DNA from: a virus
Virus record (IMG/VR): IMGVR_UViG_3300009147_000001
Coordinates: 46,164-110,163 of that record
Reading direction: 5' to 3' (one strand)
DNA: 64,000 nt
Part shown: positions 1 through 64,000 of the stretch, one piece after another
How positions within the stretch are numbered: the stretch's first letter is position 1
Layout: each line of letters starts with the position of its first letter
Program-made: the position numbers and the translations under genes
Notes under the pieces: model-generated
What the model was told of the DNA's origin: nothing
The model's input: only the letters and a program-made list of their open reading frames with translations
Databases searched by the model: none

Positions 1-1309
1 TCGCCGAAATAGTAGATGAGCCGAATTTTTCTTGGGTTTGAATACCAGCAGCGGTAATTGTGCTAGCCGTAGCTATATTTGGACTACCTGTAGTTTCACT
101 ACTAGGAATTCCACCAACGGTTATAGTATATGTCGTGGTTAAACTAGAAGCGCCAAACTTTTCTTGTCCAGGAATTCCACCAGGGTTAATCGCGGTAACG
201 ACCGTGATGCTTGGGCTACCAACAGTTTCACCAGAGACAATACCATGTGCGGTGAGATTGAGCGTAGTGGAAGTGGATCCGACCGTCTCCTGGCTTGGTA
301 TGCTACCAGCACTAATTGTGTATGTAGCGGAGACAGTAGACGAACCTAGCTTTTCACTTGATGCAATGCCGCTAGCTACAATGTTTTGAGCCAGTACTGC
401 CGCACCAAGTTCTTCACCACTCGGTATTCCGCCAGTGGTTACGGTGTACGTTGTAGTAACTGCACTAGCACCAGCGGTCTCACTGCTTGGAATACCATTA
501 ACAGTAACGGTCTGATCGCCCGCACCAGTGGCAGATTTTATCTCTACCGCAACCGCAGCCCAGTTGAATAGTGCTCCACCACCAGCACGCAAATCTACCC
601 AATCGACGCTTGTGGACGCCGATCCGGTTCGTATTTCAGACTCTAATCCACCCCAAGTAGTATTAGTGGTGTCACACAGTTCGGTCCAGCCAGAACCGGG
701 AGTCGATGAAGCGGTATCCTTATCTATACCAACAACAGCAAACACTTCTGATGACGTAGCTGGCGCCGCGCTAAGTGTCAGTGAGGCGGGATTCGGTGGA
801 CCACCGCTGATGGTGGTCTCCGAGGCTGCCCCGGTCGCACCAATGGGCGTTCCGGTATCATATCCGGTATAGGCAACGACCGACACTGAATATTCACCGA
901 TACTGCGGGTGCCACAGTCCAACGTCAGCGTCATAGATGCACCAGTAGTTACTGGAGCAGTATAAATACGAGTGCCAGTAAAGAAACTGCCACCCTCATC
1001 GATGGATGAATCTATTCGACCAGTATAAGTCCAGCCGCCACCTGATATAGTTAAGTCAGTCAGTGGCGTATTCGCGCCACCATTTTCGATGAGACTGACA
1101 CCAACGACGAGAAGGCTACTACTTGGTGGGGTAAAACTTGATGTAGTAAATGCACCAGTACCAAAGGTACCCGACGCACCACTAATGGCACATAGTAAGT
1201 CCGTACGGGTAAGATTGCCCGCCACCGACGCGGGTGCGCGTAATATCCGCGAACCCAGTCGACCTCGGGGTAGGCGAGGTCGAGTTGGCGCTCGGCGTAC
1301 TGCTGGCAC
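1..1309 (-). CDS. Tail fibre/virion protein, 3'-truncated by window edge; ~19-20-aa GIPSxExxG repeats
   Basis: Own translation from GTG at 1309: MPAVRRAPTRPRLPRG...GGGWTYT...; the distal part (1-520) repeats e.g. NGIPSSETAG, GGIPSGEELG, SGIASSEKLG, GGIPGQEKFG. Not in ORF track because it has no stop in the window. Confidence 0.7.
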   Translation of the reverse strand, partial: MPAVRRAPTRPRLPRGRLGSRILRAPASVAGNLTRTDLLCAISGASGTFGTGAFTTSSFTPPSSSLLVVGVSLIENGGANTPLTDLTISGGGWTYTGRIDSSIDEGGSFFTGTRIYTAPVTTGASMTLTLDCGTRSIGEYSVSVVAYTGYDTGTPIGATGAASETTISGGPPNPASLTLSAAPATSSEVFAVVGIDKDTASSTPGSGWTELCDTTNTTWGGLESEIRTGSASTSVDWVDLRAGGGALFNWAAVAVEIKSATGAGDQTVTVNGIPSSETAGASAVTTTYTVTTGGIPSGEELGAAVLAQNIVASGIASSEKLGSSTVSATYTISAGSIPSQETVGSTSTTLNLTAHGIVSGETVGSPSITVVTAINPGGIPGQEKFGASSLTTTYTITVGGIPSSETTGSPNIATASTITAAGIQTQEKFGSSTISA

Positions 1310-1342
1310 GACTCACCTACCCTCATCGTTTGATTTTAAATA

Positions 1343-1798
1343 TTAGGCGTCCCAGCTCCAGTACACATCACAAATTTGGCCCGTTCCGGTGAGTGCAATC
1401 AGCCCCACGCCGTTGGCGGTGCCGGACGGGATAAACAGACCACGACCGCCAAAAGTCCAGATGATGCCGGAACCAATCGAGGCGCCAATGGATGCCCGAC
1501 GAATTTCTGTACCCAAAGTGGGAGCCGTACTGCTGTGAGAGTTGCGCGCGGTGCCTTTGGACGTGAAGTTAACGTCAGACTCCTCGTAGGTACCGGTTAC
1601 CGCTGATGATGTGCCAGCGGTGGAAAATCGAGCTAACGAGAGTTCGAATGCGGTAACGGTAGTGTTGGTGGCACCGACCTCGACCAGCCACAATCCACCC
1701 GTTGCTTCAGAGTAGAGACTAGCCATGGGCAGGGTCGTCGATCCTGCGTTGGTGGTGCGATATGCAGCAGCCTGACGTGCCATTGGCTTAACCTCCAA
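1343..1798 (-). CDS. Virion structural protein (tail tip region)
   Basis: T/G/S-rich beta-type protein, coupled to neighbours in tail module. Confidence 0.55.
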   Translation of the reverse strand: MEVKPMARQAAAYRTTNAGSTTLPMASLYSEATGGLWLVEVGATNTTVTAFELSLARFSTAGTSSAVTGTYEESDVNFTSKGTARNSHSSTAPTLGTEIRRASIGASIGSGIIWTFGGRGLFIPSGTANGVGLIALTGTGQICDVYWSWDA

Positions 1799-2558
1799 TA
1801 ATTGCAGATTGACCTAACGACCCATACGGACCATATGGTGAGGTAATTTCACTGGGACGTGCACTCCGAATAAGTACGTGCTTGGGTTCCGGATCGGCTG
1901 GTACTCCTCGCAAGGCAATACACATGAGTGCCTTGAAGTTGGCCGTCAGAGCGAGAGTGGCCGTCATGGCTCCGGTCGCACCAGCCGTGGCCTTCTCACC
2001 TGTGGCCATGGCAAAACCGCCACCAAGGCCAGAGGTGGTCCAATCATCCATTCGTTCGGTCACATTGACCAATGATGCATTAGCCCATCCAGTGGCTCCT
2101 GCGGTCGATGCGATATCCTGACCGGTGGAAAATGCATACAAAAGGAGACGATCAGCATCAGAAGTGGTAACTCCCGGAATTGACACTGATGTGTCGGAAA
2201 CCAACTCTGTCGACGTGGCGAAAGTATCCCACGGATTGCCGTTGGTGGCACATCCGTTCACCACGATCATCCTGGCTACTATGTGATTACCAGCGTCGGC
2301 AATGGATGGTGCAGTATCACCAGCTTGCACCCGACGCCAAATCGCCCACAGCCGAGTCACCGTACCCGACGATACGGTGACATTGGTGATGGCAGCCCAT
2401 CCAGTCGGTGCAACAACGGTGTCGGTAGCTTCTGTTTCAATAAGTGTGATGGCAATGTCATCATTCGTGGCAGTGTAGCCATTCGGAAACGCCGGTGTCA
2501 CTGCCGCGACCCCATTGGCGTTGGCCGCCGATACCCCAACGACGGTTGGCATTGCCAT
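1788..2558 (-). CDS. Minor tail/fibre protein
   Basis: PTGW-type beta-sandwich motifs (VVAPTGWAAI), synteny. Confidence 0.55.
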   Translation of the reverse strand: MAMPTVVGVSAANANGVAAVTPAFPNGYTATNDDIAITLIETEATDTVVAPTGWAAITNVTVSSGTVTRLWAIWRRVQAGDTAPSIADAGNHIVARMIVVNGCATNGNPWDTFATSTELVSDTSVSIPGVTTSDADRLLLYAFSTGQDIASTAGATGWANASLVNVTERMDDWTTSGLGGGFAMATGEKATAGATGAMTATLALTANFKALMCIALRGVPADPEPKHVLIRSARPSEITSPYGPYGSLGQSAIIGG

Positions 2559-2569
2559 CGCACATTCCC

Positions 2570-4774
2570 CTATACCGTTGGATCCGGAGTCATGCCGACT
2601 GCGGTCACCTCAGCGATACTACTGGCATCAATGACCTTCTCGTATGTGGTGTTCGGACCGACGTACTGCGACCAGTCGACACCACTAACGGTACCGTACA
2701 TGGTCATACCTCTCGTTCCACTTGGTGTTGTACCCAGATACGATGCTACTGACGATGACAATGGGTCTTGACGAGCATAGACCTTAAAGGCACTATCCTC
2801 ACCATCAAGAATACCAACGACATCTGCTGGACTATAAGCAACTTCAACCAATACAGCATGCACACCGATGTCAGGCGAAGCGTCAGTGGAGAAGCCAACC
2901 AAACACTCAAGTGCATCCAGTCTCGCTTTAGTAACTTGCCAGTAGCGGACGGGCGTACCACGTGATGGACGAACCACACCACATATCCAAATGAGATTAG
3001 TATCGTCTTGACCATGATCAGCAGCAGTCACCAGAAAAATCGTCTGTCCTGATGCAATCACCTGTATGCCAAGAGTGGCGGTGGTGGCAGATGCTGCCCA
3101 TGGTGCAAATGACCATTTGACTGCCCTCGGCACCTTGTCGGTGAGCGTCAACGTTTCCATGGGAATCTTCACACTTTCACCACTGGCAGTGGTTACCTGC
3201 ATAACACCATTCGATGAGGCCCCAATAGTTGGTGGTATATCACGCAGATTGTTTTGACAGGTGGTACCATTGAATGCAGTACCCGTGCCATTACTAGAAA
3301 ATGTCTGGAAATTGGATGTGGTGCCCTGCACGGACGCTGGGTCTGTGGCATCAGGTAGTAGTGGAACAATCTTATCTTTGCCAATAGGATAGTTGCCCCG
3401 TAGTTTGGAGACGATGGGATCATCATAATACACAGTGGCGGTTTGACTACTCTTCCAGCCAATGACCAATGCCGTAACCCGGGCGGAGGTCATGCTCGAC
3501 GTGGTAGCTGTCGTTTGAGCTACCATTGATGTCACAGCAAGACTGTCATAGTCCATTGACCACTCGAACGTATGCGTCGTACTGGTGGACCAGTACCGAC
3601 CAGTAACACCAATCCACTTGTTCGCCGCAACGGTGGCATCGGATACCTGCTCCGTTCCAGAACCGATCTTTACCCCAATTTTTTGCGACGCATTAATGTA
3701 CCGGACCACAACCCCATTCGCTGCCGAGCCTACCTCCACCGACCATAATACTGTATCGGCAGATGGAAGTGACGTATCAAAGTAGAAGTTGACTCGTGGA
3801 ATGAAAAAGTAGTCACTGCCAACTGACACGTTCGGCTGGAAATAACTCAGGACACCAGGGTCGGTCCACGCCACCCATTCAGCAGCCGCCGTCGACGATA
3901 GCTTTAAAGCGTAATTGCCAGAGCGCTTGATAGTGGATACGATTTCCGGAGAGCCGGCTGAGGAATCGAACTGTTTTACCCCAGCATCGGCGGCAATACT
4001 CCCGCTGGTCAATCCAGTTGCCGTGCCGAATTCAAAGCCGGTAAACGCATCGTATAAAGGTGCCCACTTGCTATCCTGAGTATAGTGAATAATCAAGTCA
4101 CCAATAAATGGACAAGACGGAGACACATCGGCCGTGATACTAAAGCGACCAACGTCCCAGAACGCATTGACCGCCACTGCGAGAGTCAGCGAGAATCCAC
4201 TTCCAGTGACCGGGACCTGAGCTATCTCTTGGAGGCTCGATGTATATCCAGAAATGACTGGCTGAGTAGTAGACGCGTTATAAGCGCCGAAATAGGCCAA
4301 CGCCATCGAGCTGTACGCCAAGGTGGTATCGTTAGAATTCTCGGGTACACTCGTCGTGGTCGTCGATGACACCGAACCAGGCGCCGAAGCACCAGAGGCT
4401 GCCGTAATGTACTGTGGTGTACTTGCCTGGGCAACCTCCAACCCTTCGACTTCCAGCGCTGCCCAACATCCAACAGAAGCCACACTGGTCACGATGGGAA
4501 ACGTGTACGTAGTCTCCCCACCGGCCACGTTCTCCTTAAACCACGACATAAGGCTGCTGTTTGTATCAAGACTAACGTTACGAGTATCGTATTGATTAAA
4601 CGTTCCCGCCCCACCGGTTGGTGCCCAGAATCGCGCATCCCCGGATCCACTAGATGCCCGAGACAGACCAAGTATGACGACAGTCGTCCCAGCAGTGGTA
4701 GCAGTATCAAATGTTACGGTAGCGCTCGTCGCACCATTAATCGTGCCCGTTTTGACCTGGAGAATGTTAAACAT
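2570..4774 (-). CDS. Minor tail/receptor-binding protein with carbohydrate-binding-like domains
   Basis: 734 aa, S/T-rich, RSGNYALKL and VYYDD motifs typical of CBM/LamG-like folds; synteny. Confidence 0.55.
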   Translation of the reverse strand: MFNILQVKTGTINGATSATVTFDTATTAGTTVVILGLSRASSGSGDARFWAPTGGAGTFNQYDTRNVSLDTNSSLMSWFKENVAGGETTYTFPIVTSVASVGCWAALEVEGLEVAQASTPQYITAASGASAPGSVSSTTTTSVPENSNDTTLAYSSMALAYFGAYNASTTQPVISGYTSSLQEIAQVPVTGSGFSLTLAVAVNAFWDVGRFSITADVSPSCPFIGDLIIHYTQDSKWAPLYDAFTGFEFGTATGLTSGSIAADAGVKQFDSSAGSPEIVSTIKRSGNYALKLSSTAAAEWVAWTDPGVLSYFQPNVSVGSDYFFIPRVNFYFDTSLPSADTVLWSVEVGSAANGVVVRYINASQKIGVKIGSGTEQVSDATVAANKWIGVTGRYWSTSTTHTFEWSMDYDSLAVTSMVAQTTATTSSMTSARVTALVIGWKSSQTATVYYDDPIVSKLRGNYPIGKDKIVPLLPDATDPASVQGTTSNFQTFSSNGTGTAFNGTTCQNNLRDIPPTIGASSNGVMQVTTASGESVKIPMETLTLTDKVPRAVKWSFAPWAASATTATLGIQVIASGQTIFLVTAADHGQDDTNLIWICGVVRPSRGTPVRYWQVTKARLDALECLVGFSTDASPDIGVHAVLVEVAYSPADVVGILDGEDSAFKVYARQDPLSSSVASYLGTTPSGTRGMTMYGTVSGVDWSQYVGPNTTYEKVIDASSIAEVTAVGMTPDPTV

Positions 4775-4830
4775 TTCTTTTAGCCTCCATCCTCAGAGCT
4801 TAAAGATGCGATTTACACCATTATCCCAGG

Positions 4831-5304
4831 TCACCATGATACGTCGGCTGCCGTTTTGCCAACTCGATATGCTCTGGCCCGTGCATTTATACATTCCTTG
4901 CATCGCCTCCTTTCCTCCCTGATTACTAGATTGTTTCCAACTAATAGGTGACCGTGCTGACATGTTGGTGAGGTTCCGCGCTTCGGTGCCAATGCCTTCC
5001 ATTTATCCAACACTTCTTCGGCCTTTAGTTTTCTGCGCTCACATAGATGTGGCAATATTAGTTCTATAAATTTTCCCGCATCTTCTCTGGCATAGATGGC
5101 CCAACGCCATACCCGCTTACCAGTAATAGTGCGCTCATTTGCCTCAGATACAACACCAACACCGGACCATTCTAGCATTCTATATATGACATCCATGTCA
5201 GTAGATGCAACCTGAATTTTTGGTCTTCCTCCTTTGTCACTACCAATCCAGCCTTCACCCTCAATTATTCCAATAATCCAACCAAGTTTCAACTCTTCAA
5301 TCAT
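4831..5304 (-). mobile_element. Free-standing LAGLIDADG homing endonuclease with C-terminal CxxGH..CxxC module
   Basis: WIIGIIEGEGWI motif, IQVASTD, ILPHL..RK; C-term TCQHGH...RRCKEC. Confidence 0.85.
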
Positions 5305-6164
5305 AGCTTGAATATCTTATTTGGACCGTTATCAAACGTCACCACGATGTTTCCGCCATTCGGTGTTACCGGCAATCCAGACCCCGTAGCCGGTGCCAGT
5401 GCTCGGGAGTTGGCCGTAATAATTGCGGCAGTCGACGTGACTGCAATGGACCGATCTCCAGCATTAGCCAGCGCAGATAACGTCGCGGAGGCACCATTGC
5501 TAAAGGCGAGTACCGTGCTATTGGGAATGGCGTAGGTTAGCGGGTCGACCACAATCGACGTCGATGAGGCAGCCGCCTGCACTGCGCACGTAACAATATG
5601 CTTACCGGTAATAAGAGCGATCATCTGGGACGTCGATGCGGTGCCGGTGTCCTCGAAGATAGCCACCGCTTCTACTGAGTTACCGGTCACCGAGGTAAAC
5701 GTCACGTCGTTGGCATCGGCGACCCCAGCCGTCACCGTCTTACCGGCGAGGTTGACCGGGGTGCCCACCACCGCACCATTAAAATCGTCCCAGTTATCTC
5801 CGGCCGCCGATGGTCCGTAGTTAACGGCATACCCGGTAGCACCGCCCACTCCATTGCCAACTGCATTAGCCGCCGTAATCGGATTGGTCAACTCAAAGGT
5901 GTTAGCTGCCTGGTTAGCGATTTTCCAAAAACCATTAGCTGCTGTATTGGTGGCGTGACCATCAATAAACACCAAGTCGCCGTTGGCAAACCCATGCGAC
6001 GTAGACGTTACTACAATGGGCGTGGCGTTAGTGGATGAGGTAATCGCTTTAATCCCAACATCTGTGGTGCCAAGGTCTAATAGGGCCGCACTGATTGTGG
6101 CAGTATCCCAGTCAATCGAGTTCTCCAGGAAGCCCTGCCGGCCCAGCTCAAACAACCCGTTCAC
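5301..6164 (-). CDS. Virion tail protein with FCCH-like insertion
   Basis: ITSSTNATPIVVTSTSHGFANGDLVFI motif; ends NGGNIVVTFDNGPNKIFKL. Confidence 0.65.
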   Translation of the reverse strand: MNGLFELGRQGFLENSIDWDTATISAALLDLGTTDVGIKAITSSTNATPIVVTSTSHGFANGDLVFIDGHATNTAANGFWKIANQAANTFELTNPITAANAVGNGVGGATGYAVNYGPSAAGDNWDDFNGAVVGTPVNLAGKTVTAGVADANDVTFTSVTGNSVEAVAIFEDTGTASTSQMIALITGKHIVTCAVQAAASSTSIVVDPLTYAIPNSTVLAFSNGASATLSALANAGDRSIAVTSTAAIITANSRALAPATGSGLPVTPNGGNIVVTFDNGPNKIFKL

Positions 6165-6517
6165 GGTCGGGTAACCTCCAAACTTAATGTGGCAAAGCCT
6201 TCGGCAAGTCTAACTACCTCGGCAGGGTTTGACGTGAAAACCTCTAGATCGTATACCCCCGTCTTCCACGTATACGCAGCGGTGATATCCGCGCCAACAG
6301 TCACCGTTACTATCCCGCCCGGAGCATTGATAGAAACTCTGCCATTGCTGGTGGAAGCATCCACTAAGATATTCGTGTCGTCTATATTGCTCCGCACCTG
6401 CATGCGGCCAGAGTATCCAGTTAAGTCAAATACCGTCTTATCTTGATGTAATGCTTGTACAGCAAATACAAACTTAGCACCTTGTTCAATGACGATGTCT
6501 CGGTGTACTGCGGGCAT
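6161..6517 (-). CDS. Small tail/baseplate-associated Ig-like protein
   Basis: IEQGA...DLTGYSGRMQVR...GVYDLE pattern common in phage tail modules. Confidence 0.6.
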   Translation of the reverse strand: MPAVHRDIVIEQGAKFVFAVQALHQDKTVFDLTGYSGRMQVRSNIDDTNILVDASTSNGRVSINAPGGIVTVTVGADITAAYTWKTGVYDLEVFTSNPAEVVRLAEGFATLSLEVTRP

Positions 6518-6571
6518 ATGATATCACCTCCTCGCCACAATAATGAGTATACGAATGCGATCCTACTTATT

Positions 6572-7369
6572 CTACAAAAGATCCAATCCGGTCATTCCAA
6601 CGACCATAGCTCGGGCTGATCCAGCCCCACTTGCACGCCGATGCTGAATGGCTAACCACACGGACTTACCATTTTGTCCATCCCCATCGGTACACAACAT
6701 ACGATCAACAAAAATATCGTTGAATTGCTGGGTATTTGCCGGGGTTGTTATAGGATTGACAATAACATTGTTGTTGTTTAATAAATCTAATACTCGTAAC
6801 TCACCAGTCGTGGTAGCGTCGTTATTGGACAACACGGTAACCCTTAAGGCTGGGTGATACATATACCAGTATGTTTGCGCTAAGTCAGTAAAACTAGAAC
6901 TCGTAGTTGTTATTATTTCTGCAACATTCCACCAGGTGTAAGAGAGTTTGGGGTCACCGAAGCCATGCCGCTGATTAAAACAATCTGAAATGAGCGTATT
7001 TCCCGCTTTGTCATAGATGGCAAATGATGGGAAGGTACCAGTTTGCAATCCACCTACCCCATCGTCAATACCTCGAACAGTAATGGTATATGGATTGAAT
7101 GACCCAACACCAACCGTTGGATCCTTCTTTATATATAGTCCAACTCCTTGACCAAATACCGTATTAACGTTACCATCTAGGAGTATCTCACCACCATCGA
7201 CGGTGGCATCTGGACCATTACGAATAACAATACTACCGCCTTCCACGACAAATCCATCGCTGTCAATCGAGGTCGACGGTAACTGCGGAGTACGCTCTAA
7301 TCGAGATAATCTATTTTCCAAATCCCTAATTACAGTTAATAAATCATCGTCTTGTCTATACTTAGACAT
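6572..7369 (-). CDS. Minor tail protein
   Basis: N-terminal coiled coil (LENRLSRLER), follows hub-like gene. Confidence 0.6.
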   Translation of the reverse strand: MSKYRQDDDLLTVIRDLENRLSRLERTPQLPSTSIDSDGFVVEGGSIVIRNGPDATVDGGEILLDGNVNTVFGQGVGLYIKKDPTVGVGSFNPYTITVRGIDDGVGGLQTGTFPSFAIYDKAGNTLISDCFNQRHGFGDPKLSYTWWNVAEIITTTSSSFTDLAQTYWYMYHPALRVTVLSNNDATTTGELRVLDLLNNNNVIVNPITTPANTQQFNDIFVDRMLCTDGDGQNGKSVWLAIQHRRASGAGSARAMVVGMTGLDLL

Positions 7370-8450
7370 TCTCGTCTCCTTCTAGTATAATCTCATATTC
7401 ATCCGTATTGGATGATTCGCCTGGACGCAGAGTCCATGCTACTATTCGCGCTGACTGTTGTAAAGTATGTGGAAAACGGGGATCGCGAATAATCAATTTA
7501 CAATAATCACCGAGACCAAAACTACCAAATTCTGGTTGTGCATAAGCAATCAGCGACGGTTTAAGCGTTAACATGGGGGGCCGACGCTTCAGTCCTTCTT
7601 GAACACCAATGGTGTTCAATAGTGCTTGACTTGTTATATCTTTACGAGACACGTCAATATCCCAACGAGGCCACCCACTAGCTAACATGTCGTCATTAGC
7701 TTGCTCATACTCGATCATTGCGGCACCCTCACCAGCGCCTAACACAAAGGTATTGGTGGCTGCCCCAACCATACTTTCTGTGGCATAGTAATTGACGATA
7801 CTACCAGGATATTCGAAGTTTATCGAAGTGTTACTCGTTGGTGCTCCCAGCGTGGGATAGCCAATAGCCAAATTTTTCATATAGTTTCCACCACTTTTGG
7901 TAACACCAATATACCAGTCGAATCCATCGGATGAGTCTGCTAAACTTGACATTACTTCGCCATAGTATTTTCTATCTTCTCGATTAATCACAACAGTTTT
8001 GGTAAATGCCACCGGGAAAACTGGCGGCACATTAATATTGATGTTTCGTCCGTTCACACTCTGCATTGCCATCCAAAGGTCACGAAAGATGTTTCTTTGA
8101 TCACCAGTTGTGTTAAGACTACTCAAAACTAATTGTCGATTAGGATAATTTTCAAAACTTTGTGCATATATTTGTACTACCTTCGCTTGACTTTGATACG
8201 TCCGCGACCACACATAACCAATCCAAATAGCAGTATTGTTGCGCTCAACCGCAACAAAGGTTCGACCAGGAACCGTAGCAGCAATAAGATCTTCGTTGCG
8301 TTTACCTGTCATGTCCAATTGAAAAGTACCATTAAATTGCCCTCCAGTATTTAGTGCTAAGTCCATATAGACGCCATACATCGGAACCTCTTCAATAACT
8401 CGTTCGTCACGAAGAGACCCAAAAACGTAGCGATATTGCGATGACGCCAT
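7362..8450 (-). CDS. Minor tail protein (baseplate hub/Gp37-like)
   Basis: WIGYVWSRTY, FEYPGSI, FGLGDY motifs; actinophage minor tail synteny. Confidence 0.7.
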   Translation of the reverse strand: MASSQYRYVFGSLRDERVIEEVPMYGVYMDLALNTGGQFNGTFQLDMTGKRNEDLIAATVPGRTFVAVERNNTAIWIGYVWSRTYQSQAKVVQIYAQSFENYPNRQLVLSSLNTTGDQRNIFRDLWMAMQSVNGRNININVPPVFPVAFTKTVVINREDRKYYGEVMSSLADSSDGFDWYIGVTKSGGNYMKNLAIGYPTLGAPTSNTSINFEYPGSIVNYYATESMVGAATNTFVLGAGEGAAMIEYEQANDDMLASGWPRWDIDVSRKDITSQALLNTIGVQEGLKRRPPMLTLKPSLIAYAQPEFGSFGLGDYCKLIIRDPRFPHTLQQSARIVAWTLRPGESSNTDEYEIILEGDENV

Positions 8451-9289
8451 TAATCTGCTATCTGATCAAGTTCTGCGTCCACTGCATCTTTTACTTGCTG
8501 AACACCTTCATCAGAAAGCTTCACTTCAGTAGCCACACTAACACCACTAGTAAGCACATCTCGTAGTTCAGCTATCGACTTTTGCATATCTTTGACTGCT
8601 TGAGCTAGTAGGTTTGGCTCTTTACGATCAACTGATTCACCAGGAACCCGAAAGACAATTGGGTCTTCCATGTTCTCTAGTCCTTGCACCCGCTCAATGA
8701 GTGCTTTGCCATCTGGATCGTCCTTTAACGCCACGTCGTCCTCCTGAAATAGTTTAAGAACGTAATCGAAGGGGAAATTCGGACCAGGATCGGTATGAGT
8801 AGTCCCACCAAAACAGATCCGCAATTGATTGTGAGTAGTCATACCTGGAGTAAAAGACTTAACTTGAGCATCAGTCAACCAGCGAAGCGGAATATTGTAA
8901 GATTTCATATCTCGTAAACAAATTCGCTTCATCTGATTGAACATATTGATGCCAAAGGTATCTAACCACTGGCTGCGAACTTGACCAGCAAATCCCGACA
9001 GTTCCCAGTTTATTCCACGATAGTTTCCTGGCCGGTTACCCACTGTCCATGCTGAATCTTTAAGTCGAACGCATTGTACCACACTATTATCGTCCACACA
9101 ATAGTGACTACTCACCCGCCGACCGTCCCCCGGATTAGCAAAGTAGGCAGCAGTTGCCTCCGCTCGACTGGAAGTCTCAGACGCTTCCATGTCGTGAAAC
9201 ACAATCCAAATAGGTGGACCGTCTGGTCGACCAGACGTATAGCCGGCGGCTTGAATAAACTGTACGTCAGGATGATCACCCATAGCCAT
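8450..9289 (-). CDS. Endolysin, N-acetylmuramoyl-L-alanine amidase (Amidase_2)
   Basis: IVFHDME, SSHYCVD, AWTVGN, HTDPGPNFP zinc-amidase motifs. Confidence 0.9.
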   Translation of the reverse strand: MAMGDHPDVQFIQAAGYTSGRPDGPPIWIVFHDMEASETSSRAEATAAYFANPGDGRRVSSHYCVDDNSVVQCVRLKDSAWTVGNRPGNYRGINWELSGFAGQVRSQWLDTFGINMFNQMKRICLRDMKSYNIPLRWLTDAQVKSFTPGMTTHNQLRICFGGTTHTDPGPNFPFDYVLKLFQEDDVALKDDPDGKALIERVQGLENMEDPIVFRVPGESVDRKEPNLLAQAVKDMQKSIAELRDVLTSGVSVATEVKLSDEGVQQVKDAVDAELDQIAD

Positions 9290-9292
9290 TTG

Positions 9293-10405
9293 TTATCTCC
9301 CAATCCATGTCAACATCAATTTTGGATTCTGCGCATCGCTACCCGCATCAATATTCAAGTTACCCCCAGATCCCTGGAAGACCGTAATCTGGACGGTATC
9401 AGTGGCAGCCAACAATACCATTGCCGTAGCATGCAAGTCAGTGGGCTGGGTACCGGCTGCGGTGGTGGGATCACGTCGATCTTCTGTTACCACGGCACCG
9501 TTGACCAAAATTGACATTACTCGAACACCAGTGGTGTTATTGGCAAATTTAACAAATGAATCGATGTGCCATACACCATCATAATTAGTGGGACAGGTAA
9601 AGGTATCAGATGTAGCGGAGAACAAACCAGAACGGTCAGAGACTTCCGATGTCCAACTGACGGCTGTTGTAGTACCTGTGGTAATACTTTGGGTTGTCGT
9701 ACGACGAACATAGACATATGGCTGAGTACCCCAAGCCAAAGCACGCCAGTTAGTACCGTCATAGCCGACTAGTCGGCCACCACCGACATCCGTTTCCCAA
9801 ATCGCTGTCCCACTCAATACAATGGACGGTCTGGTAGTGGAGGTACAAATCTCTACCCCACCTAATGCTGTTAACCACACCCGCTTGTCGGTAATATTAG
9901 CATTGACAATAGACGTAACTGCCGCTGCTACGGCAATGTGCGCCAACGTAATAGAGTTAGCCGGTGCGGTCGGTGGAGAAGGCGAACCTGCTGGCGTCCC
10001 GGCAACTACCTCAAGCAGACTATCATTATTAGCCCCAGAATAGGCAGTGTCACGAACTCGAAAAACGACAATATCAATTCTGGCTAATGTCGCATGAGCC
10101 GCAGTAACGGTCAGCGTGACATCCGCATCGTTGCCGACGAAGTACGTACCCTGCTTGGTACCCTCTGTTCCTGGTATGGCAGCATAGCCAGCTCGAACAA
10201 TAACCGCCATTGATGGTGAGCCAGTTTGGGTAACCTGAAGTTTATTACTAAGATAGGGATTTACTCCACCACGAGCAATATGAGCACTCGCCGACTGACC
10301 ATTGAGCATAAGGTTCAACCAGTCACGCGTCTGCTCGGCTGTATGGGTAGCCCCCGCATTCTGAAGGAATCCCGGAGGATTGAGAACGGTCACTACTACC
10401 TCCAC
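9293..10405 (-). CDS. Minor tail protein
   Basis: AAHATLARIDIVV, ITDKR, IWETD motifs typical of actinophage minor tail proteins. Confidence 0.75.
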   Translation of the reverse strand: MEVVVTVLNPPGFLQNAGATHTAEQTRDWLNLMLNGQSASAHIARGGVNPYLSNKLQVTQTGSPSMAVIVRAGYAAIPGTEGTKQGTYFVGNDADVTLTVTAAHATLARIDIVVFRVRDTAYSGANNDSLLEVVAGTPAGSPSPPTAPANSITLAHIAVAAAVTSIVNANITDKRVWLTALGGVEICTSTTRPSIVLSGTAIWETDVGGGRLVGYDGTNWRALAWGTQPYVYVRRTTTQSITTGTTTAVSWTSEVSDRSGLFSATSDTFTCPTNYDGVWHIDSFVKFANNTTGVRVMSILVNGAVVTEDRRDPTTAAGTQPTDLHATAMVLLAATDTVQITVFQGSGGNLNIDAGSDAQNPKLMLTWIGR

Positions 10406-11256
10406 GCATCCCGGAATGCATAGTCCAAGGTACTACTAGTTCCAGTAGCTGCACCGAAACCAATAAAATTATTCCCAGGTACTAAAAAGAACCAATCTGG
10501 ATCGATTAAACTAGAGCGAACGTTACTAACACCATCAAGAAGTACCGTACGATTCCCCGTGTCCACCACCAACTCTTGACCAGTAGTCAGAGTAATATTC
10601 TTAAATGACAAGATGGAATCAGTAGTTTCGTTGGTAATAACAGGATCAGTAATTGGGCCATTGATGGTAAATACTACTGGAGTAGGCCGGTTACCCCCCA
10701 CAGACAGGGTGGCCGAGGCTGGTACCTGGCCACCACCAAAATCCAAGTTAAATCCTAGATTAAAGCCAATACCATTAATAGTAATACTACCAAATGGGAG
10801 CGTACCAGTAACCAAGTCGGAAGAATATATTCGTGGGTCCTCGGCAAACATTAAGAATTGAATGGCGGTCATCCCCGTGCGACGCAGTCGTTCCCAGTCA
10901 TACCGAACCCCTCGTGGTTTGACGAACAGAATGCGCTCCGCTACCCCAGGACCTTTAAAGTAGAAGGCTTGTGCACTAGTAGCCGGAGCAAAGTTATACT
11001 TCAGGGTGTCCATAAAACTTTCTACTGTGGTCGTATCACAGTAGGCAATACCCTCTAGAATAATCTCACGACCCTTTTCAAACTCTGCATCAAAAAATCC
11101 GCCATCGGCACCCTCGTGATCGCGAATAGTTTCCCGAAACGGCGCAGAGTCGAGCCCAGAGACGCGATCTATATCAATGAACGGGACAGAGATAGTATCG
11201 GCATTCAGGACGACCCCGGTACTGGTTAACTGGAAAGTATAATTCGCTAGTGTCAT
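10396..11256 (-). CDS. Distal tail protein (Dit-like)
   Basis: Immediately downstream of tape measure; AEDPRIY, GPITDP, LVPGNN motifs. Confidence 0.8.
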   Translation of the reverse strand: MTLANYTFQLTSTGVVLNADTISVPFIDIDRVSGLDSAPFRETIRDHEGADGGFFDAEFEKGREIILEGIAYCDTTTVESFMDTLKYNFAPATSAQAFYFKGPGVAERILFVKPRGVRYDWERLRRTGMTAIQFLMFAEDPRIYSSDLVTGTLPFGSITINGIGFNLGFNLDFGGGQVPASATLSVGGNRPTPVVFTINGPITDPVITNETTDSILSFKNITLTTGQELVVDTGNRTVLLDGVSNVRSSLIDPDWFFLVPGNNFIGFGAATGTSSTLDYAFRDAWR

Positions 11257-14200
11257 TATGGCCTCGCTCCTAACAAGAAGCCAAGCTCAGCTGCATGACG
11301 CCGTGGATTTATTTCTTGAGTATAAATAGTAAAATTCTGGTTAGTCCCACCAGCTTGGCTTCCACCCATGAGCCCAGGCAGGGCAGTAGCCGGACCGGTC
11401 CCCATCATCGAAGCCACTCGACTGGAAGCCTTAATCAAAGTACCTAATTGACTCGTCATACCTTGCGCAATCAACTTAACAATTGACTGACCTGAGTAGT
11501 ACGGATTGCCTCGACCAGACAACGGTCCAGTTTTAGCTGGTGAGAACGGCAAGTGGTCGCGAATCTTTTTTGTGATACTATCAATTTTGTTAGTAACTTT
11601 ATCCACCATCGATGTCATACCGTCAATAAGTCCCCTAATGATCCGTGCACCGGCATCAAAGAGCCACGTACCTGCATTAGCAAAGAAACCGACAATTTTT
11701 TCAAAGATTCCAGCGATTTTATCATAAATTCGTTGTATCCAAGTGCTAATAGTGGTATAGACGGTACTCCACACTGAACTGACTGCCGAACTCACAGATC
11801 TCCAGATACCAGCAAGAAAGTCTCGAATACCTGAGCTAGTCCCCTTAACCCGTCCACCAATTTTGCCCCAAATGAAGTCCATAAAGGCCGAGATGCCGGT
11901 CCAGATGGCTTTGAATGATCCCGAGATAGCCGACCAGATAGTCTTAAAGAAGCTAGCAATGGCAGTCCATACCGCAACAGCGACTAGCTTTACCGCTTGC
12001 CACGTTGCACTCCAGGCATCATAGAGAATCTTCAAGCTAACGAGGACGAGTGCCAAAATGATAGTAAAGGCAAGCCGAATGATGGCTACAATGAGACCCC
12101 AAACAGACTTAATCAAACCACCAAAGACACTCCAGAACGTCTCCCATATGCCCCGGAGGAAACCTAAAGCACCTAAAATGATACCAGTTATAATAGCCCA
12201 AGCCTGACTGAGAAAGTCAATAATATTCTGCCATACCCCAATAAAGAATTCGGCAACAGAGTTCCAGATACTAACGAAGAAATCAGCCACTGCGTGCAAT
12301 GCTTTTGGTATTTCCGTCTTAAACCAATTTATTAGCTTTCGAATCCACCCAATAACGGTATTAATAACTATTATCATTGCGGTAAAGGCTGCACCAACAG
12401 CAAGAATGGCTAATACTAGTGGTCCAACCATGACCACCACGAGGACACCAGTAATAACCGCCGCAATAATAGCAAACCACTTAGCTAACTGGATAATAAT
12501 TGGCATAAACGCCCTAATGTTATCCTGATTACTTTTTATCCAATTATTGAATAGTCGCCAGGCAGGAATAATAACATTATTCAACACACTACCAATAAGA
12601 GCGAATCCCTTGCCGATCAAATCAGCAATAATTCGCGCAGTTTCCTTTACTTTAGGCAAAACCTGGGTGAACATAAATTTCACCCAATCAGCAAAGGCTG
12701 GAATCACTTCATCCTTAATAAGCTTCCATAGCTTACTGAGGGATGGAACTAAATTCTTCTCAAACTCACTGACTATATCCTGAACGAATGGGACAATAAC
12801 ATCTTTCCATAGCGTAACTATCGCGTCTTTAACTGAAATGAGCATGTCACGGAATTTGGCACTGCGTTGCCACGCGATGATTATGCCCGCACCCAGCCCA
12901 GCAAAGGCAGCAATAACCCCAGCGAGCACGCCACCAACAATGAGTAACGACGTTCCAGCCGTCGCCACCACTGCAATAAATGCCGCTAGTCCACCCACCA
13001 GCAGTAGCACCACTCCGAGCAATGCGGTAAAACCGGCCGCGATCGCTGCCCCCACAGCCAAGAGCTTTTGCTGCTGTGGTGATAGTTTATTGAACCACTC
13101 TAGAACCTGGCCGACGGCGTTTACTACCTTTATGAAGGTTGGAATGAGTGCCTCACCGGCCATTTCCTTAACTGCTTTCCACCGATTGGACAGCAGTTGA
13201 CTGGAAGATGCAGCGGTATTGGCCATCTTTTTATAAGCTGCTTCGAACTGACCACTAGCCCCGGCCATGTCGGTAAGGAATCCCTTGAACTCCTCCAACT
13301 CACCTGGTTTCAGCAGAACCTGTTCAATGAACCGTCTAGCTTGAATAGTTCCACCGGCACCCTTTAGTATTTCTACTAATGTCTTAACCCGATCGGCTGG
13401 TGGCATCTGGTTGAGCTTAACACGCAACTCACTTAAAACATCAACAAGCGGTCGGAAGTTTCCCTTGATATCTCTAACCTGAACACCAAGCTCCCCCAAC
13501 CGTTCTACAGTCTTGGGATTGGACATCGCATCCAAGGCCCGCGCCCCTGATGCTGCCGCCATCGCCGCAGTCAAACCATTACGGGTAAGGAAAGCCAACA
13601 TGCCCGCAACAGTTTCAAAGCTTTGGCCGGCTCGGTTGGCCGATGGAGTAATTCGACCAAAGACTCGGGCGAACTCCTCATAGGTACCGACACCCTTACG
13701 AACCAACTGGAATTGTATATCTAATACTTTATTAACATCCTTTAATGGTATATTAAGCGCGTTCATAATGGCAATGGTGCCGCGCCCAGCCGCTTCAATA
13801 GTAGTTTGGCCAGCTACCGCAGCCTTGGCAAATCCAATAAGAAGTAACTCAGATTCCGCAAGGTTCGCCTTAGTGGACGAAAAAATATCAAATAGCGCTG
13901 GTTGAATTTGCTCGAATGGCACGGCGATGTTACGTGCCACTTTTAGTCCAATTTGACTCAGCTCCTCCAGAGTTGCCTTAAAACCATCCACCTGGGTACT
14001 CGTGAGGGCAACTTGACGTTGATATTCTACTGCTGTCTTCACCATATTATTCATGGCAGCGACAGTAATAACACCAACGCCCGTGAAGACAAAGCCCATA
14101 GATGTGGCAACTTGGCTGACCGTAGTCATCGAGTGGGATAAATATTGTAATCGTCGAGCGTGCAGATCGGCCGCATTGGCATTGAGTTGCAACTGCTGAG

Positions 14201-14522
14201 CCGCACGTTCCAGCGCTACCTGTTGACCTCGTAGACTATTAATATGGTCTCGGTTAGCCAGCATTTCTAGCCGCATGGCGCGAATGGAATCTTCCGAGGC
14301 GCCGAGCAGTCGGGCGCGCTGAATAGAAGTACCCATCATGGACTGATTGAGTCGTGCCTCAGCCAATGCCGAAGCAACGCTTGCCCGCGCCGCCTGATTA
14401 TGCGCCATCGCCACTGCGTCACCTGCACCCCGAACATTGCGTGTGAATGATCGAAGCGCGCGATTAGCTTCATCACGCGCTTTTAAGACCAGCCACATGT
14501 CTCGGGTGGCACTGAATGGCAC
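11256..14522 (-). CDS. Tape measure protein
   Basis: 1088 aa, Ala-rich helical core, TM-like segments, periodic Trp repeats. Confidence 0.93.
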   Translation of the reverse strand: MPFSATRDMWLVLKARDEANRALRSFTRNVRGAGDAVAMAHNQAARASVASALAEARLNQSMMGTSIQRARLLGASEDSIRAMRLEMLANRDHINSLRGQQVALERAAQQLQLNANAADLHARRLQYLSHSMTTVSQVATSMGFVFTGVGVITVAAMNNMVKTAVEYQRQVALTSTQVDGFKATLEELSQIGLKVARNIAVPFEQIQPALFDIFSSTKANLAESELLLIGFAKAAVAGQTTIEAAGRGTIAIMNALNIPLKDVNKVLDIQFQLVRKGVGTYEEFARVFGRITPSANRAGQSFETVAGMLAFLTRNGLTAAMAAASGARALDAMSNPKTVERLGELGVQVRDIKGNFRPLVDVLSELRVKLNQMPPADRVKTLVEILKGAGGTIQARRFIEQVLLKPGELEEFKGFLTDMAGASGQFEAAYKKMANTAASSSQLLSNRWKAVKEMAGEALIPTFIKVVNAVGQVLEWFNKLSPQQQKLLAVGAAIAAGFTALLGVVLLLVGGLAAFIAVVATAGTSLLIVGGVLAGVIAAFAGLGAGIIIAWQRSAKFRDMLISVKDAIVTLWKDVIVPFVQDIVSEFEKNLVPSLSKLWKLIKDEVIPAFADWVKFMFTQVLPKVKETARIIADLIGKGFALIGSVLNNVIIPAWRLFNNWIKSNQDNIRAFMPIIIQLAKWFAIIAAVITGVLVVVMVGPLVLAILAVGAAFTAMIIVINTVIGWIRKLINWFKTEIPKALHAVADFFVSIWNSVAEFFIGVWQNIIDFLSQAWAIITGIILGALGFLRGIWETFWSVFGGLIKSVWGLIVAIIRLAFTIILALVLVSLKILYDAWSATWQAVKLVAVAVWTAIASFFKTIWSAISGSFKAIWTGISAFMDFIWGKIGGRVKGTSSGIRDFLAGIWRSVSSAVSSVWSTVYTTISTWIQRIYDKIAGIFEKIVGFFANAGTWLFDAGARIIRGLIDGMTSMVDKVTNKIDSITKKIRDHLPFSPAKTGPLSGRGNPYYSGQSIVKLIAQGMTSQLGTLIKASSRVASMMGTGPATALPGLMGGSQAGGTNQNFTIYTQEINPRRHAAELGFLLGARP

Positions 14523-14531
14523 AATTGCTCC

Positions 14532-14759
14532 TCAGTGAGTTTTCTTACTATCCAACTCCGCTCGTTGCGTCCGCCATACCAGAATGTAGTTTAGAAAGTA
14601 GACAAATAAAGAATCTTGGTCCAATAATCCGCCAGCACGTGGTAAAGTATGCAACTCCAAACATATACCGACGATTTCAAAAATTAACTCAGCTTCTCGG
14701 GATACTCTTACTCGATTAGGTACGAATATTGCCTTCCGTACCTCTTCTAAGAGTTTTTT
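14532..14759 (-). CDS. Tail assembly chaperone -1 frameshift extension (GT)
   Basis: Slippery heptamer A AAA AAC at ~14754-14760; -1 frame reads KLLEEVRK...LPRAGGLLDQD...KKTH*, ending just before the TMP RBS. Confidence 0.8.
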   Translation of the reverse strand, partial: KKLLEEVRKAIFVPNRVRVSREAELIFEIVGICLELHTLPRAGGLLDQDSLFVYFLNYILVWRTQRAELDSKKTH

Positions 14760-15124
14760 ATTTCTGGTTTCTCCTCAAAGTTGTTTACCTCATCGATATA
14801 GCGACCAATCTCTTCACCCACTCTGATATCCAGTCGCCGAACATCAACTTGATTCTTAAAATTGAGTAGTTTACCATTTTCATCAGTCAAATTGTGTTCA
14901 ACAACACAATTGGCGAAGTCCCAGAGTGTAACCTCTTCCTGGTTCATTTCTACTTCACCGGAGAAGTCTCGATTGGTAGGATTACCACCAACCAAGAATT
15001 TAGTCATCATACCCGTACGCTTTAACGATTCGCCGTAGGTCATCCGTCGGACCACAACATACGCTTCAGGTAGCGTCTTTAGGTCAAATCGCTCAGTATC
15101 ACTCGTAATAGTCGCAACAGGCAC
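14747..15124 (-). CDS. Tail assembly chaperone (G)
   Basis: Between tail tube and TMP; GGAGG RBS at 15131-15135 supports GTG at 15124 rather than 15217; ends at A AAA AAC TCT TAG. Confidence 0.8.
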   Translation of the reverse strand: MPVATITSDTERFDLKTLPEAYVVVRRMTYGESLKRTGMMTKFLVGGNPTNRDFSGEVEMNQEEVTLWDFANCVVEHNLTDENGKLLNFKNQVDVRRLDIRVGEEIGRYIDEVNNFEEKPEIKNS

Positions 15125-15240
15125 CAGTGCCCTCCAATATATTCTGAAGATAATATAGCCAATAAAACTTTTTAAACTCAGTATTATGGAGTATAGTCCA
15201 TATACTAGGTAGTTCACATATCATCCTCCAGCGACTATTT

Positions 15241-16506
15241 CTATAGTATGTCTTCCTGTGTCTTCAATGTAATTTGCCATGACTTACCAGTGCTGTCAAT
15301 AACGTTCTGATAGGCAATACTAGCCCGAACAATATCGCCCTGACCAGACAAACCAACCTCAAAGGTATCTTTGATCGCCACTGGAGCAAGAATAACAATA
15401 TTATTGTTTACACCCTTAGTAGCCGTCAAAGTAACACTCTGCGAGGTAACCGACTTAAACAAATCATAATCAGTCCGAGCCTCGAAATCACGTTCCATAT
15501 TCATTGTCGAATTACGCTCACCAAACTTCATAAACTGCGCGCCACGACCAGTATCCTTGAGGCGGAACTGTGCCTCTGCGTTGTCTTCTACGGCAAACTC
15601 GAAGGTATCAGTATCAAAAACCTGTGTGCCGGTGGGGATTTCAATTTTGAACATGCCAGCGCCGAATGGAGTAGTGGTTGGCCACGTTGGCGTGGGTAGC
15701 GACTGCACTGCCTCGTCTCGGCCCATCATACTGGTGTTAAATGTTAAAATTCCATCCGCGATACCAAAAGTGAAGCTTGACGTCACACAGCCAGTATAGC
15801 CAAATACCAAACCGTTACGCACAAAAGTCAACGACAGGGTTCGTACTGGCACGGCTGCCGAGGTAGGAGTAAACGTGTAGGTAAAGTTTGGTGATGTACC
15901 GGTTTTAGCAATAGATGTGCGGGAGGCGTAGAGGAAGTAGGCAATAACGTCTTCCAGTGACTCCATATCTAAGTCGCCTTCGACATGGTAGTTGCCCGCT
16001 ACTGCCCCGATAACATCGGCATTCTGTCGAATTGGTCGACGCCAAATGGTGTCTTGCTGAACCACCAATGACTCAGAGTTAAAGGGAAAGAATTTGGTTG
16101 GTGCATAATAGGTACCTGAGTTAGCAGCGGTGTTCTGCGCAGGAAAAGCGCCTGCCGGTGAGCCAGGTGAGGTATCAATATCAGACGTGACTGCACCCAC
16201 TGTCTTATACAGTAGTTCGGTGCCAGTTGCGCCACCTGCGGCAGTCTTATACAGTTTATATCCAGTTGCACCAACAACGGCAGCCCAGGTAACAGTCACC
16301 GTAGACGTGGAACCGGTAGTAACAATCGTCTGTTCGTTGCTCGCGGTGGTTTCACCATTAGTATTAATTGCTGTCACCACATACTTGTAAGTGCCTGCGG
16401 TAATGGTGCCACCAGTGGCTGCGGTGGCTAATGCTGATTGTACTGGCGGAGATAACTGCTCAAAGGCAAGACCACCTATACCACCCGCGCCAATTCCAAT
16501 AGCCAT
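15241..16506 (-). CDS. Major tail tube protein with N-proximal FN3/Ig-like insertion
   Basis: Size, synteny, YTFTP and GYTGCVTSSFTF motifs. Confidence 0.85.
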   Translation of the reverse strand: MAIGIGAGGIGGLAFEQLSPPVQSALATAATGGTITAGTYKYVVTAINTNGETTASNEQTIVTTGSTSTVTVTWAAVVGATGYKLYKTAAGGATGTELLYKTVGAVTSDIDTSPGSPAGAFPAQNTAANSGTYYAPTKFFPFNSESLVVQQDTIWRRPIRQNADVIGAVAGNYHVEGDLDMESLEDVIAYFLYASRTSIAKTGTSPNFTYTFTPTSAAVPVRTLSLTFVRNGLVFGYTGCVTSSFTFGIADGILTFNTSMMGRDEAVQSLPTPTWPTTTPFGAGMFKIEIPTGTQVFDTDTFEFAVEDNAEAQFRLKDTGRGAQFMKFGERNSTMNMERDFEARTDYDLFKSVTSQSVTLTATKGVNNNIVILAPVAIKDTFEVGLSGQGDIVRASIAYQNVIDSTGKSWQITLKTQEDIL

Positions 16507-16509
16507 AGT

Positions 16510-16704
16510 TTACTTTTCACCTCCCTCATCCAACACGGCAACGATACTTACAAAACGTGGGAATTTTGCCTCAGTGATGGAAACATTGTTCATAGCCTGA
16601 AACAACTTCAGATCGTCATCGTCCAGTACGACCGGAGCGTTCACAGGTAGTAGCCCAATCCCATCAATCAGGCATTCACGATCGGAAACTATTTCGAAAT
16701 GCAT
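16510..16704 (-). CDS. Hypothetical protein
   Basis: Coupled ORF with GGAG RBS. Confidence 0.6.
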   Translation of the reverse strand: MHFEIVSDRECLIDGIGLLPVNAPVVLDDDDLKLFQAMNNVSITEAKFPRFVSIVAVLDEGGEK

Positions 16705-16712
16705 GAACGCTC

Positions 16713-17177
16713 CTAAACTGGTGCTGCTGGTGGCGAGAGATAAGTATGGGTTTTTCCCTCATACGTCATAATAACAGTGCGAAACATACCACCAGTGCTT
16801 ACCGTTGTTTCCCCTCGCTCTACACTAGAAATAAATCCATGAATTATTATACCATTCAGCGTTGTATCCTTATGAATCAACTTTTCTAATTCGTAAGCTC
16901 GGTCATCCACCCTTTTCCGCTCTGTTGCTTCATCTCCCACTCTACTCCAGTGTAGTTGAATAGAAACCATGAGCCTATTTTCCGTACGTCCACCCGGTTG
17001 AGACACTCCAACAAGTGCCCGAACTTTCCCCTGTGGCGACACTACTGCCACGGCATTTGCAGGAATTAAGGTATGATTCCCATATAATACCATTTCCAAT
17101 TCCAGATCGACCAGATTATTACTAATAATATCATAGATAGCCTGAGCAATCGCTTCATCACGATCAGTATGAGTCAT
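16713..17177 (-). CDS. Tail terminator-like protein
   Basis: Synteny; DTTLNG motif. Confidence 0.6.
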   Translation of the reverse strand: MTHTDRDEAIAQAIYDIISNNLVDLELEMVLYGNHTLIPANAVAVVSPQGKVRALVGVSQPGGRTENRLMVSIQLHWSRVGDEATERKRVDDRAYELEKLIHKDTTLNGIIIHGFISSVERGETTVSTGGMFRTVIMTYEGKTHTYLSPPAAPV

Positions 17178-17914
17178 ATATTATCACGACCCCAATGTTT
17201 ATCCACTCGTTCTGACAACCAGGTAAAGAATATACTATAGATTTCTACTTCTTCTTCCAATGTTAATTGAATAAATGGTCGAGGAGGAAGCTTACCAAAA
17301 CCACGACCAGATTGAACACTACTAACATCAATTACCGGACCAGCGCGAACACCAGGAGGTAATTCACCAATACCAAACGGACCAGGTGTCGGCCTGTCAA
17401 ATCTTCTAATATGGGTTTCCAGCCGTTGAGCCATACGAGTACCTGGCTCACGAGCACCAAATTGATGAAATCGTGCATATGGTATCTTTTGCGTGAAATA
17501 ACTAACACGTAACTTCAACTCGCTGTTGCGGACATCCCAAATATTTTTTCTCGTAGCACCACGTTTTAATCGACCACTCTTATCCAAAATTGGTCCACGG
17601 GGATATCCTTCTATCAACCTATTATAGATAGTTTTCTTACTGAGCTTTTTCCATGGTGGACGACCTTGTGCGGCAAAATTTTTAATAATCGACGGAACTA
17701 CAACAAAATTTAATGACCTAACTAATGGTTCCCTGAATGTAAGGAACTCCATGCTAAGCTTATCAATCGACCGTGCAGTTACCGCAACTCCATGCTCAAA
17801 AGCATAGTTCGGATTTATTTCGATCATTGGCAACTCTAAACCGTAAGTAAGTGCCTCAGCAATAATAAACGGTGTTGGCTTAGGAAAACGTCGCCCTCGA
17901 CCCATAATAGCCAT
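17174..17914 (-). CDS. Virion morphogenesis/tail completion protein (Mu gpG-like)
   Basis: QGRPPWKKLS, ILDKSGRL, YARFHQFG, LPPRPF motifs. Confidence 0.8.
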   Translation of the reverse strand: MAIMGRGRRFPKPTPFIIAEALTYGLELPMIEINPNYAFEHGVAVTARSIDKLSMEFLTFREPLVRSLNFVVVPSIIKNFAAQGRPPWKKLSKKTIYNRLIEGYPRGPILDKSGRLKRGATRKNIWDVRNSELKLRVSYFTQKIPYARFHQFGAREPGTRMAQRLETHIRRFDRPTPGPFGIGELPPGVRAGPVIDVSSVQSGRGFGKLPPRPFIQLTLEEEVEIYSIFFTWLSERVDKHWGRDNI

Positions 17915-17916
17915 AA

Positions 17917-18366
17917 TTAAAATCGCTTACCCATGGAGAACTTAGCTGGTCCTAGCGATAGGTCTTCACTTGTTGGCTGCTCTGCTGACGACAGATCATT
18001 AGGATAAAATGCCGCTACTGCTCCTGACTCACTTTCCATTCCTGGAATATCAATGGTCCCATCAAGAATACCAGTAATGAGCAATTCAGCATTTGCTCGA
18101 AGCATAGCAGCATAATCGTTACCACTCGTTTGGTCTTCACTATACTGGCGATCATAAAACCAGGCTACATAGGTTTTGGCAATAATTACCCGAACGAGGC
18201 GCGGAGTGGTTGCTGCATCAATCCAAGTGGATGTATCGTAAACACCGCCTATCCGAGCAAGAACTTCTTCTTCGATTTGCTGACAAAGATCAGTATCCAG
18301 CGTGGACAGGTCAAGTTTAGTACGTTCACCCCATCCCTGCGCCTCGCTCGCGGTAATTCGTGCCAT
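17917..18366 (-). CDS. Head-tail adaptor
   Basis: Synteny downstream of capsid; size. Confidence 0.6.
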   Translation of the reverse strand: MARITASEAQGWGERTKLDLSTLDTDLCQQIEEEVLARIGGVYDTSTWIDAATTPRLVRVIIAKTYVAWFYDRQYSEDQTSGNDYAAMLRANAELLITGILDGTIDIPGMESESGAVAAFYPNDLSSAEQPTSEDLSLGPAKFSMGKRF

Positions 18367-18374
18367 GGTAAACC

Positions 18375-18659
18375 TTATTCCTTCGGCGGTTCAGTTGATG
18401 CTTCCACCGGCTCTACTGGCTTTTCTGTTGCGTCTCCGGCACTAAGGTCCTCGTCTTTAGTTGCATCAATAATATCATCCTTAGCCGGAACTTCCGCAGT
18501 TGGTTCTTCATCCACAACACGAACCTCAACCGCGCCACTTTCATGAAGCTGGACCAACTGTTCCCGTGTGAATTTTTCAGTATCAATTTCATCACCAGCA
18601 GCAAAAAACGTGTCCGAGTTTAGCTTAACATTAGTAACCGCAAAGATCTTTTTAGGCAT
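18375..18659 (-). CDS. Small acidic head-associated protein
   Basis: AAGGAGG RBS before MPKK start. Confidence 0.55.
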   Translation of the reverse strand: MPKKIFAVTNVKLNSDTFFAAGDEIDTEKFTREQLVQLHESGAVEVRVVDEEPTAEVPAKDDIIDATKDEDLSAGDATEKPVEPVEASTEPPKE

Positions 18660-18675
18660 AACGATATCCTCCTTA

Positions 18676-19656
18676 TTATGCAATTGCAGCTTTAATGAGG
18701 TATCCGGCGATTGCCTTACCAGCATCAGAGCTACCAGCATCGCCCTGAGCAACTAGCTTTAGGTCATAGCGACGGGCAGCTCGAATCAAATCAGACTTAC
18801 GTGGTTCCTCTCGCCACCGATCCACATACTGGGTACCCCAGGTAAATTCGTAGCCAAAGGCTGGAATCTTCAAACCTGGTCGAGGTGGTACCCACGCCAT
18901 AACGACGTCCTTACCCCACAGGTAACCAAGCGATGGGCTCTGGCCTAGGTTGGCGGAGTTAATACCCACACCCGGCACGACAGTCGTGCTAAAGCCCAAT
19001 ACCGCAGAAAGCAACTCAGGAGAGAAGATTGCTCGCTCCGAGTACTTCACCCGCTCCAGGAAGTCTGGGTGGTCTTCCAATGCTGCCATTACCTGATAAG
19101 GAACAACCAGAGTATTTGGCTCCATGAAGATACGAGCGTGTACGGCCGACTTACCTGTACGCAGGTCGGAAATCGGGTCTGATGTCGCATAGTTAGCTGA
19201 GTTCCACTGCGCACCACCAGAAAGTGTAGTACTCAAACCGGAAGCGTAGTTACCTGTGGTGGTAACCAGGTTCTTAATAGCTACCTCTCGACCAAGCATG
19301 ATTTTCGAAGTAACCATCTCAGTAGCATCGCGATCCGGTGCAAGTGGGGAATCAACATTCTCCCGCTCCTCATCGGTAACCGCAATCTGAAGTGAGTGCT
19401 CCCGAGCGTAGTAGGTATCCGTCGAGACAGACAGACCAGTAACCTCGTTTGCCACTGAACCAGGTGCCCGGTCATCAATTTCGGGCAACCAGCCTTCCCG
19501 GCCAAAAATGTAATACTTGTCCGACTGCTTCATTACTCGAACGCTAGGAAAAAGCCGTTCGCCAACGAGTCCATTGTTCGGCCACGCCACGCTGATTTGT
19601 GTGAGAACCTGATCGATATGAACGTTACCAGAACCGGTCGGATTGTAAACTGCCAT
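18676..19656 (-). CDS. Major capsid protein
   Basis: 326 aa after decoration and protease genes; RAPG, PNTLV, LWGKD, FGYEF motifs. Confidence 0.88.
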   Translation of the reverse strand: MAVYNPTGSGNVHIDQVLTQISVAWPNNGLVGERLFPSVRVMKQSDKYYIFGREGWLPEIDDRAPGSVANEVTGLSVSTDTYYAREHSLQIAVTDEERENVDSPLAPDRDATEMVTSKIMLGREVAIKNLVTTTGNYASGLSTTLSGGAQWNSANYATSDPISDLRTGKSAVHARIFMEPNTLVVPYQVMAALEDHPDFLERVKYSERAIFSPELLSAVLGFSTTVVPGVGINSANLGQSPSLGYLWGKDVVMAWVPPRPGLKIPAFGYEFTWGTQYVDRWREEPRKSDLIRAARRYDLKLVAQGDAGSSDAGKAIAGYLIKAAIA

Positions 19657-19680
19657 GGGTTATATTCACCTCCCTCAGAA

Positions 19681-20127
19681 TTAGGCGCCGAACTGGACAG
19701 CAGGAGTCAGATATACGTCAATAAGGTCGTTGGCTGCAACAGTACCACCAGGAACTGACATGCCCACCACAAAACCAGTTAGTTGTGCAGTTGCACCAGT
19801 AGCCAGAATCACACCGCCACCAGTACTCGCCATCACCCGAGAACCCAAAACAATGCTGGTACCAGTGGTAACAAGTACTTTACTAATACCACCAATACGC
19901 ACGTTGGCAATAGCTTTGCCTGTGGCTACCTTGGTTGCATCGATGTTTTCCTGGACAATACCAAGAACCAGGTTTCCAGCTGTGTTAACAGCTTGAATGT
20001 CAATGTATCCGATACTGGAGCTAACAGAATACTTTACACACCGAAAAGCTAAAACACCCGCTGCTGCCGATGAGTTATACGTTGGTAGTACTGGATAGCC
20101 CTTGTCTAACCCAATAAAATTAGCCAT
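19681..20127 (-). CDS. Capsid decoration/cement protein
   Basis: Small G/A/V-rich protein between scaffold and MCP. Confidence 0.7.
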   Translation of the reverse strand: MANFIGLDKGYPVLPTYNSSAAAGVLAFRCVKYSVSSSIGYIDIQAVNTAGNLVLGIVQENIDATKVATGKAIANVRIGGISKVLVTTGTSIVLGSRVMASTGGGVILATGATAQLTGFVVGMSVPGGTVAANDLIDVYLTPAVQFGA

Positions 20128-21241
20128 TCGTGTTCACCAACTCCCGGCGGTAGTTGTTGTACAGTGCCGGGTTATCCCGCGTGACTGCCTCGACAGCATC
20201 GGCATAGTTGGCATTGTTTGCCTTCTGGTAAAGGGAAACTGCCTCACTGAACTGCTGAAGCGCACTCTTTGGATTACCATAATTAACGGTGGCACCAGCT
20301 CGCTCACCAAGTTCAACCAGGAACGACGAAGACTTCTTCATGTCATTGAGCAACGCCCAAAAGTCCTCGGAAAGTTCAGTGGGCATCTTCTTGAGTAGTG
20401 CAAAGACTCGCTCCCGAGCAACCGGAGTAAGAACAATTTTAGTTCGGTCAAACTCCGCCAGGCGACGCTCAATTTCCTCTTCCTTGAGTCGACGCTGAGT
20501 CTGCTCCAAGTCAAGATTTTGCGTCTGCACGTGGGCCAGCAACGTACGGACCATTGGGTTTTCTTCAGCGAGCGCCTTTAGTTCAGGAATATCTTCAAGG
20601 TTCATTGGCTGAGGATTAGGCGGTGTTTGTGTCTTTGTTTCAGAAAGCTTGGTAGCAACTCCGTCAACAATTTTCTTCAGATCGTCATCGGACAATGGCA
20701 TGTTGGAACCTCCCTTCAGGGAATCGATGTCCTTACCGGTAACAGCCGCGACCAGCTCGAAGGCATTAACGGTAGTTAATTCGGATAAGTTAATTGGCAC
20801 AAGATTCTTCATGAAGGGACGGTTGGTCAACGCGCCACCAAAGAATACATCTTTGTGCTTAGTTCCAGCTGAATCTTCCCACTCGTCAAAAAATTCAGTT
20901 GAAAAGTAACGAAACGCCTTGTCCTTAATTTTGCGAACTGCATCAGTGGTCCACTCGACCAACACCCACAGGCCATCGGAGCGCGCTTGTGCGTCCTTGA
21001 CCCAACCAGCCGCTTCACCATCGCCCTCGTGCATATAGTTTATGCTTGGGTCAATGCCACGGACCTTATTTTTGACACTCTCGACAAAGCCTTTTACTCG
21101 ATCACTGGTGATGTCAATTGTGCCAAAGAGTGGATGCTTAAACGCGCCATGTGTGAGTGCATGTACCCACGTTGAAGTTGGCTGATCTTCGGAAAAGGTC
21201 AGACCACCAATATCAACGAGATACGAAGCTTTTACTGTCAT
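20120..21241 (-). CDS. Mu-like prohead protease/scaffold (gpI-like)
   Basis: H..EAAGW, FRYFSTEF, ALTNRPF; helical C-terminal scaffold. Confidence 0.88.
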   Translation of the reverse strand: MTVKASYLVDIGGLTFSEDQPTSTWVHALTHGAFKHPLFGTIDITSDRVKGFVESVKNKVRGIDPSINYMHEGDGEAAGWVKDAQARSDGLWVLVEWTTDAVRKIKDKAFRYFSTEFFDEWEDSAGTKHKDVFFGGALTNRPFMKNLVPINLSELTTVNAFELVAAVTGKDIDSLKGGSNMPLSDDDLKKIVDGVATKLSETKTQTPPNPQPMNLEDIPELKALAEENPMVRTLLAHVQTQNLDLEQTQRRLKEEEIERRLAEFDRTKIVLTPVARERVFALLKKMPTELSEDFWALLNDMKKSSSFLVELGERAGATVNYGNPKSALQQFSEAVSLYQKANNANYADAVEAVTRDNPALYNNYRRELVNTNG

Positions 21242-21268
21242 AAGTAATCCGACCTCTTCCTATTTCCC

Positions 21269-21535
21269 CTATCCTTCGGCTCCACGAACCCTTTTTAACC
21301 GGGGATTTTTACGACGGGCCGCAGGACCGGCCCGTCGGGTGGATGCGGCTAGAATGGCGGCAGCCCTATCATAGGGTATGCCTTGTTTCTTTGCAATTCT
21401 TGTGGCATTACGTTTAAAACCCCTGGTCGTTCGATCAGATAGCATAGTGGCAGTTTCTTGACGCTTTGTGGTAATAGATGGTTTAGCACTTTCTAGTCGT
21501 CGCTGACGGATCGACATCGGTGGATCAGGTCGCAT
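21269..21535 (-). CDS. Small basic protein
   Basis: AAAILAASTRRA...NPRLKRV; very Arg/Lys-rich. Confidence 0.55.
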   Translation of the reverse strand: MRPDPPMSIRQRRLESAKPSITTKRQETATMLSDRTTRGFKRNATRIAKKQGIPYDRAAAILAASTRRAGPAARRKNPRLKRVRGAEG

Positions 21536-21552
21536 GGCTATCCACCCCTTTC

Positions 21553-21801
21553 CTATTCCACTACCAGCTCTGGCCAGTGCCAGGTACCGCCGCTATTCGT
21601 TTCGTTATAGTAGACATCGTGATTGAAGAATATACCAGTGGGGTTAAGCACACAAAGATCCACATATGGCACCCCATGTGCAGGTACAACCAAGCTTTCT
21701 GATACGGAAGTAATAATGGCAGCCCGACACTCTGAGGTGTACTCACCCCCTGGCGTGCCGTAGCTGACATAGTGAACAATCCTACCTACTGTTGGTTTCA
21801 T
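21553..21801 (-). CDS. Conserved small phage protein
   Basis: PTVGRIVHYVS...AAIIT...GTWHWP pattern. Confidence 0.7.
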   Translation of the reverse strand: MKPTVGRIVHYVSYGTPGGEYTSECRAAIITSVSESLVVPAHGVPYVDLCVLNPTGIFFNHDVYYNETNSGGTWHWPELVVE

Positions 21802-21964
21802 TCGGAGTCTTCATCCATTCTAATAATAGACAACGTCACGGTTAATTCTTCAAGGGCTAAGCCGATAATCGCTCTGGACAACACTTCAACCGTCTTAACC
21901 GCCATAGCATCATCTTTACCACAATTAACCGAAACTGACACTAATATCTCTTTGTGTTGATCAG

Positions 21965-22210
21965 TCATTCAGGTCTAGCTCCTACTGATATTGACGAAAT
22001 CTGTCCGTGCACGCAGGCTTCCCACCGGTGATATCCACCCTCTGGATTATCAGATAATGTAAATACCGGGCGGATCTCTATGCTAGCCCACTCTTTGCCC
22101 GCAAAATCTCGGTCATAGGTCTGCACACACCACGCCAGGGCTTCGTCCAAACTAGTAAACCCACCACGCGCCACCGAGAGATTACGCTCCTCAGTAAAAT
22201 CGCTTATCAT
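21965..22210 (-). CDS. Hypothetical protein
   Basis: ATGA-coupled to portal stop. Confidence 0.5.
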   Translation of the reverse strand: MISDFTEERNLSVARGGFTSLDEALAWCVQTYDRDFAGKEWASIEIRPVFTLSDNPEGGYHRWEACVHGQISSISVGARPE

Positions 22211-24774
22211 CGTGTCCCACTCGTTCCTGATTTGTCCACACCGGTAGTTTGATTGCCCACCGATGGTACGGCAGGATTAGACTGCCGGGGCGGGCCGACC
22301 CGGGCCGGTTTTGGTGGCGCTACATCAGAACCGGTAGCCGTGCGCGCACCTTCATCAGATGTCATGGGCTGAGCCGCCTGCGGGCTCGCCGTGGTGAAGC
22401 GGCGAGTTTCATGCTCGGCGGGTGGCAGGTCCATTTCACGACGGAGGAAATCTTCTAGCCGCTCATCCGGAATAATCGAGTTAGCGCCAACAAAGTTACG
22501 GTAGGCAAACGACATAGTCCGCAGGTCTTCCCATTCACCTATCCGCCGAGCCCGCAACTTCGGATATTTGCCTCGGGCAAAGTTAAAATCTACCAACTGC
22601 TTTATCACATATTTGTTGAAGGTATCAGCCACAGTGTTGGCAATATATCGAGTAGACTTGAAGAACATGCTCATTGAATCTTCTTTAGCATTCGGATCAT
22701 TGGCAAACGGGGCGAGGATGTTTTCATAAATCTTCATGTCATGGTGAGCAATAGACGTCAAACAGTCTACCGGCTGACCTTCAAGTTTGGCGAATTCAAT
22801 AGTCCAACTCTCCGGGGCCACGATATGGGCACGTTCGTTGGTACGCAAATTTCGCCCTAAATCTTCAGCAATCGCCCGGTCGGCCTTGCTGAAACCCATG
22901 GGCAGCTTAATGATCGGTACACCAATACCGTGTCGTTCCTTTTGAATTGAATCTATCTTGTAAAATGTGTTTCCAGTAAAATATACCTTACCGTTTCTAC
23001 GAGCTAGCCACGTTCCGTTCTTCGTTTTTGGACACCAGACTATTCCAGTGTAAGTAGTGCGTTCTATCTTTGATCCATATCGCGATGCTGACTGTAGTGG
23101 TTTAGCACCGACACGTTCGCGAGAAATAAGCAATTGATGAACTATCGCATGTTGATAATCTGGATCTTGATGGTTCCAAGATTTATAATTTACTCCCCAA
23201 CCGAGTAACATGCAAGCTAATGCAATCGGTTCAAGTCTTGGCTTATCATTCTGTCGTATCTCACTATTTGTACATCCATCGCCTCTCAAACAGGTAGTAA
23301 CAAATAGTTCTAGTTGAGCCTTAGTCAAGGATAAGATAAAATTTGTAGTAACTACTTTATTCTTTCCTTTTACAAAATTACTCAATAATTTTGTTGCATT
23401 TGCATTTAAACGAAACTGGCATCCGTTTGGATCATGTTTTTTAGTATGTTCGTACCATCCTGCTGGCAACCTGCCGTGACCAACATTTGTCCGATCCGGC
23501 GCATATGCAGGACCAAATACACCAGTCAAACATGTCCTAATTCTGTCAAAGAATGGTTGGTCATAGTTTTGTGCAATTGCAGAACCATATCCTTGCCAAC
23601 CACCTTCTGTTATAAACCATCCTATTAGTTCTACCAAATCATCAGTATATTTTGGTTCAGTTGGTATATCAGCATTGACCGCGGCACGTGGAATAATATG
23701 ACGCTGACGCAAATTTTCTGTTGTGACAAACGTGTATGGAGCCTTCCAGGTTGTATCTTTTGTTAGCCAACGATGATCTGGCGTGGAAATTGAAGAGATT
23801 TGTTGAGATTCCATGTGTATTACATCGTGTGTACCAGGATAACGTCTAATATATTGAACTTCATTCCACTCAGACATACCAGTCTCTGGATTGATTGTTA
23901 ATACCATATCTCCTTGAATTAGCTGGTTGTGAAATAGCCACCCACGCTGGGTTAATATTTCTGTATCTTCGGACTTGCAGTCTTTATAAAAGTAGTGCTT
24001 GTAGGCCGATCGGAGCAGTGAAATACCTCGTAAGTCACCCGCTTCTTGTTCAAGCACGAACACTACGAGTTTGGCAATGGGAATTTCTAGTTGAATCCAA
24101 CCGGTTGCTTCAGTAGGCTCCATAATCAGAGTTTCTGGTCCACCATTTGCATCGTAAATCCACTCACGAATGTCCAATGGGTGACGTGGGGCAAGCTTCT
24201 TTATAACAATACGCCCATCGCTATCCTGCCCATAAACCTTTTCCATTGGAAGATAACCATACTCACACATGAGCAGGGCGTCTTCGACGATCCGACTCCA
24301 AGGCACGTTTAGATTATTGAAAAGATTGTCTTCCACAAAAGTGGCAATATTGTGGTCTAAGACCGAGTCAGAGGCTGGCTCCATAAACCAGCGCGCCGCC
24401 ATCACTGGCGTTTTGACATAACGCAAGGCCCCGCGAACCGTACCATCGGCCCGTTTCATTTCGTAGTAGGTGCGAATACCTTGCTTATCCCGCAGTTCCG
24501 GAATTTGTTCTTCTCTAGTCCAGGCAGTCCACGGAGACAAACTGGTATAGCCCATCTCTTTAAATGCCGTTGCCGTAGACATCTTGGGGTCGCGCTCGGC
24601 CATAATGATATATGAACCGTTGGCAGGATCGTGATTGGCCCCAACGAGTTCGTATTTGTCATCGAGGAGTACTTCGCGCAAATTGCGGGTACGCTCAGTC
24701 TGCACATCTTCGATGGCGCGGATGGCATCATCCTCGATGGTCACTGACTCCCCCTCATGACGAGTTGCCGCCAT
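22207..24774 (-). CDS. Portal protein (Mu gp29/DUF935-like), intein-containing
   Basis: GISLLRSAY, ERHGIGVP, QLVDFNF; intein inserted at YKD|TFY. Confidence 0.88.
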   Translation of the reverse strand: MAATRHEGESVTIEDDAIRAIEDVQTERTRNLREVLLDDKYELVGANHDPANGSYIIMAERDPKMSTATAFKEMGYTSLSPWTAWTREEQIPELRDKQGIRTYYEMKRADGTVRGALRYVKTPVMAARWFMEPASDSVLDHNIATFVEDNLFNNLNVPWSRIVEDALLMCEYGYLPMEKVYGQDSDGRIVIKKLAPRHPLDIREWIYDANGGPETLIMEPTEATGWIQLEIPIAKLVVFVLEQEAGDLRGISLLRSAYKHYFYKDCKSEDTEILTQRGWLFHNQLIQGDMVLTINPETGMSEWNEVQYIRRYPGTHDVIHMESQQISSISTPDHRWLTKDTTWKAPYTFVTTENLRQRHIIPRAAVNADIPTEPKYTDDLVELIGWFITEGGWQGYGSAIAQNYDQPFFDRIRTCLTGVFGPAYAPDRTNVGHGRLPAGWYEHTKKHDPNGCQFRLNANATKLLSNFVKGKNKVVTTNFILSLTKAQLELFVTTCLRGDGCTNSEIRQNDKPRLEPIALACMLLGWGVNYKSWNHQDPDYQHAIVHQLLISRERVGAKPLQSASRYGSKIERTTYTGIVWCPKTKNGTWLARRNGKVYFTGNTFYKIDSIQKERHGIGVPIIKLPMGFSKADRAIAEDLGRNLRTNERAHIVAPESWTIEFAKLEGQPVDCLTSIAHHDMKIYENILAPFANDPNAKEDSMSMFFKSTRYIANTVADTFNKYVIKQLVDFNFARGKYPKLRARRIGEWEDLRTMSFAYRNFVGANSIIPDERLEDFLRREMDLPPAEHETRRFTTASPQAAQPMTSDEGARTATGSDVAPPKPARVGPPRQSNPAVPSVGNQTTGVDKSGTSGTR
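22969..23979 (-). mobile_element. Intein with LAGLIDADG domain in portal (337 aa)
   Basis: CKSEDTEILT start, TPDHRW block B, GWFITEG, GDG, ends FTGN|T. Confidence 0.9.
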
Positions 24775-25000
24775 CCCTGAATTGGTATTCTTGACTTAAC
24801 TTCATCTCCCATAGTTTTAGCAGTCCGTAGGCATTTTTCCACCTGAGATCACCATCGCGGTAATAGCAAGCAAACCCAGAACTGTCTATGTCATCAGCTG
24901 GAATGTAATCGACGAGAACCACCCAATCGCAGATAATTCCTTCAATACCACGAGCTACGAAAAACTCTTGTAGAGCCTTCTCTAACTCCACGGTATTCAT
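24755..25000 (-). CDS. Hypothetical protein
   Basis: ORF in operon orientation. Confidence 0.5.
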
Positions 25001-25257
25001 GTCTTCTTTTTCTTTCTTGATTTACCCGCCTTGGTTAGCGCAATGGCTACCGCCTGCTCCTGTGGATATCCTTCCTTTTTAAGCATCCGGATGTTTTGTG
25101 ACACGACCTTGGGCGTCTTTCCCGATGAAAGCGGCATTACCATCACACTCCCGACATATAAGAATCATCCACTCGATTCTGCCTTTGTCGACAATCAGTC
25201 GTAGTTTTCGAGGATTATTGCACAAGGAGCATCGTCGCATGTCGATAGGTATACTTA

Positions 25258-25644
25258 TCATTGTCCCGGGCCCCATTCCGGATGCGTAGATAAAAACGCA
25301 ATAATATCCTCGTTTAAGTTCCTATTTTGGTCTATTGTCCGAACATTGGCCAAATATCGAGTAAATGAACGTTTTTCTTCCGGTTCTGGATTGGTATTTT
25401 TCAATGTAGTTACCAGCAATGGCCAATCAACATTCTGACAATAGGTCTTCAACCAGCCACTCACAAATTCTTTACATTCTTTACCACCAAGTTCTCGTAG
25501 CTCTGGCGCGTACACACCAACTAGGCGCAGTTCTTCTTCCCGTCGACTGTGAAATCCTTGGTCCAATAAAACTGTCATGGTGTCGCCATCAATGACTCTA
25601 AGTTGGTATGCGCGATATTCCCACAATTGAACACACATCCTCAT
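25258..25644 (-). CDS. Thermonuclease (SNase-like)
   Basis: RVIDGDT, LRLVGVYAPE, FTRYLA motifs. Confidence 0.85.
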   Translation of the reverse strand: MRMCVQLWEYRAYQLRVIDGDTMTVLLDQGFHSRREEELRLVGVYAPELRELGGKECKEFVSGWLKTYCQNVDWPLLVTTLKNTNPEPEEKRSFTRYLANVRTIDQNRNLNEDIIAFLSTHPEWGPGQ

Positions 25645-25785
25645 CTTGCCGCAAGTCTGATAATGCCTCGATAACTATCATGCTAGTTAATTCTCGGTGT
25701 GCCAATATTCGCGCAATACTGATAATTGCATCAATTAATCCAACCGTAATACCATCCTCATGCCGACAATCTGTTACTATGTCCA

Positions 25786-26985
25786 TCAGAAGTGCACATT
25801 CGTGGTAAAGTAACCCTTGTCAGTCAATGAAGTACCTAGCTCACCCGGGGTGTAAATGTCGGCCAAGCTCATAGTGCAGCCTAGCTTGAAAATATGCATT
25901 AACCCATACCGTAACGCGTCAATGGCATGATCTTCATATTTAATCGCGTCTTCCCGTGGGTTACGCGGTGTGCGACCAGACGGCGAATGGGCTCGATAGT
26001 TATTCATTTCGTGAATAAGCGCGCGACATGAGTGGTCAACATATAACCACGGTTCCTCCAGCGGAGTACCATACTCGTCGACCTCACCCACTTGCTGAGT
26101 GCGCAAAAATGTCTTCACCAAATCAATGCCCTCACGCCAGTTGGCTTTACTCTCTGGTCTAGCCACACATGGTGAAAATTTCTGCGATACAGTTGCTACC
26201 GCTTCTGGATCAGCAGCATCGCCAAAACACAGGTCTATTCGATAACCCTCTGGTTGGTCACGCGTGCGCAGTTCACCGAGAAAGTCATCGAGGCGCACCC
26301 CGGCTTTATAGTGTTCTCGCCAGACATGCACTCGATCCATCGGGTCAACCTGAAACTCCACGGCGGCCATGGGATTAACATAGCCCCAGTCAAAACAAAT
26401 GAAGTTCTTCCATGCCGGGTTATAGGTAATCTGTTTGACGTGAGTCTGTTCATCCCACTCGCTGAAAATCTTTCCCATAAACGAGGTAAAGTCAGCAGCA
26501 ATTTCCTGTTGAAACCACTCAAAGGGGAGTGTACGCTCTAGAAGGATAATCTCAGGATCATTACGACCACCTGGATAAACGACCGGATTCTCCCAGGATG
26601 GAAATCGCCACGACTCAAAGTCACTAAATGCTGGGTTTCGCCCGTATTGCCATAAATCGTGTAACCAGTTTTGTCCCTCTGGTGTAGAAGAAAACGTCGC
26701 CTGACCACGCTTGTCTGCTAAGGCCGGCTGAATGTATCGACTCCACGTTTCACGATTGTGCTTCGCTGCCTCGGACATTATCACATAGTCAAGTTTTTCC
26801 CCAACCAGATTGTCCGGGCGATCAGCGCTACGCACCTCAATAATAGTATTCCATGGAAACTGGATGAACATGTCACCAACACGTTTGTTGTAACTTTTCT
26901 TTACTTTCTTTTCTTGCCCTAACCGCAGACCAACTATCATATCCTGCCAAATAACTCTGAATTCCTTCTCACCAAGGTCAATCAT
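25786..26985 (-). CDS. Terminase large subunit, C-terminal part (Walker B + RNase H-like nuclease)
   Basis: DYVIMSEAA, STPEG, FDWGY, DHAIDALRY; the track's first 23 aa are an out-of-frame read of the intein end. Confidence 0.88.
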   Translation of the reverse strand: MIDLGEKEFRVIWQDMIVGLRLGQEKKVKKSYNKRVGDMFIQFPWNTIIEVRSADRPDNLVGEKLDYVIMSEAAKHNRETWSRYIQPALADKRGQATFSSTPEGQNWLHDLWQYGRNPAFSDFESWRFPSWENPVVYPGGRNDPEIILLERTLPFEWFQQEIAADFTSFMGKIFSEWDEQTHVKQITYNPAWKNFICFDWGYVNPMAAVEFQVDPMDRVHVWREHYKAGVRLDDFLGELRTRDQPEGYRIDLCFGDAADPEAVATVSQKFSPCVARPESKANWREGIDLVKTFLRTQQVGEVDEYGTPLEEPWLYVDHSCRALIHEMNNYRAHSPSGRTPRNPREDAIKYEDHAIDALRYGLMHIFKLGCTMSLADIYTPGELGTSLTDKGYFTTNVHF

Positions 26986-29311
26986 AGGTATTTCCGGTGT
27001 AATAGACAGAGCTGTTTCGCTTTGCCAACCAGTTACCATTTTTGGTAGTAACACACCATACTGTACCTATATATTGCTCACCCCCTATCTTGATGCCTCG
27101 GGGACCAGCAACATATTGCGCCCGCTGTGGATTAATAAATCGACTCGTCAGTAATCCCAAAACCCAACCGTTGTTGCCATCCTTTGTTCGTGGTCTTATA
27201 CTAGTAGCTATACCAATGAGTGAGCAGGCCAATTGAACGGCAAATAGCTGCTCCTTACTCTCCTGATATATGACTTTTTGACATGATTCATAGCCGTCTT
27301 TATACTGTTTTCCGACTGTTCCATCCCCTAGCATAGATATATCAACAAACAATTTTAATTGTGAAAATGTGAGATCCATAATGAACTGTGGATCAACTAT
27401 CTTGTGGTCTAGGAATACCTTCTTGAATTCTCTTCCCAAAACTTTTCCTATATTAAATCGTGTCATATTCGGACTTGTTGCATAAATGCGGTCAGACCAA
27501 TATTCAAACGCATGATAACTATCACCCAGGTGTGGGTTGGGACAGAGTTCAGTAAGTGCACGTCGTATTCGCGCTACATTATCAGGATTTGCCACATGAG
27601 ATTGATGAATGGTTAACCCATCACCTCTACTGCCATTCCTCGATCCTTCAGCCCACAGCCACGCGACTAGTTCCACGAAAGCATCTGTATACTTTGGCTC
27701 GGTGGGTACAGTTGCACATACCGCAGCCTTCGGAATGCGATCGTCGGCAGTTAATGTTGCTGTTGTCCGCCAGGTCCAACCATTATCAGTTTCTGGTAAT
27801 AAGTGCTCAATTGGTTTCAGCACCGATGGAAGTTTAGATCCATCCTTTTTATAGCCTATACCTGGCCTTCGCTGAGTTAACCAACGATGATCAGGAGTGG
27901 TAAGAGCAGAAAAAGAATGTCCTTCCATCCTAATAACATCATGCGTCCCTGGGTTTAGTAATACCTTCTCAACGGTATCCCACTCACTCAAACCAGTTAT
28001 TGGGTTAATCGAAAGCGTCTTGTCACCAACGACAACCTCATCATACCTTAACCAGCCACGCGCAGTGAGAATTTCAGTTTCTTCATCTACACAAGGCCCC
28101 ACTATCCAAACGTGTTTATTAGGAATCATGAGTATTGGTTCGACTTCGCGTGCTCCCATGAATGTATTGTGGGTAGCAATATAGGAGCCGCCAGCTAGGT
28201 ATAGATGAGATTTACTATCGACTGCAATACATTTCATCCAAACTGGTCTCGTTATGGGCGTGATGGATGTAATAAATCTAAAGTAATGCTTGCGTCTCGG
28301 TAGCGCACGCTGTGCAGCTAACTTCCTTGGTAAGCTGAATACGTCTATGATATTACCTGTGTGGATTCGATAACACAGCTTCTTCGGTACACCATAGAGC
28401 TTACCCACTCTCTGTGACCGCACCACTCGTCCGCCAAGTGAGCAGATAAGTGAGTCTACTGCATCCACGAGATTTTTGTTTGTACTATCAAAGTCCACAT
28501 GATTATTAGCCACTGAACCATCACTGTCCATGAGTCCATGTAGAAGGTCCATTCGCTGTTCCACAGAGCCGTACAAGTACGTTGTTGGTACATGCTTAGT
28601 ACCTAGTAATAGTTGCTCCCTTAATAAAACTCGTAGCCCATGGATTCTCCATGACGTACATCGATCCTTGTGCTCATGTCGCGTTACCTCCCACCCACGC
28701 GCGCTTATTTTGTCAATTATCCATGAATCAGAGTCCGGTATAGTAACGATACCATCGCTGCTACTACCATCGCCTAACCATACACCCAATACGTATGGGT
28801 CAATTGGAAGGTCCTTTTTCGCGTATTGTACTGGACCAGCCAATGTGATCGCATGATTTACCTCTGGCTTCTTTGATTTTGTATACAATGTTGAGGCAAT
28901 TTTATTAGTGGTACGGACCGCGGGTTTGGTCATACGACGAGAATCGGTTAGCGCCTTCCGCGCTGCTTTATCGTACGTTAACCATTCATGCTCACCATGA
29001 GCAACTAAGGTAGACCCGTCATCAAAAGTTACCAGAAAGGCATCAGTGCGAGCCTGTATATTGCTCGTACCTATAACGGTACATGGATGCCCGTGTTCGT
29101 CAAAGACAATATCACCATGCTCAAGTACTCCCATGGGCACCATGCCGTCAGGCGTGGGAATTGGCGTATTTACTTCTAAGAGTTTCCCGAACCGACGCCC
29201 ACAGACGGGAATCTTAAATCTGGCGGTACTGTCATGAAACAGTCGCTGCTTTTCATGTGGCACATAGCCAATAAGGTCAAAGTACTTTTCCTTGGAAATA
29301 GCTAACGACAC
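26978..29311 (-). CDS. Terminase large subunit, N-terminal part (Walker A) with two inteins
   Basis: PHEKQ, GRRFGK|T Walker A, WIVGP|TYD, then TGA. Confidence 0.88.
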   Translation of the reverse strand: MSLAISKEKYFDLIGYVPHEKQRLFHDSTARFKIPVCGRRFGKLLEVNTPIPTPDGMVPMGVLEHGDIVFDEHGHPCTVIGTSNIQARTDAFLVTFDDGSTLVAHGEHEWLTYDKAARKALTDSRRMTKPAVRTTNKIASTLYTKSKKPEVNHAITLAGPVQYAKKDLPIDPYVLGVWLGDGSSSDGIVTIPDSDSWIIDKISARGWEVTRHEHKDRCTSWRIHGLRVLLREQLLLGTKHVPTTYLYGSVEQRMDLLHGLMDSDGSVANNHVDFDSTNKNLVDAVDSLICSLGGRVVRSQRVGKLYGVPKKLCYRIHTGNIIDVFSLPRKLAAQRALPRRKHYFRFITSITPITRPVWMKCIAVDSKSHLYLAGGSYIATHNTFMGAREVEPILMIPNKHVWIVGPCVDEETEILTARGWLRYDEVVVGDKTLSINPITGLSEWDTVEKVLLNPGTHDVIRMEGHSFSALTTPDHRWLTQRRPGIGYKKDGSKLPSVLKPIEHLLPETDNGWTWRTTATLTADDRIPKAAVCATVPTEPKYTDAFVELVAWLWAEGSRNGSRGDGLTIHQSHVANPDNVARIRRALTELCPNPHLGDSYHAFEYWSDRIYATSPNMTRFNIGKVLGREFKKVFLDHKIVDPQFIMDLTFSQLKLFVDISMLGDGTVGKQYKDGYESCQKVIYQESKEQLFAVQLACSLIGIATSIRPRTKDGNNGWVLGLLTSRFINPQRAQYVAGPRGIKIGGEQYIGTVWCVTTKNGNWLAKRNSSVYYTGNTYD
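26990..28093 (-). mobile_element. Second TerL intein with LAGLIDADG domain (368 aa)
   Basis: CVDEETEILT start, TPDHRW, WLWAEG, LGDG, ends YTGN|T. Confidence 0.9.
28166..29182 (-). mobile_element. Class 3-type intein with LAGLIDADG domain in TerL Walker A (339 aa)
   Basis: No N-terminal Cys/Ser (LLEVNTPIPTPDG); W in block B (HEW), C in block F (MKCIAV), T in block G (ATHN|T); LGVWLGDG, GLMDSDG. Confidence 0.85.
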
Positions 29312-29365
29312 GGCAACACCCGCCCTTCCTATTATTTAACTCCAGTACGACGGGCAGATAGTTCA

Positions 29366-29521
29366 TCAGTTTGGTGGTCGAGTCCACGGCATGGCTGGAA
29401 TAAACCCACCAAACACAAAGTGCGCCGACAGTAGGGCTAGACCCAGGTATAGTAAATTAATGGCCGGATTGTCAATAAGTAAAGCCAGAATAAACACAAT
29501 GAGTGCCGCAATAGCAAACAT
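29366..29521 (-). CDS. Small two-TM membrane protein (51 aa)
   Basis: Own translation MFAIAALIVFILALLIDNPAINLLYLGLALLSAHFVFGG...; GGAG RBS; below track cutoff. Confidence 0.55.
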   Translation of the reverse strand: MFAIAALIVFILALLIDNPAINLLYLGLALLSAHFVFGGFIPAMPWTRPPN

Positions 29522-29524
29522 GAG

Positions 29525-29752
29525 CTACTCCTCTCGCACACGAATCCTATCCGGTGCTGGGTGGCGAGCAGTCATTTGTGTCGCTAAGTCTCGAATTGAA
29601 TCCCGCTGGGCCTGCCTTAAAGTTGAAAAATCTGCACAATTAGGGTCTGGACATGGGTCAATAATCGTTACCGAATACACACCATCGACGTCGACACTAA
29701 ACACTGTTCGCGTGCCTGCACTATGACGACATTCCTGCATTATCGTAGCCAA
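29525..29752 (-). CDS. Hypothetical protein
   Basis: ORF in operon orientation. Confidence 0.45.
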   Translation of the reverse strand: MATIMQECRHSAGTRTVFSVDVDGVYSVTIIDPCPDPNCADFSTLRQAQRDSIRDLATQMTARHPAPDRIRVREE

Positions 29753-29811
29753 TCGTTCACATCAATCTCCATTCATGACTATCACCCTTCCCCCATAACT
29801 ATCACCACCAA

Positions 29812-30129
29812 TTACGTCATAATCGTTGTTTGGTGCACAGTAAACGTGCCAGCCGATGCAGTAATGGTAAATTTGGCGTACGGGGTCAATGCGGTAAATG
29901 TCTGAGGTACAAAATTAACCATGGTTGGAGTGGTGGTAAACGCGGTATTCGTACCATCCATCGACCAGTCAATAGTAATAGCATAGGTAGCGGTGGTGTG
30001 GTTTTTAGTAATCGTCACTGTCTTCGCTGGCAGGCGAATAAATCCACTATTCTCGGACGTGCTAGCTAGTAGCGTGTGATTTTCATACAATACTCGGGCT
30101 CGGTTCAGTTCCTTTGCATAAACGGCCAT
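29812..30129 (-). CDS. Small beta-rich virion-like protein
   Basis: T-rich, RBS present. Confidence 0.5.
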   Translation of the reverse strand: MAVYAKELNRARVLYENHTLLASTSENSGFIRLPAKTVTITKNHTTATYAITIDWSMDGTNTAFTTTPTMVNFVPQTFTALTPYAKFTITASAGTFTVHQTTIMT

Positions 30130-30176
30130 GCCCCACCGCCTCCGGCGTCAAACCCCACTGCAGCAAGGGTTTTTCC

Positions 30177-30677
30177 CTAAATCTTCTGATACGTGCCGGC
30201 GGTCAACCCTGGTAATGCACCAGTTGTCTGGGGGTGGCCAGCATATGGAGACCGGAAGGTTATATTGAAGTCGGTGCTTGGTCCGGCACCAGACGGAGTA
30301 ACCGAACCAGTATCGTTAAATGTTGTCGTTGGCGCCGTAACGGTGCCCATCAACAAAAAGCTGCCGCCGGTCCGGCCATATACCTTATATGACGTGGCTC
30401 CGGTCACGGTAGTCCAGTTCACGTCAATCATTGACGTGGAGCCTGATGTTACCTGGTTAGCAGACGCAGCGCTCATGGCCGATTCGACGCCATCTTTAAC
30501 ATAGGTAATTTTGTAGTTGTAGGTCGCGGCGGCTAGGGTGCCACCAGTACCAGTGATGACACAGGTTGGTGCGGCGGGAGCATCACCTTGACCACCAGAA
30601 ACGATGACAGCCATAGTTTCACCATTTGACCGGCGGTAAATAACGTTGTCGCCACGTAGCGCGCGCTTGACGGCCAT
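30177..30677 (-). CDS. FN3/Ig-like protein sharing a domain with the tail tube protein
   Basis: GGTLAAATYNYKITYV...VNWTTVTGATSYKVY; GGAGG RBS before MAVK. Confidence 0.65.
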   Translation of the reverse strand: MAVKRALRGDNVIYRRSNGETMAVIVSGGQGDAPAAPTCVITGTGGTLAAATYNYKITYVKDGVESAMSAASANQVTSGSTSMIDVNWTTVTGATSYKVYGRTGGSFLLMGTVTAPTTTFNDTGSVTPSGAGPSTDFNITFRSPYAGHPQTTGALPGLTAGTYQKI

Positions 30678-30940
30678 TATGCCTCCACTCGAATAACCTG
30701 ATAGCTGTCCCAACTGCCAGCGTTCCAGAAAAATACTTTGACTTGTATGCCGTTTTCGATTACTGTTATACGTAAGCCGTCTTTTTCTCGTTCAACCTTT
30801 GCCTCACCATGAGTAATTATGCTGGTACCTTGACCGCTACTGTACACAACAACACTCGTTTTGTACTTTTTAGGTTCGTGCCACTGTAGTTGTTCGGCTA
30901 GCATTTCTTGGTAGCTTACTTCCTTACTCACTCCACTCAT
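30677..30940 (-). CDS. Hypothetical protein
   Basis: GGGAG RBS, coupled. Confidence 0.5.
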   Translation of the reverse strand: MSGVSKEVSYQEMLAEQLQWHEPKKYKTSVVVYSSGQGTSIITHGEAKVEREKDGLRITVIENGIQVKVFFWNAGSWDSYQVIRVEA

Positions 30941-30951
30941 GGTACACTCCC

Positions 30952-31344
30952 TTACTCGCTATTTGCGCGTAACTCGTTCGTTGCTTCGGTTAGCACTTGG
31001 TCATAGATTTCTTCCCAAGCACTACGGTGATCGCGGGCTTCTACTTTCTCAGCCGGACCCATGGTCCGGTCAATGACGTATTTACTAGCGTTGAGTCGAA
31101 TTCCTTCAATTTTAGAGCGAGTAGCTAAGTGACACATGGCCATGACTGCTAGCGGTAGGTTTTCTTCGAGTAGTCGTTTGGCGACGTCAAAGTTTTTGCC
31201 AATTCCTTCTAGCGCATATTCCATGTGGAGCTTGGATAGCGCCTCATCGGCATTCCAGGTATCTGAGATAAATCCCTCAAAACCTTCGAAGCTATCTCCT
31301 GCGGCCATGTTTGCCTCCTCATTGAGAGCAAGTGTAAGCGTCAT
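30952..31344 (-). CDS. Putative terminase small subunit
   Basis: First gene of the late operon; helical with IRLNASKYVIDRTMG motif; GAGGAGG RBS favours the MAAG start. Confidence 0.5.
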   Translation of the reverse strand: MTLTLALNEEANMAAGDSFEGFEGFISDTWNADEALSKLHMEYALEGIGKNFDVAKRLLEENLPLAVMAMCHLATRSKIEGIRLNASKYVIDRTMGPAEKVEARDHRSAWEEIYDQVLTEATNELRANSE

Positions 31345-32153
31345 TGACAGCTTTGTCTAGCATGTGCTATGGTCCGTTGTCAAAAAATTGACGAATTACA
31401 TAATAAAATATTGACGCTTTATTATATCTAGGCTATACCTCGATATCGCAGATATTATTTGAATTAGCTAACACGATAATTCAAACCGTCAAAATATTAT
31501 AATTCAATAACTCACCAAAAACAAGGAGGACCCTGCCGGAATGTCCTTTTTATACCGTTTTGTTATAATATAGTTATTTTGTTCACATTTAATAACATTA
31601 ATACCATTTCATACCCTTTTATGTGGTTTGTCCCATTTATACTATTATATCAGGATATCGAAATGCCTGAATTATCGTAAATTGGCGATTTATCCATTCA
31701 ATCGGGTAAATACGACATATACGATATGTCGCATTTGGCGATTTATAAGCATAAGGGGTGAATTACTAGCATAGTGGGTGAAATATCGGGACATTTCGGA
31801 CATATCGGGTCTACAGATGGCGCCATGTGGATCAAAAAAGTGTCCAAAATATCATAACTTGTTCTGAAATGTCCTATTTTGTCACCATTTTTATGCGTAT
31901 TTTAGCCCAGATTTTTGAGCCCATATATACTAGTAAATCCGGACATTTACGCATATAACCAACATTTGGGACTGTGCTATAGTGGTGATAGCGGGGGAAA
32001 AGGGACATAAGGTGGGAAACGGAACTTTCGGAAGTATCCGAAAAGCCGGGGAAATCCTACCAAATCGTACTTTGACAAGACAATAGAGGAAATGCAGGAT
32101 CTATCCGGATCTAAGGGGCTATGTCCAGACAAAAATGGACATAGGAGGACAAA

Positions 32154-32351
32154 GTGCCTCAAATCGGGATAAGTGACGGAAAACCCGTCATTTTCGCCCA
32201 TGTCGGCGATATCGTATATAGCCCGAAAAACCACCCTTTCGAGGGAAGAATCACCTATGTCGGCAAATACGGAGTCAAAGTACGATGGATAGTACCTAAC
32301 GGACAAAACTGGACAGAGTGGGTGTTAAAGGACACTCTGGGCATAAGCTGA
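32154..32351 (+). CDS. Hypothetical early protein
   Basis: AGGAGG RBS. Confidence 0.7.
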   Translation: MPQIGISDGKPVIFAHVGDIVYSPKNHPFEGRITYVGKYGVKVRWIVPNGQNWTEWVLKDTLGIS

Positions 32352-32454
32352 CACAAGCGGACATAGCCTCCTAAATCCGGATAGATCTGGACATGCTCTC
32401 CTATATCCACCTATGTCCGGACAGGGTAGGGAAAAACGGACATAGGAGCACAAA

Positions 32455-32694
32455 ATGCTAGAAATCAGAGTAAACCCGGACAAGACGGTGCAGATCCCTC
32501 TGATCGGGACATTCTTCACGTACCAGGGCGAATCGTACGTAGTGCTCCGAACCACCACATACCAGGAGCAAGGCGACGATACGCTCATTCCGGTCTTTAC
32601 GACCATAGCTCTCATTCTTCGCGTAAACGACGAAGGCGACGATCTGGGCGAAGAGACCAAAGAGGTCAACGCGGACGAACTGACTGAAATCTAG
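32455..32694 (+). CDS. Hypothetical early protein
   Basis: AGGAG RBS. Confidence 0.7.
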   Translation: MLEIRVNPDKTVQIPLIGTFFTYQGESYVVLRTTTYQEQGDDTLIPVFTTIALILRVNDEGDDLGEETKEVNADELTEI

Positions 32695-32799
32695 AAAAAA
32701 CCGGATATAGGTGGATATAAGAGAGCATGTCCTCGCACATTAGGTTCTATCCGGATCTATGGTGCTATGTCTGGACAGAAACGGACATAGGAGACAAAG

Positions 32800-32982
32800 A
32801 TGGGCATAGCAGCAGCAATCCTGAAAATCGTGTTGATGGCGGTCGTTTCCATCCAAAACGCGACAATCTCGGACATGCAGGACAAGTCGGAGCATTTCCC
32901 GGTATGTCACAGCATAAGGGAAGATGAACCACCTTATGACTGCGATTACGTCCATCACGCATGGATACCCCGTAACCGGTAA
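32800..32982 (+). CDS. Hypothetical early protein
   Basis: AGGAG RBS. Confidence 0.65.
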   Translation: MGIAAAILKIVLMAVVSIQNATISDMQDKSEHFPVCHSIREDEPPYDCDYVHHAWIPRNR

Positions 32983-33084
32983 ATAACGGACATTCCAGAC
33001 GTAGCATCATAAATCCGGATAGAACAGGACTAAGTCGGGTTTAGGGTCCATGTGCCGTAAAAACGGACACAGAGGACAAAAACC

Positions 33085-33678
33085 ATGAAATGGTTGAAAG
33101 TAGTCGCATTCGCCATAGTTGCCGCAGTCGCGGCATACAAGTCATTCTGGCACATGTACGACCAAATCACCGTAAAGACCGCAGAATCTGACCCAATGGG
33201 CATATCGCCCTATATCCTCCCAATCTCCGTAGATGGGTTGTTAGTGGTCGCAGCGATCGAAATCCGGACAGCCAGGACATTAGGGCGATCTTGGGTTAAA
33301 CTCCGCAAAAACCTCGTAGCGTACATAGGGTGCGGAACCGGACTTCTCATGTCAGGGTGGGCAAACTGGAACTCAGTGGACAAATACACCCTGATCGCTG
33401 TAATATGGGCCATATGGCCCGTATTTGCCCTTTTCGCCTCACTTGAGGCCATTCTGGGCACAGTGCTACAAAAGCCGCGATCCAAGGCAAAGGCCGTGGT
33501 AGAACCAAAAACGGACACAACCGCCCAAAAGCCGAAGAAGTGGGCAGATCTGACGGAAGCGGAAAAGAAGGCAATCCGGTCAGAGCGGTCAAAGCGGGCA
33601 GCACTGACAAACCGGAGGAAAAAGGCCATAGCGGCCGAAGACGCCGCAATCGCCCAAGCAGAGCAAATCCTAGCGTAA
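33085..33678 (+). CDS. DUF2637-like membrane protein
   Basis: SFWH, LPISVDGL, SGWAN, WP motifs; ~4 TM helices, basic tail. Confidence 0.75.
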   Translation: MKWLKVVAFAIVAAVAAYKSFWHMYDQITVKTAESDPMGISPYILPISVDGLLVVAAIEIRTARTLGRSWVKLRKNLVAYIGCGTGLLMSGWANWNSVDKYTLIAVIWAIWPVFALFASLEAILGTVLQKPRSKAKAVVEPKTDTTAQKPKKWADLTEAEKKAIRSERSKRAALTNRRKKAIAAEDAAIAQAEQILA

Positions 33679-34103
33679 CAGCCAAAAGCGGCACATGGGC
33701 TCCAATCCCGACTTAGTCAGACATACTCTCCTATATCCTGCCATGCCCGGACAAAACGGACATTAGGCACTTAATAGGCGGTTCACACTTTGTCACCATA
33801 AGGTTCACTGTCAGGTTTCCGACAGATCAACATCCCTTTTGGGGTCTTGTGCTCAGAAATATCGTACATGTCTAGATTTAACCGCATATATCAGGGCAAG
33901 TTTTGGCATGATATAAGCGAAGAATCGGACATATCACGAAAACCCGGGCGGAGTAGACTGGAGGAAACAGGTGGGAACGGAAGCATCCGGCAAATCCGGA
34001 CAGCCCGGGGAAACCCTCCAAAATCGGACATTGACACCTAAACAGTGACAGACGAGGGCTTACCCGGCCCTATCCTCTCATGTCTGGGCGGAAACGGACA
34101 GAA

Positions 34104-34346
34104 ATGGACATTTACCACATTCACCCATACATGGTACGACCCGTCCGAAGCTGCACCAAAGCAGACATCCAGCGCCAAATGGACAGACTTCGCAGCGAGG
34201 GACAGATCGAACCTATCGTGGTAAAACCGCCGAAAATGGGACAATACGAGCCAGATCGGGAGCATCCCGACTACTGGTACTACTCACCCGAAATGGTCGA
34301 AGCGGCCATAAGGCTCGGATGGGATGAAATACTCGTAACCTACTAA
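34104..34346 (+). CDS. Hypothetical early protein
   Basis: ATG after AAACGGACAGAA, inside inverted-repeat pair 5. Confidence 0.6.
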   Translation: MDIYHIHPYMVRPVRSCTKADIQRQMDRLRSEGQIEPIVVKPPKMGQYEPDREHPDYWYYSPEMVEAAIRLGWDEILVTY

Positions 34347-34466
34347 TCTAGTAGATGTCTAGACATGAGGGGTTAAGACCGGGTAAGCCCTAGGTTGTAC
34401 GGATTTGTAGCGGTATGTCCAAGAATCCCCAAGATCAACAGCTAGAAACGGATAAAGGGGACAAAA

Positions 34467-34691
34467 ATGGACAATCAAGGCAAGCTCAGCAAAGTACACA
34501 ACATGCTCGAAAAGGGACAGATCAGCCTAATCGACGCACAGGTGTACATTGACGACATCTCCCGCGAAACCAGCGCATTGTGGGGCCAGTACCCCAAAAC
34601 CCTCCAGAGCTGCCCATTGTGCACCATCGGGATGGTCCGGATGATCGTGTACTTTCTGCGCATTCGCGACGGTTCGGTCGTAGCTGACTAA
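34467..34691 (+). CDS. Hypothetical early protein
   Basis: AAGGGG RBS, inside inverted-repeat pair 6. Confidence 0.6.
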   Translation: MDNQGKLSKVHNMLEKGQISLIDAQVYIDDISRETSALWGQYPKTLQSCPLCTIGMVRMIVYFLRIRDGSVVAD

Positions 34692-35285
34692 CACCAGCAA
34701 AAAGGACATACCGCTACATGTCCGTACAAAAGGAGGGAAGATGGCCGTAAAATGGCCAAAACGGATATTCCCCTGGGAAGAGCCCATGTCGGACTACGCA
34801 CGCAGAGCGCGCATGGCCGACAAAACGGACAAGGAGCCCAAAATCCACGTATCGGTGCACATCAGGGTAACTGCCACCGAACGGGCATTACGGTTCGATT
34901 TCAGCAAACCGGACCAAACGGAGCTGTGGGGCTTCTAGGAAGGAACGGACAATGTTGACACTTAGGGCACACTGGCGCAAAGCGCGCTGGGCCTGGACAA
35001 GCCGGCGAAACGGACAGTACCGGTTCAAGGTACATTCCGTCTAGAACGGAGAAAACGGACATGTCAGACAAAGACCTCGAATACCTCAACTGGCTCGAAA
35101 CCGTCCTGTGGGACGAAACGGAGAAATCGTACATCTCCGACTTCCTGCGCTTTATGGCTGCATTCGACCATTACGTCGGAAGGTACCGCAAAAACGGCTA
35201 ATCGGACAGTTTACATCATACGCACCATATGGTGCGTATGGTGTAACCTGCCCGAGAGCAGGCAAAACGGACAAAGGAGCAAACA

Positions 35286-35576
35286 GTGAATAACTGGGCA
35301 TCCGGGATCTACTACCCAGATACGAAAAGCACGAACGAATTCGTGTCCAACACGACATTTGGGCATGCACTACGCACCATGCTCAAAGAGGCCCAAGAGC
35401 GGACAAACGACGCTTACGACAACAACGACCACGAAACTGGCAAAATGTACGAAGTGCTCGTTGCAGACATTCGCGACATCGCCGACGACGAGGGCATCAT
35501 GGACGATCCGGACATGTGGGAGGAACAGACCTTTTACCTCGATGACGACACCGAGTGGTACATCGGACAATACTGA
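35286..35576 (+). CDS. Acidic hypothetical protein
   Basis: AAGGAG RBS. Confidence 0.65.
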   Translation: MNNWASGIYYPDTKSTNEFVSNTTFGHALRTMLKEAQERTNDAYDNNDHETGKMYEVLVADIRDIADDEGIMDDPDMWEEQTFYLDDDTEWYIGQY

Positions 35577-35653
35577 CATCTAGGTCGTTCTCATCATAGG
35601 TGACTTTCTGGTCACCTATGGCGAAATCCACCTAGACAGGAGGAAAACGGACA

Positions 35654-35887
35654 ATGGACCCAACCCAGACATTGCGGGACATGCTCAACCTTATCCAGCA
35701 AATCGGACAACTCGCCACATTGGAGGGTCATCTACGCAATCTGGACGAATTGAGCGAAAAGACCGCAGACCTGCGCGAATGGCTCCTCAATGGAGGATAC
35801 GCCCCAGATCTACTATTCTTCCACACAGCGGACGAACTCCCGCAGTTCGCCCAAATCGACACGAGACTGGAGAATGAAGACGTCTAG
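35654..35887 (+). CDS. Hypothetical protein (MDP..L..WL..GG family)
   Basis: AGGAGG RBS. Confidence 0.65.
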   Translation: MDPTQTLRDMLNLIQQIGQLATLEGHLRNLDELSEKTADLREWLLNGGYAPDLLFFHTADELPQFAQIDTRLENEDV

Positions 35888-35971
35888 GTCGTTCTAGTCC
35901 AAGATGGGCATTGCGCCCATCTCGGGCTAAATCCACCTAGACGTGGAGAAACCAACACAAAAGGACATGAA

Positions 35972-36172
35972 ATGGACATCCAGGACATCATCGACAATCC
36001 CGTCTTCATGGACAAAGCGGCGCAAAACCTCATGATTCTGCGCATCCTGCGCAAGCTGGGCGTAGACCTCAATGAGGTCTTGCCGGACCTTCCGGACGGA
36101 GTGAGCATCGACGACATTCACGCCCTTCTGGACGATCTGGACGAATTCCTCCTGACGGGCGTATCCGTCTGA
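35972..36172 (+). CDS. Acidic hypothetical protein
   Basis: AAAGGA RBS. Confidence 0.6.
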   Translation: MDIQDIIDNPVFMDKAAQNLMILRILRKLGVDLNEVLPDLPDGVSIDDIHALLDDLDEFLLTGVSV

Positions 36173-37120
36173 AATCGGACAGGATCGGACGAATGAAGGT
36201 AAATCGGACAAAAGGCGGATGGCTGGTCATAGGCACCAGAAAGGAACTACACGACCTTACCATACCGTACATCATCAAACCGGACACATGCATCAAAAAC
36301 CGGTAAATCGGACATCTCGGGTCATTCTGGGGCAAAAGCCCCAGAGTGGTCAAATATGCCCGAAACGGACATATCAGACAATCAGAACGTATAGGGGCAT
36401 ACCGGGCATATGGGTCAAAATGGACATAGCGCTCCCTGAATAATCATGGGAGAAATCCTGGCAATTGGGCCTAATTGCGTCCAATTGGCCAAACCACGTC
36501 CAAACGGACAAAAGAGGGTAAAAATGAGCAATGAGGGTACAATTGACGACCAGGGTAAATCCCACATCTGGGTCGTTCAGGGCTATTACCAACCATACGG
36601 GTGGGAAGACCTCACCGCGGAGGAAACCTACCCAGAAGCCCTGAAACGGAAGAAAGAGTTCATAGACAATGAAGGTGGTAAGTACCGCATCAAAGTCTAC
36701 ATAGACCCAGAAACCAACACCGATTGCTGAACCGGACAGATCGCATCAATCACGGCATAAGCCGTGATCGGTGCCATCGAGCCCGAATCGAACAGAAATG
36801 GACATCATGTCACTAAAGGTAGGAACCATCATCACTCGGTACCATCCACTCCTAAGAGAACTAACGTGTGAAGATGGAGTATGTGTGGGCAAGATACTAC
36901 GAACGTTCACATACGCCAACTATCATCACGTAGAAGTCACATGGTGGGAAACCTGCTCATATCACAACTACGACACATCAACAAACACATATCTCTTCCT
37001 CCACGACGAGATATGGGAAATCGGACAAATCCCGGAAATCTCCTGAACCGGACAGATCGCATCATTCTTGGCACTGTGCCAAGAATGGTGCAATGTGCCT
37101 GACACAGAGGAGAAACGGAC

Positions 37121-37798
37121 ATGACGAACAAGGTAGACACACTACGCCACTCCGACTTTACGGTCGAATGGATCGACCCGAATGATATCTCCACCATTCG
37201 GGACAGAGGCTACGTAAATCCCTATCAACTGGACAAAATCCCACATAAGGGGGCAATCCCGTTCGTTGATCTCGGATCGGTTGCAGCCGGCGAAGACACC
37301 GCAAACCAGACATCCACCGTCAACCGGTCCAATTACCGAAGACTACGCGAAGACTACCCAACCGTGTTCATCAACGTCAGCTATTACAACGTGGACACAT
37401 TGGGTGCGATCGTGCCAGATCTCCCCGATGAGGTCATCAACCTCCTTATCGGATTAAAAGAGGACTATCCGCTCTACGACGAGGAAGACCTCTGCAATCT
37501 GGAGGATGAGGAAATAACGGACTCCTGGGACCAATGGGTTCGATCCGACGTTTCCTCCATCATCATCGAAAAGCTCTCTTACGCCGAGGATGAGGACACC
37601 CTCGACACATGGTACAAAATGGACAAAGAGCACGAAGCAGAGCTTTTCTGGCGATGTGTGGAGGATCTGGACAGATACCCCGAACACAGCGGTATTGAGG
37701 TCATCTGGAACGATCTGGACAAAATCGCCGAAAGGATGATCCGCTACCTTTCCGGGGAAATTACGCCAGTTCCGGACGATCAAGCACCTTTGTTCTGA
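37121..37798 (+). CDS. Acidic hypothetical protein
   Basis: GAGGAG RBS; L.EDYPLYDEED motif. Confidence 0.75.
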   Translation: MTNKVDTLRHSDFTVEWIDPNDISTIRDRGYVNPYQLDKIPHKGAIPFVDLGSVAAGEDTANQTSTVNRSNYRRLREDYPTVFINVSYYNVDTLGAIVPDLPDEVINLLIGLKEDYPLYDEEDLCNLEDEEITDSWDQWVRSDVSSIIIEKLSYAEDEDTLDTWYKMDKEHEAELFWRCVEDLDRYPEHSGIEVIWNDLDKIAERMIRYLSGEITPVPDDQAPLF

Positions 37799-38675
37799 TT
37801 TGGTGCGAAGCGTATCATAAGATACGCTTCGAGCCATGTCAGCGCAAGGAGGGAACAACGGACAATCATGACACTTAAGACAATAAGAACAACAGTAGAC
37901 AAAATAGCTGGAATGTACACGTATCAGCTCAGAATCGTCGAAAACGGACTAGAAACGGACAAAGTAGTCATTATCCGGGCTACTAACCCACTATACCTCG
38001 AAAAGGATACGTGGGTGGAAATAGACTTTCCCGACGATTAGAACATTATGGTCATAGTTCGCAGACCATGCGAACTATGGCCATCCTATTCTCATCTGCC
38101 AGACCAAGAAAAACAAAGATCATTATGTTGTCAAGATCTTGACACACTGGTAGGCTGACAGCACACGGGGACATCGGGATCACGATACTACGGGCCAAAA
38201 CCCCGAAAGTCATGATGCCCATTGAATCGGACCTATAGTGCATAGACTGCGCTATCCGCTTGAAAAAACCATAGTGACTTTTCTGCCACGGGCAGGCTGA
38301 CGCACCCGCGTCACCCTAGCCCGTTGGGCTCCCAGTGACCAGCGTATACGCCCTGTATGGGCCGCTAGCACACGATCCCGCCACGGTGGTACCCCGAGGT
38401 ATCAACCGTCACGGATCATGGCGCAGCGTGGCGCTCAGCGCGTTTTCCCTGGTCACTGACCTATGGTCGGGTAGGAACAAAAGCGCAAAAACGCGATGAC
38501 AGGATAAATCGGACACTTCGTTCATTATCCTCATATCATCCTGAGTAGCGTAATAACGTCCTATCCGTGCCATAGGCCACGAAAGGAGCCGACTGCTCGT
38601 GAGGTTCTGCTCAGAAACGTGCTAGCAGTCACGTTTCTGGTCAAAGTCTCATGAAACGGACACAAGGAGACAAAA

Positions 38676-39767
38676 ATGGACAAAGACCAACCTATCATCA
38701 TCGTTGGGGGATCTCTGACCGGACCGGTTATGTCACTCTTATTGATGAATGCCGGATTTAGCAACGTTCACCTCTATGAGGCAATTCCACCCAATATTTC
38801 CCCATCAGGTGGAGTAATCGGACTTGACCACTACGCCCTGGACGTACTGGAAAGTGTCGGAATCATCCAGAACGAGATCATTCCGTTCACGTCTGAGCGC
38901 GTCATTGCTATCAAACTACGCTCGGGCACCGAAAACCAGACATTCTACCCAGGACGCAACACCACGTGGTCAATTCTGCACACTGCACTCATGCGCCGAA
39001 TGCCGGACAATCACTACCACCCGGGCAAGAAGGTTACGAGTGTGAATACTGGATACATCGGATTTTCGGATGGTAGCACGACAGAAAGTGCATTCACCAT
39101 CTTTGCCGATGGACGCCGCTCTACTGGACGAAAGCTGCTCGACCCAACCCGAAAGCTCCATTACGCCGGATATGTAGCGCACCGAGGCATTCTCGACCGG
39201 TGTCCTCCTGACATTCGCGACTTCCTGCGCTTTGAAGGGCAAGACACCGCATTTAACGTCTTTCCCATCATTCAGGATAACGGGGCAATCGGCATGGACT
39301 GGACATTCTACCTCAACACGTCAGAACCGGATTTTCGCCAGCATTTCGGTGCATCACCGGTCGTAAAGACCTTCATGCACCAAATCCCTTCTGATGTAAC
39401 TACCGTGGTCGATTGTGCCGCTACTCGCACACTCACGGAGCAAACCGCACATCTTGTGCACTCAACTGCAACGCGGATGGCGGTGCCCATCGTGGACATC
39501 GACCAGCCAACTACCATGATCTTCAACAACGGGTCAAGCGTGCTCATTGGTGACGCACTGGCCCCGGTTCGCCCACATACCGCTAGGGGCGCCAATAATG
39601 GGATAATAGCCGCCCAGTCGCTCATGGTAGCTTTGCGCCATCATGTCAACCATGGAGCAAATCTCCTTTCCGCCCTAAAAGGTTGGGAGTCACGGCTTTT
39701 GCCTACTATCCACCAAGATGTAGCCAATGGGCCTATTATGGGCGCTAAGCTCGGATTGGGAGGCTAG
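38676..39767 (+). CDS. FAD-dependent monooxygenase (2,6-dihydroxypyridine hydroxylase-like)
   Basis: IVGGSLTG, FADGRRS, YAGYVAHRG, LIGDA..RPHTARG fingerprints. Confidence 0.85.
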   Translation: MDKDQPIIIVGGSLTGPVMSLLLMNAGFSNVHLYEAIPPNISPSGGVIGLDHYALDVLESVGIIQNEIIPFTSERVIAIKLRSGTENQTFYPGRNTTWSILHTALMRRMPDNHYHPGKKVTSVNTGYIGFSDGSTTESAFTIFADGRRSTGRKLLDPTRKLHYAGYVAHRGILDRCPPDIRDFLRFEGQDTAFNVFPIIQDNGAIGMDWTFYLNTSEPDFRQHFGASPVVKTFMHQIPSDVTTVVDCAATRTLTEQTAHLVHSTATRMAVPIVDIDQPTTMIFNNGSSVLIGDALAPVRPHTARGANNGIIAAQSLMVALRHHVNHGANLLSALKGWESRLLPTIHQDVANGPIMGAKLGLGG

Positions 39768-40007
39768 ATGACCAAAGCCAAAGACCTGGAACCAGGAGAT
39801 CAGATAAAGCTAGAAATAGACGGTGTGGTTAACACAGAACGCCCAGACGGGTCAACCTGGACATATCTCTATTTCACCACCACCACTGACACACTGTACA
39901 TACCGAGCGATAGCGACATATCTACCGAGTCATGACGCTCTAGTGCAAAGCGTACTATACGGTACGCTTTGTGCTATACCGCCATGAAACGGACAAAGGA
40001 TCACAAA

Positions 40008-40346
40008 ATGTCACACTTCCACGTAGGCCATAACATGCCGGGCTATCTGCCCGAAAGCGACATCATGTGTTTCGATAATGCAGAAGACGCAATTCGAGCC
40101 CTAGGGGATGAACTGGACAAAGCTATCGACACCCTCTTCGAATTCAACAATTCTGCTCTCAAGGACACACTCTACGCAATAGTAGAAATCTACCAGGATG
40201 GAACATCCCCGGAGTTCTGCGACGTTACATACGAACTGCATGAAGGTCGCAGCGTCCGACACAGAGTCGACGGGTATGAATACTGGATCGAACCGGTCAA
40301 TCACGCCTATGACGTCTGTGAATGTCGAGAACCGTACCTAGAGTGA
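40008..40346 (+). CDS. Hypothetical protein
   Basis: HVGHNMPGYLPES; AAAGGA RBS. Confidence 0.6.
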   Translation: MSHFHVGHNMPGYLPESDIMCFDNAEDAIRALGDELDKAIDTLFEFNNSALKDTLYAIVEIYQDGTSPEFCDVTYELHEGRSVRHRVDGYEYWIEPVNHAYDVCECREPYLE

Positions 40347-41149
40347 GGTTCTAGTCATATCCGACTAACCTAGTCGGATGTGGCTAAATCCCTATGAAAG
40401 GATGAAAAAATGGCACTATGGAATGCAACCGTGGCAGTTGCCATTATCAAGGCACGCCGCCGAGGAGACAACGAATTCGCCCAATTCCTCAAAACCCTTC
40501 TCTTCTAGACCTACGGAACAGAAATGGACGAACCATACGACAACGGTGATCCGGTTACATTCTGCACGGAATGCAATCATGCCGACATCAAACACACATC
40601 GTTTGAACCAGACGAATGGGACGAATGGGCCAATGTACTTAAATGCCAGGAATGCGGACAATTGTGCTGGAATGCCCAATTCGTCACCCTGGAGTACCTG
40701 ATCTGATCGAGGAGGAACGAGACAATTCAACAGAATAGGATAATCCGTGCGTAAATTACTCAAATCAGACCTAACCGTCACAAATCCACCACAACCTCGC
40801 CAACCATCACCATACCGAGAAGCATGGACAATTGACTTCCATGACCGCACATCGGTCATTGTCTTCACATATGACACCATGGTAGCAATTGTCAGAAAGA
40901 CGATAGATCACGTCCCATTGCACCATGGTAATACCAAAAAGGTGCATTATCAACTCATAAAGTGGATGGATGACGATAAAGGGTACGAAATTCTTAGCTC
41001 GGTAGAAATGGACATAAAACTCATCTAGACAGTTATGGTGTGGATCGGACAAAACATAACATATAACAATCATACCCCGATTCACGCCATATCTACCTAG
41101 ACCGGGTAGATAACCAGAAAACCAACACACAGAAGGATACATCACCACA

Positions 41150-41536
41150 ATGGATCTCAGTGCCTATATGTACGACAGTGACGGATTCAACGCCAATGGT
41201 CGCGACAAGTACGGCTATAACCGCAACGGTTATGACCGGGAGGGTCTCAACCGTGACGGTCTGACCAGCGATGGTTTCAGCGCCCAAGGATGGAACGCCG
41301 AAGGACGCGACAAGCGCGGCTTTGACGCCAATGGTCGCGATGTGAACGGTTTCGACCGGTATGGCTGGGACAAGGATGGTTTCAACCGTGATGGCCTCAA
41401 CGCTGACGGCTATGACCGCGATGGCTTCAGTAAGGGTGGATTCAACCGGTATGGCTACAACCGCGACGGCAAGACGCGCCAGCAGGTCTACATCTACAAC
41501 GAAAAGGGTGAAATCCGCCCGGACCTGACCGCCTGA
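41150..41536 (+). CDS. GF/YNRDG pentapeptide-repeat protein
   Basis: ~20 imperfect (G)(F/Y/L/W)(N/D)x(D/N/Y) repeats. Confidence 0.8.
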   Translation: MDLSAYMYDSDGFNANGRDKYGYNRNGYDREGLNRDGLTSDGFSAQGWNAEGRDKRGFDANGRDVNGFDRYGWDKDGFNRDGLNADGYDRDGFSKGGFNRYGYNRDGKTRQQVYIYNEKGEIRPDLTA

Positions 41537-41601
41537 CCGTTTTCGTCATAGACGGCACAGCCGTGTCGTCTATGGCGAAATCGACCAGGAAAGGACAAAT
41601 C

Positions 41602-41925
41602 ATGACCACCTACGGCAAAGCACGTGAAGAGACCATCAACGCTCTCATTGAACGAAAGCCGTTCATGAGATCAGGCTTCGGCATGAAAGCCTTCAACCGG
41701 GCAACGGAACTAAGAGGTCGACTTCCCGAAAAATGGGTCAATGAGTACGCAATAGACGAACTCGAAGGAATAGTCTATACCGTCGTTTCCTACATGACTC
41801 CCATTGCTTGGGTAAAAAGGGACGGAACCGTTGTCATTCCTGACATATACTATTCCCCCACCACATCAGCCCATCAGGGACTATGCCGGACATACCTTAC
41901 CTCCGGTAAAGGATATAACACCTGA
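41602..41925 (+). CDS. Hypothetical phage protein
   Basis: YTVVSYMTPIAW...YSPTTSAHQ; AAAGGA RBS. Confidence 0.7.
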   Translation: MTTYGKAREETINALIERKPFMRSGFGMKAFNRATELRGRLPEKWVNEYAIDELEGIVYTVVSYMTPIAWVKRDGTVVIPDIYYSPTTSAHQGLCRTYLTSGKGYNT

Positions 41926-42060
41926 ACCGGACAAAAGGATGAACAATGATATACTTCCGACGACGCAAGCCAAACAGTCATAGGTGGGACTTCTAGGTTC
42001 GTTTAGTGCAATTGGTCCCATGCGGACCAATTGTGCTATGCAAACCGAGAAAGGACAATA

Positions 42061-42405
42061 ATGGACAAAACACTCGAAAAGGCTAGAGCGCATAATAACA
42101 TGCCATTCGTCATCTATTTGATGAACGCCGTGATGCGCACACCAACGTACCAATCCAATCAAAGCACCTATGCCTTCTGGTTGTGGTACCAAGCGATTAG
42201 ATGGGACTATCGGGACAAAGATCCTGATCCTATCAGCATAAAACGGATTTATCACAAAGACCTGATCGGATGGGACGTCAACGGCAGAGACTGCGAGGTG
42301 TGCCATATGCACCCGCATAGTCACGACTGGATGGACCTGGACATTAACGGCTTTGCCGTCAATTGCTCCAATATCGACAGAACATCACCAGTGAGCACGA
42401 TATGA
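42061..42405 (+). CDS. Hypothetical protein
   Basis: AAAGGA RBS after hairpin. Confidence 0.55.
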   Translation: MDKTLEKARAHNNMPFVIYLMNAVMRTPTYQSNQSTYAFWLWYQAIRWDYRDKDPDPISIKRIYHKDLIGWDVNGRDCEVCHMHPHSHDWMDLDINGFAVNCSNIDRTSPVSTI

Positions 42406-42871
42406 GCAAAGAGACACACATCAACAGCATTCTCGCCACAATGCGTGAAATTCACGCACTCAGCACAACGGACGTTCATGCCTACCTCAAGCGCCAGCGG
42501 GAATTTCTGGAGCTATGGGAAGAACTGGACAAATTCCTACAATCAGGCGGCTTCTGGCCAAACATGACTATCGTGCGAAACGGATGGTTTCTAGAGAAAT
42601 GAGCACATATCACATACGATATAACAATGGGTCTCCGGCAGACAATCTATCCCGAGCGCAGCTCGAAGGAGCCATAGCGTCCTGGTTGACGAAAAATCCG
42701 TCCACATCCGACGATAGTAGCATCCATACCGTCTACATCACGGTCAACGACCGAATGGTACCTATGCGCATGCATACGTACGGTCATGACAATGGGACAT
42801 TCACTGTACTATTGTCACTCGCCGGAGTTACCATCGAAAAGTTCACCATAACCGTACAATAACTCCATAAC

Positions 42872-42914
42872 GGACATAGCAGGCATAGCAGACATAGCAG
42901 ACATAGCAGACATA
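42872..42914. repeat. 9-bp tandem repeat (G[A/G]CATAGCA, ~4.5 copies)
   Basis: Seen directly. Confidence 0.8.
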
Positions 42915-44391
42915 TGTGTATACAAGGTGCTATATAGCCCTATGTGGTCTATATAGTGCCTTCCGTACATATAAGGCAATTCGCGCAATTCTGTCCAATT
43001 GGCCAATTCTGGGTCAATTGGCCAAAATGAGGATAAATCTGCGGGGGCCTTCGTCATAGCCTCGCTGCCCCACAGCAGGGGTGGCTCAGGGTAAATATCC
43101 CCGACATCCACTAAACTACACACAAAGGATAAAACGACAGTGGAATACGAAAAGCACCGTAATGCTCAGGTTGACAGTAATGGTAATAACACCAAGTTTG
43201 CCGCCAAAAAGCGTAAGCGCCGTCGCCGTACCACACTCACCCCGGAGGCCATCTCGCGGCTATCCAACCGTGGTCCTGATCTTGACTCGCGCACTGCTGG
43301 CACCTCGTTCATTTGGTGACAGATTACCGTCATAAGCTGCTGACAAGATCGTGATGCATCAACCAACACTGATAAAGAATCCTATTAGTTGGGAGTAAAA
43401 ACAAATAAAAACAGGGGACAAATCACCCAAAACCGGGACAAGCGTGGACTTTGTTGCTCATGATCTTTTTGGGTACTCTTCCAGGAGCGCGATATTCCTG
43501 TGAGAACAAAACCGACATCTCGGTCTTTTTGATTTCGAGAATCAGTCCAAAACGGACAAATCGTCTCGTAAGGGATGTTAATTCGTAGGCGAGAAAACGC
43601 GTACCTTCGTCCAAAGCAGGGGAACAGACTCTTTCAGAATATGATGGTTTGTCCTGTGACGCACTTCACAAGATCACAAGCCATCCAGGAATCGGGACAA
43701 TTCGGACATTCTAGACATTTCACCCGATATCTAGACAAACCACCACGAAAGCCACGTAAAACATCACCCTCCCCTAACAACCCCGCCCCCCTCACCACGA
43801 AAAGGTCCGCAGATCCACATATCCGCAACTAAGGGTAACTAAAGTCCTATTTAAATAGGGACAAAATAGGACATACTAGGCGTGGGAGCGCTTCCAATGA
43901 CAGTTTATTGACTGACGGATTAGCTTCTTATCCGATAATATTCGCTGTCTACTCATCCGTTCGTACTAAGCATACCTACCCGAAAGTGAGTGGATCTCTC
44001 CTGTTGGATGAATAGATCACCTACTCTTGCCGTTTATCCGCTAACACATTAATTGTCAACACATCCAAATCAGACCCCACATGCAGCTCATCCCTCACAA
44101 TCCATTCACTACAATAAGTACTGTTTATTTTTAAACACCAACATCATCCGTTCGGAGGATGTCAAGATACTTAAGATAACGTTTATTCCCTGACACATTG
44201 ACCGTTCCCTATTAACTTGTCGATCCCTATCAATTTCCACCTGCGGCGCGCGGTGCCTGCCTGTGGGGGTCTGTCATGTCCCGCAGGGCCTCATGGATAG
44301 ACTTATATCGAACTAACCGTGCGTTCGTTGGGCCAGAGCCTGATGGCACCCAACCTCGTTTTTCCTTTTCTCACTGAGTCCTGTTTGGTCA

Positions 44392-44420
44392 TTGACACAA
44401 TAGTTGTTTTCTGCTAGGCT
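44392..44420 (+). promoter_or_regulatory. Principal-sigma promoter, probably leaderless mRNA
   Basis: TTGACA-N17-TAGGCT; ATG of 44427 starts 7 nt after the -10 and there is no RBS. Confidence 0.7.
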
Positions 44421-44426
44421 CAACGG

Positions 44427-45323
44427 ATGGCCATCAAACGAGTCGATGACATTCTCATCATTCTCAACGCAAACCTGATGTGGGACAGTCGAGTCATGGA
44501 TTTGCCCATTGAGGCAAGTATGGAAACAGCAATATGGCTAGATGCGCTATACACCAAGACCTTACTAGACAGTGACGCCAACCCAGACTTTTTGAATTCA
44601 GACCAATTAACCAAGAGTCAACAGCGTAAACTTAACTGGGTGACTCAAGCGCAAAGCTCGCACATTGGCCTCAATAGTGGCGAGGTGCGCGCCTGGTACG
44701 CGTGTTTGCGTACGTACAAACAACCACTTGTTAGTACCGACAAAAGGCTCACCGAGACTGGCTTAGCGGTGGCTGAGCAGATTTATGACATTTTGAGCAC
44801 AGCGCGGCAAAAGGATAAGGCCATTGTTGACCCTAAGCAGTGGACCCAAGCCGACCAAGCAATTCTTCGCGGCCGGCTCACCTGGCGTCAGGTGGGATTG
44901 CTGGCCATTATTTATGCCGCGCTCGATGAGGCCATTGCGCGCTACGATGCCGATACTCCCGCGTTGCCCACTCCCGAGCGCACCGCAGGAGCGGATTTGA
45001 CTTTGGCGGTAACGACACGTATTCGCACCGAATCCCCGATGGCGTACTTATCCGGTGATATCAACAATTACGCCGAAACCGTGCATGCCATTGCTTATGT
45101 GCTAAATGCCAAGACCCCGGACAATCCAGACATTACCGCCTTTGTCCCGATGAGCAGCTTGGGGGGTAAAGGCAGAACGGACACGGCTGAGTTGGCGAAA
45201 TTGGGCCTCATTGACATACGTACCGTGCACGATGGCTCCCGAGGCCGGCCCAAGGTTGGCATTTCGCCCACCCGGTGGGGCACGTTGTTGCTGCGTGAAC
45301 TCACACTTCGGCACTTGATCTGA
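44427..45323 (+). CDS. Hypothetical protein, possible C-terminal winged helix
   Basis: LAKLGLI...RGRPK..SPTRWG pattern. Confidence 0.6.
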   Translation: MAIKRVDDILIILNANLMWDSRVMDLPIEASMETAIWLDALYTKTLLDSDANPDFLNSDQLTKSQQRKLNWVTQAQSSHIGLNSGEVRAWYACLRTYKQPLVSTDKRLTETGLAVAEQIYDILSTARQKDKAIVDPKQWTQADQAILRGRLTWRQVGLLAIIYAALDEAIARYDADTPALPTPERTAGADLTLAVTTRIRTESPMAYLSGDINNYAETVHAIAYVLNAKTPDNPDITAFVPMSSLGGKGRTDTAELAKLGLIDIRTVHDGSRGRPKVGISPTRWGTLLLRELTLRHLI

Positions 45324-45465
45324 GCTATCCAACCCAGCACAGCAGAAAAAATCTTGAAAAATGCTGCACCAGTGGGACTAGCAGGCCCTACGGGTGTGTT
45401 ATAGTAGGTGTACCGGCAACACCGCCGTACACCAAGGTTTCCAAACCGAAAGGGACACACCGACC

Positions 45466-46194
45466 ATGACTACCAGCACCGACCCGGGCGTGGACATCTT
45501 TGCCGAGTTGCCAACGATGGACTCGCCGGCAACCACGACCACGACCGAAACCACCACGGACACGAACACTGACACGGACACGAACACTGACACTGACAAC
45601 GCTGAGCAGGTAGAAATCGACAACCGCGTCATTCTTGACGAGGCACCCGACGGTACCGTGTCCGTCACCGAGTTCGCTCAGCTCATGACCAGGGAGGCTT
45701 TCCTGGCCGTACATAACGCTGGCGGCGAGTTCACTGGCCGCGAGATGGTCTTGCCTCAGGACGTCTACCAGGCGGTTCGGGCCAAGAACAACCCGGTTCC
45801 GCATGTTTTGGTGGCAAATCCTGACTCGGACAAGGCACCTCGTATTTACATTCTGCTCGACCAGGCTCGGTCGGTTTGGGCCGACCGGGTAGCCCGTAAT
45901 GCCTCCCGGGGCACCGGAGTAACCACCACGTCCAAGCGTGACCTTGACGAGCTGCGTGAGCTGTTCCCGAAGGCACTGGCCAAGCGGTTCTACGCCACCG
46001 AGCGCGCGGAGCTGTGGGCGGCTCGACGCGATCAGGCGGTCGCGCTGACCGACAAGTACGTGACCTGGCTGGGCGAGCACGGCACCTCCGACGAGGATAT
46101 CGAGGCCATTCGGGCGCAGGCCTGGACTGCCTACACGGCCGAGCGCGAGGCTACCGCAGCCAAGCGTAAGCGCACCACGGACTCATCCGAGTAA
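45466..46194 (+). CDS. Hypothetical protein with T/D low-complexity tract
   Basis: GAAAGGG RBS, high GC3. Confidence 0.7.
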   Translation: MTTSTDPGVDIFAELPTMDSPATTTTTETTTDTNTDTDTNTDTDNAEQVEIDNRVILDEAPDGTVSVTEFAQLMTREAFLAVHNAGGEFTGREMVLPQDVYQAVRAKNNPVPHVLVANPDSDKAPRIYILLDQARSVWADRVARNASRGTGVTTTSKRDLDELRELFPKALAKRFYATERAELWAARRDQAVALTDKYVTWLGEHGTSDEDIEAIRAQAWTAYTAEREATAAKRKRTTDSSE

Positions 46195-46579
46195 CAAGCC
46201 ATTCCATGATGGTCTTTGGTGATAGCCAGTAGCAATACTGGCTATTGCCATGGATAATCACCGAAGATTAAACAAAAAGGACGATAAACATTGGAAGTAT
46301 AACTGTCGCTCTTAACAGTATAGCGGCAGCTTAGGTGGAGGTGTACAATACAGGCAAAGACCTCCTCCATACAACAAAAAGTATACTATGTATTAAGTCG
46401 GTGCAGCGTTTTACGCTACATCGGTCGGATGTGGGACAAAAGGTATTCTAGAGTACTGACAAAACCCACACATCATATAAAACGGAATAAGTCATACGCG
46501 AGCCACGCGTTTCCCTGGCCAATCCACGAGGATAGACAACAATTGTTGTCTATCCTCTTGTGGTATGAATAAAGGATAA

Positions 46580-47068
46580 ATGAAATCAATTCGAGAAAAG
46601 GATGCAAAAGTGACACATCAGAGTAACATTGATAGCCTAATCGAGTTCGTTCAACTCATGGACGACATGGAGGCATCCCTAGCCATCGTTCGTCCGTATG
46701 TCGAACAGTTCAGTACTCTCCAGAAGGACGGGTATAGCATGAGTTCGATGTATGCAAACATACAGCGAAACGTCACGTCTATGAGCGATACCGTGCACGG
46801 CGTGCTGCGGCGGGCGGTCCGGGATCAGGCTGCCCAGCAACGAGAGCACGAGGAGCTCGACTCTCATGATCAAATTGGTGGACATCGAGTGCTTATCGAT
46901 GATGTATGGGGTGGCAACGACGACGAAGACAATGATGCCTATATGTACGGTAATGATCCCGAGGATTGTGTACCAGAGTCAGATGTTGTCGATGGTGATG
47001 ACGAGGATGAACACGGCAATACACTATCCGTTCGTCAGCTCACCGAGGAAAATACCAAGGAAACATGA
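46580..47068 (+). CDS. Hypothetical protein, acidic C-terminus
   Basis: AAAGGA RBS. Confidence 0.6.
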   Translation: MKSIREKDAKVTHQSNIDSLIEFVQLMDDMEASLAIVRPYVEQFSTLQKDGYSMSSMYANIQRNVTSMSDTVHGVLRRAVRDQAAQQREHEELDSHDQIGGHRVLIDDVWGGNDDEDNDAYMYGNDPEDCVPESDVVDGDDEDEHGNTLSVRQLTEENTKET

Positions 47069-49119
47069 TGGCCCTTGATGAATACGTAAAAGAGGTCATT
47101 GTCGAGGTTTTGTGCGATCTGGCACTGGCTGATCATCTTAGTGATGTGCGTCATGCGGAGCGCGGGCTGTGGGACCTGCTGGGCATACGTCATCCAATCT
47201 ATGATCACGATAGTGCCTGGCAGAATACTAAGGCCACCCTGACTCGGGCAGGCATTGCCCTGCCCGACTATCTGTCCGAGGATTGATAGTTTTTAGTGGT
47301 AGGCATTCGACGGAATGCCTATCGCCATGAATTATCAACGAGCAAAAGGACACAATTATGAGACTCAGTAGACCATGTTATGATAAGTACCATCGCTGCC
47401 CAGGTTGGGTCGGTGGTGGTGGTAAGTACGCCAAAACAACCAGATGCAATAACGGCAGGATTATGGTAAACTACGATAACAATTGGTGGCGTTGGGCGGT
47501 TCACCGCTGCAATACCTGTGATGTTGTCGTATTCCCGTACTATGCACATTGGCTGGACCCCACCTGGTTGTGGTATGAGCTGAAGTGGTTTCTGCGCAAT
47601 CCTTCAGATAGATTGTACAGCATGAAACTACGCATCATGGGATGGTTTATCCGATGATAACCATAACACCAGGAGCAATTCGAGTCTCGACGGTCCGAAC
47701 CATTCATGATCTCGATGAGGTCAAGGTCTGGGAAATAGACTTACACTCGAAATATGCCGAAGTGGTATTGTATAGTGGAAATGCCGTCGGCCTGGGTGCC
47801 AATGACCATACGCTCAATACAGATACTGATAGGGAAAATTCGCTTACGTGGATTCAATTGCCGATACCTGACGATTGGACGCTCATTGCCATATGTTCCC
47901 GGTATACCTGTCGAGTTGCCGCTTGGTTGGAAAAAGAGGGAAAAATTAAGATAGAACTGGAGTAAGCTAAATGCCAATTCTGAATAATAAATATGATCAT
48001 GTCAAGGTCTATCGACCCAGTGGTACCAAGTATGCCGTTGGGGTAAGTAAGGATGTCGATGACCTGTACGTGGCAATTGGGTTCGCTAAGGAATCCTTTC
48101 TCGCCGAGTTCGGTCGGTACCCACAGATGAATAAAACAGTCATTGAGATAATAATTACTGATAAGAGTATCATGGCACTCATCTACGAAATACCGTGGGA
48201 TGAGTGATGCTGCGCTATCTTAGTGTCATGGGTATTATTCTGGCTACCGTGGGTGGCATCACCATTGTCATCAGTGTGGACCAATTCTGGCGTGGCTGTA
48301 TCGTCTATGGTGTCGGCGCGCTGACGATGGTGGTCGTAGAATGGATGGATGATTAGCTGTGTTCTTCTCGATGTCCCAGACGGTAACTGACGGGAATTTA
48401 CAATGGCAAAATAAACATTGCCCTGCGCTATGCAGGTCCCATAATGGATTATTTGCCATTCTCGTGGGTGTTCATGGACGGTACCTTCAGCAGAGACTGG
48501 ATAATCAATAATGTTCATAGTTTATGTTCTCAGTCTCGGCCTAGTGCTCTGGCTGTGGGTGTTGACCGCCTTAGCCGCAGTGTTCCACATTCTGGCCCGA
48601 GCAATTCTTCACACCTGAAATGGACAACCAAAAATGGACACTTGGTATGAAGTCGAGCACTACCTCGAAGATTTCGGCGAGTGGTGGATCGACAATGATC
48701 CACAATTCAACCCCGCGCACCCACGCTGGCCCAGTGAGCAGTCGGCTATCCAGCGGGCAAATCAGATTTTCCGGATGCTTGGCCATAACACTAAGGTGAT
48801 AAAGGTCGAGCAAAAGAGAACGACTGTTTACGACATCGTGCGTGATGGTTTTAAATGATAGTTTTTAGTGATGGACATTCAATCGAATGTCTATCGCTAT
48901 GAATTATCAACGATGGGACTGCTATATGTGTGATAAGGATGTACTAGAATACCTAATAAGTCAAGCCGAGGAATATCAGGCTCGGGCGCATAAAGCGGAG
49001 TTGGCCTTAGCCAATCAGACGCATGAAGTAGAATTGGCCTTAGCCGTCCGGCCGTCGTTGTGGGAAATCTTTTTGTTGGGTACCCTTGTCGGATTCATGA
49101 TTGCCATAGCAGTGTTGAC

Positions 49120-49569
49120 ATGGTAACCTCACTAGGGTTTAGCGGCACTCGGGCAGACCTTACCTACCACCAAAAATTACACATTATCAATGAGTTGGAA
49201 AAAATTTATCGCCGATGGATACTTTATTCTAGTCCATCCGAATTCCACCATGGTGATTGCGTCGGTGCTGATGATTATGCAGCAAAGATTGCGAGTACGT
49301 TAAACTTTGTCATCATTGCCCATCCATCACGTCTAGAAAACTACCGAGCCTACAGTACAATTAATGACCATGTTTATCTGCCAAAAGAGCCAATTGCGCG
49401 TAACCATGACATTGTTGATGCTTCCACTATTTTACTTGCTGCTCCCCATACCGCAACGGAACAGGTAAGATCGGGTACTTGGGCCACTATTCGGTACGCC
49501 CGACAGTTGGCCCGAGAGATTCACATTATAAACCCTGATGGGTCGATAGTGAGGGAGAATGGGCGATGA
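49120..49569 (+). CDS. SLOG (DprA/YspA-like) family protein
   Basis: GFSGTR, HHGDCVGAD, ARNHDIVD, SGTWATIRYA. Confidence 0.75.
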   Translation: MVTSLGFSGTRADLTYHQKLHIINELEKIYRRWILYSSPSEFHHGDCVGADDYAAKIASTLNFVIIAHPSRLENYRAYSTINDHVYLPKEPIARNHDIVDASTILLAAPHTATEQVRSGTWATIRYARQLAREIHIINPDGSIVRENGR

Positions 49570-49949
49570 CCAACACCGTTGATTACGTGTTCGAGGATGT
49601 CGATGATCAGGGACGCCCCGCTATTGTCAGGTATACCGTGCCTGATGATGTAGTACCCACCACAACCGAGGAGATCGAGGCTGCCGCGATAGCGGTTGCC
49701 TGGCAGTCACTCGGTGAGTATGATAGATCGACGACCAGTGAACAGACAAAAGGGACATAATGGTTGATAATATAGCACAAGGACTGTGTATCCTCGGATT
49801 AGTATTGATTGTCATCGGCGTTATCACAATGCGACGTGATTGATGAGCAATCGGTGGCTTATTATTACTATATTATTGTGGACACCGACTATTCTCTCCA
49901 TTACGTTTGTCTTGGGCGGACTACTAGGAGTATTTCTGAGGAATAGATA

Positions 49950-50438
49950 ATGGAAACTGACATCACCAGAGACATACTTTTGACTGCACTACCACATAAG
50001 AGCAAGAAAGATATTATCGTCGGTGAAACGGTGTGGCTTATCTCTAGCGTGGACTGTATTTTCTTCGTTTCCCAATTGGCATCTTCTACTAATCCACTCC
50101 GAAAATATACGGTATGGCGCTATAACAATGGAGAGACGACCCAATTGAGCAAGGATAAACAGTACTCTCATCGGTCAGGTGTGCACCGTCGGTGCAGAAC
50201 GGAATACACCAAGATGAGCGGGATGGATAGTTACGGGGGAACATCACTGCTTGATCTAGAAAGTGGTACTGACGCTAAAGCAAAGATTATTGAATTGGAA
50301 GCAACGATTGCTTTCATTCGTCACAATGTATTGCTCCTCACCGATCAGCCATATATCCCAAACATGCAAGCTTTCCGAAATGCACTGTTTCCTAACAAAG
50401 AAGATCTAAGAAACGCGAGTTTAAAACATGACATTTAA
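49950..50438 (+). CDS. Hypothetical protein
   Basis: GAGGA RBS. Confidence 0.55.
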   Translation: METDITRDILLTALPHKSKKDIIVGETVWLISSVDCIFFVSQLASSTNPLRKYTVWRYNNGETTQLSKDKQYSHRSGVHRRCRTEYTKMSGMDSYGGTSLLDLESGTDAKAKIIELEATIAFIRHNVLLLTDQPYIPNMQAFRNALFPNKEDLRNASLKHDI

Positions 50439-50880
50439 CTGGAAATTCTGGCAACGTACACCCAAGAAATCCACGGAGTCAGTAACAACACCTGGACCAT
50501 TGACTCCTCTTCAGATACGTAAACTGTGGACTGCGGCGCTACGGTCAGGTCAATATCGCAAGGGTACCGGCAGGCTGAAAAGGCTGGATGGTAGCTATTG
50601 CTGCCTCGGTGTGTTGTGTGAACTAGCCGTCGCGCATGGAATTATTCGTCCGCCACGTCTTGACGGTGATTGTTACACGTACGATCCTGACAACAAATGG
50701 GCAGTACTGCCGACTATAGTGGCCAACTGGGCGGGACTATCACCAGCAAATCCCGTTGTCTACTATATAAGTCCGTATAGTGGCGTTAGTCAACGTCACG
50801 ATTTGGCGTTTATCAATGACTACACCGACTCAACGTTCCCCGAGATTGCTGACATGATTGATCGGGAGTTCAACACATGA
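50428..50880 (+). CDS. Conserved phage hypothetical protein
   Basis: ALRSGQY..G..L..YCCLGVLC...ND...F.EIAD pattern. Confidence 0.7.
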   Translation: MTFNWKFWQRTPKKSTESVTTPGPLTPLQIRKLWTAALRSGQYRKGTGRLKRLDGSYCCLGVLCELAVAHGIIRPPRLDGDCYTYDPDNKWAVLPTIVANWAGLSPANPVVYYISPYSGVSQRHDLAFINDYTDSTFPEIADMIDREFNT

Positions 50881-53079
50881 GACTGGGCACGTGGCGCATT
50901 CGCCGTCATCATCGAGCCATCGTTAAGCAATTCGGCCCCCATGTCATGGATGAGAATGATCAAAATGCACGTTATGTGCGTGACGGTGCGCCAGACTGTT
51001 TGGTGGGGCACATCCTCTATCGAGCTGGTTGGACCATCGATGAACTCAAAAGCGTGGACAATGTGTGGGATAGCACAGTACCGGTGAATATTAGTTTCGA
51101 GGATCCTGACCTGCACCATAAGAACCACTTGTTTTTGCATCGGGTCACCTTAGCCGGTCGAAAAATGTTGGCCAAAGCTCAAGAACGTCAAGATGAAGGC
51201 ATGGCCTGGAAATACTGTATCTGATAATATTGATTGATTGAGAGTTTAATAATGGGTGATAGAGGTAATATCTATGTCCATGAGGGTGATGAACCTGGGG
51301 TGTACTTGTATACCCATTGGGGTGCATCACGTCTGGATGAGCGATTGCGTACTGCCCTCACTCGTGGGCAAACGCGCTGGGATGATACACCATATCTGAC
51401 CAGAATCATCTTTTCCGAGATGATCCGCGATGATGTCGACGGACTAACGGGCTATGGTATCAGTACTCAGTTAACTAAGGGAAGAGTAGTTATTGATATA
51501 GATACTGCTCGGCAGTGTGTCAACGGGCATGTGTCGTTTGTTAACTATATAGGTAGCGAATGAACAAAGGACAGGAGTGGTGTGAGATTACTCATTTCGC
51601 TCATATTATGTGGCTTGGCCAGCACAATTGTTCTGGCAAGTTGCGCAATTTTTGTCTACCGAAGTACGTGGAAGGACGATCAGTCCAATGGATGACACCA
51701 CTCAGGTTATTCCGAAAATAACCGATAATACTTCCTGGCCAACGGCTGACGTGGTGACGGCAGAAATAGCGAAAATCACCCGTCGTCAGCCACATTTGGT
51801 GCATGTACGCACGGTTATTACTGTAGATAACGACGAAATAATCTTTGATGCCTCCGCGTCTGGTGATATTGATACCGGTGAAGCAATGCATTGGCTACGC
51901 CGTACCGTCAATGACGTTGTGGAAGAGTGGATTGAAGCGCGTGGCCAAGGTCCACGAGAACGATGAGTCATAGTTTTTGATCGTACACTACAGTGTAGTG
52001 TGCGGTCATGTTCTATGAAATGACTTAAAATGAATTAGGTAAAACGAAAAAACGGTTACAGAAGTAGATTCCATCGAATAGAAAAAAGGAGCACACGATC
52101 ATGACAACGAGCCGGCCCTGCGCGGTGTGTGGCCAGCCCTTCCGACCACCCTCACGGCGCGGTAGACCACCCACGAAATGCGATGCGTGCCTGACCACCA
52201 CCCTGACTGGACTAAGGGAACTGACCGCTCGTGAGCACCGAGCCGAATTAGATGATAGTATCAGAACATACAGAGTCGAAGACAGAATTGACTACCTAGA
52301 ATTGATGCTTAGAGCAAGAGGTACTCATATTAGTCAACATCGAGGAGATTACGATTAAAATCTGGAGTCACGGTGAATAGAAACGGGATACGCTTAACGA
52401 TATATCTATCGATAGTAATCCCAACTATGATAGTCAGTAGCATAGTAAGTTGGTATGTAAAACTACCACCGTTACTTGATATAATTATCTATGTCCTCCT
52501 TATATTTATCATCCTGACCGTATCAGAAGATCTAACGGACATGTGGATAAAACGGAAGAATAAAGGAAAAGATGATGCACATATTTCATAAATGGACACA
52601 ATGGGAAGACGATGTAATGAGGGTTTATACTTTCAGTCAGCGTACTTCTGTTATCGCAAGCGTACAGCGTCGACGCTGCACCAAGTGTGGCAAAGTCGTC
52701 ACAAGAACCATTTAATATGTGTCAATTTATTGACACTAAAATTGCGCTCGCAGAAAAATTCATAAAAGGTCACAAGGGATTGGGAAGTGGAGGTACTAGT
52801 TGACAAAGGCAAGCGAGGTAACCGTCGTGATGGTCCATGAAAAAGACACCACGAATACCCAACGGTTCAAAGAACAAGTAGAGTCGGGCCAGAGACCTAT
52901 TATTGGCACCCTGTACATACCAAACTCTACGTTGAAACTATTAGGTGACCCAACAACCATTGTAGTTACTGTACGGGCGGACACATAGCCATGATGCGTT
53001 GCATTATCTGTAAGGCGCCAGAAAAGAACGGGAAAATCACCCACAACAGAGGCTGTCCTGACTATCTGAAGGATAAAAA

Positions 53080-53454
53080 ATGACCACAATCGGCGATCTT
53101 GACCTCGTTCAGCGCGTGGTAGCGCGGGGTGTGCGTATTCTCGACCGAGAAGGCCCAGCGGACTGGTATAACCACGTCGACCTAACCAACCTTGATCTTA
53201 CCACCGGCGACGATTGCATTCTCGGTCAGCTTTGGCACTACTATCACGCGGGTACACCGTCCGACACAAACCCTGACGATGGCTTCGATAGTTTCCTCAA
53301 AATTTATGGTTGGTCCGTCCAGGAAGCGGCCAATAATGGATTCCTCCAATGGGGATATGCCGATGATCCTAACCTCACGGGACGCACCACTCCCATTGAT
53401 CTTCTGACGGCCGAATGGACTCGCGTCATTCAAGCCAGACGTGGAGAAGAATGA
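53080..53454 (+). CDS. Conserved phage hypothetical protein
   Basis: G..LD...W...DL..LD..CILGQL pattern. Confidence 0.65.
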   Translation: MTTIGDLDLVQRVVARGVRILDREGPADWYNHVDLTNLDLTTGDDCILGQLWHYYHAGTPSDTNPDDGFDSFLKIYGWSVQEAANNGFLQWGYADDPNLTGRTTPIDLLTAEWTRVIQARRGEE

Positions 53455-54677
53455 TCATATTTTTCCTCATATTGTTCACTATTCTCGGTGGTATAATTGG
53501 ATGGGTCCTCAAAGGACTATACGATGAACTCCACGAAGAAGATTGAATGTGGCCGCTCAGTCAACAAGTCCTAGGACTTTGATAGTATATCTTCTCCGAA
53601 GATATGCTGTCATGGTGTTATGGATAAGGGGAGATTATGGCAAGGCTGAGTAATAATGCAGTGGGTACGCTTAATAATCTTCGAGTATGGTGTACCCACT
53701 GCGGTCGTAAGTGTGGCACATTTGCCAGAGGGTCAACTAAGTTGTATGGAAGTTGGGTCTGCTATCCAAATGTAGCCGGTGAATTGAACTGCTATGATTT
53801 GGTACTCAATCATGGCCACGCCGCTGACTCCTGTGGTCAGTGTTGGACAGATGAGGAGAAGCCGCCACCGCCAAAAATTAGAACAGCAGAGACCAGTCCA
53901 TTTAGTTAGAATGACAATATTTTTGAGGAACAATGACGAATAATATTGTTGATGATATTCAGGTAAAGATCCTCCATAATGGCGAATTCGATACAAACGT
54001 ACATATTATTGTTGATGCGAGTACGGTGATTCATGTACTCAATGAGCATAAGGTTGAGATACAGGTGCCATTTTTGCTCATACGCAGGATTGTCTTTGAA
54101 TATTTAAGGCAGACAGCAATTAATGAAATACGTGCCATGGACGATGATGATTTTCAGGGTATTTTCTTGGGTATTTAGCGATTTGTCCCTCATGTCCGAT
54201 ACATCCTTTATAGCTGATCATGAATATCTATAGCGCGCTGACCAGCCAAAATGCCAATTGCTTCAATTGCTTGACAGTCCTGGCAGCACCGGCTACAGTG
54301 GAGAGCGTTGGCGGGCACGCTGGACACCGAGACTTGTCAACTACACAGGATTTGACGAACATTACCTCGCTCACTGCGGCCGGTAATGAGTGGGTTCCTG
54401 GTGAACCTCGTGGCGCCCGGAGTGTTTTGTCCTTTTGGCTTCGCGAGCGACACGGGAAATGTATCTGGACCCCTTTCCAAGGGGTTTTCTGTCCGTTTCC
54501 CTCTTGGGTATGGCGCGAAGATACAATGTTCACAGTCCGACACACTAATCTACGGTAGTGTGCTGCTAAGGGATTTACTGTTCCTACGGACAAAACAGTA
54601 GACGTCTGGCTTAGTATGAGCACTAAGCCCGGCATATGGTCAGCCCCACCATAAGACACAACGGGGCACTTACCTGA

Positions 54678-54778
54678 GGGGATGACAGGGTAAGAGCTGA
54701 GACGTGTCATATAGTACACACTATACGAGGAATGAGCCTTCGGATCAGCTAACCGCCGTTCGATTCGGCGCATCTCCA
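54678..54778 (+). ncRNA. Mini tmRNA-like RNA (tRNA-like domain only)
   Basis: GGGGATG/CATCTCC acceptor with G3.U70 and A73, no D stem, AGCTGA/TCAGCT helix, T arm CGCCG-TTCGATT-CGGCG. Confidence 0.65.
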
Positions 54779-54861
54779 CGAGGTTGCGCGATCCAACCAA
54801 TAAAAGTTCGGTGAAGGACAGGTGAAGGACACACTATAACAAATGTCCATGATCGCTTAAT

Positions 54862-54933
54862 TCTCGCATAGTTTAATAGGCAGAACGCTGCGCTCTGGAC
54901 GCAGAGGTTATAGTTCGAATCTATGTGCGAGAG
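54862..54933 (+). tRNA. tRNA-Gln(CTG)
   Basis: Full cloverleaf, AC arm CTGCG-CTCTGGA-CGCAG. Confidence 0.9.
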
Positions 54934-54935
54934 CT

Positions 54936-55006
54936 GATGTGGGTCGATAGTAATTGGTTATCTTCTTATAACAGGTTAGGCCGATTGCTGATAACATATC
55001 CACATC
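54936..55006 (+). ncRNA. Y RNA-like scaffold E1 (short cargo, CTTATAA loop)
   Basis: GATGTGG/CCACATC stem, GGGTCGA, GGTTAT, CATATCC. Confidence 0.75.
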
Positions 55007-55016
55007 GTGAGAGTTG

Positions 55017-55085
55017 GTTCGGGTCGAAGATAATCGGTTATCTCACTGCAAATGACACGCCGATCATCAATCATTATATCCGAAC
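55017..55085 (+). ncRNA. Y RNA-like scaffold E2 (Cys-GCA anticodon-like hairpin cargo)
   Basis: GTTCGG/CCGAAC stem, GGGTCGAAG, cargo TCA-CTGCAAA-TGA. Confidence 0.78.
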
Positions 55086-55424
55086 GACCACGTCTACATC
55101 CAGTTGAGAAGCTAAGCACACACGTACTCCGGTGTAGACATATATGTTCCCATCCATACGGCCGAGAATACAACATGTCCCTCCCGATGGGAACTAAAGC
55201 TTTCTCCATCCTACACGAGCGCGATCACCAAGAAGGGACCGATGGAGAAGGAAATTCAGCACGGTCATGGCAGAGATTCATCGAACTACTATCGTCCCAT
55301 CGCATGACCGTGATGGTGGCCTTATCAAATAGGGTGTTTATTATCCAAGCCACGCCCATATGGTCACTGTAGTATGTGGTTGTGTCATACTTGACGCAAT
55401 AATCATAGTTCAACCACACAACCA

Positions 55425-55630
55425 CATACTTTATCATGATCCTGTCACCAACCGAACGTGGCCCAACCCACCCATACACGATCATGATAAAGTATGATAA
55501 TAATTACGCCAAAGACCAATCAGTAAACTATGTCATGCACGTGTAATTATTATCATACTTTATCATGATCACATCATCTGCGGAGCGTAAACCAAAACCA
55601 TTCCATGCGATCATGATAAAGTATGATAAT
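55425..55630. repeat. Four 17-bp cores (CATACTTTATCATGATC) in alternating orientation
   Basis: 55425-55441 fwd, 55480-55496 rev, 55554-55570 fwd, 55609-55625 rev. Confidence 0.92.
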
Positions 55631-55702
55631 GATTTCACCAAGTCTTGTGCATACACCAAACGCAGCCGGTGACACTGTTATTCGTAAGGGAGAACGTGGA
55701 AC

Positions 55703-55846
55703 ATGAGCAACGACGAGGAACGTCTCAAGAAGGTTATTGCGGATAAGGTGGCAGAGGATAAACGTCGAGCCGCAGAAAAACTAGCTGCGGATCAGGCTGA
55801 GCAACGGCTGCATGAGGAAGAACGTCGTCAGCGCAACAAAGAGTAG
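55703..55846 (+). CDS. 47-aa charged helical protein
   Basis: Own translation MSNDEERLKKVIADKVAEDKRRAAEK...; GGGAG RBS. Confidence 0.6.
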   Translation: MSNDEERLKKVIADKVAEDKRRAAEKLAADQAEQRLHEEERRQRNKE

Positions 55847-55855
55847 TTCGCGGTT

Positions 55856-55929
55856 AGCGGGATGGCGCAGGTCGGTAGCGCGCGGGGCTCATAACCCCGA
55901 GGTCATGGGTTCGAATCCCATTCCCGCAA
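55856..55929 (+). tRNA. tRNA-fMet(CAT)
   Basis: 1:72 mismatch, GGG/CCC anticodon stem, CTCATAA loop. Confidence 0.9.
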
Positions 55930-56095
55930 CGTGACGCATAGCTTGGGTTTCGGTTTTTGGTGACGATATCCGAGGCAATCAGCGCATTTATATTGCGGTA
56001 AACCTAGATTGTTGAAATTATGAGGAACCATGTTTAATATCAGCGTGGTATCGTGGACGCTGGTGTGTGGCGCAAACTACGTAAGAAGGTGAGGT

Positions 56096-56416
56096 ATTAA
56101 ACCTGATAGACGTAGACGTCGAGAACAATTAGAAGGTGGCGCTAGCGTCACCAGGGCACAGCTTGATCGTATATATGTCAGAGACAACGGAATCTGTCAG
56201 ATATGCCACGAGCCGTGCGCACGTGAGGATGCCTCGCGTGATCACATCAAGGAAGTGAGATACTGTTCTCGTCAAGAAGCACGAAGTGACAAAAATGTCC
56301 AACTCGCACACAAAGAATGTAATGGACGTCGAGAACGACAATACTTTGATGAATTAGCAACAAAAGGTATGGACCAACTCTTACGGGAGTTGGGCGATCG
56401 GTATCGTAAATACTAG
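56096..56416 (+). CDS. HNH endonuclease, apparent ATT start
   Basis: Own translation ...RDNGICQICHEP...SRDHIKE...NVQLAHKECN...; in-frame TGA directly upstream. Confidence 0.75.
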   Translation: MKPDRRRRREQLEGGASVTRAQLDRIYVRDNGICQICHEPCAREDASRDHIKEVRYCSRQEARSDKNVQLAHKECNGRRERQYFDELATKGMDQLLRELGDRYRKY

Positions 56417-56503
56417 ATGTGGAGGATCGCATGACGGAGCCAACCACACCGGTGGAGCCAACACCAGACGAGCCGGAAAGTGGTCCGGACGAGTAAGACA
56501 CGA

Positions 56504-56637
56504 GTTGTTTTGGGTCGAATGGTATCGGTTATCATATTATCAGTTCGATTCTGAATACTCGCTCCTCACGGATGGCGAGTACTTACACCTAGTGTAAGGG
56601 AATTGTTACCGATAGCAGCTCACATATCCAAAACAAC
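56504..56637 (+). ncRNA. Y RNA-like scaffold E3 (YrlA-type T arm + closed acceptor cargo)
   Basis: 10-bp outer stem; TCAG-TTCGATT-CTGA then TACTCGCT/GGCGAGTA hairpin. Confidence 0.8.
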
Positions 56638-56707
56638 CACAGTATGTTATAGGATCAACTCCGAGACGTGTCAACTACACAAGACATGGGCCATCCTATA
56701 ACATAAC

Positions 56708-56782
56708 GTCTTCGTAGCCCAATATGGTAGAGGCACAGCCTTGAGGTGGCTGACAGTGCAGGTTCGAACCCTGTCGAAGGCA
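56708..56782 (+). tRNA. tRNA-Leu(GAG), short variable loop
   Basis: CAGCC-TTGAGGT-GGCTG. Confidence 0.85.
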
Positions 56783-56876
56783 CGCGGACATAAAAAAGGT
56801 TGGCAGTGACACAAAAGTCCGACACGTGGATCGTATGCCACCGCTGTTGACAAAAAATAACGTGGAACTGCCACTA

Positions 56877-56924
56877 TGGTTTCCTCATTCCTTGGTTTCC
56901 TCATTCCTTGGTTTCCTCATTCCT
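56877..56924. repeat. 16-bp tandem repeat x3 (TGGTTTCCTCATTCCT)
   Basis: Seen directly. Confidence 0.9.
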
Positions 56925-56950
56925 GAAAAATGAGGTGGTGGACTGGGTTG

Positions 56951-57023
56951 GATTCGGGTCGGAAGATATTGGTTATCCTACCACTTTGGAATCAATCCGA
57001 TATCATTATTACACATCCGAATC
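56951..57023 (+). ncRNA. Y RNA-like scaffold E4 (short cargo containing CTTTGGA)
   Basis: GATTCGG/CCGAATC and GATATTGG/CCGATATC stems. Confidence 0.75.
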
Positions 57024-57069
57024 TATCATATGTTTCCTCGTTTTCTTAAAACGAGGTGGTGGAGGCGGC

Positions 57070-57145
57070 AGGTTCGGGTCGAACGTAGATCGGTTATCTT
57101 TGAAAGAAGAGTAAATGCCCGATCTACATCAATATATCCGAACCT
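57070..57145 (+). ncRNA. Y RNA-like scaffold E5 (short cargo)
   Basis: AGGTTCGG/CCGAACCT and GTAGATCGG/CCGATCTAC stems. Confidence 0.78.
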
Positions 57146-57177
57146 TAACAATAAGTGAATGCACGATATCCGAGTAA

Positions 57178-57252
57178 TTGGGTCGAAGATAATTGGTTAT
57201 CCACCCGAGCTAGTCTAGCGCATGGACCAATTATCATAGTGTGTTCTTCCGA
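57178..57252 (+). ncRNA. Y RNA-like scaffold E6 (degenerate 3' motif)
   Basis: GGGTCGAAG, GATAATTGG/CCAATTATC stem, GGTTAT. Confidence 0.65.
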
Positions 57253-57329
57253 CGAGAGCTAGACGCGAAAGGAGTGATCATCATGATCTACCGACGTTAG
57301 CCCACGGTGGGCTGACCGGAAAGGTCACG

Positions 57330-57611
57330 ATGTCACGCACCGATGTTCATCGACCATGGCACGTTCAGATTAATGATCCGTACAATCGCCACATTCTGTA
57401 CCGATATCCTGGTCTTTATAGTGAAATGATGGTAACATCATTCAAGAATATCGGTTGTGGCTGTGCCTTATGTACAGGTACGTTCTTCCGTCGACACGCG
57501 CGTAGACAAGAGCGAGTGCAATGGAGGACGGCTAAACGGGACATACTTAAATGCCAGGCCGCTGACCGTGAGCATATAGATGTACCGCTGATCCGCGGTA
57601 ATGCCTGGTAA
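57330..57611 (+). CDS. Basic hypothetical protein with CGCxxC motif
   Basis: MSRTD.HRP...CGCALC; GAAAGG RBS. Confidence 0.65.
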   Translation: MSRTDVHRPWHVQINDPYNRHILYRYPGLYSEMMVTSFKNIGCGCALCTGTFFRRHARRQERVQWRTAKRDILKCQAADREHIDVPLIRGNAW

Positions 57612-57619
57612 CTTATTTG

Positions 57620-57800
57620 ATTCGGGTCGAAGACACGTTGATTATCGGATCCTGGGGAATCATACCCCAACGCTAGGTTTATTGTATAGTGGGAGATTAA
57701 GACATCGTCCTGAAAAACCACGACAATAAACTGCCTTTCTCTCCTTGCGGCATGGAAAAGTGACGCGGGAAATATTCGACTGTCAATCATACATCCGAAT
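57620..57800 (+). ncRNA. Y RNA-like scaffold E7 (~130-nt structured cargo)
   Basis: ATTCGG/CCGAAT stem, GGGTCGAAG, GATTAT variant, TACATCC; internal GTTTATTGT/ACAATAAAC stem. Confidence 0.68.
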
Positions 57801-57817
57801 TTCATAAAAGGAGTACT

Positions 57818-58453
57818 ATGACGACCCATGTCATTATGGTTGTTGACAAGTCTGGTTCAATGTATCATCTTACCAGCGATATTATTGGTGGGTTCAATCA
57901 ATACATAGATGAACTGAAAGCCCAATCGGATATTGAGTTTCGGTTTACCGTAACCTTATTTGATACGACTTACACATCACTGTGTGTCAATACTCCCATT
58001 GCTGAGGTACCAAAACTTACTCGGGAAAACTATAAGGCTTCGGGTAATACCGCTCTTATCGATGCCGTGGGCAAATCTATACGAGATTTTGATGTGGCCA
58101 CGCCAGAACTAGCCGACAACGACAAAGTACTTCTCGTGGTTCAGACGGATGGTTATGAAAATTCATCTACTGAATATAAGAACACTGATATCGAGAAGAT
58201 GATTTCTGAGCGCGAAGCTACTGGCAAATGGGGATTCGTTTTCCTTGGCGCTGGACCAGATGTCTGGGATCACGCGCATAGAATGGGTTTCAATACTGTA
58301 TCCTCGACAACGCAATCTGGTTCGGCTACCCGCACGCGGTATGGTAAGATGTCCGGTGCTACTATAGCTATGGCTAGCAGTGGGGCACCGGTAGCAGAGT
58401 CCTCCATTGATTGGATGGAACAGGTCGTCGAAGACGACCCTGACGGCAAGTGA
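57818..58453 (+). CDS. Stand-alone vWA domain protein
   Basis: MIDAS DKSGS, GNTALIDA, QTDGYEN, FLGA. Confidence 0.9.
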   Translation: MTTHVIMVVDKSGSMYHLTSDIIGGFNQYIDELKAQSDIEFRFTVTLFDTTYTSLCVNTPIAEVPKLTRENYKASGNTALIDAVGKSIRDFDVATPELADNDKVLLVVQTDGYENSSTEYKNTDIEKMISEREATGKWGFVFLGAGPDVWDHAHRMGFNTVSSTTQSGSATRTRYGKMSGATIAMASSGAPVAESSIDWMEQVVEDDPDGK

Positions 58454-58460
58454 GGCATAC

Positions 58461-58736
58461 ATGGACTATATTGCAGCAGGTAGCCCGTCGGACACCCTGC
58501 TGCAATATGGTGCCATCGGTGCCATTGCGTTGTTGGCATTATTAGCAGTATACAAGTTGTTTCAACGACAAATACAGCAACATGAACGTGACATTGCCAG
58601 GGCTGATAAGGCCGAGGAGCAACTAGCTACACTGAATACTCTCATTCGAGATCAGCTAGTCGTTCAATTAACACGTGCCACCGACTCTATCAGTCGAGTC
58701 GCTGAATTACTCAGAGACGAAGCACGAGGTCGGTAA
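58461..58736 (+). CDS. Single-TM coiled-coil membrane protein (holin-like)
   Basis: QYGAIGAIALLALLAVY followed by coiled coil. Confidence 0.5.
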   Translation: MDYIAAGSPSDTLLQYGAIGAIALLALLAVYKLFQRQIQQHERDIARADKAEEQLATLNTLIRDQLVVQLTRATDSISRVAELLRDEARGR

Positions 58737-58887
58737 ATGATCAAGGATCGGGTCAAGACCGAGGATATTATAGAAGAGTCTACCGATGCTATCAATATGC
58801 TCAAACGGTTGGTGAGCCGATTAGAAGTGTATACAGATCAGTTAGAGCGGGAATTGGCTCTCAAGATCGAATCACAGGAGGACTCGA

Positions 58888-59403
58888 ATGGAAAATGACG
58901 GGCTTGCTGAGCAAGCCCGAGAGTTACGGTCGGGGATTAATGAGTTAAATCTAGCGATAATAGCATTAAGTAACAGAATTGCCCTCTCTGAAGAACTAGC
59001 CAACCGATTAAAGCTGATAGTGCGTGGACTAATTGCTAGTTTTATATGTGGCATTATCGTGGTTGGCTATCTTATAGCAGAGAAGGTGGGCGATGACCGA
59101 TATGTTAAATGTCAAGCACACTTCAACGAAATTTCTAGTATTCGCGACAGAATTATCAATGAAGTATCTGACGATGAGCGTAAGGCTGAACGTGCGCGTA
59201 GTAGCGCATTAGACGCCACATTCTTAGATCCATCTTTACTTAAGCCGGTTGATAAAAGGACTCCGGCTGATACGAAGCGCGTAATTGATCTTTTTATCGC
59301 TTATCGTGAAGCAGCAGAGCGACTCAGAATAGAAGAAAAGAAGGCAGACGAGGCGAGGGCGGCAAATCCTATTCCACCATTACCGTCTGATCTCTGTGGG
59401 TAG
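58888..59403 (+). CDS. Membrane-anchored helical protein
   Basis: One TM; GGAGG RBS. Confidence 0.55.
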   Translation: MENDGLAEQARELRSGINELNLAIIALSNRIALSEELANRLKLIVRGLIASFICGIIVVGYLIAEKVGDDRYVKCQAHFNEISSIRDRIINEVSDDERKAERARSSALDATFLDPSLLKPVDKRTPADTKRVIDLFIAYREAAERLRIEEKKADEARAANPIPPLPSDLCG

Positions 59404-59407
59404 ACAG

Positions 59408-59545
59408 TCCTTCGGGTCGAACGTGATTTGGTTATCTCCTTTTAAGAGAGTGGTTGCAGGTTCGAGTCCTGTCAGGCCCACAATGGGTCTGTAGCTCAAT
59501 GGGCAGAGCACTAAAAACCCGAATTACATCAATATATCTGAAGGA
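59408..59545 (+). ncRNA. Scaffold E8 carrying circularly permuted tRNA-Lys(TTT)
   Basis: 3' half 59436-59480 precedes 5' half 59485-59512. Confidence 0.85.
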
Positions 59546-59935
59546 ACTATATCATGAAACATGATCTTATCATGGAAGAATATCCGTACTTCTCCACTCC
59601 CATGGTGTACGTTGCTATCTGCTCCTGCGGGAGATATGAATCTGGTAATCGGACTAGTCGAATAGACGCAGAGAAATCGTGGCTTGAACACAAGCGAGCA
59701 AAAGAGTCTCCTCATGATTCATGAACAATACTGCTACGGTGCACATACCGATGATCTCACGTGTGAAGAAGTACGAGAACTACGGCAGAGTGCTACCAAT
59801 GACATACGATACTGCCATTACAATCCACGTTCGGCCTATCATAGGTTTGCCGGGGAGAATCCATCTCCGACCGATAGTTGTACGTATAATGGATGTTCAG
59901 TAACGTGGGCAGAGTTTGCTGAATTATAGATGTCT

Positions 59936-60004
59936 GGTACGGGTCGGATTGTTTCGGTTATCTAATGGGTAGAGTTAAACCGATACCTTTTTCATATCCG
60001 TACC
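59936..60004 (+). ncRNA. Y RNA-like scaffold E9 (D-loop-like cargo CTAATGGGTAGAG)
   Basis: GGTACGG/CCGTACC stem, GGTTAT, CATATCC. Confidence 0.72.
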
Positions 60005-60066
60005 GCTTAACCTCCCCGGGAGCGGAGGGAACAGGATGGAATAGTCTAGAAAGCTATTCCATTCTT

Positions 60067-60139
60067 GCCGACGTGCGCTAACGGCAAAGCGATGCGATTT
60101 AGGATTGCATGAATGGGGGTTCGACTCCCTCCGTCGGTA
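60067..60139 (+). tRNA. tRNA-Leu(TAG), short variable loop
   Basis: TGCGA-TTTAGGA-TTGCA. Confidence 0.85.
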
Positions 60140-60193
60140 CGCTAGCCTGGTCATTGCCTTACCAGCAACCAGGTCCACCCCACCAGGCAGCAT

Positions 60194-60266
60194 GCCCTTG
60201 TAGCTCAACGGATAGAGCGCTAGATTACGGATCTAGGTGTTGCAGGTTCGAATCCTGTCAAGGGTA
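60194..60266 (+). tRNA. tRNA-Arg(ACG)
   Basis: CTAGA-TTACGGA-TCTAG. Confidence 0.92.
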
Positions 60267-60267
60267 C

Positions 60268-60405
60268 GTGGGTAAAACAACAGGTGCATGTCCAACATGC
60301 GGCAAGAACCATTCACCATTTTGTGGTAGTAAACCAGATAGCCAAAAACCACAACCAGGACCATGCGCCAAATGTGGACGACTGCATTATCCACCATGTG
60401 ATTAG
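60268..60405 (+). CDS. 45-aa protein with two CxxCxxxHxxxC zinc-knuckle-like motifs
   Basis: CPTCGKNHSPFC and CAKCGRLHYPPC; GTG start right after tRNA-Arg. Confidence 0.55.
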   Translation: MGKTTGACPTCGKNHSPFCGSKPDSQKPQPGPCAKCGRLHYPPCD

Positions 60406-60412
60406 TTTATAT

Positions 60413-60553
60413 GTGAACGGGTCGACAGTGATTGGTTATCATCAAGCTCATAACTTGAAGGTGCAGGTTCGACTCCTGCCTCCGCTACCATGGCGGAGTG
60501 GTGTAATGGCAGCATAATAAAAGTATCCGATTGCGACCAATACATCCGTTCAT
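60413..60553 (+). ncRNA. Scaffold E10 carrying circularly permuted tRNA(CAT)
   Basis: 3' half 60440-60490 (with CCA) precedes 5' half 60492-60514. Confidence 0.85.
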
Positions 60554-60557
60554 CAAT

Positions 60558-60631
60558 GCGGGGACCGAAAATCAGCCTAGCGATGATGATTAGGTAGGTA
60601 TGCTTGAGAGGTTCAATTCCTCTCCCCCGCT
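60558..60631 (+). ncRNA. Degenerate tRNA-like element (acceptor + T arm, no D stem)
   Basis: GCGGGG/CCCCGC and GAGAGG-TTCAATT-CCTCTC. Confidence 0.5.
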
Positions 60632-60972
60632 CAATGGTGTCGAGTACGCATCTGTATGGCAACGTCGCTGCACACGTTAGTTCATATCGAACGAGCCTTG
60701 CCGCGTGCAGCCGAGGTCTCGTTTAGTACTCACCATACGTGGGATATAGGCGTTAACGAATCTAAAAGGTACGTTACAGCCATCGAGCAGGTTCGAAGGT
60801 GTGGCCATGATCCGGGACCTCCTTTCACCCATATGGGGAGCCACGCCTGCGCCTATATCCTATGAATAGGTCAGTGCTACGACTGTTAATCGTCAACACT
60901 GTCAATCGGATGCCAGTCCGAGTGCCCCAATAGTACAATAACTACTGGCATAGTTATTGGTGCGGGGTATCT

Positions 60973-61047
60973 AGGAGTGTAGCTCAGAGGTCAGAGCGCG
61001 AGGTCCGCATAACTTCGAGGTCATAGGTTCGAATCCTATCATTCCTA
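60973..61047 (+). tRNA. tRNA-like gene with 9-nt anticodon loop (TCCGCATAA)
   Basis: Canonical acceptor, D and T arms; AC stem CGAGG/CTTCG. Confidence 0.75.
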
Positions 61048-61075
61048 CGCTAATGTAGTTTCTTACCAAGGAGAT

Positions 61076-61306
61076 GTGTTGAATATCGAGCCCAATGGCC
61101 TTAGAGTAGATCTGTCTCAGGCTGCGTGGCAGAAGTCTTCAAAGTCAGGTCCGTATTCAGATAATTGCGTGGAAGTGGCTTTTGTCGACGGTGCCATTGC
61201 CATGCGGCACTCGAAGAATCCGACGGGTCCAACACTCATTTTCACACAGGGTGAATGGGACGCCTTCATAGCAGGAGCCCGTGATGGAGAGTTCGACCTG
61301 GCATAA
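61076..61306 (+). CDS. DUF397 protein
   Basis: WQKSSKS..NCVEVA..MRHSKNP..L.F..EWDAF. Confidence 0.92.
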   Translation: MLNIEPNGLRVDLSQAAWQKSSKSGPYSDNCVEVAFVDGAIAMRHSKNPTGPTLIFTQGEWDAFIAGARDGEFDLA

Positions 61307-61577
61307 GAGTAGTCATAGTGCCGTCACTGATCAATGCCTCGAAGTACAGTGGCATAAAAGCAGTCATAGCCAACAAGGTAGTGGTAACTGTTTAGAGACA
61401 ACTTTTAAAAAGAGCAGCTACAGTTCTATCCACAATTGTCTTGAAGCAGCTCTGCCAGATGGTACTATCCTCGTACGAGATTCCAAGAATCCTAATGGTG
61501 GAATATTGGAGTTTTCTCCGCAATCATGGGTGAACTTCTTGGGAGGTGTGAGGAATGATGAGTTCAATCTGGCGTAA
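61281..61577 (+). CDS. DUF397 protein with triplicated N-terminal motif
   Basis: Three (W/F)xKSSxS..CLE units then VRDSKNP. Confidence 0.9.
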   Translation: MMESSTWHKSSHSAVTDQCLEVQWHKSSHSQQGSGNCLETTFKKSSYSSIHNCLEAALPDGTILVRDSKNPNGGILEFSPQSWVNFLGGVRNDEFNLA

Positions 61578-61791
61578 AAGTACCTACTGTTCTACTAGCT
61601 GCGGTGAGTGTCTGGAAGCAAGCTTTCAGAAAAGTAGTTACAGTCAAGGTAACGGCAATTGCTTAGAAGCTGCTCTACCTGATGGGACAGTGCTCGTCAG
61701 AGACTCCAAGAATGTCGACGGTGGCGTTCTGGAATTTTCTCCACGTTCCTGGAATGACTTTCTTTATGCAATAAAGAACAACGAGTTCTGA
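61555..61791 (+). CDS. DUF397 protein with duplicated N-terminal motif
   Basis: Two (W/F)xKS(S/T)Y..CLE units then VRDSKN. Confidence 0.9.
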   Translation: MMSSIWRKSTYCSTSCGECLEASFQKSSYSQGNGNCLEAALPDGTVLVRDSKNVDGGVLEFSPRSWNDFLYAIKNNEF

Positions 61792-61796
61792 GTAAT

Positions 61797-61932
61797 TCAT
61801 GACGGGTCGATCGGATGACGGTTATTAGTGGGGTAGTGTAAGAATAACACACCAGATTCCAACTCTGGAAATGAACAGTGAGATGCTGTTCCCCTACTGC
61901 CATCCGTTATTCACCGAATATATCCGTCATGA
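61797..61932 (+). ncRNA. Scaffold E11 enclosing an unpermuted tRNA-Trp
   Basis: TCATGACGG/CCGTCATGA and GGATGACGG/CCGTTATTC stems. Confidence 0.8.
61827..61902 (+). tRNA. tRNA-Trp(CCA), non-canonical D and T loops, encoded CCA
   Basis: AGTGGGG/CCCTACT, CCAGA-TTCCAAC-TCTGG, G73 + CCA. Confidence 0.75.
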
Positions 61933-61935
61933 CCT

Positions 61936-62006
61936 GCCGTTGTAGCTTAGTGGTAAAGCCTCTGTTTTCCAAACAGATGACGAGGGTTCGATTCCCTTCA
62001 ACGGTT
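61936..62006 (+). tRNA. tRNA-Gly(TCC)
   Basis: TCTGT-TTTCCAA-ACAGA, U73. Confidence 0.9.
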
Positions 62007-62130
62007 CGGGGAGTCCAATATAGAAGTGCGCAGATTACCCCCGTTATCAGTGCCACTGTATTGGACTCTCTGATGAGAACCTAAATGAAACGTTAGGAAG
62101 AGGCGTTGACAGGGCATTTAGGTTCTCTTC

Positions 62131-62202
62131 GTCGATGTGGTGTAAGGGTTGCACGACACCACGCCAAGGTGTAGGCTGTGGGTTCGAATCCCATCATCGG
62201 CT
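62131..62202 (+). tRNA. tRNA-Gly(GCC), unusual C33
   Basis: ACACC-ACGCCAA-GGTGT, U73. Confidence 0.85.
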
Positions 62203-62446
62203 CGGCGCTAGGGTGGTGTGCACACCACAGACCAGATATGGGAGCACCTGACCTAGCCAGTGTGCTTCGTTGATCCTTAGTGTGTTGAATCGAATGTGAG
62301 TTCCACATTCTGTGACACTACTAAGGTTCCGTCCACCTCCGATTCGGCTCACGGTCGGAATAAAGGTAATGATGTGGTGGTATTAGCGCAAATACCACTA
62401 TACGGACACTCCTGGTGTACACTGGAGTCAAAGAAGTGAGCCACCG

Positions 62447-62519
62447 GGAGCCATAGACTAAAAGGAAGGTCTCCGCTCTTTCAAAGCGGAAGGTACGGGT
62501 TCAAGCCCCGTTGGCTCTA
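62447..62519 (+). tRNA. tRNA-Glu(TTC)
   Basis: CCGCT-CTTTCAA-AGCGG. Confidence 0.88.
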
Positions 62520-62730
62520 CTGTCGAGTGGTGATTAGCTTAGTGTCAGCCGTCGTCATTGTTGGCCTCAAACGAGGCGCGTTAATTACCACTCGACCAAA
62601 ACGTCAGATAGCAACACGATGACTTCTCTCGGCCGAGTAAGTGGTGGGCGACTCCTATCCATGATCACGGGTTCATCCACTTCGGAGTGTTGCTATCTGA
62701 CCCATAGATACTCACAGACAGGACAAAGCC

Positions 62731-63096
62731 ATGACCAATACACTGTCAATGTATGACCGTCTAGGTGGACATGCCACCATGGTAGCTGTTGTCGACAAGC
62801 TCTACACTGCCATCCTGGCTGATACCAATCTGGACCACTACTTTACTCATGTGGACATGGCTAAGCTGAAGCGGCATCAGGCATTGATGATTGGTCAAGT
62901 GCTTGGTGGTCCTGTCTCGTTCGAACTCGATGCACTCAATCGCGCGCATAAAGATCTTAATATTAGCAATTCGGATTACTGGTTGGTCAGTGGTCACCTG
63001 TTTAGTGTACTAACCGAATTTAAAGTTGATCAAGATATACTTGATCACGTATTTAGCACTCTATGTGCGATAAGAGGTAGAGTAATAAATGGCTAA
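62731..63096 (+). CDS. Group I truncated haemoglobin (trHbN/GlbN-like)
   Basis: YDRLGG, B10 Tyr (KLY), CD1 Phe (HYF), LGGP, proximal His (RAH). Confidence 0.88.
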   Translation: MTNTLSMYDRLGGHATMVAVVDKLYTAILADTNLDHYFTHVDMAKLKRHQALMIGQVLGGPVSFELDALNRAHKDLNISNSDYWLVSGHLFSVLTEFKVDQDILDHVFSTLCAIRGRVING

Positions 63097-63298
63097 AAAC
63101 GAAGATAAGCTACCTCCGAAGGATTCCGGCGCTGCCGCCCAACGTGCGGAGCGCAAACGTGCAGCCGCTGAAAGAGCAGAAAAGATAGCTAAGGAAGAAA
63201 AGGATGCAGCCGCCGAGAAAAGCAGAAGAGATATGCGTTCCGATGAAGTAGCTAGACAGGCGGCCATTGACCGAGCACGACGTCAGGGAAAATATTAG
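63089..63298 (+). CDS. Charged helical small protein (paralogue of 63316)
   Basis: PKDS..AA...RARRQGK shared. Confidence 0.65.
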   Translation: MAKNEDKLPPKDSGAAAQRAERKRAAAERAEKIAKEEKDAAAEKSRRDMRSDEVARQAAIDRARRQGKY

Positions 63299-63315
63299 TA
63301 AGGGAATGAAACAGC

Positions 63316-63516
63316 ATGGGTAATGATCCGAAAGACTCACGGGTAGCGGCTGAACGGGAACGACTGCGCCGGGAAGCAGCAGAAAGACAACGAAAAATTG
63401 CTGAACAAGAACAGCAAGAAAAAGCAAGGAAGTTACGAGAGGACCAGCGCAGGGTCGATGAGGAAAATAGACGGGCAGCCGTTGAACGGGCTCGCCGACA
63501 AGGCAAGAATAAATAG
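63316..63516 (+). CDS. Charged helical small protein
   Basis: E/R/K/Q-rich, ends RARRQGKNK. Confidence 0.65.
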   Translation: MGNDPKDSRVAAERERLRREAAERQRKIAEQEQQEKARKLREDQRRVDEENRRAAVERARRQGKNK

Positions 63517-63828
63517 AGTCAGCCGGAGTGCACGCACGATAGAATCGTGAGAACATGGCTACAGCCGAGAGGGTTTCTTAATGTGCATGGGACCTCGGCG
63601 CGAGTAAGAAGAGATCGCGGGACGGGCTGGGATCTCCACGGGACGGTAAGGGATGAGGCGTTCCACCATGGTAATAAGAAAATTACAAAGAGTCATCGCC
63701 AAGATCGACGACCACTGCCCTAAGTGTGGTGAAAAAGTAAATCCACTCTTACATGCAGCTTATCCTATGTTGTGTGCAGCAACTCCACTACTCGGTGGAA
63801 TGCGTGAACCACATAAGGATGAATTATA

Positions 63829-63939
63829 GTACGGGTCGACAATGTATCGGTTATTTGATGGTTCAACTCCTTCCACCCCGACCATCGGGGTGTAGCCTAA
63901 TTGGCAAAGGCTAACCGATCATTATTTCCATATCCGTAC
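63829..63939 (+). ncRNA. Scaffold E12, classical YrlA architecture (T arm, closed acceptor, D arm)
   Basis: GATGG-TTCAACT-CCTTC, CACCCCG-ACCAT-CGGGGTG, GCCT-AATTGGCAA-AGGC. Confidence 0.82.
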
Positions 63940-64000
63940 ACAAACGTAGATAAACTGAGGTTCGGATATAAAGGCTGGGGTAGTGGTCTCCCACCTGGAA

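Follow-up and report, generated by a model that had tools for sequence, protein, structure and literature searches.

Six small genes and the inverted repeats that enclose them

The window analysed here (64,000 nucleotides; positions 46,164 to 110,163 of the IMG/VR record IMGVR_UViG_3300009147_000001) derives from an uncultured soil phage with a complete genome of 110 kb, whose first operon harbors six consecutive plus-strand ORFs at 32098-34729. Each of these ORFs lies within its own inverted repeat of 26-38 nt, the arms of the six pairs are 82-94% complementary, and all six stems are contained in the RNAfold MFE, with z-scores of -5.5 to -8.5. The initial annotation had described six arm pairs, each enclosing a single plus-strand ORF with its Shine-Dalgarno sequence, and neighbouring arms that abut or overlap; both the pairs and their close packing were recovered in our analysis.

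Cassette 1 (32098-32387; left arm 32098-32126, right arm 32359-32387) encloses a 65-aa ORF with a GTG start (32154-32351), and its stem is present in the MFE with 27 of 29 pairs (z = -5.5). At its center, CTAA (32111-32114) faces CTAA (32371-32374) to give C·A, U-A, A-U, and A·C, the two mismatches being C32111·A32374 and A32114·C32371. Cassette 2 (32389-32732; arms 32389-32420 and 32701-32732) contains a 79-aa ORF (32455-32694), and its stem, with one C·A at 32401/32720, forms 31 of 32 pairs in the MFE (z = -8.2). Cassette 3 (32744-33025; arms 32744-32775 and 32994-33025), whose arms are paralogues of the cassette 1 arms, holds a 60-aa ORF (32800-32982) and a C·A at 32757/33012 (z = -7.3). 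The ORF of cassette 4 (33028-33718; arms 33028-33057 and 33689-33718) encodes a 197-aa membrane protein with a weak DUF2637 match (33085-33678), and its central block, 33040-33043/33703-33706, reads U·U, 2 bp, A·C (z = -7.3). Cassette 5 (34048-34398) has arms at 34055-34085 and 34361-34391 that are extendable to 34048-34090/34356-34398, an ORF of 80 aa when counted from the motif-proximal ATG (34104-34346), and a block at 34070-34073/34373-34376 with an additional C·A at 34068 (z = -8.5). Cassette 6 (34395-34729; arms 34395-34420 and 34704-34729), with a 74-aa ORF (34467-34691), provides the final stem of the array and carries a U·G plus a U·U at 34404-34405 in place of the C·A block (z = -7.3). 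The C·A beside UA/AU, which had been proposed for four of the pairs, is thus present in pair 1 and, as variants, in pairs 2-5, and is absent from pair 6.

An orphan left arm at 33720-33750 on the plus strand, followed by the AAACGGACA start motif, resembles arm 2, as had been noted earlier, and shows 77% complementarity with the right arm of pair 2 (32701-32731). As it has neither an ORF nor a right arm, it is the remnant of a truncated cassette. A search for weaker stems with G·U pairs allowed found none at 34730-47000. Searching the 110-kb genome with a minimum repeat length of 26 nt, a minimum complementarity of 84%, and a spacing of 150-700 nt, we found seven repeats, all of them within the cassette stretch, and none in any of 20 block-wise dinucleotide-shuffled genomes.

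Cassette 1 is preceded by a conserved, putative leader or promoter module on the plus strand (32010-32090), comprising a hairpin (32025-32044) and CAAATCG-N3-CTTTGACAA-N2-CAATAG; it aligns with a second plus-strand copy (33945-34045) that precedes cassette 5, and the same module stands ahead of the first cassettes in the relatives. A scan for sigma-70 promoters gave nothing exceeding shuffle expectation. A TTGACA lies 20 nt upstream of arm 1, where its use as a -35 box would leave part of the first left arm untranscribed. The boxA element reads UGCUCUUUAACA in E. coli and AUGAUCUUUGAAA in B. subtilis; a boxA-like CUUUGACAA is found 20 nt before arm 1, CAUUGACA is found before arm 5, and the relatives carry CTTATCAAC, CTTTTCAAC, CATTGATAA, or CTTAATAAC at this position. 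A boxA reading finds no clear support, since the motif differs among the relatives and is too variable for a single host factor site. Further, a AAACGGACA(T)AGGAG motif is strand-specific and conserved, and overlaps the ribosome-binding site in a subset of the genes.

Comparison of the six ORFs with PHROGs and Pfam gave nothing significant beyond the borderline DUF2637 match of ORF 4 and a sub-threshold ParB_N match of ORF 5, and blastn of the region against a phage collection returned no match. The phage also encodes a Ro60 homologue that is closest to those of Chloroflexota and Deinococcus, at 40-43% identity, and is not informative on the host.

Stem architecture and sense-strand pairing in related phages

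Eight related metagenomic phages carry 2-11 cassettes each at the same locus, and every related contig reaching the locus has a stem array. Our pooled set comprised 59 stems, including the six of the window and excluding three repeat-rich promoter-region matches (L028 5721, L028 5799, and L031 17003). On the sense strand these stems follow one plan, namely (i) an outer helix of 12-13 bp, (ii) a central block, and (iii) an inner helix of mostly 13-14 bp. The block is formed by 5'-CNNA-3' in both arms, which yields C·A, 2 bp, A·C; it is exact in 25 of the 59 stems, and all but two (57/59) contain at least one mismatch there. The C·A noted in the window belongs to a clade-wide motif. C·A occupies 69 of the 118 block edges and U·U another 16. 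The array of L039 shows the same layout, although its arms have no sequence motif in common with those of the other relatives.

The arms of one stem lie 180-630 nt apart, and the loop between them consists of ∼25 nt that include the ribosome-binding site, then an ORF (median 80 aa) and a final ∼11 nt. The median spacing is 25 nt from the left arm to the start codon and 11 nt from the stop codon to the right arm, distances that fit ribosome footprints. Neighbouring arms are separated by a median of 2 nt, with no duplication, and a right arm is not complementary to the next left arm.

The pairing is private to each stem: 98.5% of positions pair within the same stem, whereas 52% do so between arms of different stems, and each alignment column contains 4-6 pair types. 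Outside the central block, G·U on the sense strand outnumbers C·A by 74 to 7 (binomial p = 3e-15); the initial annotation had likewise described the peripheral imperfections as plus-strand G·U pairs. Moreover, four orthologous stem pairs of L034 and L036 (a fifth, mis-anchored comparison was excluded) differ by five two-sided changes from one Watson-Crick pair to another and by seven changes between Watson-Crick and G·U, with ∼2 disruptions. The excess of G·U and the compensatory changes indicate a single-stranded sense molecule under selection to pair; together with the recurrence of the stems in eight relatives with unrelated arms, they support the view that selection maintains the stems as sense-strand structures. 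The folding molecule is most likely the mRNA. Single-stranded DNA of that strand, when folded, would also tolerate G·T wobbles. Using the 197-aa ORF as query, we looked for closer relatives of the cassettes in the window and obtained one match of 25% identity among viral contigs and none among metagenome contigs; with no closer relatives found by this ORF, compensatory change is documented in the L034/L036 stems and not in the six of the window.

The cassettes are modular, as the initial annotation had supposed. Genes, inner half-stems, and outer half-stems have been recombined independently between the relatives: 46 stem pairs share the inner half only, 24 the outer half only, and nine both. 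In L027 and L033, an ORF that is 87% identical in nucleotides resides within unrelated arms, with breakpoints at ATGTCC and CGGACAT; the ORF of cassette 2 has a 45%-identical homologue in an L032 cassette with unrelated arms; and the order of the cassettes is permuted between relatives.

Candidate processing of the early transcript and competing explanations

Our leading interpretation, which we regard as evenly poised, is that the stems are processing helices of the rRNA-operon or T7 kind that would be cut by host RNase III to give end-clamped monocistronic mRNAs. In this model, left and right arms would pair as long-range RNA helices within the polycistronic transcript that is made first (immediate-early), each helix closing one cistron and its ribosome-binding site into a loop of its own. 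Either half of a helix spans about one helical turn, and the two would be parted by the dyad-symmetric distortion C·A, 2 bp, A·C, and this distortion may position a dimeric double-strand-specific endonuclease, most likely host RNase III, for cuts 2 bp apart. Cleavage would yield monocistronic mRNAs with 5' and 3' ends clamped by the inner helix, which could shield the ends from exonucleases and uncouple the fate of each gene from that of its neighbours.

Excision of each cistron by RNase III is made plausible by the predicted geometry, in which two helices of about one turn flank a symmetric distortion 2 bp wide. RNase III stems require double-stranded RNA of at least about two helical turns, formed by the sequences on either side of the product, and helices of 26-38 bp are predicted in six of six cassettes. 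The 2-bp spacing of the two block mismatches is suggestive of staggered RNase III cuts, which leave 2-nt 3' overhangs. RNase III is present in most bacteria; the phage itself gave no Ribonucleas_3_3 or dsrm match (no RNase III domain and no dsRBD), and the RNase III profile matched in nine of 14 control genomes, eight of these being bacteria. The RNase III of B. subtilis cleaves mRNAs at intramolecular duplexes whose strands lie hundreds of nucleotides apart, with cuts spaced by 2 bp, and in both E. coli and B. subtilis the positions flanking the cuts are usually paired (PMC11780869). A conserved C·A at these positions is therefore atypical for RNase III and could even block cleavage.

This last point favors a second explanation, possible but clearly the less probable of the two, in which the same RNA helices form and remain uncut, serving as insulators or clamps through which every cistron would become an independently folded domain. 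Such helices could be binding sites for RNase III or for a different dsRNA-binding protein; they could also slow down 3' exonucleases and Rho, or hold back translation until transcription of the cistron is complete. All of the structural evidence (stems, covariation, G·U excess, and MFE folds) applies equally to uncut helices, and mismatches at the would-be scissile positions are, again, unlike RNase III sites (PMC11780869). The inner left arm can alternatively pair with GGACAT of the 5'UTR, and the SD-AUG region has a predicted accessibility of 0.46 in the nascent RNA and 0.55 in the full cassette, but this difference is small, and an uncut clamp has no need for a C·A pair of fixed position and orientation exactly 2 bp apart. 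We rejected a nascent-RNA switch, in which the left arm would first pair with the GGACAT of the 5'UTR, as the predicted effect on SD accessibility is only small.

The mosaicism of the arrays raises the question of whether the arms are boundaries at the DNA level, which we consider unlikely. The single-stranded sense strand would fold, and heads consisting of the inner helix and the gene would be exchanged at the central block by structure-specific recombination or copy-choice, in an integron-like manner without a classical integrase. A variant that we hold to be similarly improbable treats the stems as sockets: a structure-guided event at the C·A block would move the inner helix, together with its gene, from one outer helix to another, either on single-stranded DNA in its folded state or via an RNA intermediate, so that one element would serve as RNA processing signal and recombination site. 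The distinct combinations of genes and half-stems across phages (46/24/9), the 87%-identical ORF in unrelated arms of L027 and L033, the permuted cassette order, the orphan arm at 33720, and the standing of G·T as the best-tolerated DNA mismatch all speak for a boundary function. Against it, a six-frame search of the complete genome gave no Phage_integrase or Resolvase match, and transposases were absent from the Pfam matches of the 53 ORFs scanned; the arms lie 180-630 nt apart and do not form a local hairpin; and the start and stop codon spacings match ribosome footprints. DNA inversion, named in the initial annotation as the mark of recombination sites, and excision left no joints in contigs of 2-3 runs (two separate studies and samples), a weak point since contigs drop rare variants. 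Ordinary recombination at short conserved motifs, combined with selection for intact stems, explains the mosaicism equally well.

Ligation of each excised cistron into a circle had also been proposed earlier and is very improbable; it would resemble the archaeal pathways for pre-rRNA and permuted tRNAs. The geometry, in which the inner helix holds the 5' and 3' ends together, is all that speaks for it; the complete genome gave no RtcB match, and no RNA ligase was found among the 53 ORFs scanned against Pfam. Unlike archaeal bulge-helix-bulge sites, with 3-nt bulges 4 bp apart, the phage block has mismatches 2 bp apart and no bulges. RNase III leaves 5'-P/3'-OH ends with a 2-nt overhang, which are not RtcB substrates. 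Chance or metagenome misassembly is a negligible explanation of the stems, as none of the 20 shuffles yields such a repeat, two runs, which come from separate studies and samples, both contain the stretch in their contigs, and the architecture recurs in contigs of at least eight other metagenomes. No RNA run was listed among those containing the stretch.

Relation to known systems and significance

A close parallel is offered by the leader-trailer helices of bacterial rrn operons (16S and 23S), which are RNase III substrates. In both systems one transcript contains a tandem series of products, each flanked by sequences that pair across hundreds of nucleotides, and a double cut in the helix, for the phage a proposed one, would release the product. 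In the phage, however, each product is a small protein-coding cistron, and six to eleven of these follow one another; neighbouring stems abut, contain the C·A/2 bp/A·C block at a fixed place, and have been shuffled in half-stem units. The boxA-like CUUUGACAA that precedes the array in the window is not conserved in the relatives. The early RNase III signals of T7 (R0.3-R1.3) are likewise situated in the early operon of a phage, where they separate small genes, and in our computed folds they form two ∼10-bp stems, about one helical turn each, around an internal loop; according to Dunn and Studier, their cleavage reportedly yields stabilised monocistronic mRNAs. Yet the T7 signals are local intergenic hairpins of ∼60 nt with conserved sequence and an asymmetric loop, whereas the 'upper stem' of the phage structures is closed by a whole cistron, their arm sequences are private, and their distortion is symmetric. 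Long-range mRNA duplexes recognised by RNase III share pairing over hundreds of nucleotides, including 5'UTR with 3'UTR, and 2-bp-spaced cuts; they are single gene-specific cases, mostly promoting decay or repressing translation, and not arrays with a common structural motif.

Integron cassettes also form arrays of small promoterless ORFs after a common promoter that are shuffled between relatives, and their attC sites resemble the phage stems in being conserved in structure (fixed unpaired bases) and not in sequence, and in folding strand-specifically. An attC site, however, is a local hairpin of 57-141 nt at the 3' end of a cassette and needs the tyrosine recombinase IntI, whereas the phage arms enclose the ORF, with no local hairpin and no tyrosine recombinase beside the array. 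Transposons and MITEs differ from the array in its private arms (cross-stem pairing 52%), the lack of target-site duplication, and the lack of a transposase match. The PeSLs of T4-type phages, consisting of a promoter and a local terminator stem-loop of conserved sequence, likewise occur as short conserved motifs where small, non-essential early genes adjoin and are sites of modular shuffling, but they do not pair across genes (PMC2839356, PMC4122927). Similarly, the AAACGGACA(T)AGGAG motif is comparable to the SAS of Cluster K mycobacteriophages in that it is conserved, strand-specific and, in some of the genes, overlaps the ribosome-binding site; the ESAS inverted repeats, which are local, with a 4-13-bp spacer and conserved sequence, do not bracket genes (PMC3203893). 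Our literature search found no published description of a gene-bracketing stem array, and the layout is probably a hitherto undescribed means by which individual messages are cut from a long early transcript and clamped.

If confirmed, these phages would use the logic of rRNA operons, with one long-range helix per product, to express arrays of small early proteins, and C·A, 2 bp, A·C would constitute a specific and easily mutated structural signal that is directly testable with RNase III. Such a system would also provide a natural, compact insulator for synthetic operons. Were the stems to act as sockets, the early phage genes, probably anti-host in function, would belong to a gene-cassette system that works without an integrase. 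Confirmation of the processing model would, in addition, explain how fast-evolving early genes can be exchanged among phages and still retain their expression signals.

Setting and integrity of the cassette array

In the complete virus record (110,163 bp with direct terminal repeats at its ends; the window covers bases 46164–110163), a phage genome assembled from rhizosphere metagenomes, structural genes occupy the minus strand to ~31.3 kb and small genes the plus strand from ~32 kb, so that the array of six cassettes (32098–34729; each a plus-strand ORF inside its own inverted repeat) sits where the divergent early region begins. The structural genes, all on the minus strand, encode a tape-measure protein, a portal of the Mu/P23-45 type, and a terminase with a LAGLIDADG intein, the last two jointly spanning 22207–24774 and 26978–29311. 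The portal comprises 855 aa versus the ~500 aa matched in relatives, and its residues 239–604 match a hypothetical protein from a Mycobacterium phage, which points to an intein or some other insert. PolA, an SNF2 helicase, and a PD-(D/E)XK nuclease are also encoded, as are (i) a full-length Ro60 (TROVE + vWA; G000:C1:6002-8071, the locus with handle L053), whose closest genome matches are a Chloroflexota MAG and Deinococcus at 40–43% identity, and (ii) RlaP and an Rv2179c-like 3'-5' exoribonuclease; together, Ro60, RlaP, and the exoribonuclease form an RNA-metabolism set that is unusually large for a phage.

The bracketing of individual genes described in the initial annotation was borne out by a repeat finder, which recovered all six arm pairs at the same positions (26–38 nt, 82–94% complementary). 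Each pair encloses exactly one plus-strand ORF together with its Shine-Dalgarno sequence, and neighboring arms either adjoin (32387/32389 and 33025/33028) or overlap (34398/34395); the orphan left arm at 33720–33750, which resembles that of cassette 2, is likewise real. When fixed criteria (≥26 nt, ≥84% complementary, arms 150–700 nt apart) were applied to the whole genome, all seven pairs found lay within the array stretch, the seventh being a cross-match between cassettes 1 and 3, whose arms are paralogous, whereas 20 block-wise dinucleotide shuffles of the genome yielded 0 pairs. A G·U-tolerant search downstream to 47 kb found no additional stems. Other repeats in the window are a 54-nt near-palindrome (35202–35255; 30-nt arms, 90% complementary) directly after the ORF at 35061–35201 and, in the tRNA region (55480–55638), three alternating inverted copies of a 28–34-nt AT-rich unit (GATCATGATAAAGTATGATAATAATTAC) spaced ~35 nt apart.

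A conserved leader or promoter module, comprising a hairpin followed by CAAATCG-N3-CTTTGACAA-N2-CAATAG, occurs in two copies, before cassette 1 (32010–32090) and cassette 5 (33945–34045), in each case 15–45 nt ahead of the first stem of the sub-array, and it also precedes the first cassettes of relatives. The window's CUUUGACAA is similar to the boxA consensus sequences (PMC13753749); an rrn-type boxA reading of the module was unsupported, its core being variable among relatives. A stretch of ~700 nt (31400–32090) that separates the late genes from the divergent early ones lacks long ORFs and has many copies of GGACAT/ATGTCC in either orientation, and the only strong sigma-70-like promoter matches lie just upstream, at the left edge (31344–31404); this span may be an early control region. 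No T7-type RNA polymerase was matched in the phage genome, a blank that carries no information because the control likewise gave no match.

Stem geometry and the strand that folds

Using the portal protein as a query, we retrieved 27 related IMG/VR loci, and a cassette array is present at the same place in every locus whose sequence continues sufficiently upstream of the portal (L027, with 11 stems, L028, L032, L033, L034 (= L016), L036, L031, L026, and L039). Including the window's six and leaving out three repeat-rich promoter matches, the pooled set comprises 59 stems. On the sense strand, they have an outer helix (mostly 12–13 bp), a four-column central block, and, on the gene side, an inner helix of mostly 13–14 bp that often terminates in ATGTCCG/CGGACAT. 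The block reads 5'-C N N A-3' in both arms, so that the C of one arm lies opposite the A of the other, giving C·A, two Watson-Crick pairs, and A·C. This exact arrangement is present in 25 of 59 stems and at least one block-edge mismatch in 57 of 59; among 118 block edges, 69 are C·A and 16 are U·U. Since changes in the middle dinucleotide are compensated (CTAA/CTAA, CTTA/CAAA, CCTA/CAGA, CTCA/CGAA, and CTGA/CCAA), the conserved feature is the block geometry and not the sequence CTAA. L039 is the most important relative here: its arms lack the GGACAT and CTAA sequences found in other loci, yet it has six adjoining gene-bracketing stems of 27–39 nt.

In a perfect repeat, a transition within one arm is equally likely to yield G·T or A·C. 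Sense-strand pairs beyond the block comprise 1513 Watson-Crick, 74 G·U, and 7 C·A, along with 24 other mismatches; given this excess of G·U over C·A (binomial p = 3e-15), the sense strand is under selection to pair with itself when single-stranded, and the C·A pairs of the block are a specifically retained exception. Positions are paired in 98.5% of cases within the arms of one stem versus 52% between arms of different stems, with 4–6 pair types in nearly every column. When four stems of L034 are set against their L036 orthologs, there are five two-sided Watson-Crick to Watson-Crick substitutions, seven Watson-Crick/G·U changes, and ~2 disruptive ones. In RNAfold predictions, the minimum-free-energy structure contains every one of the six window stems, at high pair probabilities and with z-scores between −5.5 and −8.5, and leaves their block open or weakly paired.

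Median values are 80 aa for the cassette ORF, 25 nt between left arm and start codon, 11 nt between stop codon and right arm, and 2 nt between right arm and the next left arm. The first two distances would match the reach of an initiating and a terminating ribosome, respectively, as expected of an RNA element and not of a purely DNA element. The loop segment before the start codon carries a conserved start-associated motif, (A)AAACGGACA(T)AGGAG, found directly before start codons over 32134–43551 (for example, at 32435, 32780, 33062, 34093, 35054, 35266, 35646, and 37114) and common to relatives. Its placement is like that of the SAS of Cluster K mycobacteriophages, whereas its sequence is unlike. 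AACGGACA occurs 26 times on the plus strand and once on the minus strand of the 110-kb genome, nearly always in the early region.

Exchange of genes, half-stems, and order

The proposal that these are modular gene cassettes held when cassette content was compared among relatives, where genes, half-stems, and order are all shuffled. ORF families and arms are uncoupled: one ORF shared by L027 and L033 (82.5% amino-acid identity) sits in unrelated arms, and homology between the aligned cassettes (87% mean column identity) begins where the left arm ends in ATGTCC, stops just past the stop codon, and restarts at CGGACAT. Inner and outer half-stems also recombine: three distinct outer halves and three distinct genes accompany the inner half ACGCATAT, and two distinct inner halves accompany the outer half ATATACCCGTT. 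Of the stem pairs with a common half, 46 have only the inner in common, 24 only the outer, and 9 both. The order of cassettes is likewise permuted. Because every stem is still paired, cassette exchange must replace both arms symmetrically, either through double recombination at the short motifs that are conserved, where selection keeps stems intact, or through a process acting on the folded structure.

Candidate processing of the stems

The stem design, with two helices that each make about one turn and flank a dyad-symmetric distortion with mismatches 2 bp apart, fits RNase III geometry: the enzyme is a dimer, and its two cuts are likewise 2 bp apart. In B. subtilis, RNase III cleaves long-range intramolecular mRNA duplexes across hundreds of nucleotides with this 2-bp spacing (PMC11780869), and the T7 early RNase III signals fold, like the phage stems, as two stems (~10 bp each) around a central interruption, there an internal loop. 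On these analogies, we favor cutting at the block by host RNase III; no RNase III domain or dsRBD was detected in the phage genome. Since the nucleotides beside known RNase III cleavage sites are mostly paired (PMC11780869), the C·A pairs of the block may instead mark a binding-only site or a site for another enzyme. A DNA-level cassette system would also be compatible with the wobble statistics, but no tyrosine or serine recombinase was found in the phage genome, and inverted or excised forms were absent from DNA contigs of two separate studies and samples. The suggested ligation of cistrons to circles found no backing, with neither an RtcB or ligase match in the phage genome nor a bulge-helix-bulge motif.

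Full-text literature searches turned up no account of stems that bracket the cistrons of a phage operon one by one; new here are the fixed C·A/2 bp/A·C block, the strand-specific wobble statistic, and the half-stem mosaicism. If host RNase III does cleave each stem at the block, every cistron would be freed with its ends clamped by the 13–14-bp inner helix, and small junction fragments consisting of two outer half-arms would be released.

What the first reader, a model, noticed from the sequence alone, without database searches (positions are those of the whole stretch)
54678..54778. 101-nt tmRNA-like RNA lacking a tag-coding domain
Seen: acceptor GGGGATG/CATCTCC-A with G3.U70 (AlaRS determinant), a stemless D region, helix AGCTGA/TCAGCT in the P2a position, a 3-nt AAC linker and a canonical T arm. 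Only ~44 nt lie inside, where tmRNA has ~250 or more. Known: tag-less tmRNA-like RNAs occur in some protist mitochondria. Inference: an alanylated SmpB sponge that blocks trans-translation, or a tag-free ribosome-rescue RNA.
Basis: partly seen in the sequence, partly recalled or inferred. Interest (0 to 1): 0.7.

Follow-up and report, generated by a model that had tools for sequence, protein, structure and literature searches.

The report
Divergent tag-less tmRNA-like phage RNA
An uncultured 110-kb soil phage carries a 101-base RNA gene shaped like the alanine-accepting head of the bacterial ribosome-rescue RNA (tmRNA) with no coding part. This kind is already known from mycobacteriophage DS6A and is common in phages, but this copy is an unusually divergent one with no relatives found.

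Summary
The element has a 7-bp acceptor stem with G3:U70 and A73, a 10-nt D region without a stem, the helix AGCTGA/TCAGCT, an AAC linker, a canonical T arm, and 44 nt inside. It sits at the head of the phage's tRNA array.

An acceptor-plus-T-arm frame like this is expected 0.15 times per shuffled window. ARAGORN finds nothing here, and neither do the Rfam tmRNA, mt-tmRNA or tRNA models.

I built a model from ten 90-120-nt phage mini-tmRNAs, leaving the window out. It scores the element at 43.9 bits. The published DS6A "TLD-only" tmRNA scores 49.7, E. coli tRNA-Ala 20.3, and the window's own tRNAs 16 or less.

The element has A8, as tmRNA does, where all nine of the phage's tRNAs that ARAGORN calls in this array have U8. 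However, its D loop reads more like a tRNA's GGTAGAGC than the tmRNA UUCGAC motif, and the 3' half of the conserved GA/GA pair is missing.

I found no homologue in 24 related phage records or in the viral, metagenome and genome collections, so covariation could not be tested.

Best reading (confidence about 0.5): a divergent tag-less tmRNA mimic that is alanylated and competes for host SmpB. No step of that function is shown. This scan has already found the same kind of RNA on DNA of at least 191 other genomes. Interest is modest.

The parts
54678..54684 (+). Acceptor stem, 5' strand GGGGATG (G1-G7); G3 pairs with T70
54685..54694 (+). Stemless D-like joining region ACAGGGTAAG (A8-G17). It has A8, a GG(G) run for the T-loop contact, and G17 followed by A18, which correspond to tmRNA 19-GA-20.
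   Evidence: The 10-13 nt range of this region in tmRNAs is from PMC1168896.
54695..54700 (+). Helix 2a analogue, 5' strand AGCTGA (A18-A23)
54701..54744 (+). Inner 44 nt in place of the mRNA-like and pseudoknot domains. It is predicted to form two small hairpins: TATAGT-ACAC-ACTATA at 54710-25, and GAGG-AATGAG-CCTT at 54727-40. There is no plausible tag frame.
   Evidence: fold; frames read directly
54745..54750 (+). Helix 2a analogue, 3' strand TCAGCT (T68-T73)
54751..54753 (+). Linker AAC (canonical tmRNA has GAC here). The same AAC occurs in mini-tmRNA L040.
54754..54770 (+). T arm CGCCG-TTCGATT-CGGCG
54771..54778 (+). Acceptor 3' strand CATCTCC plus discriminator A73. The trailer starts with CG, as it does after 7 of the 10 tRNAs of the array. 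CCA is not encoded.

Best explanation
The element is a phage gene for a tag-less mimic of the tmRNA tRNA-like domain (a 'TLD-only mini-tmRNA'). It is the kind first noted in mycobacteriophage DS6A, here in a divergent 101-nt form with a branched 44-nt insert on helix 2a.

Proposed mechanism (every step is inferred, none is shown):
1. It is transcribed with the phage's tRNA array.
2. Its 5' leader is cut off by RNase P and its 3' trailer is removed after A73, as for the neighbouring CCA-less tRNAs.
3. The host adds CCA.
4. AlaRS charges it because of G3:U70 and A73.
5. Lacking an anticodon, it can engage ribosomes only through host SmpB. With no resume codon or stop codon, it competes with host tmRNA for SmpB (and for EF-Tu and stalled ribosomes), which lowers ssrA tagging and trans-translation during infection.
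For: - The anatomy is exact and not due to chance.
- Model R2, built from ten phage mini-tmRNAs without the window, hits exactly 54678-54778 at 43.9 bits (E about 1e-8). DS6A's published TLD-only tmRNA, which my search patterns did not select, scores 49.7. E. coli tRNA-Ala scores 20.3 and the window's tRNAs score 16 or less.
- The element has A8, which is the tmRNA rule. All nine tRNAs that ARAGORN calls in the array have T8.
- The joining region of 10-11 nt lies within the 10-13 nt range known for tmRNA (PMC1168896).
- Each deviation from the consensus is seen in other phage mini-tmRNAs that do reach Rfam RF00023. The AAC linker occurs in L040. An A-U pair plus an AC linker, in place of GA/GGAC, occurs in L042, L047, L051 and L052. 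TTAGA or TATCGA D loops occur in L007-L010 and L046.
- It lies at the head of a tRNA array on the same strand, with the same CG start of the trailer and no encoded CCA, as for the phage's tRNAs.
- The phage has its own normal tRNA-Ala(TGC) elsewhere, so this is an extra gene and not the phage's tRNA-Ala.
- Published precedent: the DS6A TLD-only form, and a similar molecule that strongly inhibits tmRNA whether or not it can be charged (PMC4131195, PMC11915505).
- The phage encodes no SmpB of its own, so any partner would be the host's.
Against: - RF00023, mt-tmRNA, RF00005 and ARAGORN all fail to detect it.
- R2's seed sequences were collected with a pattern the window also satisfies, so part of the 43.9 bits is circular. 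R2's own alignment also deletes four D-loop positions and mispairs two of the four helix-2a pairs.
- The 3' GA of the functionally confirmed 19-GA-20/333-GA-334 motif is absent; TA/AA stands there instead.
- GGGTAAGAGC fits the tRNA D-arm motif GGTAGAGC with one inserted base better than it fits GGUUUCGAC. CTGA/TCAG also echoes the anticodon stem of the phage's own tRNA-Ala. The element may therefore be a remodelled tRNA rather than a tmRNA descendant.
- No homologue was found in any searched collection, so helix 2a and the inner hairpins have no covariation support.
Confidence: 0.5

Rival explanations
1. The element is a remodelled tRNA-Ala derivative that only converges on the tmRNA head shape. 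It would belong to this phage's large set of tRNA mimics and act on something other than SmpB. It might be a decoy or competitor for AlaRS, RNase P, modification enzymes or EF-Tu; a processing punctuation mark at the start of the RNA island; or an anticodon-less alanyl donor.
For: - The phage encodes Ro60.
- The D region GGGTAAGAGC and the stem CTGA/TCAG resemble the D arm and anticodon stem of the phage's own tRNA-Ala.
- A related phage (G002, portal 59% identical) has a different 95-nt tRNA-like RNA with a G3:U70/A73 acceptor in its tRNA array. It has two hairpins in cloverleaf positions and no helix 2a.
- Rfam tmRNA models fail on the element.
Against: - The element lacks the shared Y-RNA scaffold GGGTCGA...GGTTATC.
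- It has A8 rather than the T8 of all nine ARAGORN-called tRNAs in the array.
- Its acceptor and T arm differ from the tRNA-Ala genes of this phage and of three relatives.
- The two bases after the old anticodon stem now pair with the old D-stem strand to make one continuous 6-bp helix, which is the tmRNA layout.
- It scores 23.6 bits above E. coli tRNA-Ala on the mini-tmRNA model.
Confidence: 0.27
2. The identity is the same (tag-less TLD), but the element is a helper rather than an inhibitor. Ala-RNA with SmpB enters stalled ribosomes and accepts the nascent chain. Host factors then release the peptidyl-RNA, freeing ribosomes without marking phage proteins for proteolysis.
For: - CDS-less tmRNAs persist together with SmpB in jakobid mitochondria and in some plastids, where they are thought to help with incomplete mRNAs (PMC11915505).
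- Intact Ala identity elements and an EF-Tu-compatible 12-bp acceptor/T stack are kept in the element.
Against: - The phage has no peptidyl-tRNA hydrolase, no RF-1/ArfB-type release domain and no SmpB that could complete such a cycle.
- The one experimental precedent reported inhibition of tmRNA, independent of charging (PMC4131195).
Confidence: 0.12
3. The element is a decaying tRNA pseudogene, or a tRNA interrupted by an insertion, with no function of its own.
For: - It is an orphan sequence with no homologue found.
- No D stem or anticodon loop is present, and tRNA finders reject it.
Against: - The acceptor stem (7 bp), T arm (5 bp with a canonical loop) and the 6-bp replacement helix are all perfect.
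- The fold is more stable than shuffles (z = -2.8).
- The sequence is identical in a second rhizosphere sample from another study.
- At 44 nt the insert is much shorter than bacterial tRNA introns, which by general knowledge are group I introns of 200 nt or more, and no 7-nt anticodon loop can be restored by removing any block.
Confidence: 0.08

Closest known systems
'TLD only' tmRNA of Mycobacterium phage DS6A (tmRNA Website tmID 11587 / Phage__Mycobacterium.9; JN698994:28478-28557; PMC4131195, PMC11915505, citing Mao et al. 2009)
   Same: - Phage-encoded.
- G3:U70/A73 acceptor, stemless D region, helix 2a and T arm.
- No tag frame and no pseudoknots.
- Below the Rfam gathering score (DS6A scores 43.2 bits against a cut-off of 47).
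- Similar score on my family model (49.7 against 43.9).
   Different: - DS6A is 80 nt, with helix 2a simply capped. It keeps GGUCGAC in the D loop, and CAC before its T stem where canonical tmRNA has GAC.
- The window's RNA is 101 nt with a branched 44-nt insert, a GGGUAAGAG D loop and an AAC linker, and it gets no RF00023 hit at all.
Mid-size (89-124 nt) mini-tmRNAs in IMG/VR phage contigs (L004-L010, L038-L052; found here)
   Same: - Same size class and same overall plan.
- Several lie beside phage tRNA genes (L004, L007, L008, L010).
- Several share the window's acceptor GGGGATG/CATCTCC.
- Some lack GGAC (AAC in L040; AC in L042, L047, L051 and L052).
   Different: - Of the seven that were run through Rfam (L004-L010), six reach RF00023 at 67-76 bits and L007 at 44.6. 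All 22 keep a D loop of the TTCGA, TTAGA or TATCGA type.
- None is a sequence homologue of the window's inner domain.
Bacterial tmRNA tRNA-like domain (Rfam RF00023, clan CL00001)
   Same: - Acceptor identity set and A8.
- GG...GA in a stemless 10-13-nt joining region.
- Helix 2a in the anticodon-stem position, and a T arm.
   Different: - No mRNA-like domain, resume codon, stop codon or pseudoknots.
- The 3' GA of the tandem G-A motif is missing.
- The conserved C21 is replaced by G19, which pairs with C72.
CDS-less organellar tmRNAs (jakobid mitochondria; about 65-bp Mallomonadaceae plastid genes; PMC11915505)
   Same: tmRNA reduced to the tRNA-like part, with no tag frame.
   Different: - These are organellar and act with an imported SmpB.
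- No Rfam mt-tmRNA hit was obtained here.
- The window's RNA keeps a 44-nt structured insert.
YrlA-type Y RNAs with tRNA-like heads (Rfam RF02553), present in quantity in this same phage
   Same: tRNA mimicry by a phage small RNA in the same RNA island.
   Different: - Y RNAs close their ends in a Ro60-binding stem and display a closed tRNA-like head.
- This element has free acceptor ends and lacks the scaffold repeat.
- It gives no RF02553 hit.

Membership tests
tmRNA (Rfam RF00023 / ARAGORN definition) | Acceptor stem with G3:U70 and discriminator A73 (AlaRS identity) | tested here: met
   GGGGATG/CATCTCC followed by A
tmRNA (Rfam RF00023 / ARAGORN definition) | No D stem; a 10-13-nt single strand between helix 1 and helix 2a that carries GG and GA | tested here: met
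   10 nt (11 if A18 is left unpaired), with GGG and G17-A18. The range is from PMC1168896.
tmRNA (Rfam RF00023 / ARAGORN definition) | Tandem non-Watson-Crick pairs 19-GA-20 / 333-GA-334 and the conserved C21 | tested here: not met
   The 5' GA is present, but the 3' side reads T73-A74-A75-C76 with no GA. G19:C72 replaces C21:G..
tmRNA (Rfam RF00023 / ARAGORN definition) | mRNA-like domain with resume codon, tag frame and stop codon, plus pseudoknots | tested here: not met
   Only 44 nt lie inside. The frames give no plausible tag, and ARAGORN finds none.
tmRNA (Rfam RF00023 / ARAGORN definition) | Reaches the curated covariance-model score (47 bits) | tested here: not met
   No RF00023 hit at E <= 10. 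Only the 3' end matches beta_tmRNA, at 13 bits.
Phage TLD-only mini-tmRNA (DS6A type) | tmRNA TLD architecture without a coding domain, encoded by a phage | tested here: met
Phage TLD-only mini-tmRNA (DS6A type) | Recognised by a family model built without it, and scored above real tRNA-Ala | tested here: met
   R2 gives 43.9 bits, against DS6A at 49.7, held-out members at 44.6-85, E. coli tRNA-Ala at 20.3 and the window's tRNAs at 16 or less. Caveat: the seeds were collected with a pattern that the window also fits.
Phage TLD-only mini-tmRNA (DS6A type) | Conserved D loop of the UUCGAC type and a (G)GAC linker | tested here: inconclusive
   The window has GUAAGAG and AAC. Each single deviation occurs in some member, but no member shows the combination.
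Phage TLD-only mini-tmRNA (DS6A type) | Binds SmpB and inhibits trans-translation | not testable with these tools
   The complex predictor takes proteins and small ligands only. No RNA data exist for this phage.
tRNA (RF00005) | D stem, anticodon arm with a 7-nt loop, and U8 | tested here: not met
   No RF00005 or ARAGORN hit. The element has A8, and no anticodon loop can be drawn.
Y RNA / YrlA (RF02553) of this phage's Ro60 system | Termini closed in the Ro60-binding stem; the shared scaffold GGGTCGA..GGTTATC | tested here: not met
   The scaffold copies start at 54941 and none lies in 54678-54778. No RF02553 hit.

The most novel reading that the evidence does not exclude
It may have re-invented the tmRNA head on its own from a tRNA-Ala gene, by losing the 5' D-stem strand and fusing the old D-stem 3' strand to the anticodon stem. 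The result would be an anticodon-less alanyl carrier. That would be a second, convergent origin of the TLD fold. The 95-nt Ala-type tRNA-like RNA in relative G002 would be a sister experiment.
Probability: 0.2. Interest if true: 0.6.

Novelty: new variant of a known kind. Interest (0 to 1): 0.36.

Why it matters
Tag-less tmRNA heads in phages suggest that viruses manipulate bacterial ribosome rescue and protein tagging, a host-virus interface that has had almost no experimental study. This copy shows how far the sequence can drift: no Rfam or ARAGORN hit, no UUCGAC, no GGAC, and a branched insert, while the architecture is kept. That is useful for building better search models and for asking which TLD features SmpB and AlaRS really need. 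On its own it adds one divergent, orphan example to a kind that is already published (DS6A) and that this scan has met repeatedly.

Tried and rejected
- **Close DNA relatives.** blastn against 50,697 phage records found nothing. The exact 5' 23-mer found nothing in viral contigs.
- **Neighbouring genes.** The upstream 112-aa ORF has no relative in viral contigs. Six neighbouring ORFs, including the 190-aa minus-strand ORF that overlaps the element, have no Pfam or PHROG family. That minus-strand ORF is probably spurious.
- **Single-sequence model R1.** A search of 24 related phage records (portal relatives and one Ro60 relative) matched only the element itself.
- **Metagenome scan.** A pattern tailored to the window's type gave one match, which lies inside an ordinary full-length tmRNA.
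- **Genome-contig scans.** The 3' 25-mer found nothing. The second pattern also found nothing, but I set its gap too short for normal tmRNAs, so that result is uninformative.
- **RF00023 hits in relatives and in the own genome.** These turned out to be tRNAs or spans between tRNAs.
- **Sequencing runs.** No RNA holder is listed. Two rhizosphere DNA runs hold the stretch. The second is identical over 54480-54824, so it offers no natural variants to test pairing.
- **Promoter idea.** The 10-mer ACACACTATA occurs in the element and again 113 nt downstream, but it is not a genome-wide motif (8 matches with up to one mismatch, 4.2 expected). I dropped the idea.
- **Tag frames.** One frame gives MSLRIS* with its stop inside the linker, and another gives YTLYEE*. 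I rejected both as too short, and as lying within helix 2a or hairpin sequence.
- **Phage-encoded rescue or processing partners.** No SmpB, Pth, RF-1/ArfB or CCA-adding enzyme was found.
- **Complex prediction.** Not attempted, because the tool does not take RNA.

Full report
**Setting.** The window is the right-hand 64 kb of a complete 110,163-bp IMG/VR virus record with direct terminal repeats. It encodes a portal, a tape-measure protein, a split terminase and a protease typical of a siphovirus. Its portal is only 27-36% identical to those of cultured actinophages. The record holds 29 tRNA genes, including a normal tRNA-Ala(TGC) far from the element. It also encodes a Ro60 (TROVE) protein. 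Earlier notes of this scan describe an array of Ro60-type Y-RNA scaffolds with tRNA-like inserts starting at 54936. I confirmed the repeated scaffold. The element at 54678-54778 lies just upstream of tRNA-Gln (54862-54934) and of that array, on the same strand.

**The observation.**
- a 7-bp acceptor GGGGATG/CATCTCC with G3:T70, and discriminator A;
- a 10-nt stemless D region;
- a 6-bp helix AGCTGA/TCAGCT;
- the linker AAC;
- the T arm CGCCG-TTCGATT-CGGCG;
- 44 nt inside.

A scan for a perfect acceptor plus T-arm frame found 11 frames in the window: this element, frames at eight of its tRNA genes (one gene gave a second, longer frame), and one other frame. Dinucleotide shuffles averaged 0.15 frames. 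The minimum-energy fold is the tRNA-like shape (z = -2.8), and it persists in 303 nt of context. No tRNA of the array encodes CCA. Seven of the ten tRNAs, like the element, have a trailer that begins with CG straight after the discriminator. This suggests shared 3' processing.

**Standard tools.** ARAGORN calls no tmRNA here. Rfam gives no tmRNA, mt-tmRNA, tRNA or Y-RNA hit at E <= 10, even when the element is searched alone. Only the linker, T arm and acceptor 3' strand match beta_tmRNA, at 13 bits. By curated definitions the element is therefore neither a tmRNA nor a tRNA.

**What is known.** Hudson, Lau and Williams list mycobacteriophage DS6A as 'TLD only'. [quoted passage not shown] The 2025 tmRNA database paper repeats this and adds CDS-less plastid forms of about 65 bp (PMC11915505). 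I located the DS6A gene at JN698994:28478-28557. It too falls below Rfam's cut-off, at 43.2 bits against 47. This scan has also noted phage tag-less mini-tmRNAs many times before: 244 notes in at least 191 genomes.

**A family of the same size class.** Two gapped patterns run over IMG/VR returned 22 phage RNAs of 89-124 nt with the same plan. Some lie beside phage tRNAs (L004, L007, L008, L010). All seven from the first pattern hit RF00023, six at 67-76 bits and L007 at 44.6. Their helix 2a varies freely in sequence and length (4-16 bp) while staying paired. The family is more varied than the textbook TLD:
- L040 has the window's AAC linker;
- L042, L047, L051 and L052 pair the A of 'GA' with a U and keep only 'AC';
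- L007, L008 and L046 have TTAGA, and L009 and L010 have TATCGA, in the D loop;
- L007 carries a second, more divergent copy in tandem.

**Membership test.** I built model R2 from ten of these RNAs, without the window. Its scores are below.

| Sequence | R2 score (bits) |
|---|---|
| Window element, exactly 54678-54778 | 43.9 (E about 1e-8 over 185 kb) |
| Held-out family members | 44.6-85 |
| DS6A TLD-only tmRNA (not selected by my patterns) | 49.7 |
| E. coli tRNA-Ala | 20.3 |
| The window's own tRNAs | 16 or less |

There are two caveats. The seeds were gathered with a pattern that the window also satisfies. And R2's alignment of the window deletes four D-loop positions and mispairs two of the four helix-2a pairs, so the score rests mainly on the acceptor, GG, linker and T arm. 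One feature independent of my patterns is position 8. The element has A8, the tmRNA rule, while all nine tRNAs that ARAGORN calls in the array have T8.

**What does not fit.**
- The conserved tmRNA motif 19-GA-20/333-GA-334 (PMC1168896) is only half present. G17-A18 stand on the 5' side, but the 3' side reads T-A-A-C.
- GGGTAAGAGC matches the tRNA D-arm motif GGTAGAGC, with one extra base, better than it matches GGUUUCGAC. CTGA/TCAG also echoes the anticodon stem of the phage's own tRNA-Ala.
- The element could therefore be a tRNA-Ala that lost the 5' D-stem strand and whose old D-stem 3' strand now extends the anticodon stem into one 6-bp helix. That is the TLD layout, but possibly reached independently.
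- Its acceptor and T arm are unlike the tRNA-Ala genes of this phage and of three relatives.

**Search for homologues.** None was found:
- phage GenBank records;
- exact and gapped patterns in viral contigs;
- a single-sequence model over 24 related records;
- one metagenome scan;
- one informative genome-contig scan.

A second rhizosphere sample from another study holds the identical sequence. Helix 2a and the two inner hairpins therefore have no covariation support. A relative (G002) has a different 95-nt RNA in its tRNA array, with a G3:U70/A73 acceptor and a T arm but two hairpins in cloverleaf positions. This shows that the lineage makes other Ala-type tRNA mimics.

**Mechanism.** Shown here: the architecture and its genomic context. 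Inferred from established knowledge:
- G3:U70 with A73 on an accessible acceptor helix suffices for AlaRS;
- the 12-bp acceptor/T stack suits EF-Tu;
- an RNA without an anticodon can enter the A site only with SmpB;
- without a resume codon and a stop codon it cannot complete trans-translation.

The phage has no SmpB, Pth, RF-1/ArfB or CCA-adding enzyme, so all partners would be the host's. Competition for SmpB is the best-supported reading (0.5) because of the published precedent. The rivals are a tRNA-derived mimic with another target (0.27), tag-free rescue (0.12) and a dead relic (0.08).

**Verdict.** This is a real, probably functional RNA gene. It is a divergent, orphan variant of a kind that is already published and that this scan has found repeatedly. 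Its function is untested. Interest is modest.

Noticed in passing
G002:C1:43600-43694 (locus L065:1501-1595), + strand: A related 75.8-kb phage has a 95-nt RNA that ARAGORN does not call, right after tRNA-Asn. Its acceptor is GGGGACA/TGTCTCC with G3:T70 and A73, and it has a T arm TAGGG-TTCGAGT-CCCTA. Two long hairpins sit in the D-arm and anticodon-arm positions, and there is no helix 2a. It is another Ala-type tRNA mimic, of a different build.
   Followed up: partly
L007:4110-4225 and L007:4228-4309: Two mini-tmRNA-like genes lie in tandem, 2 nt apart. The first scores 58 bits and the second, more divergent one (82 nt, GGAAUG D loop, AAU linker) scores 41 bits on model R2.
   Followed up: partly
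window 54862-62520: None of the array's tRNAs encodes CCA, and in 7 of the 10 the trailer starts with CG immediately after the discriminator, as it does after the element. This may be a shared 3'-processing signal.
   Followed up: no
window 54716-54725 and 54829-54838: The exact 10-mer ACACACTATA occurs twice, 113 nt apart: once in the element's inner hairpin and once 24 nt upstream of tRNA-Gln. It is not a genome-wide motif.
   Followed up: partly
window 54670-54676 versus 54688-54694: The 5' leader CTTACCT is complementary to the D-loop GGGTAAG of the element (7 bp). The centroid fold of the precursor uses this pairing, which would mask the D loop until RNase P removes the leader.
   Followed up: no
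window 61076-61791: Three tandem DUF397 (PF04149) genes score 81-94 bits. As I recall it, this family is typical of Streptomyces-like actinomycetes, which would be a hint about the host.
   Followed up: partly
L004:10932-11017, - strand: A Pistol ribozyme (RF02679) match of 39.5 bits, above the gathering score of 34.5, in an unrelated phage contig that also carries a mini-tmRNA.
   Followed up: no
window 43467-43553, + strand: An 87-nt frame with a 7-bp acceptor-like stem (TTTTGGG/TCCAAAA) and a T-arm-like hairpin. No tool calls it, and it may be the one chance frame expected.
   Followed up: no
window 55537-55643: A long, near-perfect palindrome gives spurious plant miRNA-precursor hits on both strands (33.8-35 bits).
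   Followed up: no

What the first reader, a model, noticed from the sequence alone, without database searches (positions are those of the whole stretch)
54936..63939. Array of 12 Y RNA-like scaffolds, each loaded with a different, mostly tRNA-derived cargo
Seen: 12 dispersed copies (54936, 55017, 56504, 56951, 57070, 57178, 57620, 59408, 59936, 60413, 61797, 63829) of [outer stem]-GGGTCG(A/G)-N2-5-[inner stem ending YGG]-TTAT-[cargo]-[inner stem']-N-YAYATCC-[outer stem']. The stems differ in sequence between copies but stay paired, while the loop motifs are conserved. This is the signature of a protein-bound structured RNA. Cargo ranges from ~18 to ~130 nt. It comprises two whole permuted tRNAs, one whole unpermuted tRNA, two T/acceptor/D-type domains, isolated anticodon- or D-loop fragments, and two cargos not clearly tRNA-derived. 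Known: bacterial YrlA RNAs join a Ro60/Rsr-binding stem (5' motif GNCGAAN0-1G as I recall it; matched by GTCGAAG, GTCGAATG and GTCGAACG here) to a permuted tRNA-like domain, and often sit beside rsr and rtcB. Inference: this phage has expanded that module into a plug-in system, a common handle presenting many tRNA parts. Possible roles are anticodon-nuclease decoys, repair or ligation substrates, or precursors shielded until processed. I know of no description of such a diversified array. No Ro60 gene lies in this window.
Basis: partly seen in the sequence, partly recalled or inferred. Interest (0 to 1): 0.95.

Follow-up and report, generated by a model that had tools for sequence, protein, structure and literature searches.

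The report
Phage Ro60 Y-RNA array, tRNA cargo
An uncultured 110-kb soil phage carries 14 small RNA genes that share one docking stem for the phage's own Ro60 protein. Each displays a different insert, mostly tRNA-like, so this is a much enlarged and diversified form of the known Ro60/Y-RNA pair.

Summary
The window has 11 complete copies and one rearranged copy of a two-stem handle (GGGUCGR...GGUUAUC / ...AYAUCC). Two more copies lie just across the circular record's junction, giving 14, all on the + strand within about 11.6 kb. Both stems covary strongly within this genome and in 71 copies from 25 other phage loci.

The phage does encode Ro60 (TROVE plus Ro60-vWA), 3.9 kb downstream of the last copy. 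In other phages the handle co-occurs with TROVE genes (19 of 20 records against 3 of 14 controls). My model also finds the known YrlA locus of mycobacteriophage Rizal. A permuted mimic of the handle overlaps or abuts the Ro60 ribosome-binding site or start codon in five phages and changes along with each phage's handle motif.

The cargos include two complete permuted tRNAs (Lys-UUU, Met-CAU), one unpermuted tRNA-like RNA, YrlA-type domains and short hairpins that recur across phages.

The Y-RNA identity is well supported. The function, as tethers or decoys for tRNA-binding host factors, is inferred only. Cultured Streptomyces phages Karp and StarPlatinum carry 4 to 7 unannotated copies, so experiments are feasible. 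Papers describe one or two Y RNAs per phage. This scan has already noted similar arrays on other DNA. I class it as a new variant of a known kind.

The parts
54935..55007 (+). c1: handle plus 19-nt cargo, a hairpin with the loop CUUAUAA, which resembles an anticodon loop. It starts directly after tRNA-Gln (54862-54934).
   Evidence: (61.7 bits)
55017..55085 (+). c2: handle plus 18-nt cargo with the loop CUGCAAA, identical to the anticodon loop of the phage tRNA-Cys. This cargo class recurs in 6 sources (this phage and 5 other loci).
   Evidence: (63.2 bits)
56504..56637 (+). c3: handle plus 76-nt cargo made of a T arm (UUCGAUU loop), a 7-bp closed acceptor-like hairpin and a further hairpin.
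   Evidence: (49.7 bits; not in the training set)
56949..57025 (+). c4: handle plus 20-nt cargo CACUUUGGAA. The UUGGA(A/G) class recurs in this phage and 4 other loci.
   Evidence: (60.7 bits)
57070..57145 (+). c5: handle plus 21-nt cargo, a 5-bp hairpin with a GAAA loop. This copy seeded the covariance model.
   Evidence: (77.7 bits)
57157..57246 (+). c6: circularly permuted handle. In order: closing stem GAAUGCAC/GUGUGUUC; GAUAUCC-GAGUAAUU-GGGUCGAAG, which is the outer stem capped by a loop; then inner stem GAUAAUUGG/CCAAUUAUC holding a 26-nt cargo that begins CCACCC.
   Evidence: 16.4 bits only; z = -2.98
57619..57801 (+). c7: handle plus 130-nt cargo with no recognisable tRNA features. The inner stem is short (GUUGA/UCGAC).
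   Evidence: (30.9 bits; not in the training set)
59408..59545 (+). c8: handle plus a complete circularly permuted tRNA-Lys(UUU). Order: anticodon arm, V region, T arm, acceptor stem closed by ACAAU, D arm.
   Evidence: YrlA model 39.4 bits; 66.3 bits; ARAGORN calls tRNA-Lys after rotation
59935..60005 (+). c9: handle plus 18-nt cargo, a 4-bp hairpin with a D-loop-like AAUGGGUAGAG sequence.
   Evidence: (57.0 bits)
60413..60553 (+). c10: handle plus a complete circularly permuted tRNA-Met(CAU). The acceptor stem is closed by ACCAU, so CCA is encoded.
   Evidence: tRNA model 31.8 bits; 44.7 bits; not in the training set
61797..61932 (+). c11: handle plus an unpermuted tRNA-like RNA. It has a CCA anticodon and ends G-CCA-U, but its D and T loops lack the elbow nucleotides. 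It is followed after 3 nt by tRNA-Gly(UCC).
   Evidence: tRNA model 39.2 bits; 57.5 bits
63829..63939 (+). c12: handle plus a minimal YrlA-type module (T arm, acceptor stem closed by ACCAU, D arm). It spans the record's overlap region. Copies c13 and c14 follow at genome 638-772 and 2394-2522, and Ro60 at genome 6437-8071; all three are outside the window.
   Evidence: YrlA model 29.1 bits, full length; 37.0 bits; not in the training set

Best explanation
These are 14 phage Y RNAs, homologues of YrlA/YrlB. They are made as part of the long tRNA-and-small-gene transcript.

Inferred steps:
1. Their ends are set by tRNA processing: RNase P at a following tRNA, and 3' trimming at a preceding one.
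2. The constant handle is the docking site for the phage's own Ro60 ring. It consists of an outer stem ending in GGG/UCC with a fixed G-U pair, an internal loop UCGAA / A-YCAAU-AYA, a 9-bp inner stem, and UUAUC.
3. Ro60 binding stabilises the RNAs.
4. The variable module points away from the ring. It offers whole permuted tRNAs, tRNA elbows, anticodon-type loops or other folds to different tRNA-binding host proteins. Each RNA therefore tethers Ro60 to one such factor or acts as a decoy for it. tRNA-cleaving toxin or defence nucleases are the most attractive targets.
5. Free Ro60 binds a permuted copy of the handle's internal loop placed over its own ribosome-binding site. Ro60 synthesis is thereby matched to the pool of Y RNAs.

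Shown: the RNA family, its structure, its link to Ro60 genes, and the presence of the operator mimic.
Inferred: binding, processing and the decoy or tether role.
My odds are about 0.85 for 'Ro60-bound Y RNA family' and about 0.35 for the specific decoy or tether role. The confidence value given (0.75) is for the explanation as a whole, weighted towards identity.
For: Family and structure:
- 14 copies on one strand against 0.66 expected.
- Covariation within the genome and in 71 copies from 25 other loci: 91.9% paired against 64.0% shuffled, and 17 of 18 pairs with changes on both sides.

Link to Ro60:
- A full-length Ro60 gene lies 3.9 kb downstream on the same strand.
- TROVE is present in 19 of 20 records with model hits against 3 of 14 pattern-only controls, Fisher p = 1.3e-5.
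- In 15 other records with both a TROVE gene and model hits, the copies lie on the TROVE strand, in most records within 0.1-3 kb of the gene.
- The model finds two RNAs directly upstream of Ro gp223 in mycobacteriophage Rizal. Chen et al. reported YrlA in this phage group (PMC4201824).

Motifs:
- All 14 copies have GUCG(A/G) and UUAU, where YrlA has GNCGAAN0-1G and YUAY.
- Rfam's nematode Y-RNA homologue model aligns weakly to both strands of the handle.

Operator:
- A handle mimic overlaps or abuts the Ro60 RBS or start in this phage, L020, L022, Karp and StarPlatinum.
- It follows L022's variant motif, AGACUGAA / AUGUUU.
- Only this site and c6 have the permuted form in the whole genome.

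Ends:
- 11 handle ends lie within -1 to +3 nt of tRNA genes in 5 phages.

Modularity:
- Lengths are bimodal, about 70 and about 135 nt.
- The CUGCAA and UUGGA(A/G) cargo classes recur one per phage.

Known biology:
- Y RNAs are a Ro60-binding module plus an effector module (bioRxiv 10.1101/312249).
- Actinobacterial toxins cleave single tRNAs: Cys, Gln, Ser, fMet, Trp and Lys-UUU (PMC13657306). The cargo anticodon-type loops read Cys, Gln-like, Met, Trp and Lys.
Against: - I obtained no RNA data.
- Rfam's YrlA model stays below its gathering score (best 39.4 against 69 bits).
- The array reaches 15.5 kb upstream of Ro60, further than the 4 kb typical of YrlA.
- The match between cargo loops and toxin targets rests on 7-nt loops, on toxins from another genus, and on two shaky assignments (c1, c4).
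- Cross-phage loci were retrieved with the GGGTCGA..GGTTATC pattern, so conservation of those letters is partly built in. The stems were not.
- The handle model is tuned to this phage, so copy numbers in other phages are minimum counts.
Confidence: 0.75

Rival explanations
1. The copies are all ordinary Ro60 gates or PNPase tethers, as in Deinococcus, Salmonella and Thermus phage phiLo. They are redundant paralogues, and the cargo differences are neutral drift or simply stabilising folds.
For: Y RNAs tether Ro60 to PNPase in three systems, including a phage (PMC12135203; PMC4201824). Chen et al. proposed that the tRNA fold may merely protect the RNA from nucleases.
Against: Particular short cargos (CUGCAA, UUGGA(A/G)) are kept one per phage across phages whose Ro60 proteins are only about 55% identical. 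The cargos include intact anticodon arms and encoded CCA ends, which a stability role does not need.
Confidence: 0.2
2. The handle is a leader-trailer processing or quality-control helix for unusual tRNA genes. Cargo tRNAs (Lys-UUU, Met-CAU, Trp-like) are released, or are opened by RNase P at the acceptor loop and used in translation. Ro60 acts as a folding or maturation chaperone.
For: After rotation c8 and c10 are complete tRNAs. The acceptor loops of c10 and c12 read ACCAU and c11 ends GCCAU, whereas only 1-2 of 29 canonical phage tRNAs encode CCA. The canonical set has no tRNA-Trp and its only CAU tRNA looks like an initiator, with three G-C pairs in the anticodon stem. M. smegmatis YrlA is cut by RNase P and receives CCA (PMC4201824).
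Against: The genome has no RtcB, RNA ligase, kinase or CCA-adding enzyme. At least 7 of 14 cargos have no acceptor stem. c11 lacks the D/T elbow nucleotides. Lys-UUU is already present as a normal gene. Opening by RNase P would leave a two-piece tRNA still attached to the handle.
Confidence: 0.1
3. The copies are a dispersed repeat unrelated to Ro60, for example a mobile miniature element, a transcript insulator or an RNase target site within the tRNA operon.
For: The copies are scattered between genes and tRNAs, and no RNA data exist.
Against: There is 19 of 20 co-occurrence with TROVE and the copies share its strand, mostly close to the gene. A co-varying handle mimic lies at the Ro60 start. 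The stems covary while the loop letters stay fixed. All copies are on one strand.
Confidence: 0.03

Closest known systems
YrlA / YrlB Y RNAs of bacteria and mycobacteriophages (Rfam RF02553; Chen et al. 2014, PMC4201824)
   Same: Both have a 5' GNCGAA-type motif, a stem and then YUAY. Both carry a tRNA-like module with a T arm, closed acceptor stem and D arm, and both are encoded near Ro60 on the same strand. My handle model hits the Rizal locus at 33.9 and 30.0 bits. Copy c8 scores as well on RF02553 as Rizal's RNA does (39.4 against 36.1 bits).
   Different: This phage has 14 copies instead of one or two. Both strands of the Ro-binding helix are conserved, whereas only the 5' strand is recognisable in Salmonella and M. 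smegmatis. The cargos go beyond the YrlA module: complete permuted tRNAs that keep their anticodon arm, an unpermuted tRNA-like RNA, a tRNA opened at the T arm, short hairpins and a 130-nt non-tRNA fold. All scores are below Rfam's gathering score.
Metazoan Y RNAs and nematode stem-bulge RNAs
   Same: The ends pair into a lower stem, followed by an internal loop with a (G)GUC-CGA-type 5' strand, an upper stem and then UUAUC. Rfam's nematode model ceN72-3 aligns over its full length to c10 and c2 (20.4 and 15.7 bits). The resemblance to human Y1 is from my memory only.
   Different: The scores are below threshold (gathering score 38). Metazoan Y RNAs carry a pyrimidine-rich loop rather than tRNA parts, number about four per genome, and are made by RNA polymerase III.
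Thermus phage phiLo Ro60 with Yrl1 and Yrl2 (PMC12135203)
   Same: A phage Ro60 with Y-like RNAs encoded upstream, carrying a CGAA motif in a stem-bulge-stem. Binding was shown in vitro in that system.
   Different: phiLo has two RNAs, and the passages I read mention no tRNA-like cargo. No array or mRNA operator is described there.
Circularly permuted tRNA genes of the red alga Cyanidioschyzon merolae (from my own knowledge; reviewed in PMC4090602)
   Same: The 3' half of the tRNA is encoded before the 5' half, and the two acceptor strands are joined by a short linker.
   Different: In the alga the termini form a bulge-helix-bulge that is cut and ligated into a circle to give a working tRNA. 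Here the termini form a Ro60-type handle, and no ligase or splicing endonuclease was found in the genome.
Autoregulatory mRNA operators that mimic the protein's RNA ligand (ribosomal-protein operators; E. coli ThrRS leader; from my own knowledge)
   Same: A copy of the protein's natural RNA-binding site is placed over the ribosome-binding site of its own mRNA.
   Different: To my knowledge and in the papers I searched, this has not been described for Ro60. The mimic here is a circular permutation of the handle. Regulation has not been tested.

Membership tests
YrlA (RF02553) | Reaches Rfam's gathering score (69 bits) | tested here: not met
   The best matches are c8 at 39.4 bits (partial), c12 at 29.1 (full length), c13 at 19.6 and c10 at 18.5. 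As a calibrator, the mycobacteriophage Rizal locus also scores only 36.1 bits.
YrlA (RF02553) | GNCGAAN0-1G motif near the 5' end | tested here: inconclusive
   7 of 14 copies match strictly: GUCGAAG, GUCGAAUG or GUCGAACG in c2, c3, c5, c6, c7, c8 and c14. All 14 have GUCG(A/G).
YrlA (RF02553) | Conserved YUAY after the first stem | tested here: met
   UUAU is present in 14 of 14 copies, and UUAUC in most of them (11 of the 13 in alignment A6).
YrlA (RF02553) | tRNA-like module: T arm, closed acceptor stem-loop and D arm | tested here: inconclusive
   The module is present in c8, c10, c12 and c13, and loosely in c3. It is absent from c1, c2, c4, c5, c6, c7 and c9. c11 and c14 are tRNA-like but joined to the handle at other points.
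YrlA (RF02553) | Encoded within about 4 kb of Ro60 on the same strand | tested here: inconclusive
   All copies are on the Ro60 strand. The nearest (c14) ends 3.9 kb upstream of the Ro60 start and the farthest (c1) lies 15.5 kb upstream.
Y RNA in the broad sense (Ro60-bound non-coding RNA) | A Ro60 orthologue is present and co-occurs with the RNA | tested here: met
   The genome has TROVE plus vWA_Ro60, with full-length alignment to 2NVO, 9NEN and 1YVP. Co-occurrence is 19 of 20 against 3 of 14.
Y RNA in the broad sense (Ro60-bound non-coding RNA) | The 5' and 3' ends pair into a conserved helix with an internal loop | tested here: met
Y RNA in the broad sense (Ro60-bound non-coding RNA) | Physically bound by Ro60 | not testable with these tools
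   Only indirect support exists: the co-varying handle mimic at the Ro60 start in five phages.
Functional permuted tRNA gene | Rotation gives a complete cloverleaf with an anticodon | tested here: met
   After rotation ARAGORN calls tRNA-Lys(ttt) for c8 and tRNA-Met(cat) for c10.
Functional permuted tRNA gene | A cutting-and-joining machinery is available to restore a continuous tRNA | tested here: not met
   No RtcB, Rnl2-type ligase or AAA_33 kinase was found in the phage genome. The Rnl1 search was uninformative because its controls also gave nothing. Host enzymes were not examined.

The most novel reading that the evidence does not exclude
The array is a panel of Ro60-mounted tRNA decoys. 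Each cargo imitates the tRNA, or the anticodon loop, attacked by one host tRNA-cleaving toxin or defence nuclease (Lys-UUU, Cys-GCA, Met-CAU, Trp-CCA, Gln-like). Ro60 either shields the decoys or hands the captured nuclease or RNA to a degrading enzyme. Swapping cargo on a fixed handle then lets the phage follow changes in host defences. A sub-case: the ACCAU acceptor loops are opened by RNase P, producing chargeable two-piece tRNAs that stay tethered to Ro60.
Probability: 0.25. Interest if true: 0.88.

Novelty: new variant of a known kind. Interest (0 to 1): 0.66.

Why it matters
What the second module of a Y RNA does has been an open question since Y RNAs were found. [quoted passage not shown]

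This phage gives a natural series of 14 RNAs with one handle and different modules. Among the 22 other phage records I counted it has the most copies; the next highest counts are 7 (an uncultured phage, and Karp counting one weak match).

The same handle occurs in 4 to 7 unannotated copies in cultured Streptomyces phages (Karp, StarPlatinum) and in two copies in mycobacteriophage Rizal. Pull-downs, deletions and small-RNA sequencing are therefore practical.

The handle mimic on the Ro60 start site points to feedback control of Ro60, and it gives a simple reporter assay for Ro60-handle recognition.

If the decoy reading holds, it would add a new kind of phage counter-defence against tRNA-cleaving systems. 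It would also explain why these RNAs sit inside phage tRNA clusters.

Tried and rejected
- Rfam at gathering thresholds found only tRNAs.
- Megablast of the region against 50,697 phage records found only one tRNA match.
- MAFFT alignments of the short copies misplaced the 3' strand (A1 and A2). I therefore bootstrapped a covariance model from a single copy with a typed structure and rebuilt it from its own hits.
- The single-copy model also hit its own antisense strand. I excluded that hit before rebuilding.
- The promoter and terminator scan gave promoter-like sites at the shuffled expectation (16 against 15.4). Terminator-like sites were about twice the expectation (14 against 7.3), but 12 of the 14 lie on the non-coding strand and none brackets a copy. 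It says nothing about transcription units.
- Searches of the phage genome for RtcB, a CCA-adding/poly(A) polymerase domain, an Rnl2-type RNA ligase and an AAA_33 kinase were negative. The Rnl1 search had no working control.
- Two reviews on bacterial Y RNAs were not held in the library. Chen et al.'s supplementary phage table is not held either, so I could not read how many YrlA copies per phage they listed.
- I considered self-cleaving ribozyme motifs and archaeal-type bulge-helix-bulge sites for the handle. Rfam gave no such match and the loop sequences do not fit.
- The idea that c11 supplies the missing tRNA-Trp is weakened by its degenerate D and T loops.

Full report
WHAT IS THERE

The window is bases 46,164-110,163 of a 110,163-bp virus record. 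Its two ends overlap by 123 bp, so the assembly is circular.

- The motif GGTCG(A/G)-N4-14-G(G/A)TTAT occurs 14 times in the genome, always on the + strand. Simulated genomes gave a mean of 0.66 and a maximum of 4.
Two more lie at genome 638-772 and 2394-2522, just past the end of the window.
- Thirteen copies have the full layout. In order:
  - an outer stem of 7-11 bp ending in GGG;
  - UCGA plus 1-3 nt;
  - an inner stem of about 9 bp ending in GG;
  - UUAU(C), then the cargo of 18-130 nt;
  - the inner stem's 3' strand beginning CCGA;
  - a 3' joining strand of 8-14 nt, as delimited (typically A-YCAAU-AYA);
  - UCC and the outer stem's 3' strand.
- The spacing is fixed. GGG to UUAU is 14-15 nt, and the inner 3' strand to UCC is 17-19 nt.
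- Unconstrained folding recovers both stems in all 13.

IS IT MORE THAN CHANCE?

I built a covariance model from one copy, rebuilt it from its eight best hits and searched the whole genome.

- It finds all 13 full copies at 30.9-77.7 bits, including five that were not used to build it.
- It finds the odd copy at 57178 at 16.4 bits and nothing else in 110 kb.
- On the 13 copies, 95.2% of pair cells are standard pairs against 70.4% after shuffling. 13 of 18 pairs show changes on both sides, and no shuffle in 500 reaches the observed score. Sliding the partner by 1-3 columns drops pairing to 29-45%.
- That alignment was fitted to the model. A table anchored only on GGG, UUAU, CCGA and AUCC shows the same compensated pairs.

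THE ODD COPY

The copy at 57178 lacks the 3' motif downstream. Instead GAUAUCC lies just upstream, joined to GGGUCGAAG by an 8-nt stretch that closes the outer stem as a hairpin. The inner stem and cargo follow, and a new 8-bp stem (GAAUGCAC/GUGUGUUC) encloses both hairpins (57157-57246, z = -2.98). All parts of the handle are present, but the chain enters and leaves through the 3' joining strand. It is a circular permutation of the handle.

THE PROTEIN PARTNER

- The genome has one Ro60 gene, at genome 6437-8071 on the + strand, 3.9 kb after the last copy.
- It carries TROVE (118.9 bits) and the Ro60-type vWA domain (204.2 bits).
- It aligns over its full length with Deinococcus Rsr (2NVO, 5e-111), human RO60 (9NEN) and Xenopus Ro60 (1YVP).

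LINK BETWEEN HANDLE AND Ro60 ACROSS PHAGES

- Three uncultured relatives (Ro60 43-58% identical) have 7, 5 and 2 model matches upstream of Ro60 on the same strand; several of the matches in the last two are weak.
- The cultured Streptomyces phages Karp and StarPlatinum (Ro60 about 55% identical) have 5-6 and 4 copies in unannotated gaps between tRNA genes just upstream of their 'Ro-like RNA binding protein' genes. Karp has one more copy further away.
- In mycobacteriophage Rizal, the group in which Chen et al. reported phage YrlA, the model hits two RNAs directly upstream of Ro gp223. One is of YrlA type and one has a short cargo.
- A pattern scan of IMG/VR followed by the model gave 71 further copies in 25 loci, with GC content from 33% to 67%. 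On these, 91.9% of cells pair against 64.0% shuffled, and 17 of 18 pairs have changes on both sides.
- TROVE genes are present in 19 of 20 records with model hits. The exception is a 62%-complete fragment. They are present in 3 of 14 records that matched the pattern only (Fisher p = 1.3e-5).
- Where both are known, the copies lie on the TROVE strand and in most records 0.1-3 kb from the gene.
- This phage has the highest count I saw. The genome-search tool found 12 here at its threshold, against 1-7 in 15 other Ro60-positive records and none in two more.
- Caveat: those loci were retrieved through GGGTCGA..GGTTATC, so conservation of those letters is partly built in. The stems are not.

THE OPERATOR

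I confirmed it and extended it.

- In this phage the Ro60 leader reads ACCAAAUAUAUCC-GAUCAAUAAUGGUC-GGGUCGAC-CAAGGAG-N6-AUG. That is the 3' joining strand, the outer stem closed as a hairpin, the 5' strand, and then the ribosome-binding site where the inner stem would start.
- The same arrangement overlaps or abuts the Ro60 RBS or start codon in L020, Karp and StarPlatinum.
- In L022 the handles use AGACUGAA and AUGUUU instead of GGGUCGAA and AUAUCC. Its leader reads ACCAUGUUUCC-UAC-GGAGACUAAAGGAG, so the mimic follows the local handle.
- In this genome only this site and copy c6 have the permuted form.
- This is the best indirect evidence that the internal loop is what Ro60 recognises. It suggests that free Ro60 represses its own translation.

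THE CARGOS

- c8 contains, in order, an anticodon arm (loop CUUUUAA), a 5-nt variable region, a T arm, an acceptor stem closed by ACAAU, and a D arm. After rotation ARAGORN calls tRNA-Lys(UUU).
- c10 likewise gives tRNA-Met(CAU), and its acceptor loop reads ACCAU.
- c11 holds an unpermuted tRNA-like RNA (39.2 bits on the tRNA model) with a CCA anticodon and a G-CCA-U 3' end. Its D and T loops lack the elbow nucleotides.
- c12 and c13 are YrlA-type modules (T arm, closed acceptor stem, D arm), and c3 loosely so. c12's loop is again ACCAU.
- c1, c2, c4, c5 and c9 are single short hairpins.
- c7 is a 130-nt fold with no tRNA features.
- Some short cargos are conserved. UUAUC-N-CACUGCAAA (the tRNA-Cys anticodon loop) occurs once each in six sources, and a UUGGA(A/G) class in five.
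- Over 84 copies the lengths are bimodal, at about 70 and about 135 nt.
- A handle RNA sits immediately before tRNA-Gly(UCC) in four phages but carries a different cargo in each. This fits cargo exchange on a fixed handle, although orthology of these copies is not proven.

HOW THEY ARE PROBABLY MADE

The region has genes, tRNAs and handle RNAs all on one strand, and the consensus scan picks out no plus-strand signals that would bracket individual copies. Eleven handle ends lie within -1 to +3 nt of a tRNA gene in five phages. Several handle RNAs follow one another at 1-9 nt. This fits one long precursor in which tRNA 5' and 3' processing sets the ends at the base of the outer stem.

COMPARISON WITH WHAT IS KNOWN

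Chen et al. (PMC4201824) defined YrlA by three features:
- a 5' GNCGAAN0-1G motif;
- a conserved YUAY;
- a tRNA-like T/acceptor/D module.
They placed it within 4 kb of Ro60 on the same strand and found it in 22 phages. They also showed that M. smegmatis YrlA is cut by RNase P and receives CCA.

Wang et al. (bioRxiv 10.1101/312249) describe a Ro60-binding module plus an effector module whose partner is unknown. The phiLo study (PMC12135203) reports two Y-like RNAs in a phage and binding to its Ro60.

- Same here: the motifs (strict GNCGAA in 7 of 14 copies, GUCGR and UUAU in all), the module in about five copies, the strand, and the Ro60 neighbour.
- Different here: the number of copies; conservation of both strands of the helix, which is more like metazoan and nematode Y RNAs (weak Rfam alignments); the range of cargos; and the operator.
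- Rfam's YrlA gathering score is not met (39.4 against 69 bits). The Rizal locus scores only 36.1 bits, so this says more about the model than about membership.
- I found no paper describing arrays of this size, permuted tRNAs in phages, or a Ro60 operator. The library does not hold everything.
- This scan has noted similar 'one handle, many tRNA-like cargos, Ro60-like neighbour' arrays in other phage genomes. Those notes are unchecked by me.

FUNCTION

The phage genome has no RtcB, Rnl2-type ligase, AAA_33 kinase or CCA-adding enzyme. A phage-run repair or ligation pathway is therefore unsupported here, although Karp has an RNA ligase and a kinase.

I favour the adaptor reading. Ro60 holds the handle, and the cargo engages a tRNA-binding host factor as a tether or a decoy. 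The anticodon-type loops read Lys-UUU, Met-CAU, Trp-CCA, Cys-GCA and, less surely, Gln and Ile. Single-tRNA-cleaving toxins of Mycobacterium tuberculosis target Cys, Gln, Ser, fMet, Trp and Lys-UUU (PMC13657306). This overlap is suggestive only. The host is unknown; three DUF397 genes and the Streptomyces-phage relatives point to an actinomycete.

Rivals:
- The cargos are neutral and all copies act as PNPase tethers or gates (0.2).
- The handle is a processing helix for unusual tRNA genes (0.1).
- The copies are a repeat unrelated to Ro60 (0.03).

VERDICT

The Y-RNA reading is supported by every test I could run. The biological role remains open. It is a new variant of a known kind, and it can be tested in cultured Streptomyces phages.

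Noticed in passing
L003:6389-6445 (genome coordinates, outside the window): A permuted mimic of the handle's internal loop lies directly on the Ro60 ribosome-binding site. It is conserved, and co-varies with the local handle motif, in L020, L022, Karp and StarPlatinum. It is a likely Ro60 autoregulatory operator.
   Followed up: yes
L003:6099-6436 (outside the window): The 113 codons upstream of the Ro60 start are open in the Ro60 frame with no stop, and they read like a real protein. The Ro60 homologues begin at the ATG at 6437. Either this is a second, longer isoform or it is an upstream gene without its own stop.
   Followed up: no
window 60556-60636 and L003:2523-2618: Directly after c10 and c14 lie tRNA-like folds that neither ARAGORN nor Rfam calls. 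Each has an acceptor stem and a good T arm, but the D and anticodon regions are odd or over-long (fold z about -2.5).
   Followed up: partly
window 56877-56948 and 57028-57069: Upstream of c4 and c5 is a shared hairpin (CCUCAUU..AAUGAGG / CCUCGUU..AACGAGG) followed by UGGUGGA. The first is preceded by three tandem copies of GGTTTCCTCATTCCTT. There are weak sub-threshold Rfam matches to the wcaG RNA motif (25.4 and 20.4 bits against a gathering score of 42).
   Followed up: no
window 55330-55645: A cluster of long inverted and direct repeats built on ATCATGATAAAGTATGATAAT. It gives palindromic sub-threshold Rfam hits on both strands. It may be an operator or promoter region.
   Followed up: no
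window 61076-61791, 62731-63096 and 57818-58453: Three tandem DUF397 genes (a family typical of Streptomyces-like actinomycetes), a bacterial-type globin gene, and a weak vWA-domain gene sit among the RNAs.
   Followed up: partly
window 61797-62007; L020:6398-6583; L022:7421-7587; L023:6833-6996: A handle RNA immediately precedes tRNA-Gly(UCC) in four phages, yet its cargo differs in each. This may reflect cargo exchange at a fixed position.
   Followed up: partly
L024 (Streptomyces phage Karp) 12777-14336 and L023 (StarPlatinum) 6833-6923, 8632-8786, 15412-15604: GenBank records of cultured phages leave these handle RNAs unannotated, in gaps between tRNA genes next to the 'Ro-like RNA binding protein' gene.
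   Followed up: yes

What the first reader, a model, noticed from the sequence alone, without database searches (positions are those of the whole stretch)
60413..60553. Second permuted tRNA (CAU anticodon) with CCA encoded in the internal linker
Seen: GGTTAT|CA-TCAAG-CTCATAA-CTTGA-AGGT-GCAGG-TTCGACT-CCTGC-CTCCGCT-A-CCA-T-GGCGGAG-TG-GTGT-AATGGCA-GCA. Joining ...GGCAGCA to CATCAAG gives D stem GTGT/GCAC and a complete elongator Met/Ile2-type tRNA; the exact junction is ambiguous by 1 nt. The break again falls right after GGTTAT, but at a different tRNA position than in E8, so the scaffold rather than the tRNA may set the cut site. A one-nucleotide spacer separates the encoded CCA from +1, so an RNase P-type cut would nearly yield mature ends.
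Basis: partly seen in the sequence, partly recalled or inferred. Interest (0 to 1): 0.85.

Follow-up and report, generated by a model that had tools for sequence, protein, structure and literature searches.

The report
Phage Y RNA displaying a tRNA-Met
The "permuted tRNA" is real sequence, but it is the tRNA-shaped head of a Y RNA, a small RNA held by the phage's own Ro60 protein; it is unusual in carrying a whole tRNA-Met body (anticodon arm and CCA included), so it probably acts as a tethered tRNA look-alike, not a gene re-joined into a working tRNA.

Summary
Observation confirmed. Window 60413-60553 (+) holds, in order, an anticodon arm (loop CUCAUAA), AGGU, a T arm, acceptor 3' strand, A-CCA, one U, acceptor 5' strand, U8 and a D arm.

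The flanks are not a processing scaffold of unknown kind. The 110-kb phage encodes Ro60 (TROVE + Ro60-vWA) and 14 such scaffolds, all on the + strand, with strong stem covariation. The same scaffold lies next to Ro60 in Bxz1-type mycobacteriophages and Streptomyces BE-cluster phages.

Published work shows that M. smegmatis YrlA is cut by RNase P in its closed acceptor loop and ends in CCA. A cut between U60491 and G60492 is therefore plausible. Re-joining into a canonical tRNA is unlikely: I found no ligase or splicing endonuclease gene, and the phage has canonical tRNA-Met, Lys(UUU) and Ile(UAU).

What is new is the complete anticodon arm with elongator tRNA-Met acceptor identity, plus an encoded CCA. 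A second Ro60 phage has Y RNAs carrying whole tRNA-Glu- and tRNA-Arg-like bodies.

Verdict: new variant of a known kind.

The parts
60413..60422 (+). Outer stem (P1) 5' strand; pairs with 60544-60553
   Evidence: RNAfold MFE. All 13 paralogues measured have fully paired P1 with different sequences. Covariation counted.
60421..60428 (+). GUCGACAG, a one-mismatch version of the GNCGAAN0-1G motif proposed to contact Ro60/Rsr
   Evidence: Motif defined in PMC4201824. GGGTCG(A/G) is invariant in the 14 copies.
60428..60435 (+). Inner stem (P2) 5' strand GUGAUUGG
   Evidence: Pairs with CCGAUUGC at 60527-60534, which is the register homologous to the paralogues. RNAfold instead uses CCAAUAC at 60537-60543.
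60436..60439 (+).
   Evidence: PMC4201824 Fig. 2 legend. 10.1101/312249: the UA makes the kink in the solved YrlA. Invariant TTAT in 14 copies.
60442..60458 (+). Anticodon-arm-like hairpin in the 'V' position: 5-bp stem, 7-nt loop CUCAUAA, anticodon CAU at 60449-60451
   Evidence: The loop and the acceptor together match elongator tRNA-Met of Actinomycetota and Chloroflexota.
60459..60462 (+). Variable loop AGGU (U48 can pair with A15)
   Evidence: Sequence and ARAGORN cloverleaf.
60463..60479 (+). T arm GCAGG/UUCGACU/CCUGC
   Evidence: Rfam tRNA and YrlA alignments.
60480..60487 (+). Acceptor 3' strand CUCCGCU plus discriminator A73
60488..60491 (+). Genome-encoded CCA plus U(-1). With A73 this forms the 5-nt loop ACCAU that closes the acceptor stem. 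The predicted RNase P site is between 60491 and 60492.
   Evidence: Sequence. The phage's 29 canonical tRNA genes as a rule do not encode CCA. RNase P precedent in PMC4201824.
60492..60500 (+). Acceptor 5' strand GGCGGAG, then U8 G9
60501..60515 (+). D arm GUGU/AAUGGCA/GCAU (A14, G18 G19, A21 present)
   Evidence: Rfam YrlA alignment covers the T arm, acceptor hairpin and D arm.
60516..60526 (+). A-rich linker AAUAAAAGUAU. AUAA can pair with the UUAU hinge as a short 'anticodon-stem' equivalent.
   Evidence: Sequence. The same D-arm-plus-UAAAA linker is seen in the 59410 copy, in Karp, in G308 and in ScottMcG.
60527..60543 (+). Inner stem 3' strand (60527-34) and joining region GACCAAUAC, homologous to the AUCAAUAUAU of the paralogues
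60544..60553 (+). Outer stem 3' strand AUCCGUUCAU (the AUCC hallmark is shared by all copies)
54936..63940 (+). Context: array of 12 paralogous Y-RNA scaffolds in the tRNA cluster. Two more lie at genome 638-772 and 2394-2522. The Ro60 gene is at genome 6002-8071, outside the window.

Best explanation
The element is a YrlA-type Y RNA, one of 14 paralogues in this actinophage.

Inferred course of events:
- It is transcribed on the + strand together with the tRNA cluster.
- Its two ends pair into a two-part stem (P1, P2) carrying the GNCGAA-like motif, and this is the handle bound by the phage's own Ro60/Rsr ring protein.
- The UUAU hinge joins this handle to a tRNA-shaped head in YrlA order: T arm, loop-closed acceptor stem, then D arm.
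- Unlike described YrlAs, the position of the 'variable' stem-loop holds a full anticodon arm (CAU), the acceptor stem has elongator tRNA-Met identity, and the closing loop is A73-CCA-U.
- Host RNase P most likely cuts between U60491 and G60492. The result would be a nicked, two-piece Y RNA whose 5' piece ends in ...ACCA(U), giving a Ro60-tethered tRNA-Met look-alike with a free CCA end.
- This head then engages tRNA-binding factors or protects the RNA from exonucleases.

Shown here: the sequence anatomy, covariation of the stems, presence of the Ro60 gene, and homology of the scaffold to established phage Y RNAs.

Inferred: Ro60 binding, RNase P cleavage, and any downstream partner.
For: (1) Ro60 gene in the same genome, with TROVE at 118.9 bits and vWA_Ro60 at 204.2 bits.

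(2) There are 14 scaffold copies, all on the + strand, with invariant GGGTCG(A/G) and TTAT(C/T) and fully paired P1 and P2 of differing sequence.

(3) A covariance model built from the 5 short copies finds this element full length at 22.7 bits, E 0.004. On the 19-sequence alignment 90.9% of cells pair, against 77.5% in shuffles (0/500 reach the observed value) and 25-48% when the partners are slid. Eight pairs have changes on both sides.

(4) In Rfam, the whole element aligns end to end with nematode sbRNA, a Y-RNA homologue family (RF01656), at 20.4 bits. Its T/acceptor/D part aligns with YrlA (RF02553) at 18.5 bits. Sister copies score 39.4 and 29.1 bits on YrlA. The YrlA of a Bxz1-type mycobacteriophage scores only 36.1 bits, so sub-threshold scores are normal for phage YrlAs.

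(5) The same scaffold (GNCGA...CGGTTAYC...) lies next to Ro60 in ScottMcG, Karp, Samisti12 and two IMG/VR phages.

(6) Literature: the GNCGAAN0-1G and YUAY motifs, the T-AS-D order, and RNase P cleavage with a CCA end in M. smegmatis YrlA, which like this element has a 7-bp acceptor stem (PMC4201824). The solved YrlA tRNA-like domain is an L-shape (10.1101/312249).

(7) G-U pairs in the stems and the single-strand orientation fit an RNA-level structure, not a DNA-level one.
Against: - The element is below the Rfam gathering score for YrlA (18.5 against 69 bits).
- Its GNCGAA motif has one mismatch (GUCGAC).
- It lies about 9.3 kb from Ro60 on the circular or concatemer map, outside the 4-kb rule used by Chen et al.
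- No orthologue was found, so conservation of this particular copy could not be tested.
- The closed 5-nt loop may be a poorer RNase P substrate than a free 3' end.
Confidence: 0.8

Rival explanations
1. A true circularly permuted tRNA gene. The scaffold is excised, the 3' end of the D arm is ligated to the 5' end of the anticodon arm to give a circle, and RNase P plus 3' trimming then open the acceptor loop to give a working elongator tRNA-Met (or tRNA-Ile2 after lysidine formation).
For: The rotated sequence is a complete cloverleaf called tRNA-Met. The acceptor stem, A73 and the CUCAUAA loop equal those of cellular elongator tRNA-Met. CCA is encoded although the phage's normal tRNAs lack it. 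Wang et al. raised this possibility for YrlA RNAs in general (10.1101/312249).
Against: No splicing endonuclease, RtcB or Rnl2-type ligase family was detected in the complete genome. The Rnl1 search was uninformative. No bulge-helix-bulge motif is evident. The flanks are a conserved Ro60-binding stem shared with copies that carry no tRNA parts. Canonical tRNA-Met, tRNA-Ile(UAU) and tRNA-Lys(UUU) are already encoded. No bacterial pathway for such re-joining is known.
Confidence: 0.06
2. An anticodon-specific decoy or adaptor. The Y RNA presents a full tRNA-Met (and sister copies other tRNA identities) to sequester or recruit a host factor that reads the anticodon, such as a defence anticodon nuclease, a toxin RNase, a tRNA-modifying enzyme or MetRS. 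It might hand that factor or its products to Ro60-associated exonucleases. This refines the best explanation and does not replace it.
For: Whole anticodon arms with different anticodons recur in Y scaffolds: CAU and UUU here, CUC and GCG in a second Ro60 phage, plus a short Y RNA there that carries only an anticodon-stem-loop-like hairpin. Acceptor, D-loop and anticodon identities agree with each other (Met; the GGCC-containing D loop typical of tRNA-Glu, judged from memory, alongside the CUC anticodon). Y RNAs are known tethers between Ro60 and effector proteins (PMC4201824, PMC12135203).
Against: There is no direct evidence. Most related YrlA-like RNAs lack a good anticodon hairpin. The acceptor of the UUU copy did not match tRNA-Lys in 301 sampled Actinomycetes genomes. 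The host is unknown.
Confidence: 0.12
3. An evolutionary relic without a function of its own: a Y RNA recently built from (or recombined with) a tandem tRNA-Met pair, so that the anticodon arm and CCA are leftovers not yet eroded.
For: This fits the dimeric-tRNA origin model for YrlA (10.1101/312249). BE-cluster relatives have back-to-back tRNA-Met genes. The mycobacteriophage YrlA keeps only a 3-bp stem with a 7-nt loop followed by AGGUC in the same place.
Against: Every helix and tertiary-contact residue is intact. The two acceptor strands pair 7/7, which two different neighbouring tRNAs would not do. The module is not a recent copy of any of the phage's own tRNAs (at most 68% identity). The same architecture recurs with other anticodons in another phage.
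Confidence: 0.1
4. Not an RNA at all, but a DNA-level repeat (a recombination or replication site) that happens to enclose tRNA fragments.
For: There are many dispersed copies with inverted-repeat ends.
Against: The stems contain G-U pairs that would be A-C mismatches on the other strand. All copies share the orientation of the tRNA genes. There are covariation, a Ro60 gene, and homology to Y RNAs.
Confidence: 0.02

Closest known systems
YrlA-type bacterial and phage Y RNAs (Rfam RF02553; Chen et al. 2014, PMC4201824), especially M. smegmatis YrlA and the YrlA of Bxz1-type mycobacteriophages
   Same: Ro60/Rsr gene in the same genome. A 5'/3' stem with a GNCGAA-type motif and a YUAY hinge. A tRNA-like head in the order T arm, loop-closed acceptor stem, D arm, with tRNA tertiary residues. 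A 7-bp acceptor stem, as in the M. smegmatis RNA that RNase P cleaves. Location among tRNA genes.
   Different: It carries a complete 5-bp/7-nt anticodon arm (CAU) where YrlAs have at most a poorly conserved 'V' stem-loop; the solved YrlA 'lacks the anticodon loop' and a free CCA end. A full ACCA is encoded in the loop. The acceptor has tRNA-Met identity. An A-rich single-stranded linker lies between the D arm and the stem. It is one of 14 paralogues, not one to three. It is below the Rfam gathering score.
Circularly permuted tRNA genes of Cyanidioschyzon merolae, some green algae and Thermofilum pendens (Soma 2007; Maruyama 2010; Chan 2011, as cited in 10.1101/312249)
   Same: The 3' half precedes the 5' half. 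The acceptor stem is closed by a short linker that RNase P or RNase Z would open. The ends of the transcript pair with each other.
   Different: Those precursors form a bulge-helix-bulge motif cut by the archaeal/eukaryal splicing endonuclease, are ligated into a circle, and then become working tRNAs. Here the paired ends are a conserved Ro60-binding stem, no such endonuclease or ligase is detected, and the setting is a bacteriophage.
Metazoan Y RNAs and nematode stem-bulge RNAs (Rfam RF01656)
   Same: The stem with GGUC-CG-type 5' strand, followed by GGUUAUC at the top of the upper stem, aligns end to end.
   Different: The eukaryotic RNAs have no tRNA-like head. The scores here are sub-threshold (20-25 bits against a gathering score of 38).
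Two-piece (permuted) tmRNA
   Same: A permuted gene order in which the T-arm/acceptor-3'/CCA part precedes the acceptor-5' part. Processing yields a two-piece tRNA-like molecule with a chargeable CCA end.
   Different: There is no tag reading frame or pseudoknots. The Rfam permuted-tmRNA score is only 11.9 bits. ARAGORN calls no tmRNA.

Membership tests
YrlA-type Y RNA (RF02553) | A Ro60/Rsr (TROVE) protein is encoded in the same genome, on the same strand, and nearby | tested here: met
   TROVE + vWA_Ro60 ORF at genome 6002-8071 on the + strand. This copy is about 9.3 kb away on the circular map, beyond Chen's 4-kb rule. The paralogue at 2394 lies about 3.5 kb from the ORF start and the one at 638 about 5.2 kb.
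YrlA-type Y RNA (RF02553) | GNCGAAN0-1G motif near the 5' end, inside a stem formed by the 5' and 3' ends | tested here: met
   GUCGACAG, with one mismatch at position 6. Several paralogues match exactly (GUCGAAG, GUCGAACG, GUCGAAUG). P1 and P2 are paired in all copies measured.
YrlA-type Y RNA (RF02553) | Conserved YUAY after the inner stem | tested here: met
   UUAU at 60436-39, invariant in all 14 copies. The motif is described.
YrlA-type Y RNA (RF02553) | tRNA-like module in the order T arm, loop-closed acceptor stem, D arm, with tRNA tertiary residues | tested here: met
   (YrlA alignment of 60462-60515).
YrlA-type Y RNA (RF02553) | Score at or above the Rfam gathering threshold (69 bits) | tested here: not met
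   18.5 bits for this copy, and 39.4 and 29.1 for sister copies. The YrlA of a Bxz1-type mycobacteriophage also fails, at 36.1 bits, so the threshold does not fit phage members.
YrlA-type Y RNA (RF02553) | Physical binding by Ro60/Rsr | not testable with these tools
   Needs RIP or EMSA.
Circularly permuted tRNA gene (Cyanidioschyzon type) | 3' half upstream of 5' half; together they make a complete cloverleaf | tested here: met
   The rotated sequence is called tRNA-Met(cat) by ARAGORN. See the caveat from the shuffle control.
Circularly permuted tRNA gene (Cyanidioschyzon type) | Bulge-helix-bulge motif at the junction, and a splicing endonuclease to cut it | tested here: not met
   The flanks form the long P1/P2 Y stem. 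There is no tRNA_int_endo family in the phage. Such an enzyme has not been reported in bacteria.
Circularly permuted tRNA gene (Cyanidioschyzon type) | An RNA ligase to close the circle | tested here: inconclusive
   No RtcB or RNA_ligase (PF09414) in the phage. The T4 Rnl1 search matched nothing in its controls either, so it is uninformative. A host RtcB cannot be excluded because the host is unknown.
Circularly permuted tRNA gene (Cyanidioschyzon type) | A mature, joined tRNA is produced | not testable with these tools

The most novel reading that the evidence does not exclude
A subclass of phage Y RNAs are complete, identity-bearing tRNAs grafted onto a Ro60 handle: Met and Lys here, Glu and Arg in a second phage. 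After RNase P opens the acceptor loop they would become Ro60-tethered, possibly aminoacylatable, two-piece tRNAs. Their anticodon and acceptor would then be read by a specific partner: an aminoacyl-tRNA synthetase, a tRNA-modifying enzyme, or a host anticodon nuclease for which they act as decoys. In that case the phage would be using Ro60 RNPs to sense, mimic or protect particular tRNA species during infection.
Probability: 0.15. Interest if true: 0.85.

Novelty: new variant of a known kind. Interest (0 to 1): 0.55.

Why it matters
The partners and function of the tRNA-like head of bacterial and phage Y RNAs are still unknown. The published structure paper stresses that YrlA lacks an anticodon loop and a free CCA end, and only speculates that some YrlAs might be processed to look more like real tRNAs.

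This element, its Lys-type sister copy and the Glu/Arg-type copies in a second Ro60 phage are the closest things so far to that missing case. They are full cloverleaves with coherent tRNA identity, and here the CCA and a U(-1) sit exactly at the expected RNase P site.

That turns three questions into simple experiments on a defined RNA:
- Is the tRNA head cleaved?
- Is it charged?
- Is it read through its anticodon?

It also supplies a well-preserved intermediate for the proposal that Y RNAs arose from tandem tRNAs. For annotation, such elements should be labelled Y RNAs, not tRNA or pseudo-tRNA genes.

Tried and rejected
- Self-cleaving ribozyme or permuted group I intron as the scaffold: considered at first sight and dropped. 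No Rfam ribozyme or intron family matched at E up to 5 over 54-64 kb, and the scaffold proved to be a Y-RNA stem.
- Orthologue hunting:
  - The search for related loci with the neighbouring vWA protein found nothing.
  - With Ro60 it gave one distant contig.
  - Scaffold-anchored patterns in IMG/VR and in metagenome contigs gave no orthologue of this copy. They did reveal the G308 phage, and contig L141 with a CUCAUAA hairpin after YUAY.
- Genome-wide 'permuted tRNA' scans by rotation plus ARAGORN, or by a hand-written cloverleaf scanner, have many false positives at ordinary tandem tRNA genes, and ARAGORN tolerates a shuffled 5' half. I therefore did not use these counts as statistics.
- The acceptor of the UUU sister copy was not found with a UUU loop in 5 and then 301 Actinomycetes genomes.
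- Searches of the phage for RtcB, RNA_ligase, T4 Rnl1, Band_7, tRNA splicing endonuclease and CCA-adding enzyme were all negative. The Rnl1 control did not match anywhere, so that search is uninformative.
- Two reviews (PMC10870794, PMC6047535) are not held, and the supplementary tables of Chen 2014 are not held.
- Promoter and terminator scans around the element found nothing above the shuffle expectation.

Full report
**What is there**

After GGTTAT come:
- a 5-bp/7-nt hairpin with loop CUCAUAA
- AGGU
- a canonical T arm
- the acceptor 3' strand, A73 and CCA
- a single U
- the complementary acceptor 5' strand (7/7, with G1-U72)
- U8 G9
- a D arm with A14, G18 G19 and A21

ARAGORN and Rfam's gathering-level scan do not call it. 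Rotated, it is called tRNA-Met(cat), 74 nt.

A shuffle control shows that ARAGORN alone is lenient about the 5' half: 268 of 1000 shuffles were still called. The case for the 5' half therefore rests on the perfect acceptor pairing and the D-arm features. RNAfold's minimum-energy structure reproduces every helix, z = -2.8.

**What the 'scaffold' is**

The flanks belong to a repeat with 14 copies in the 110,163-bp phage record, which has a 123-bp terminal repeat. All copies are on the + strand. Twelve lie in the window between 54936 and 63940, and two more at genome 638 and 2394.

Each copy has this layout:
- an outer stem, then GGGTCG(A/G)
- an inner stem ending in GG, then TTAT(C/T)
- a variable insert of 22-134 nt
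- the inner stem's return strand, a joining region ending in AT, and the outer stem's return strand beginning with CC

Both stems are fully paired in every copy measured, although their sequences differ.

A covariance model made from the five short copies recovers this element full length (22.7 bits, E 0.004). It also finds copies in two Streptomyces phages. On the resulting alignment:
- 90.9% of cells pair, against 77.5% in shuffles (0 of 500 reach the observed value) and 25-48% when partners are slid
- eight pairs change on both sides

**Why it is a Y RNA**

- The phage encodes a Ro60 orthologue with TROVE and the Ro60-type vWA domain.
- Chen et al. 2014 (PMC4201824) define YrlA RNAs by four features: a GNCGAAN0-1G motif near the 5' end, a conserved YUAY, a tRNA-like module in the order T arm, closed acceptor stem ('AS'), D arm, and often a weak 'V' stem-loop before the T arm. 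Here GUCGACAG, UUAU and the T-AS-D order are all present.
- Rfam's permissive scan aligns the T/AS/D part to YrlA (18.5 bits), and sister copies at 39.4 and 29.1 bits.
- The whole element aligns end to end with the nematode Y-RNA homologue family RF01656, at 20.4 bits.
- These scores are below threshold. But the YrlA next to Ro60 in ScottMcG scores only 36.1 bits. ScottMcG is a Bxz1-type mycobacteriophage, the group in which phage YrlAs were first reported.
- ScottMcG has three tandem Y RNAs with the same GNCGA...CGGTTAYC... scaffold.
- The nearest Ro60 proteins (52-56% identity) are in Streptomyces BE-cluster phages. These carry two to six such scaffolds in their tRNA clusters.

In the solved Salmonella YrlA these UA residues make a kink (10.1101/312249).

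**How it probably works**

Shown so far are the anatomy, the covariation, the Ro60 gene and the homology.

By inference, the RNA is made with the tRNA cluster; no separate promoter or terminator stands out. The phage Ro60 would hold its stem, and the head would fold as a tRNA L-shape.

M. smegmatis YrlA, the one studied YrlA with a 7-bp acceptor stem, is cut by RNase P RNA in vitro at the tRNA +1 site. In vivo it exists as two Rsr-bound halves, the 5' half ending in CCA. This element has:
- the same 7-bp stem
- a U at -1 and an RCCA, both of which favour bacterial RNase P (established knowledge of RNase P substrate recognition; not tested here)
- the cut site between 60491 and 60492

The further step, excision of the scaffold and re-joining to a normal tRNA, is not:
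- No RtcB, RNA-ligase family or splicing endonuclease was detected in the complete genome.
- The scaffold is conserved in copies without any tRNA parts.
- The phage already has 29 canonical tRNAs, including Met(CAU), Lys(UUU) and Ile(UAU).

**What is unusual**

Described YrlAs lack an anticodon loop and a free CCA end. Here the 'V' position holds a perfect anticodon arm.

The module has a coherent identity. The rest of the body is only 65-77% identical.

CCA is encoded here and in the copy at 63829 (loop ACCAU in both; ACAAU at 59410), although the phage's ordinary tRNA genes as a rule do not encode CCA. The module is not a recent copy of any phage tRNA.

The architecture recurs:
- The copy at 59410 rotates to tRNA-Lys(UUU).
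- An unrelated-looking, complete 79.7-kb IMG/VR phage (G308) has Ro60 flanked by Y RNAs. Two of them rotate to tRNA-Glu(CUC) and tRNA-Arg(GCG), and a third, short one carries only an anticodon-stem-loop-like hairpin.
- The ScottMcG YrlA keeps a 3-bp stem, a 7-nt loop (AUUGCAA) and AGGUC at the same place.

This suggests that the 'V' stem-loop of phage YrlAs is an anticodon-arm equivalent, well preserved here and eroded elsewhere. It fits the tandem-tRNA origin proposed for Y RNAs. It leaves open whether the anticodon is read by anything.

**Limits**

- No orthologue of this particular copy was found, so selection on its anticodon arm and CCA cannot be shown.
- No expression data could be obtained.
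- The host is unknown.
- Whether the hairpin stacks as an anticodon arm or projects as a variable arm cannot be decided from sequence.

**Verdict**

The element is a Ro60-associated YrlA-type Y RNA, a new variant in that it carries a complete tRNA-Met body with encoded CCA.

I checked both independently.

Noticed in passing
window 61797-61932: One Y scaffold encloses an unpermuted tRNA-like sequence (Rfam tRNA 39.2 bits at 61827-61899; anticodon-loop CCA/Trp-like). It has a bulged acceptor 3' strand and a non-canonical T loop (UGAGAUG). The order D-anticodon-T recalls D. radiodurans Yrn1, not YrlA.
   Followed up: partly
genome 2394-2522 (L003:2394-2522), outside the window: A Y scaffold whose insert is a closed acceptor hairpin, D arm and anticodon-like arm followed by AGGUC, with no T arm. 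The Ro60 stem takes the place of the T arm.
   Followed up: partly
window 60558-60631: Directly downstream of the finding lies a tRNA-like fold with a 6-bp acceptor-type stem (GCGGGG/CCCCGC), a good T arm (GAGAGG/UUCAAUU/CCUCUC) and a central hairpin, but no D arm. RNAfold z = -2.5. Neither ARAGORN nor Rfam calls it.
   Followed up: partly
L278:8620-11882 (IMG/VR contig IMGVR_UViG_3300015371_000015, Ro60 at contig 54857-56400): A second Ro60 phage with about six Y RNAs around Ro60. Two carry complete permuted tRNA-Glu(CUC)- and tRNA-Arg(GCG)-like bodies, and one carries only an anticodon-stem-loop-like hairpin. ARAGORN finds no canonical tRNA in the 34 kb examined.
   Followed up: partly
window 60421-60440 and all other scaffold copies; L140: The scaffold's 5' strand (GGG-UC-GA...GGUUA-UC) has the same spacing and letters as the acceptor end, U8, D stem and D loop of ordinary tRNAs. 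Normal tRNA-Met genes matched the scaffold patterns, and the Rfam tRNA model aligns GAUUGGUUAUC as a D arm. This may be a trace of the proposed tRNA-dimer origin of Y RNAs, or it may be coincidence.
   Followed up: no
window 56875-56949 and 57028-57060: Two Y copies are each preceded by a hairpin followed by GGUGGUGGA. The first is preceded by three tandem copies of GGTTTCCTCATTCCTT. There are weak Rfam wcaG-RNA hits (25.4 and 20.4 bits; gathering score 42).
   Followed up: no
window 55370-55640: Long AT-rich inverted and direct repeats (ATCATGATAAAGTATGATAAT units) between the tRNA-Gln/Y copies and tRNA-Met. They give spurious plant-microRNA-precursor hits on both strands.
   Followed up: no
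window 61076-61791: Three consecutive small ORFs that are paralogues of each other. By eye they look like DUF397-type proteins typical of Streptomyces and relatives, which would fit an actinomycete host. I did not run them against Pfam.
   Followed up: no
L005 and L006 (Streptomyces phages Karp and Samisti12): In these annotated GenBank phages the Y-RNA-like scaffolds lie in unannotated gaps of the tRNA cluster upstream of the 'Ro-like RNA binding protein' gene (Karp record about 67.1-68.7 kb). RNA ligase, polynucleotide kinase and band-7 genes lie in the same cluster. The phage studied here lacks matches to the RNA-ligase and Band_7 families searched.
   Followed up: partly
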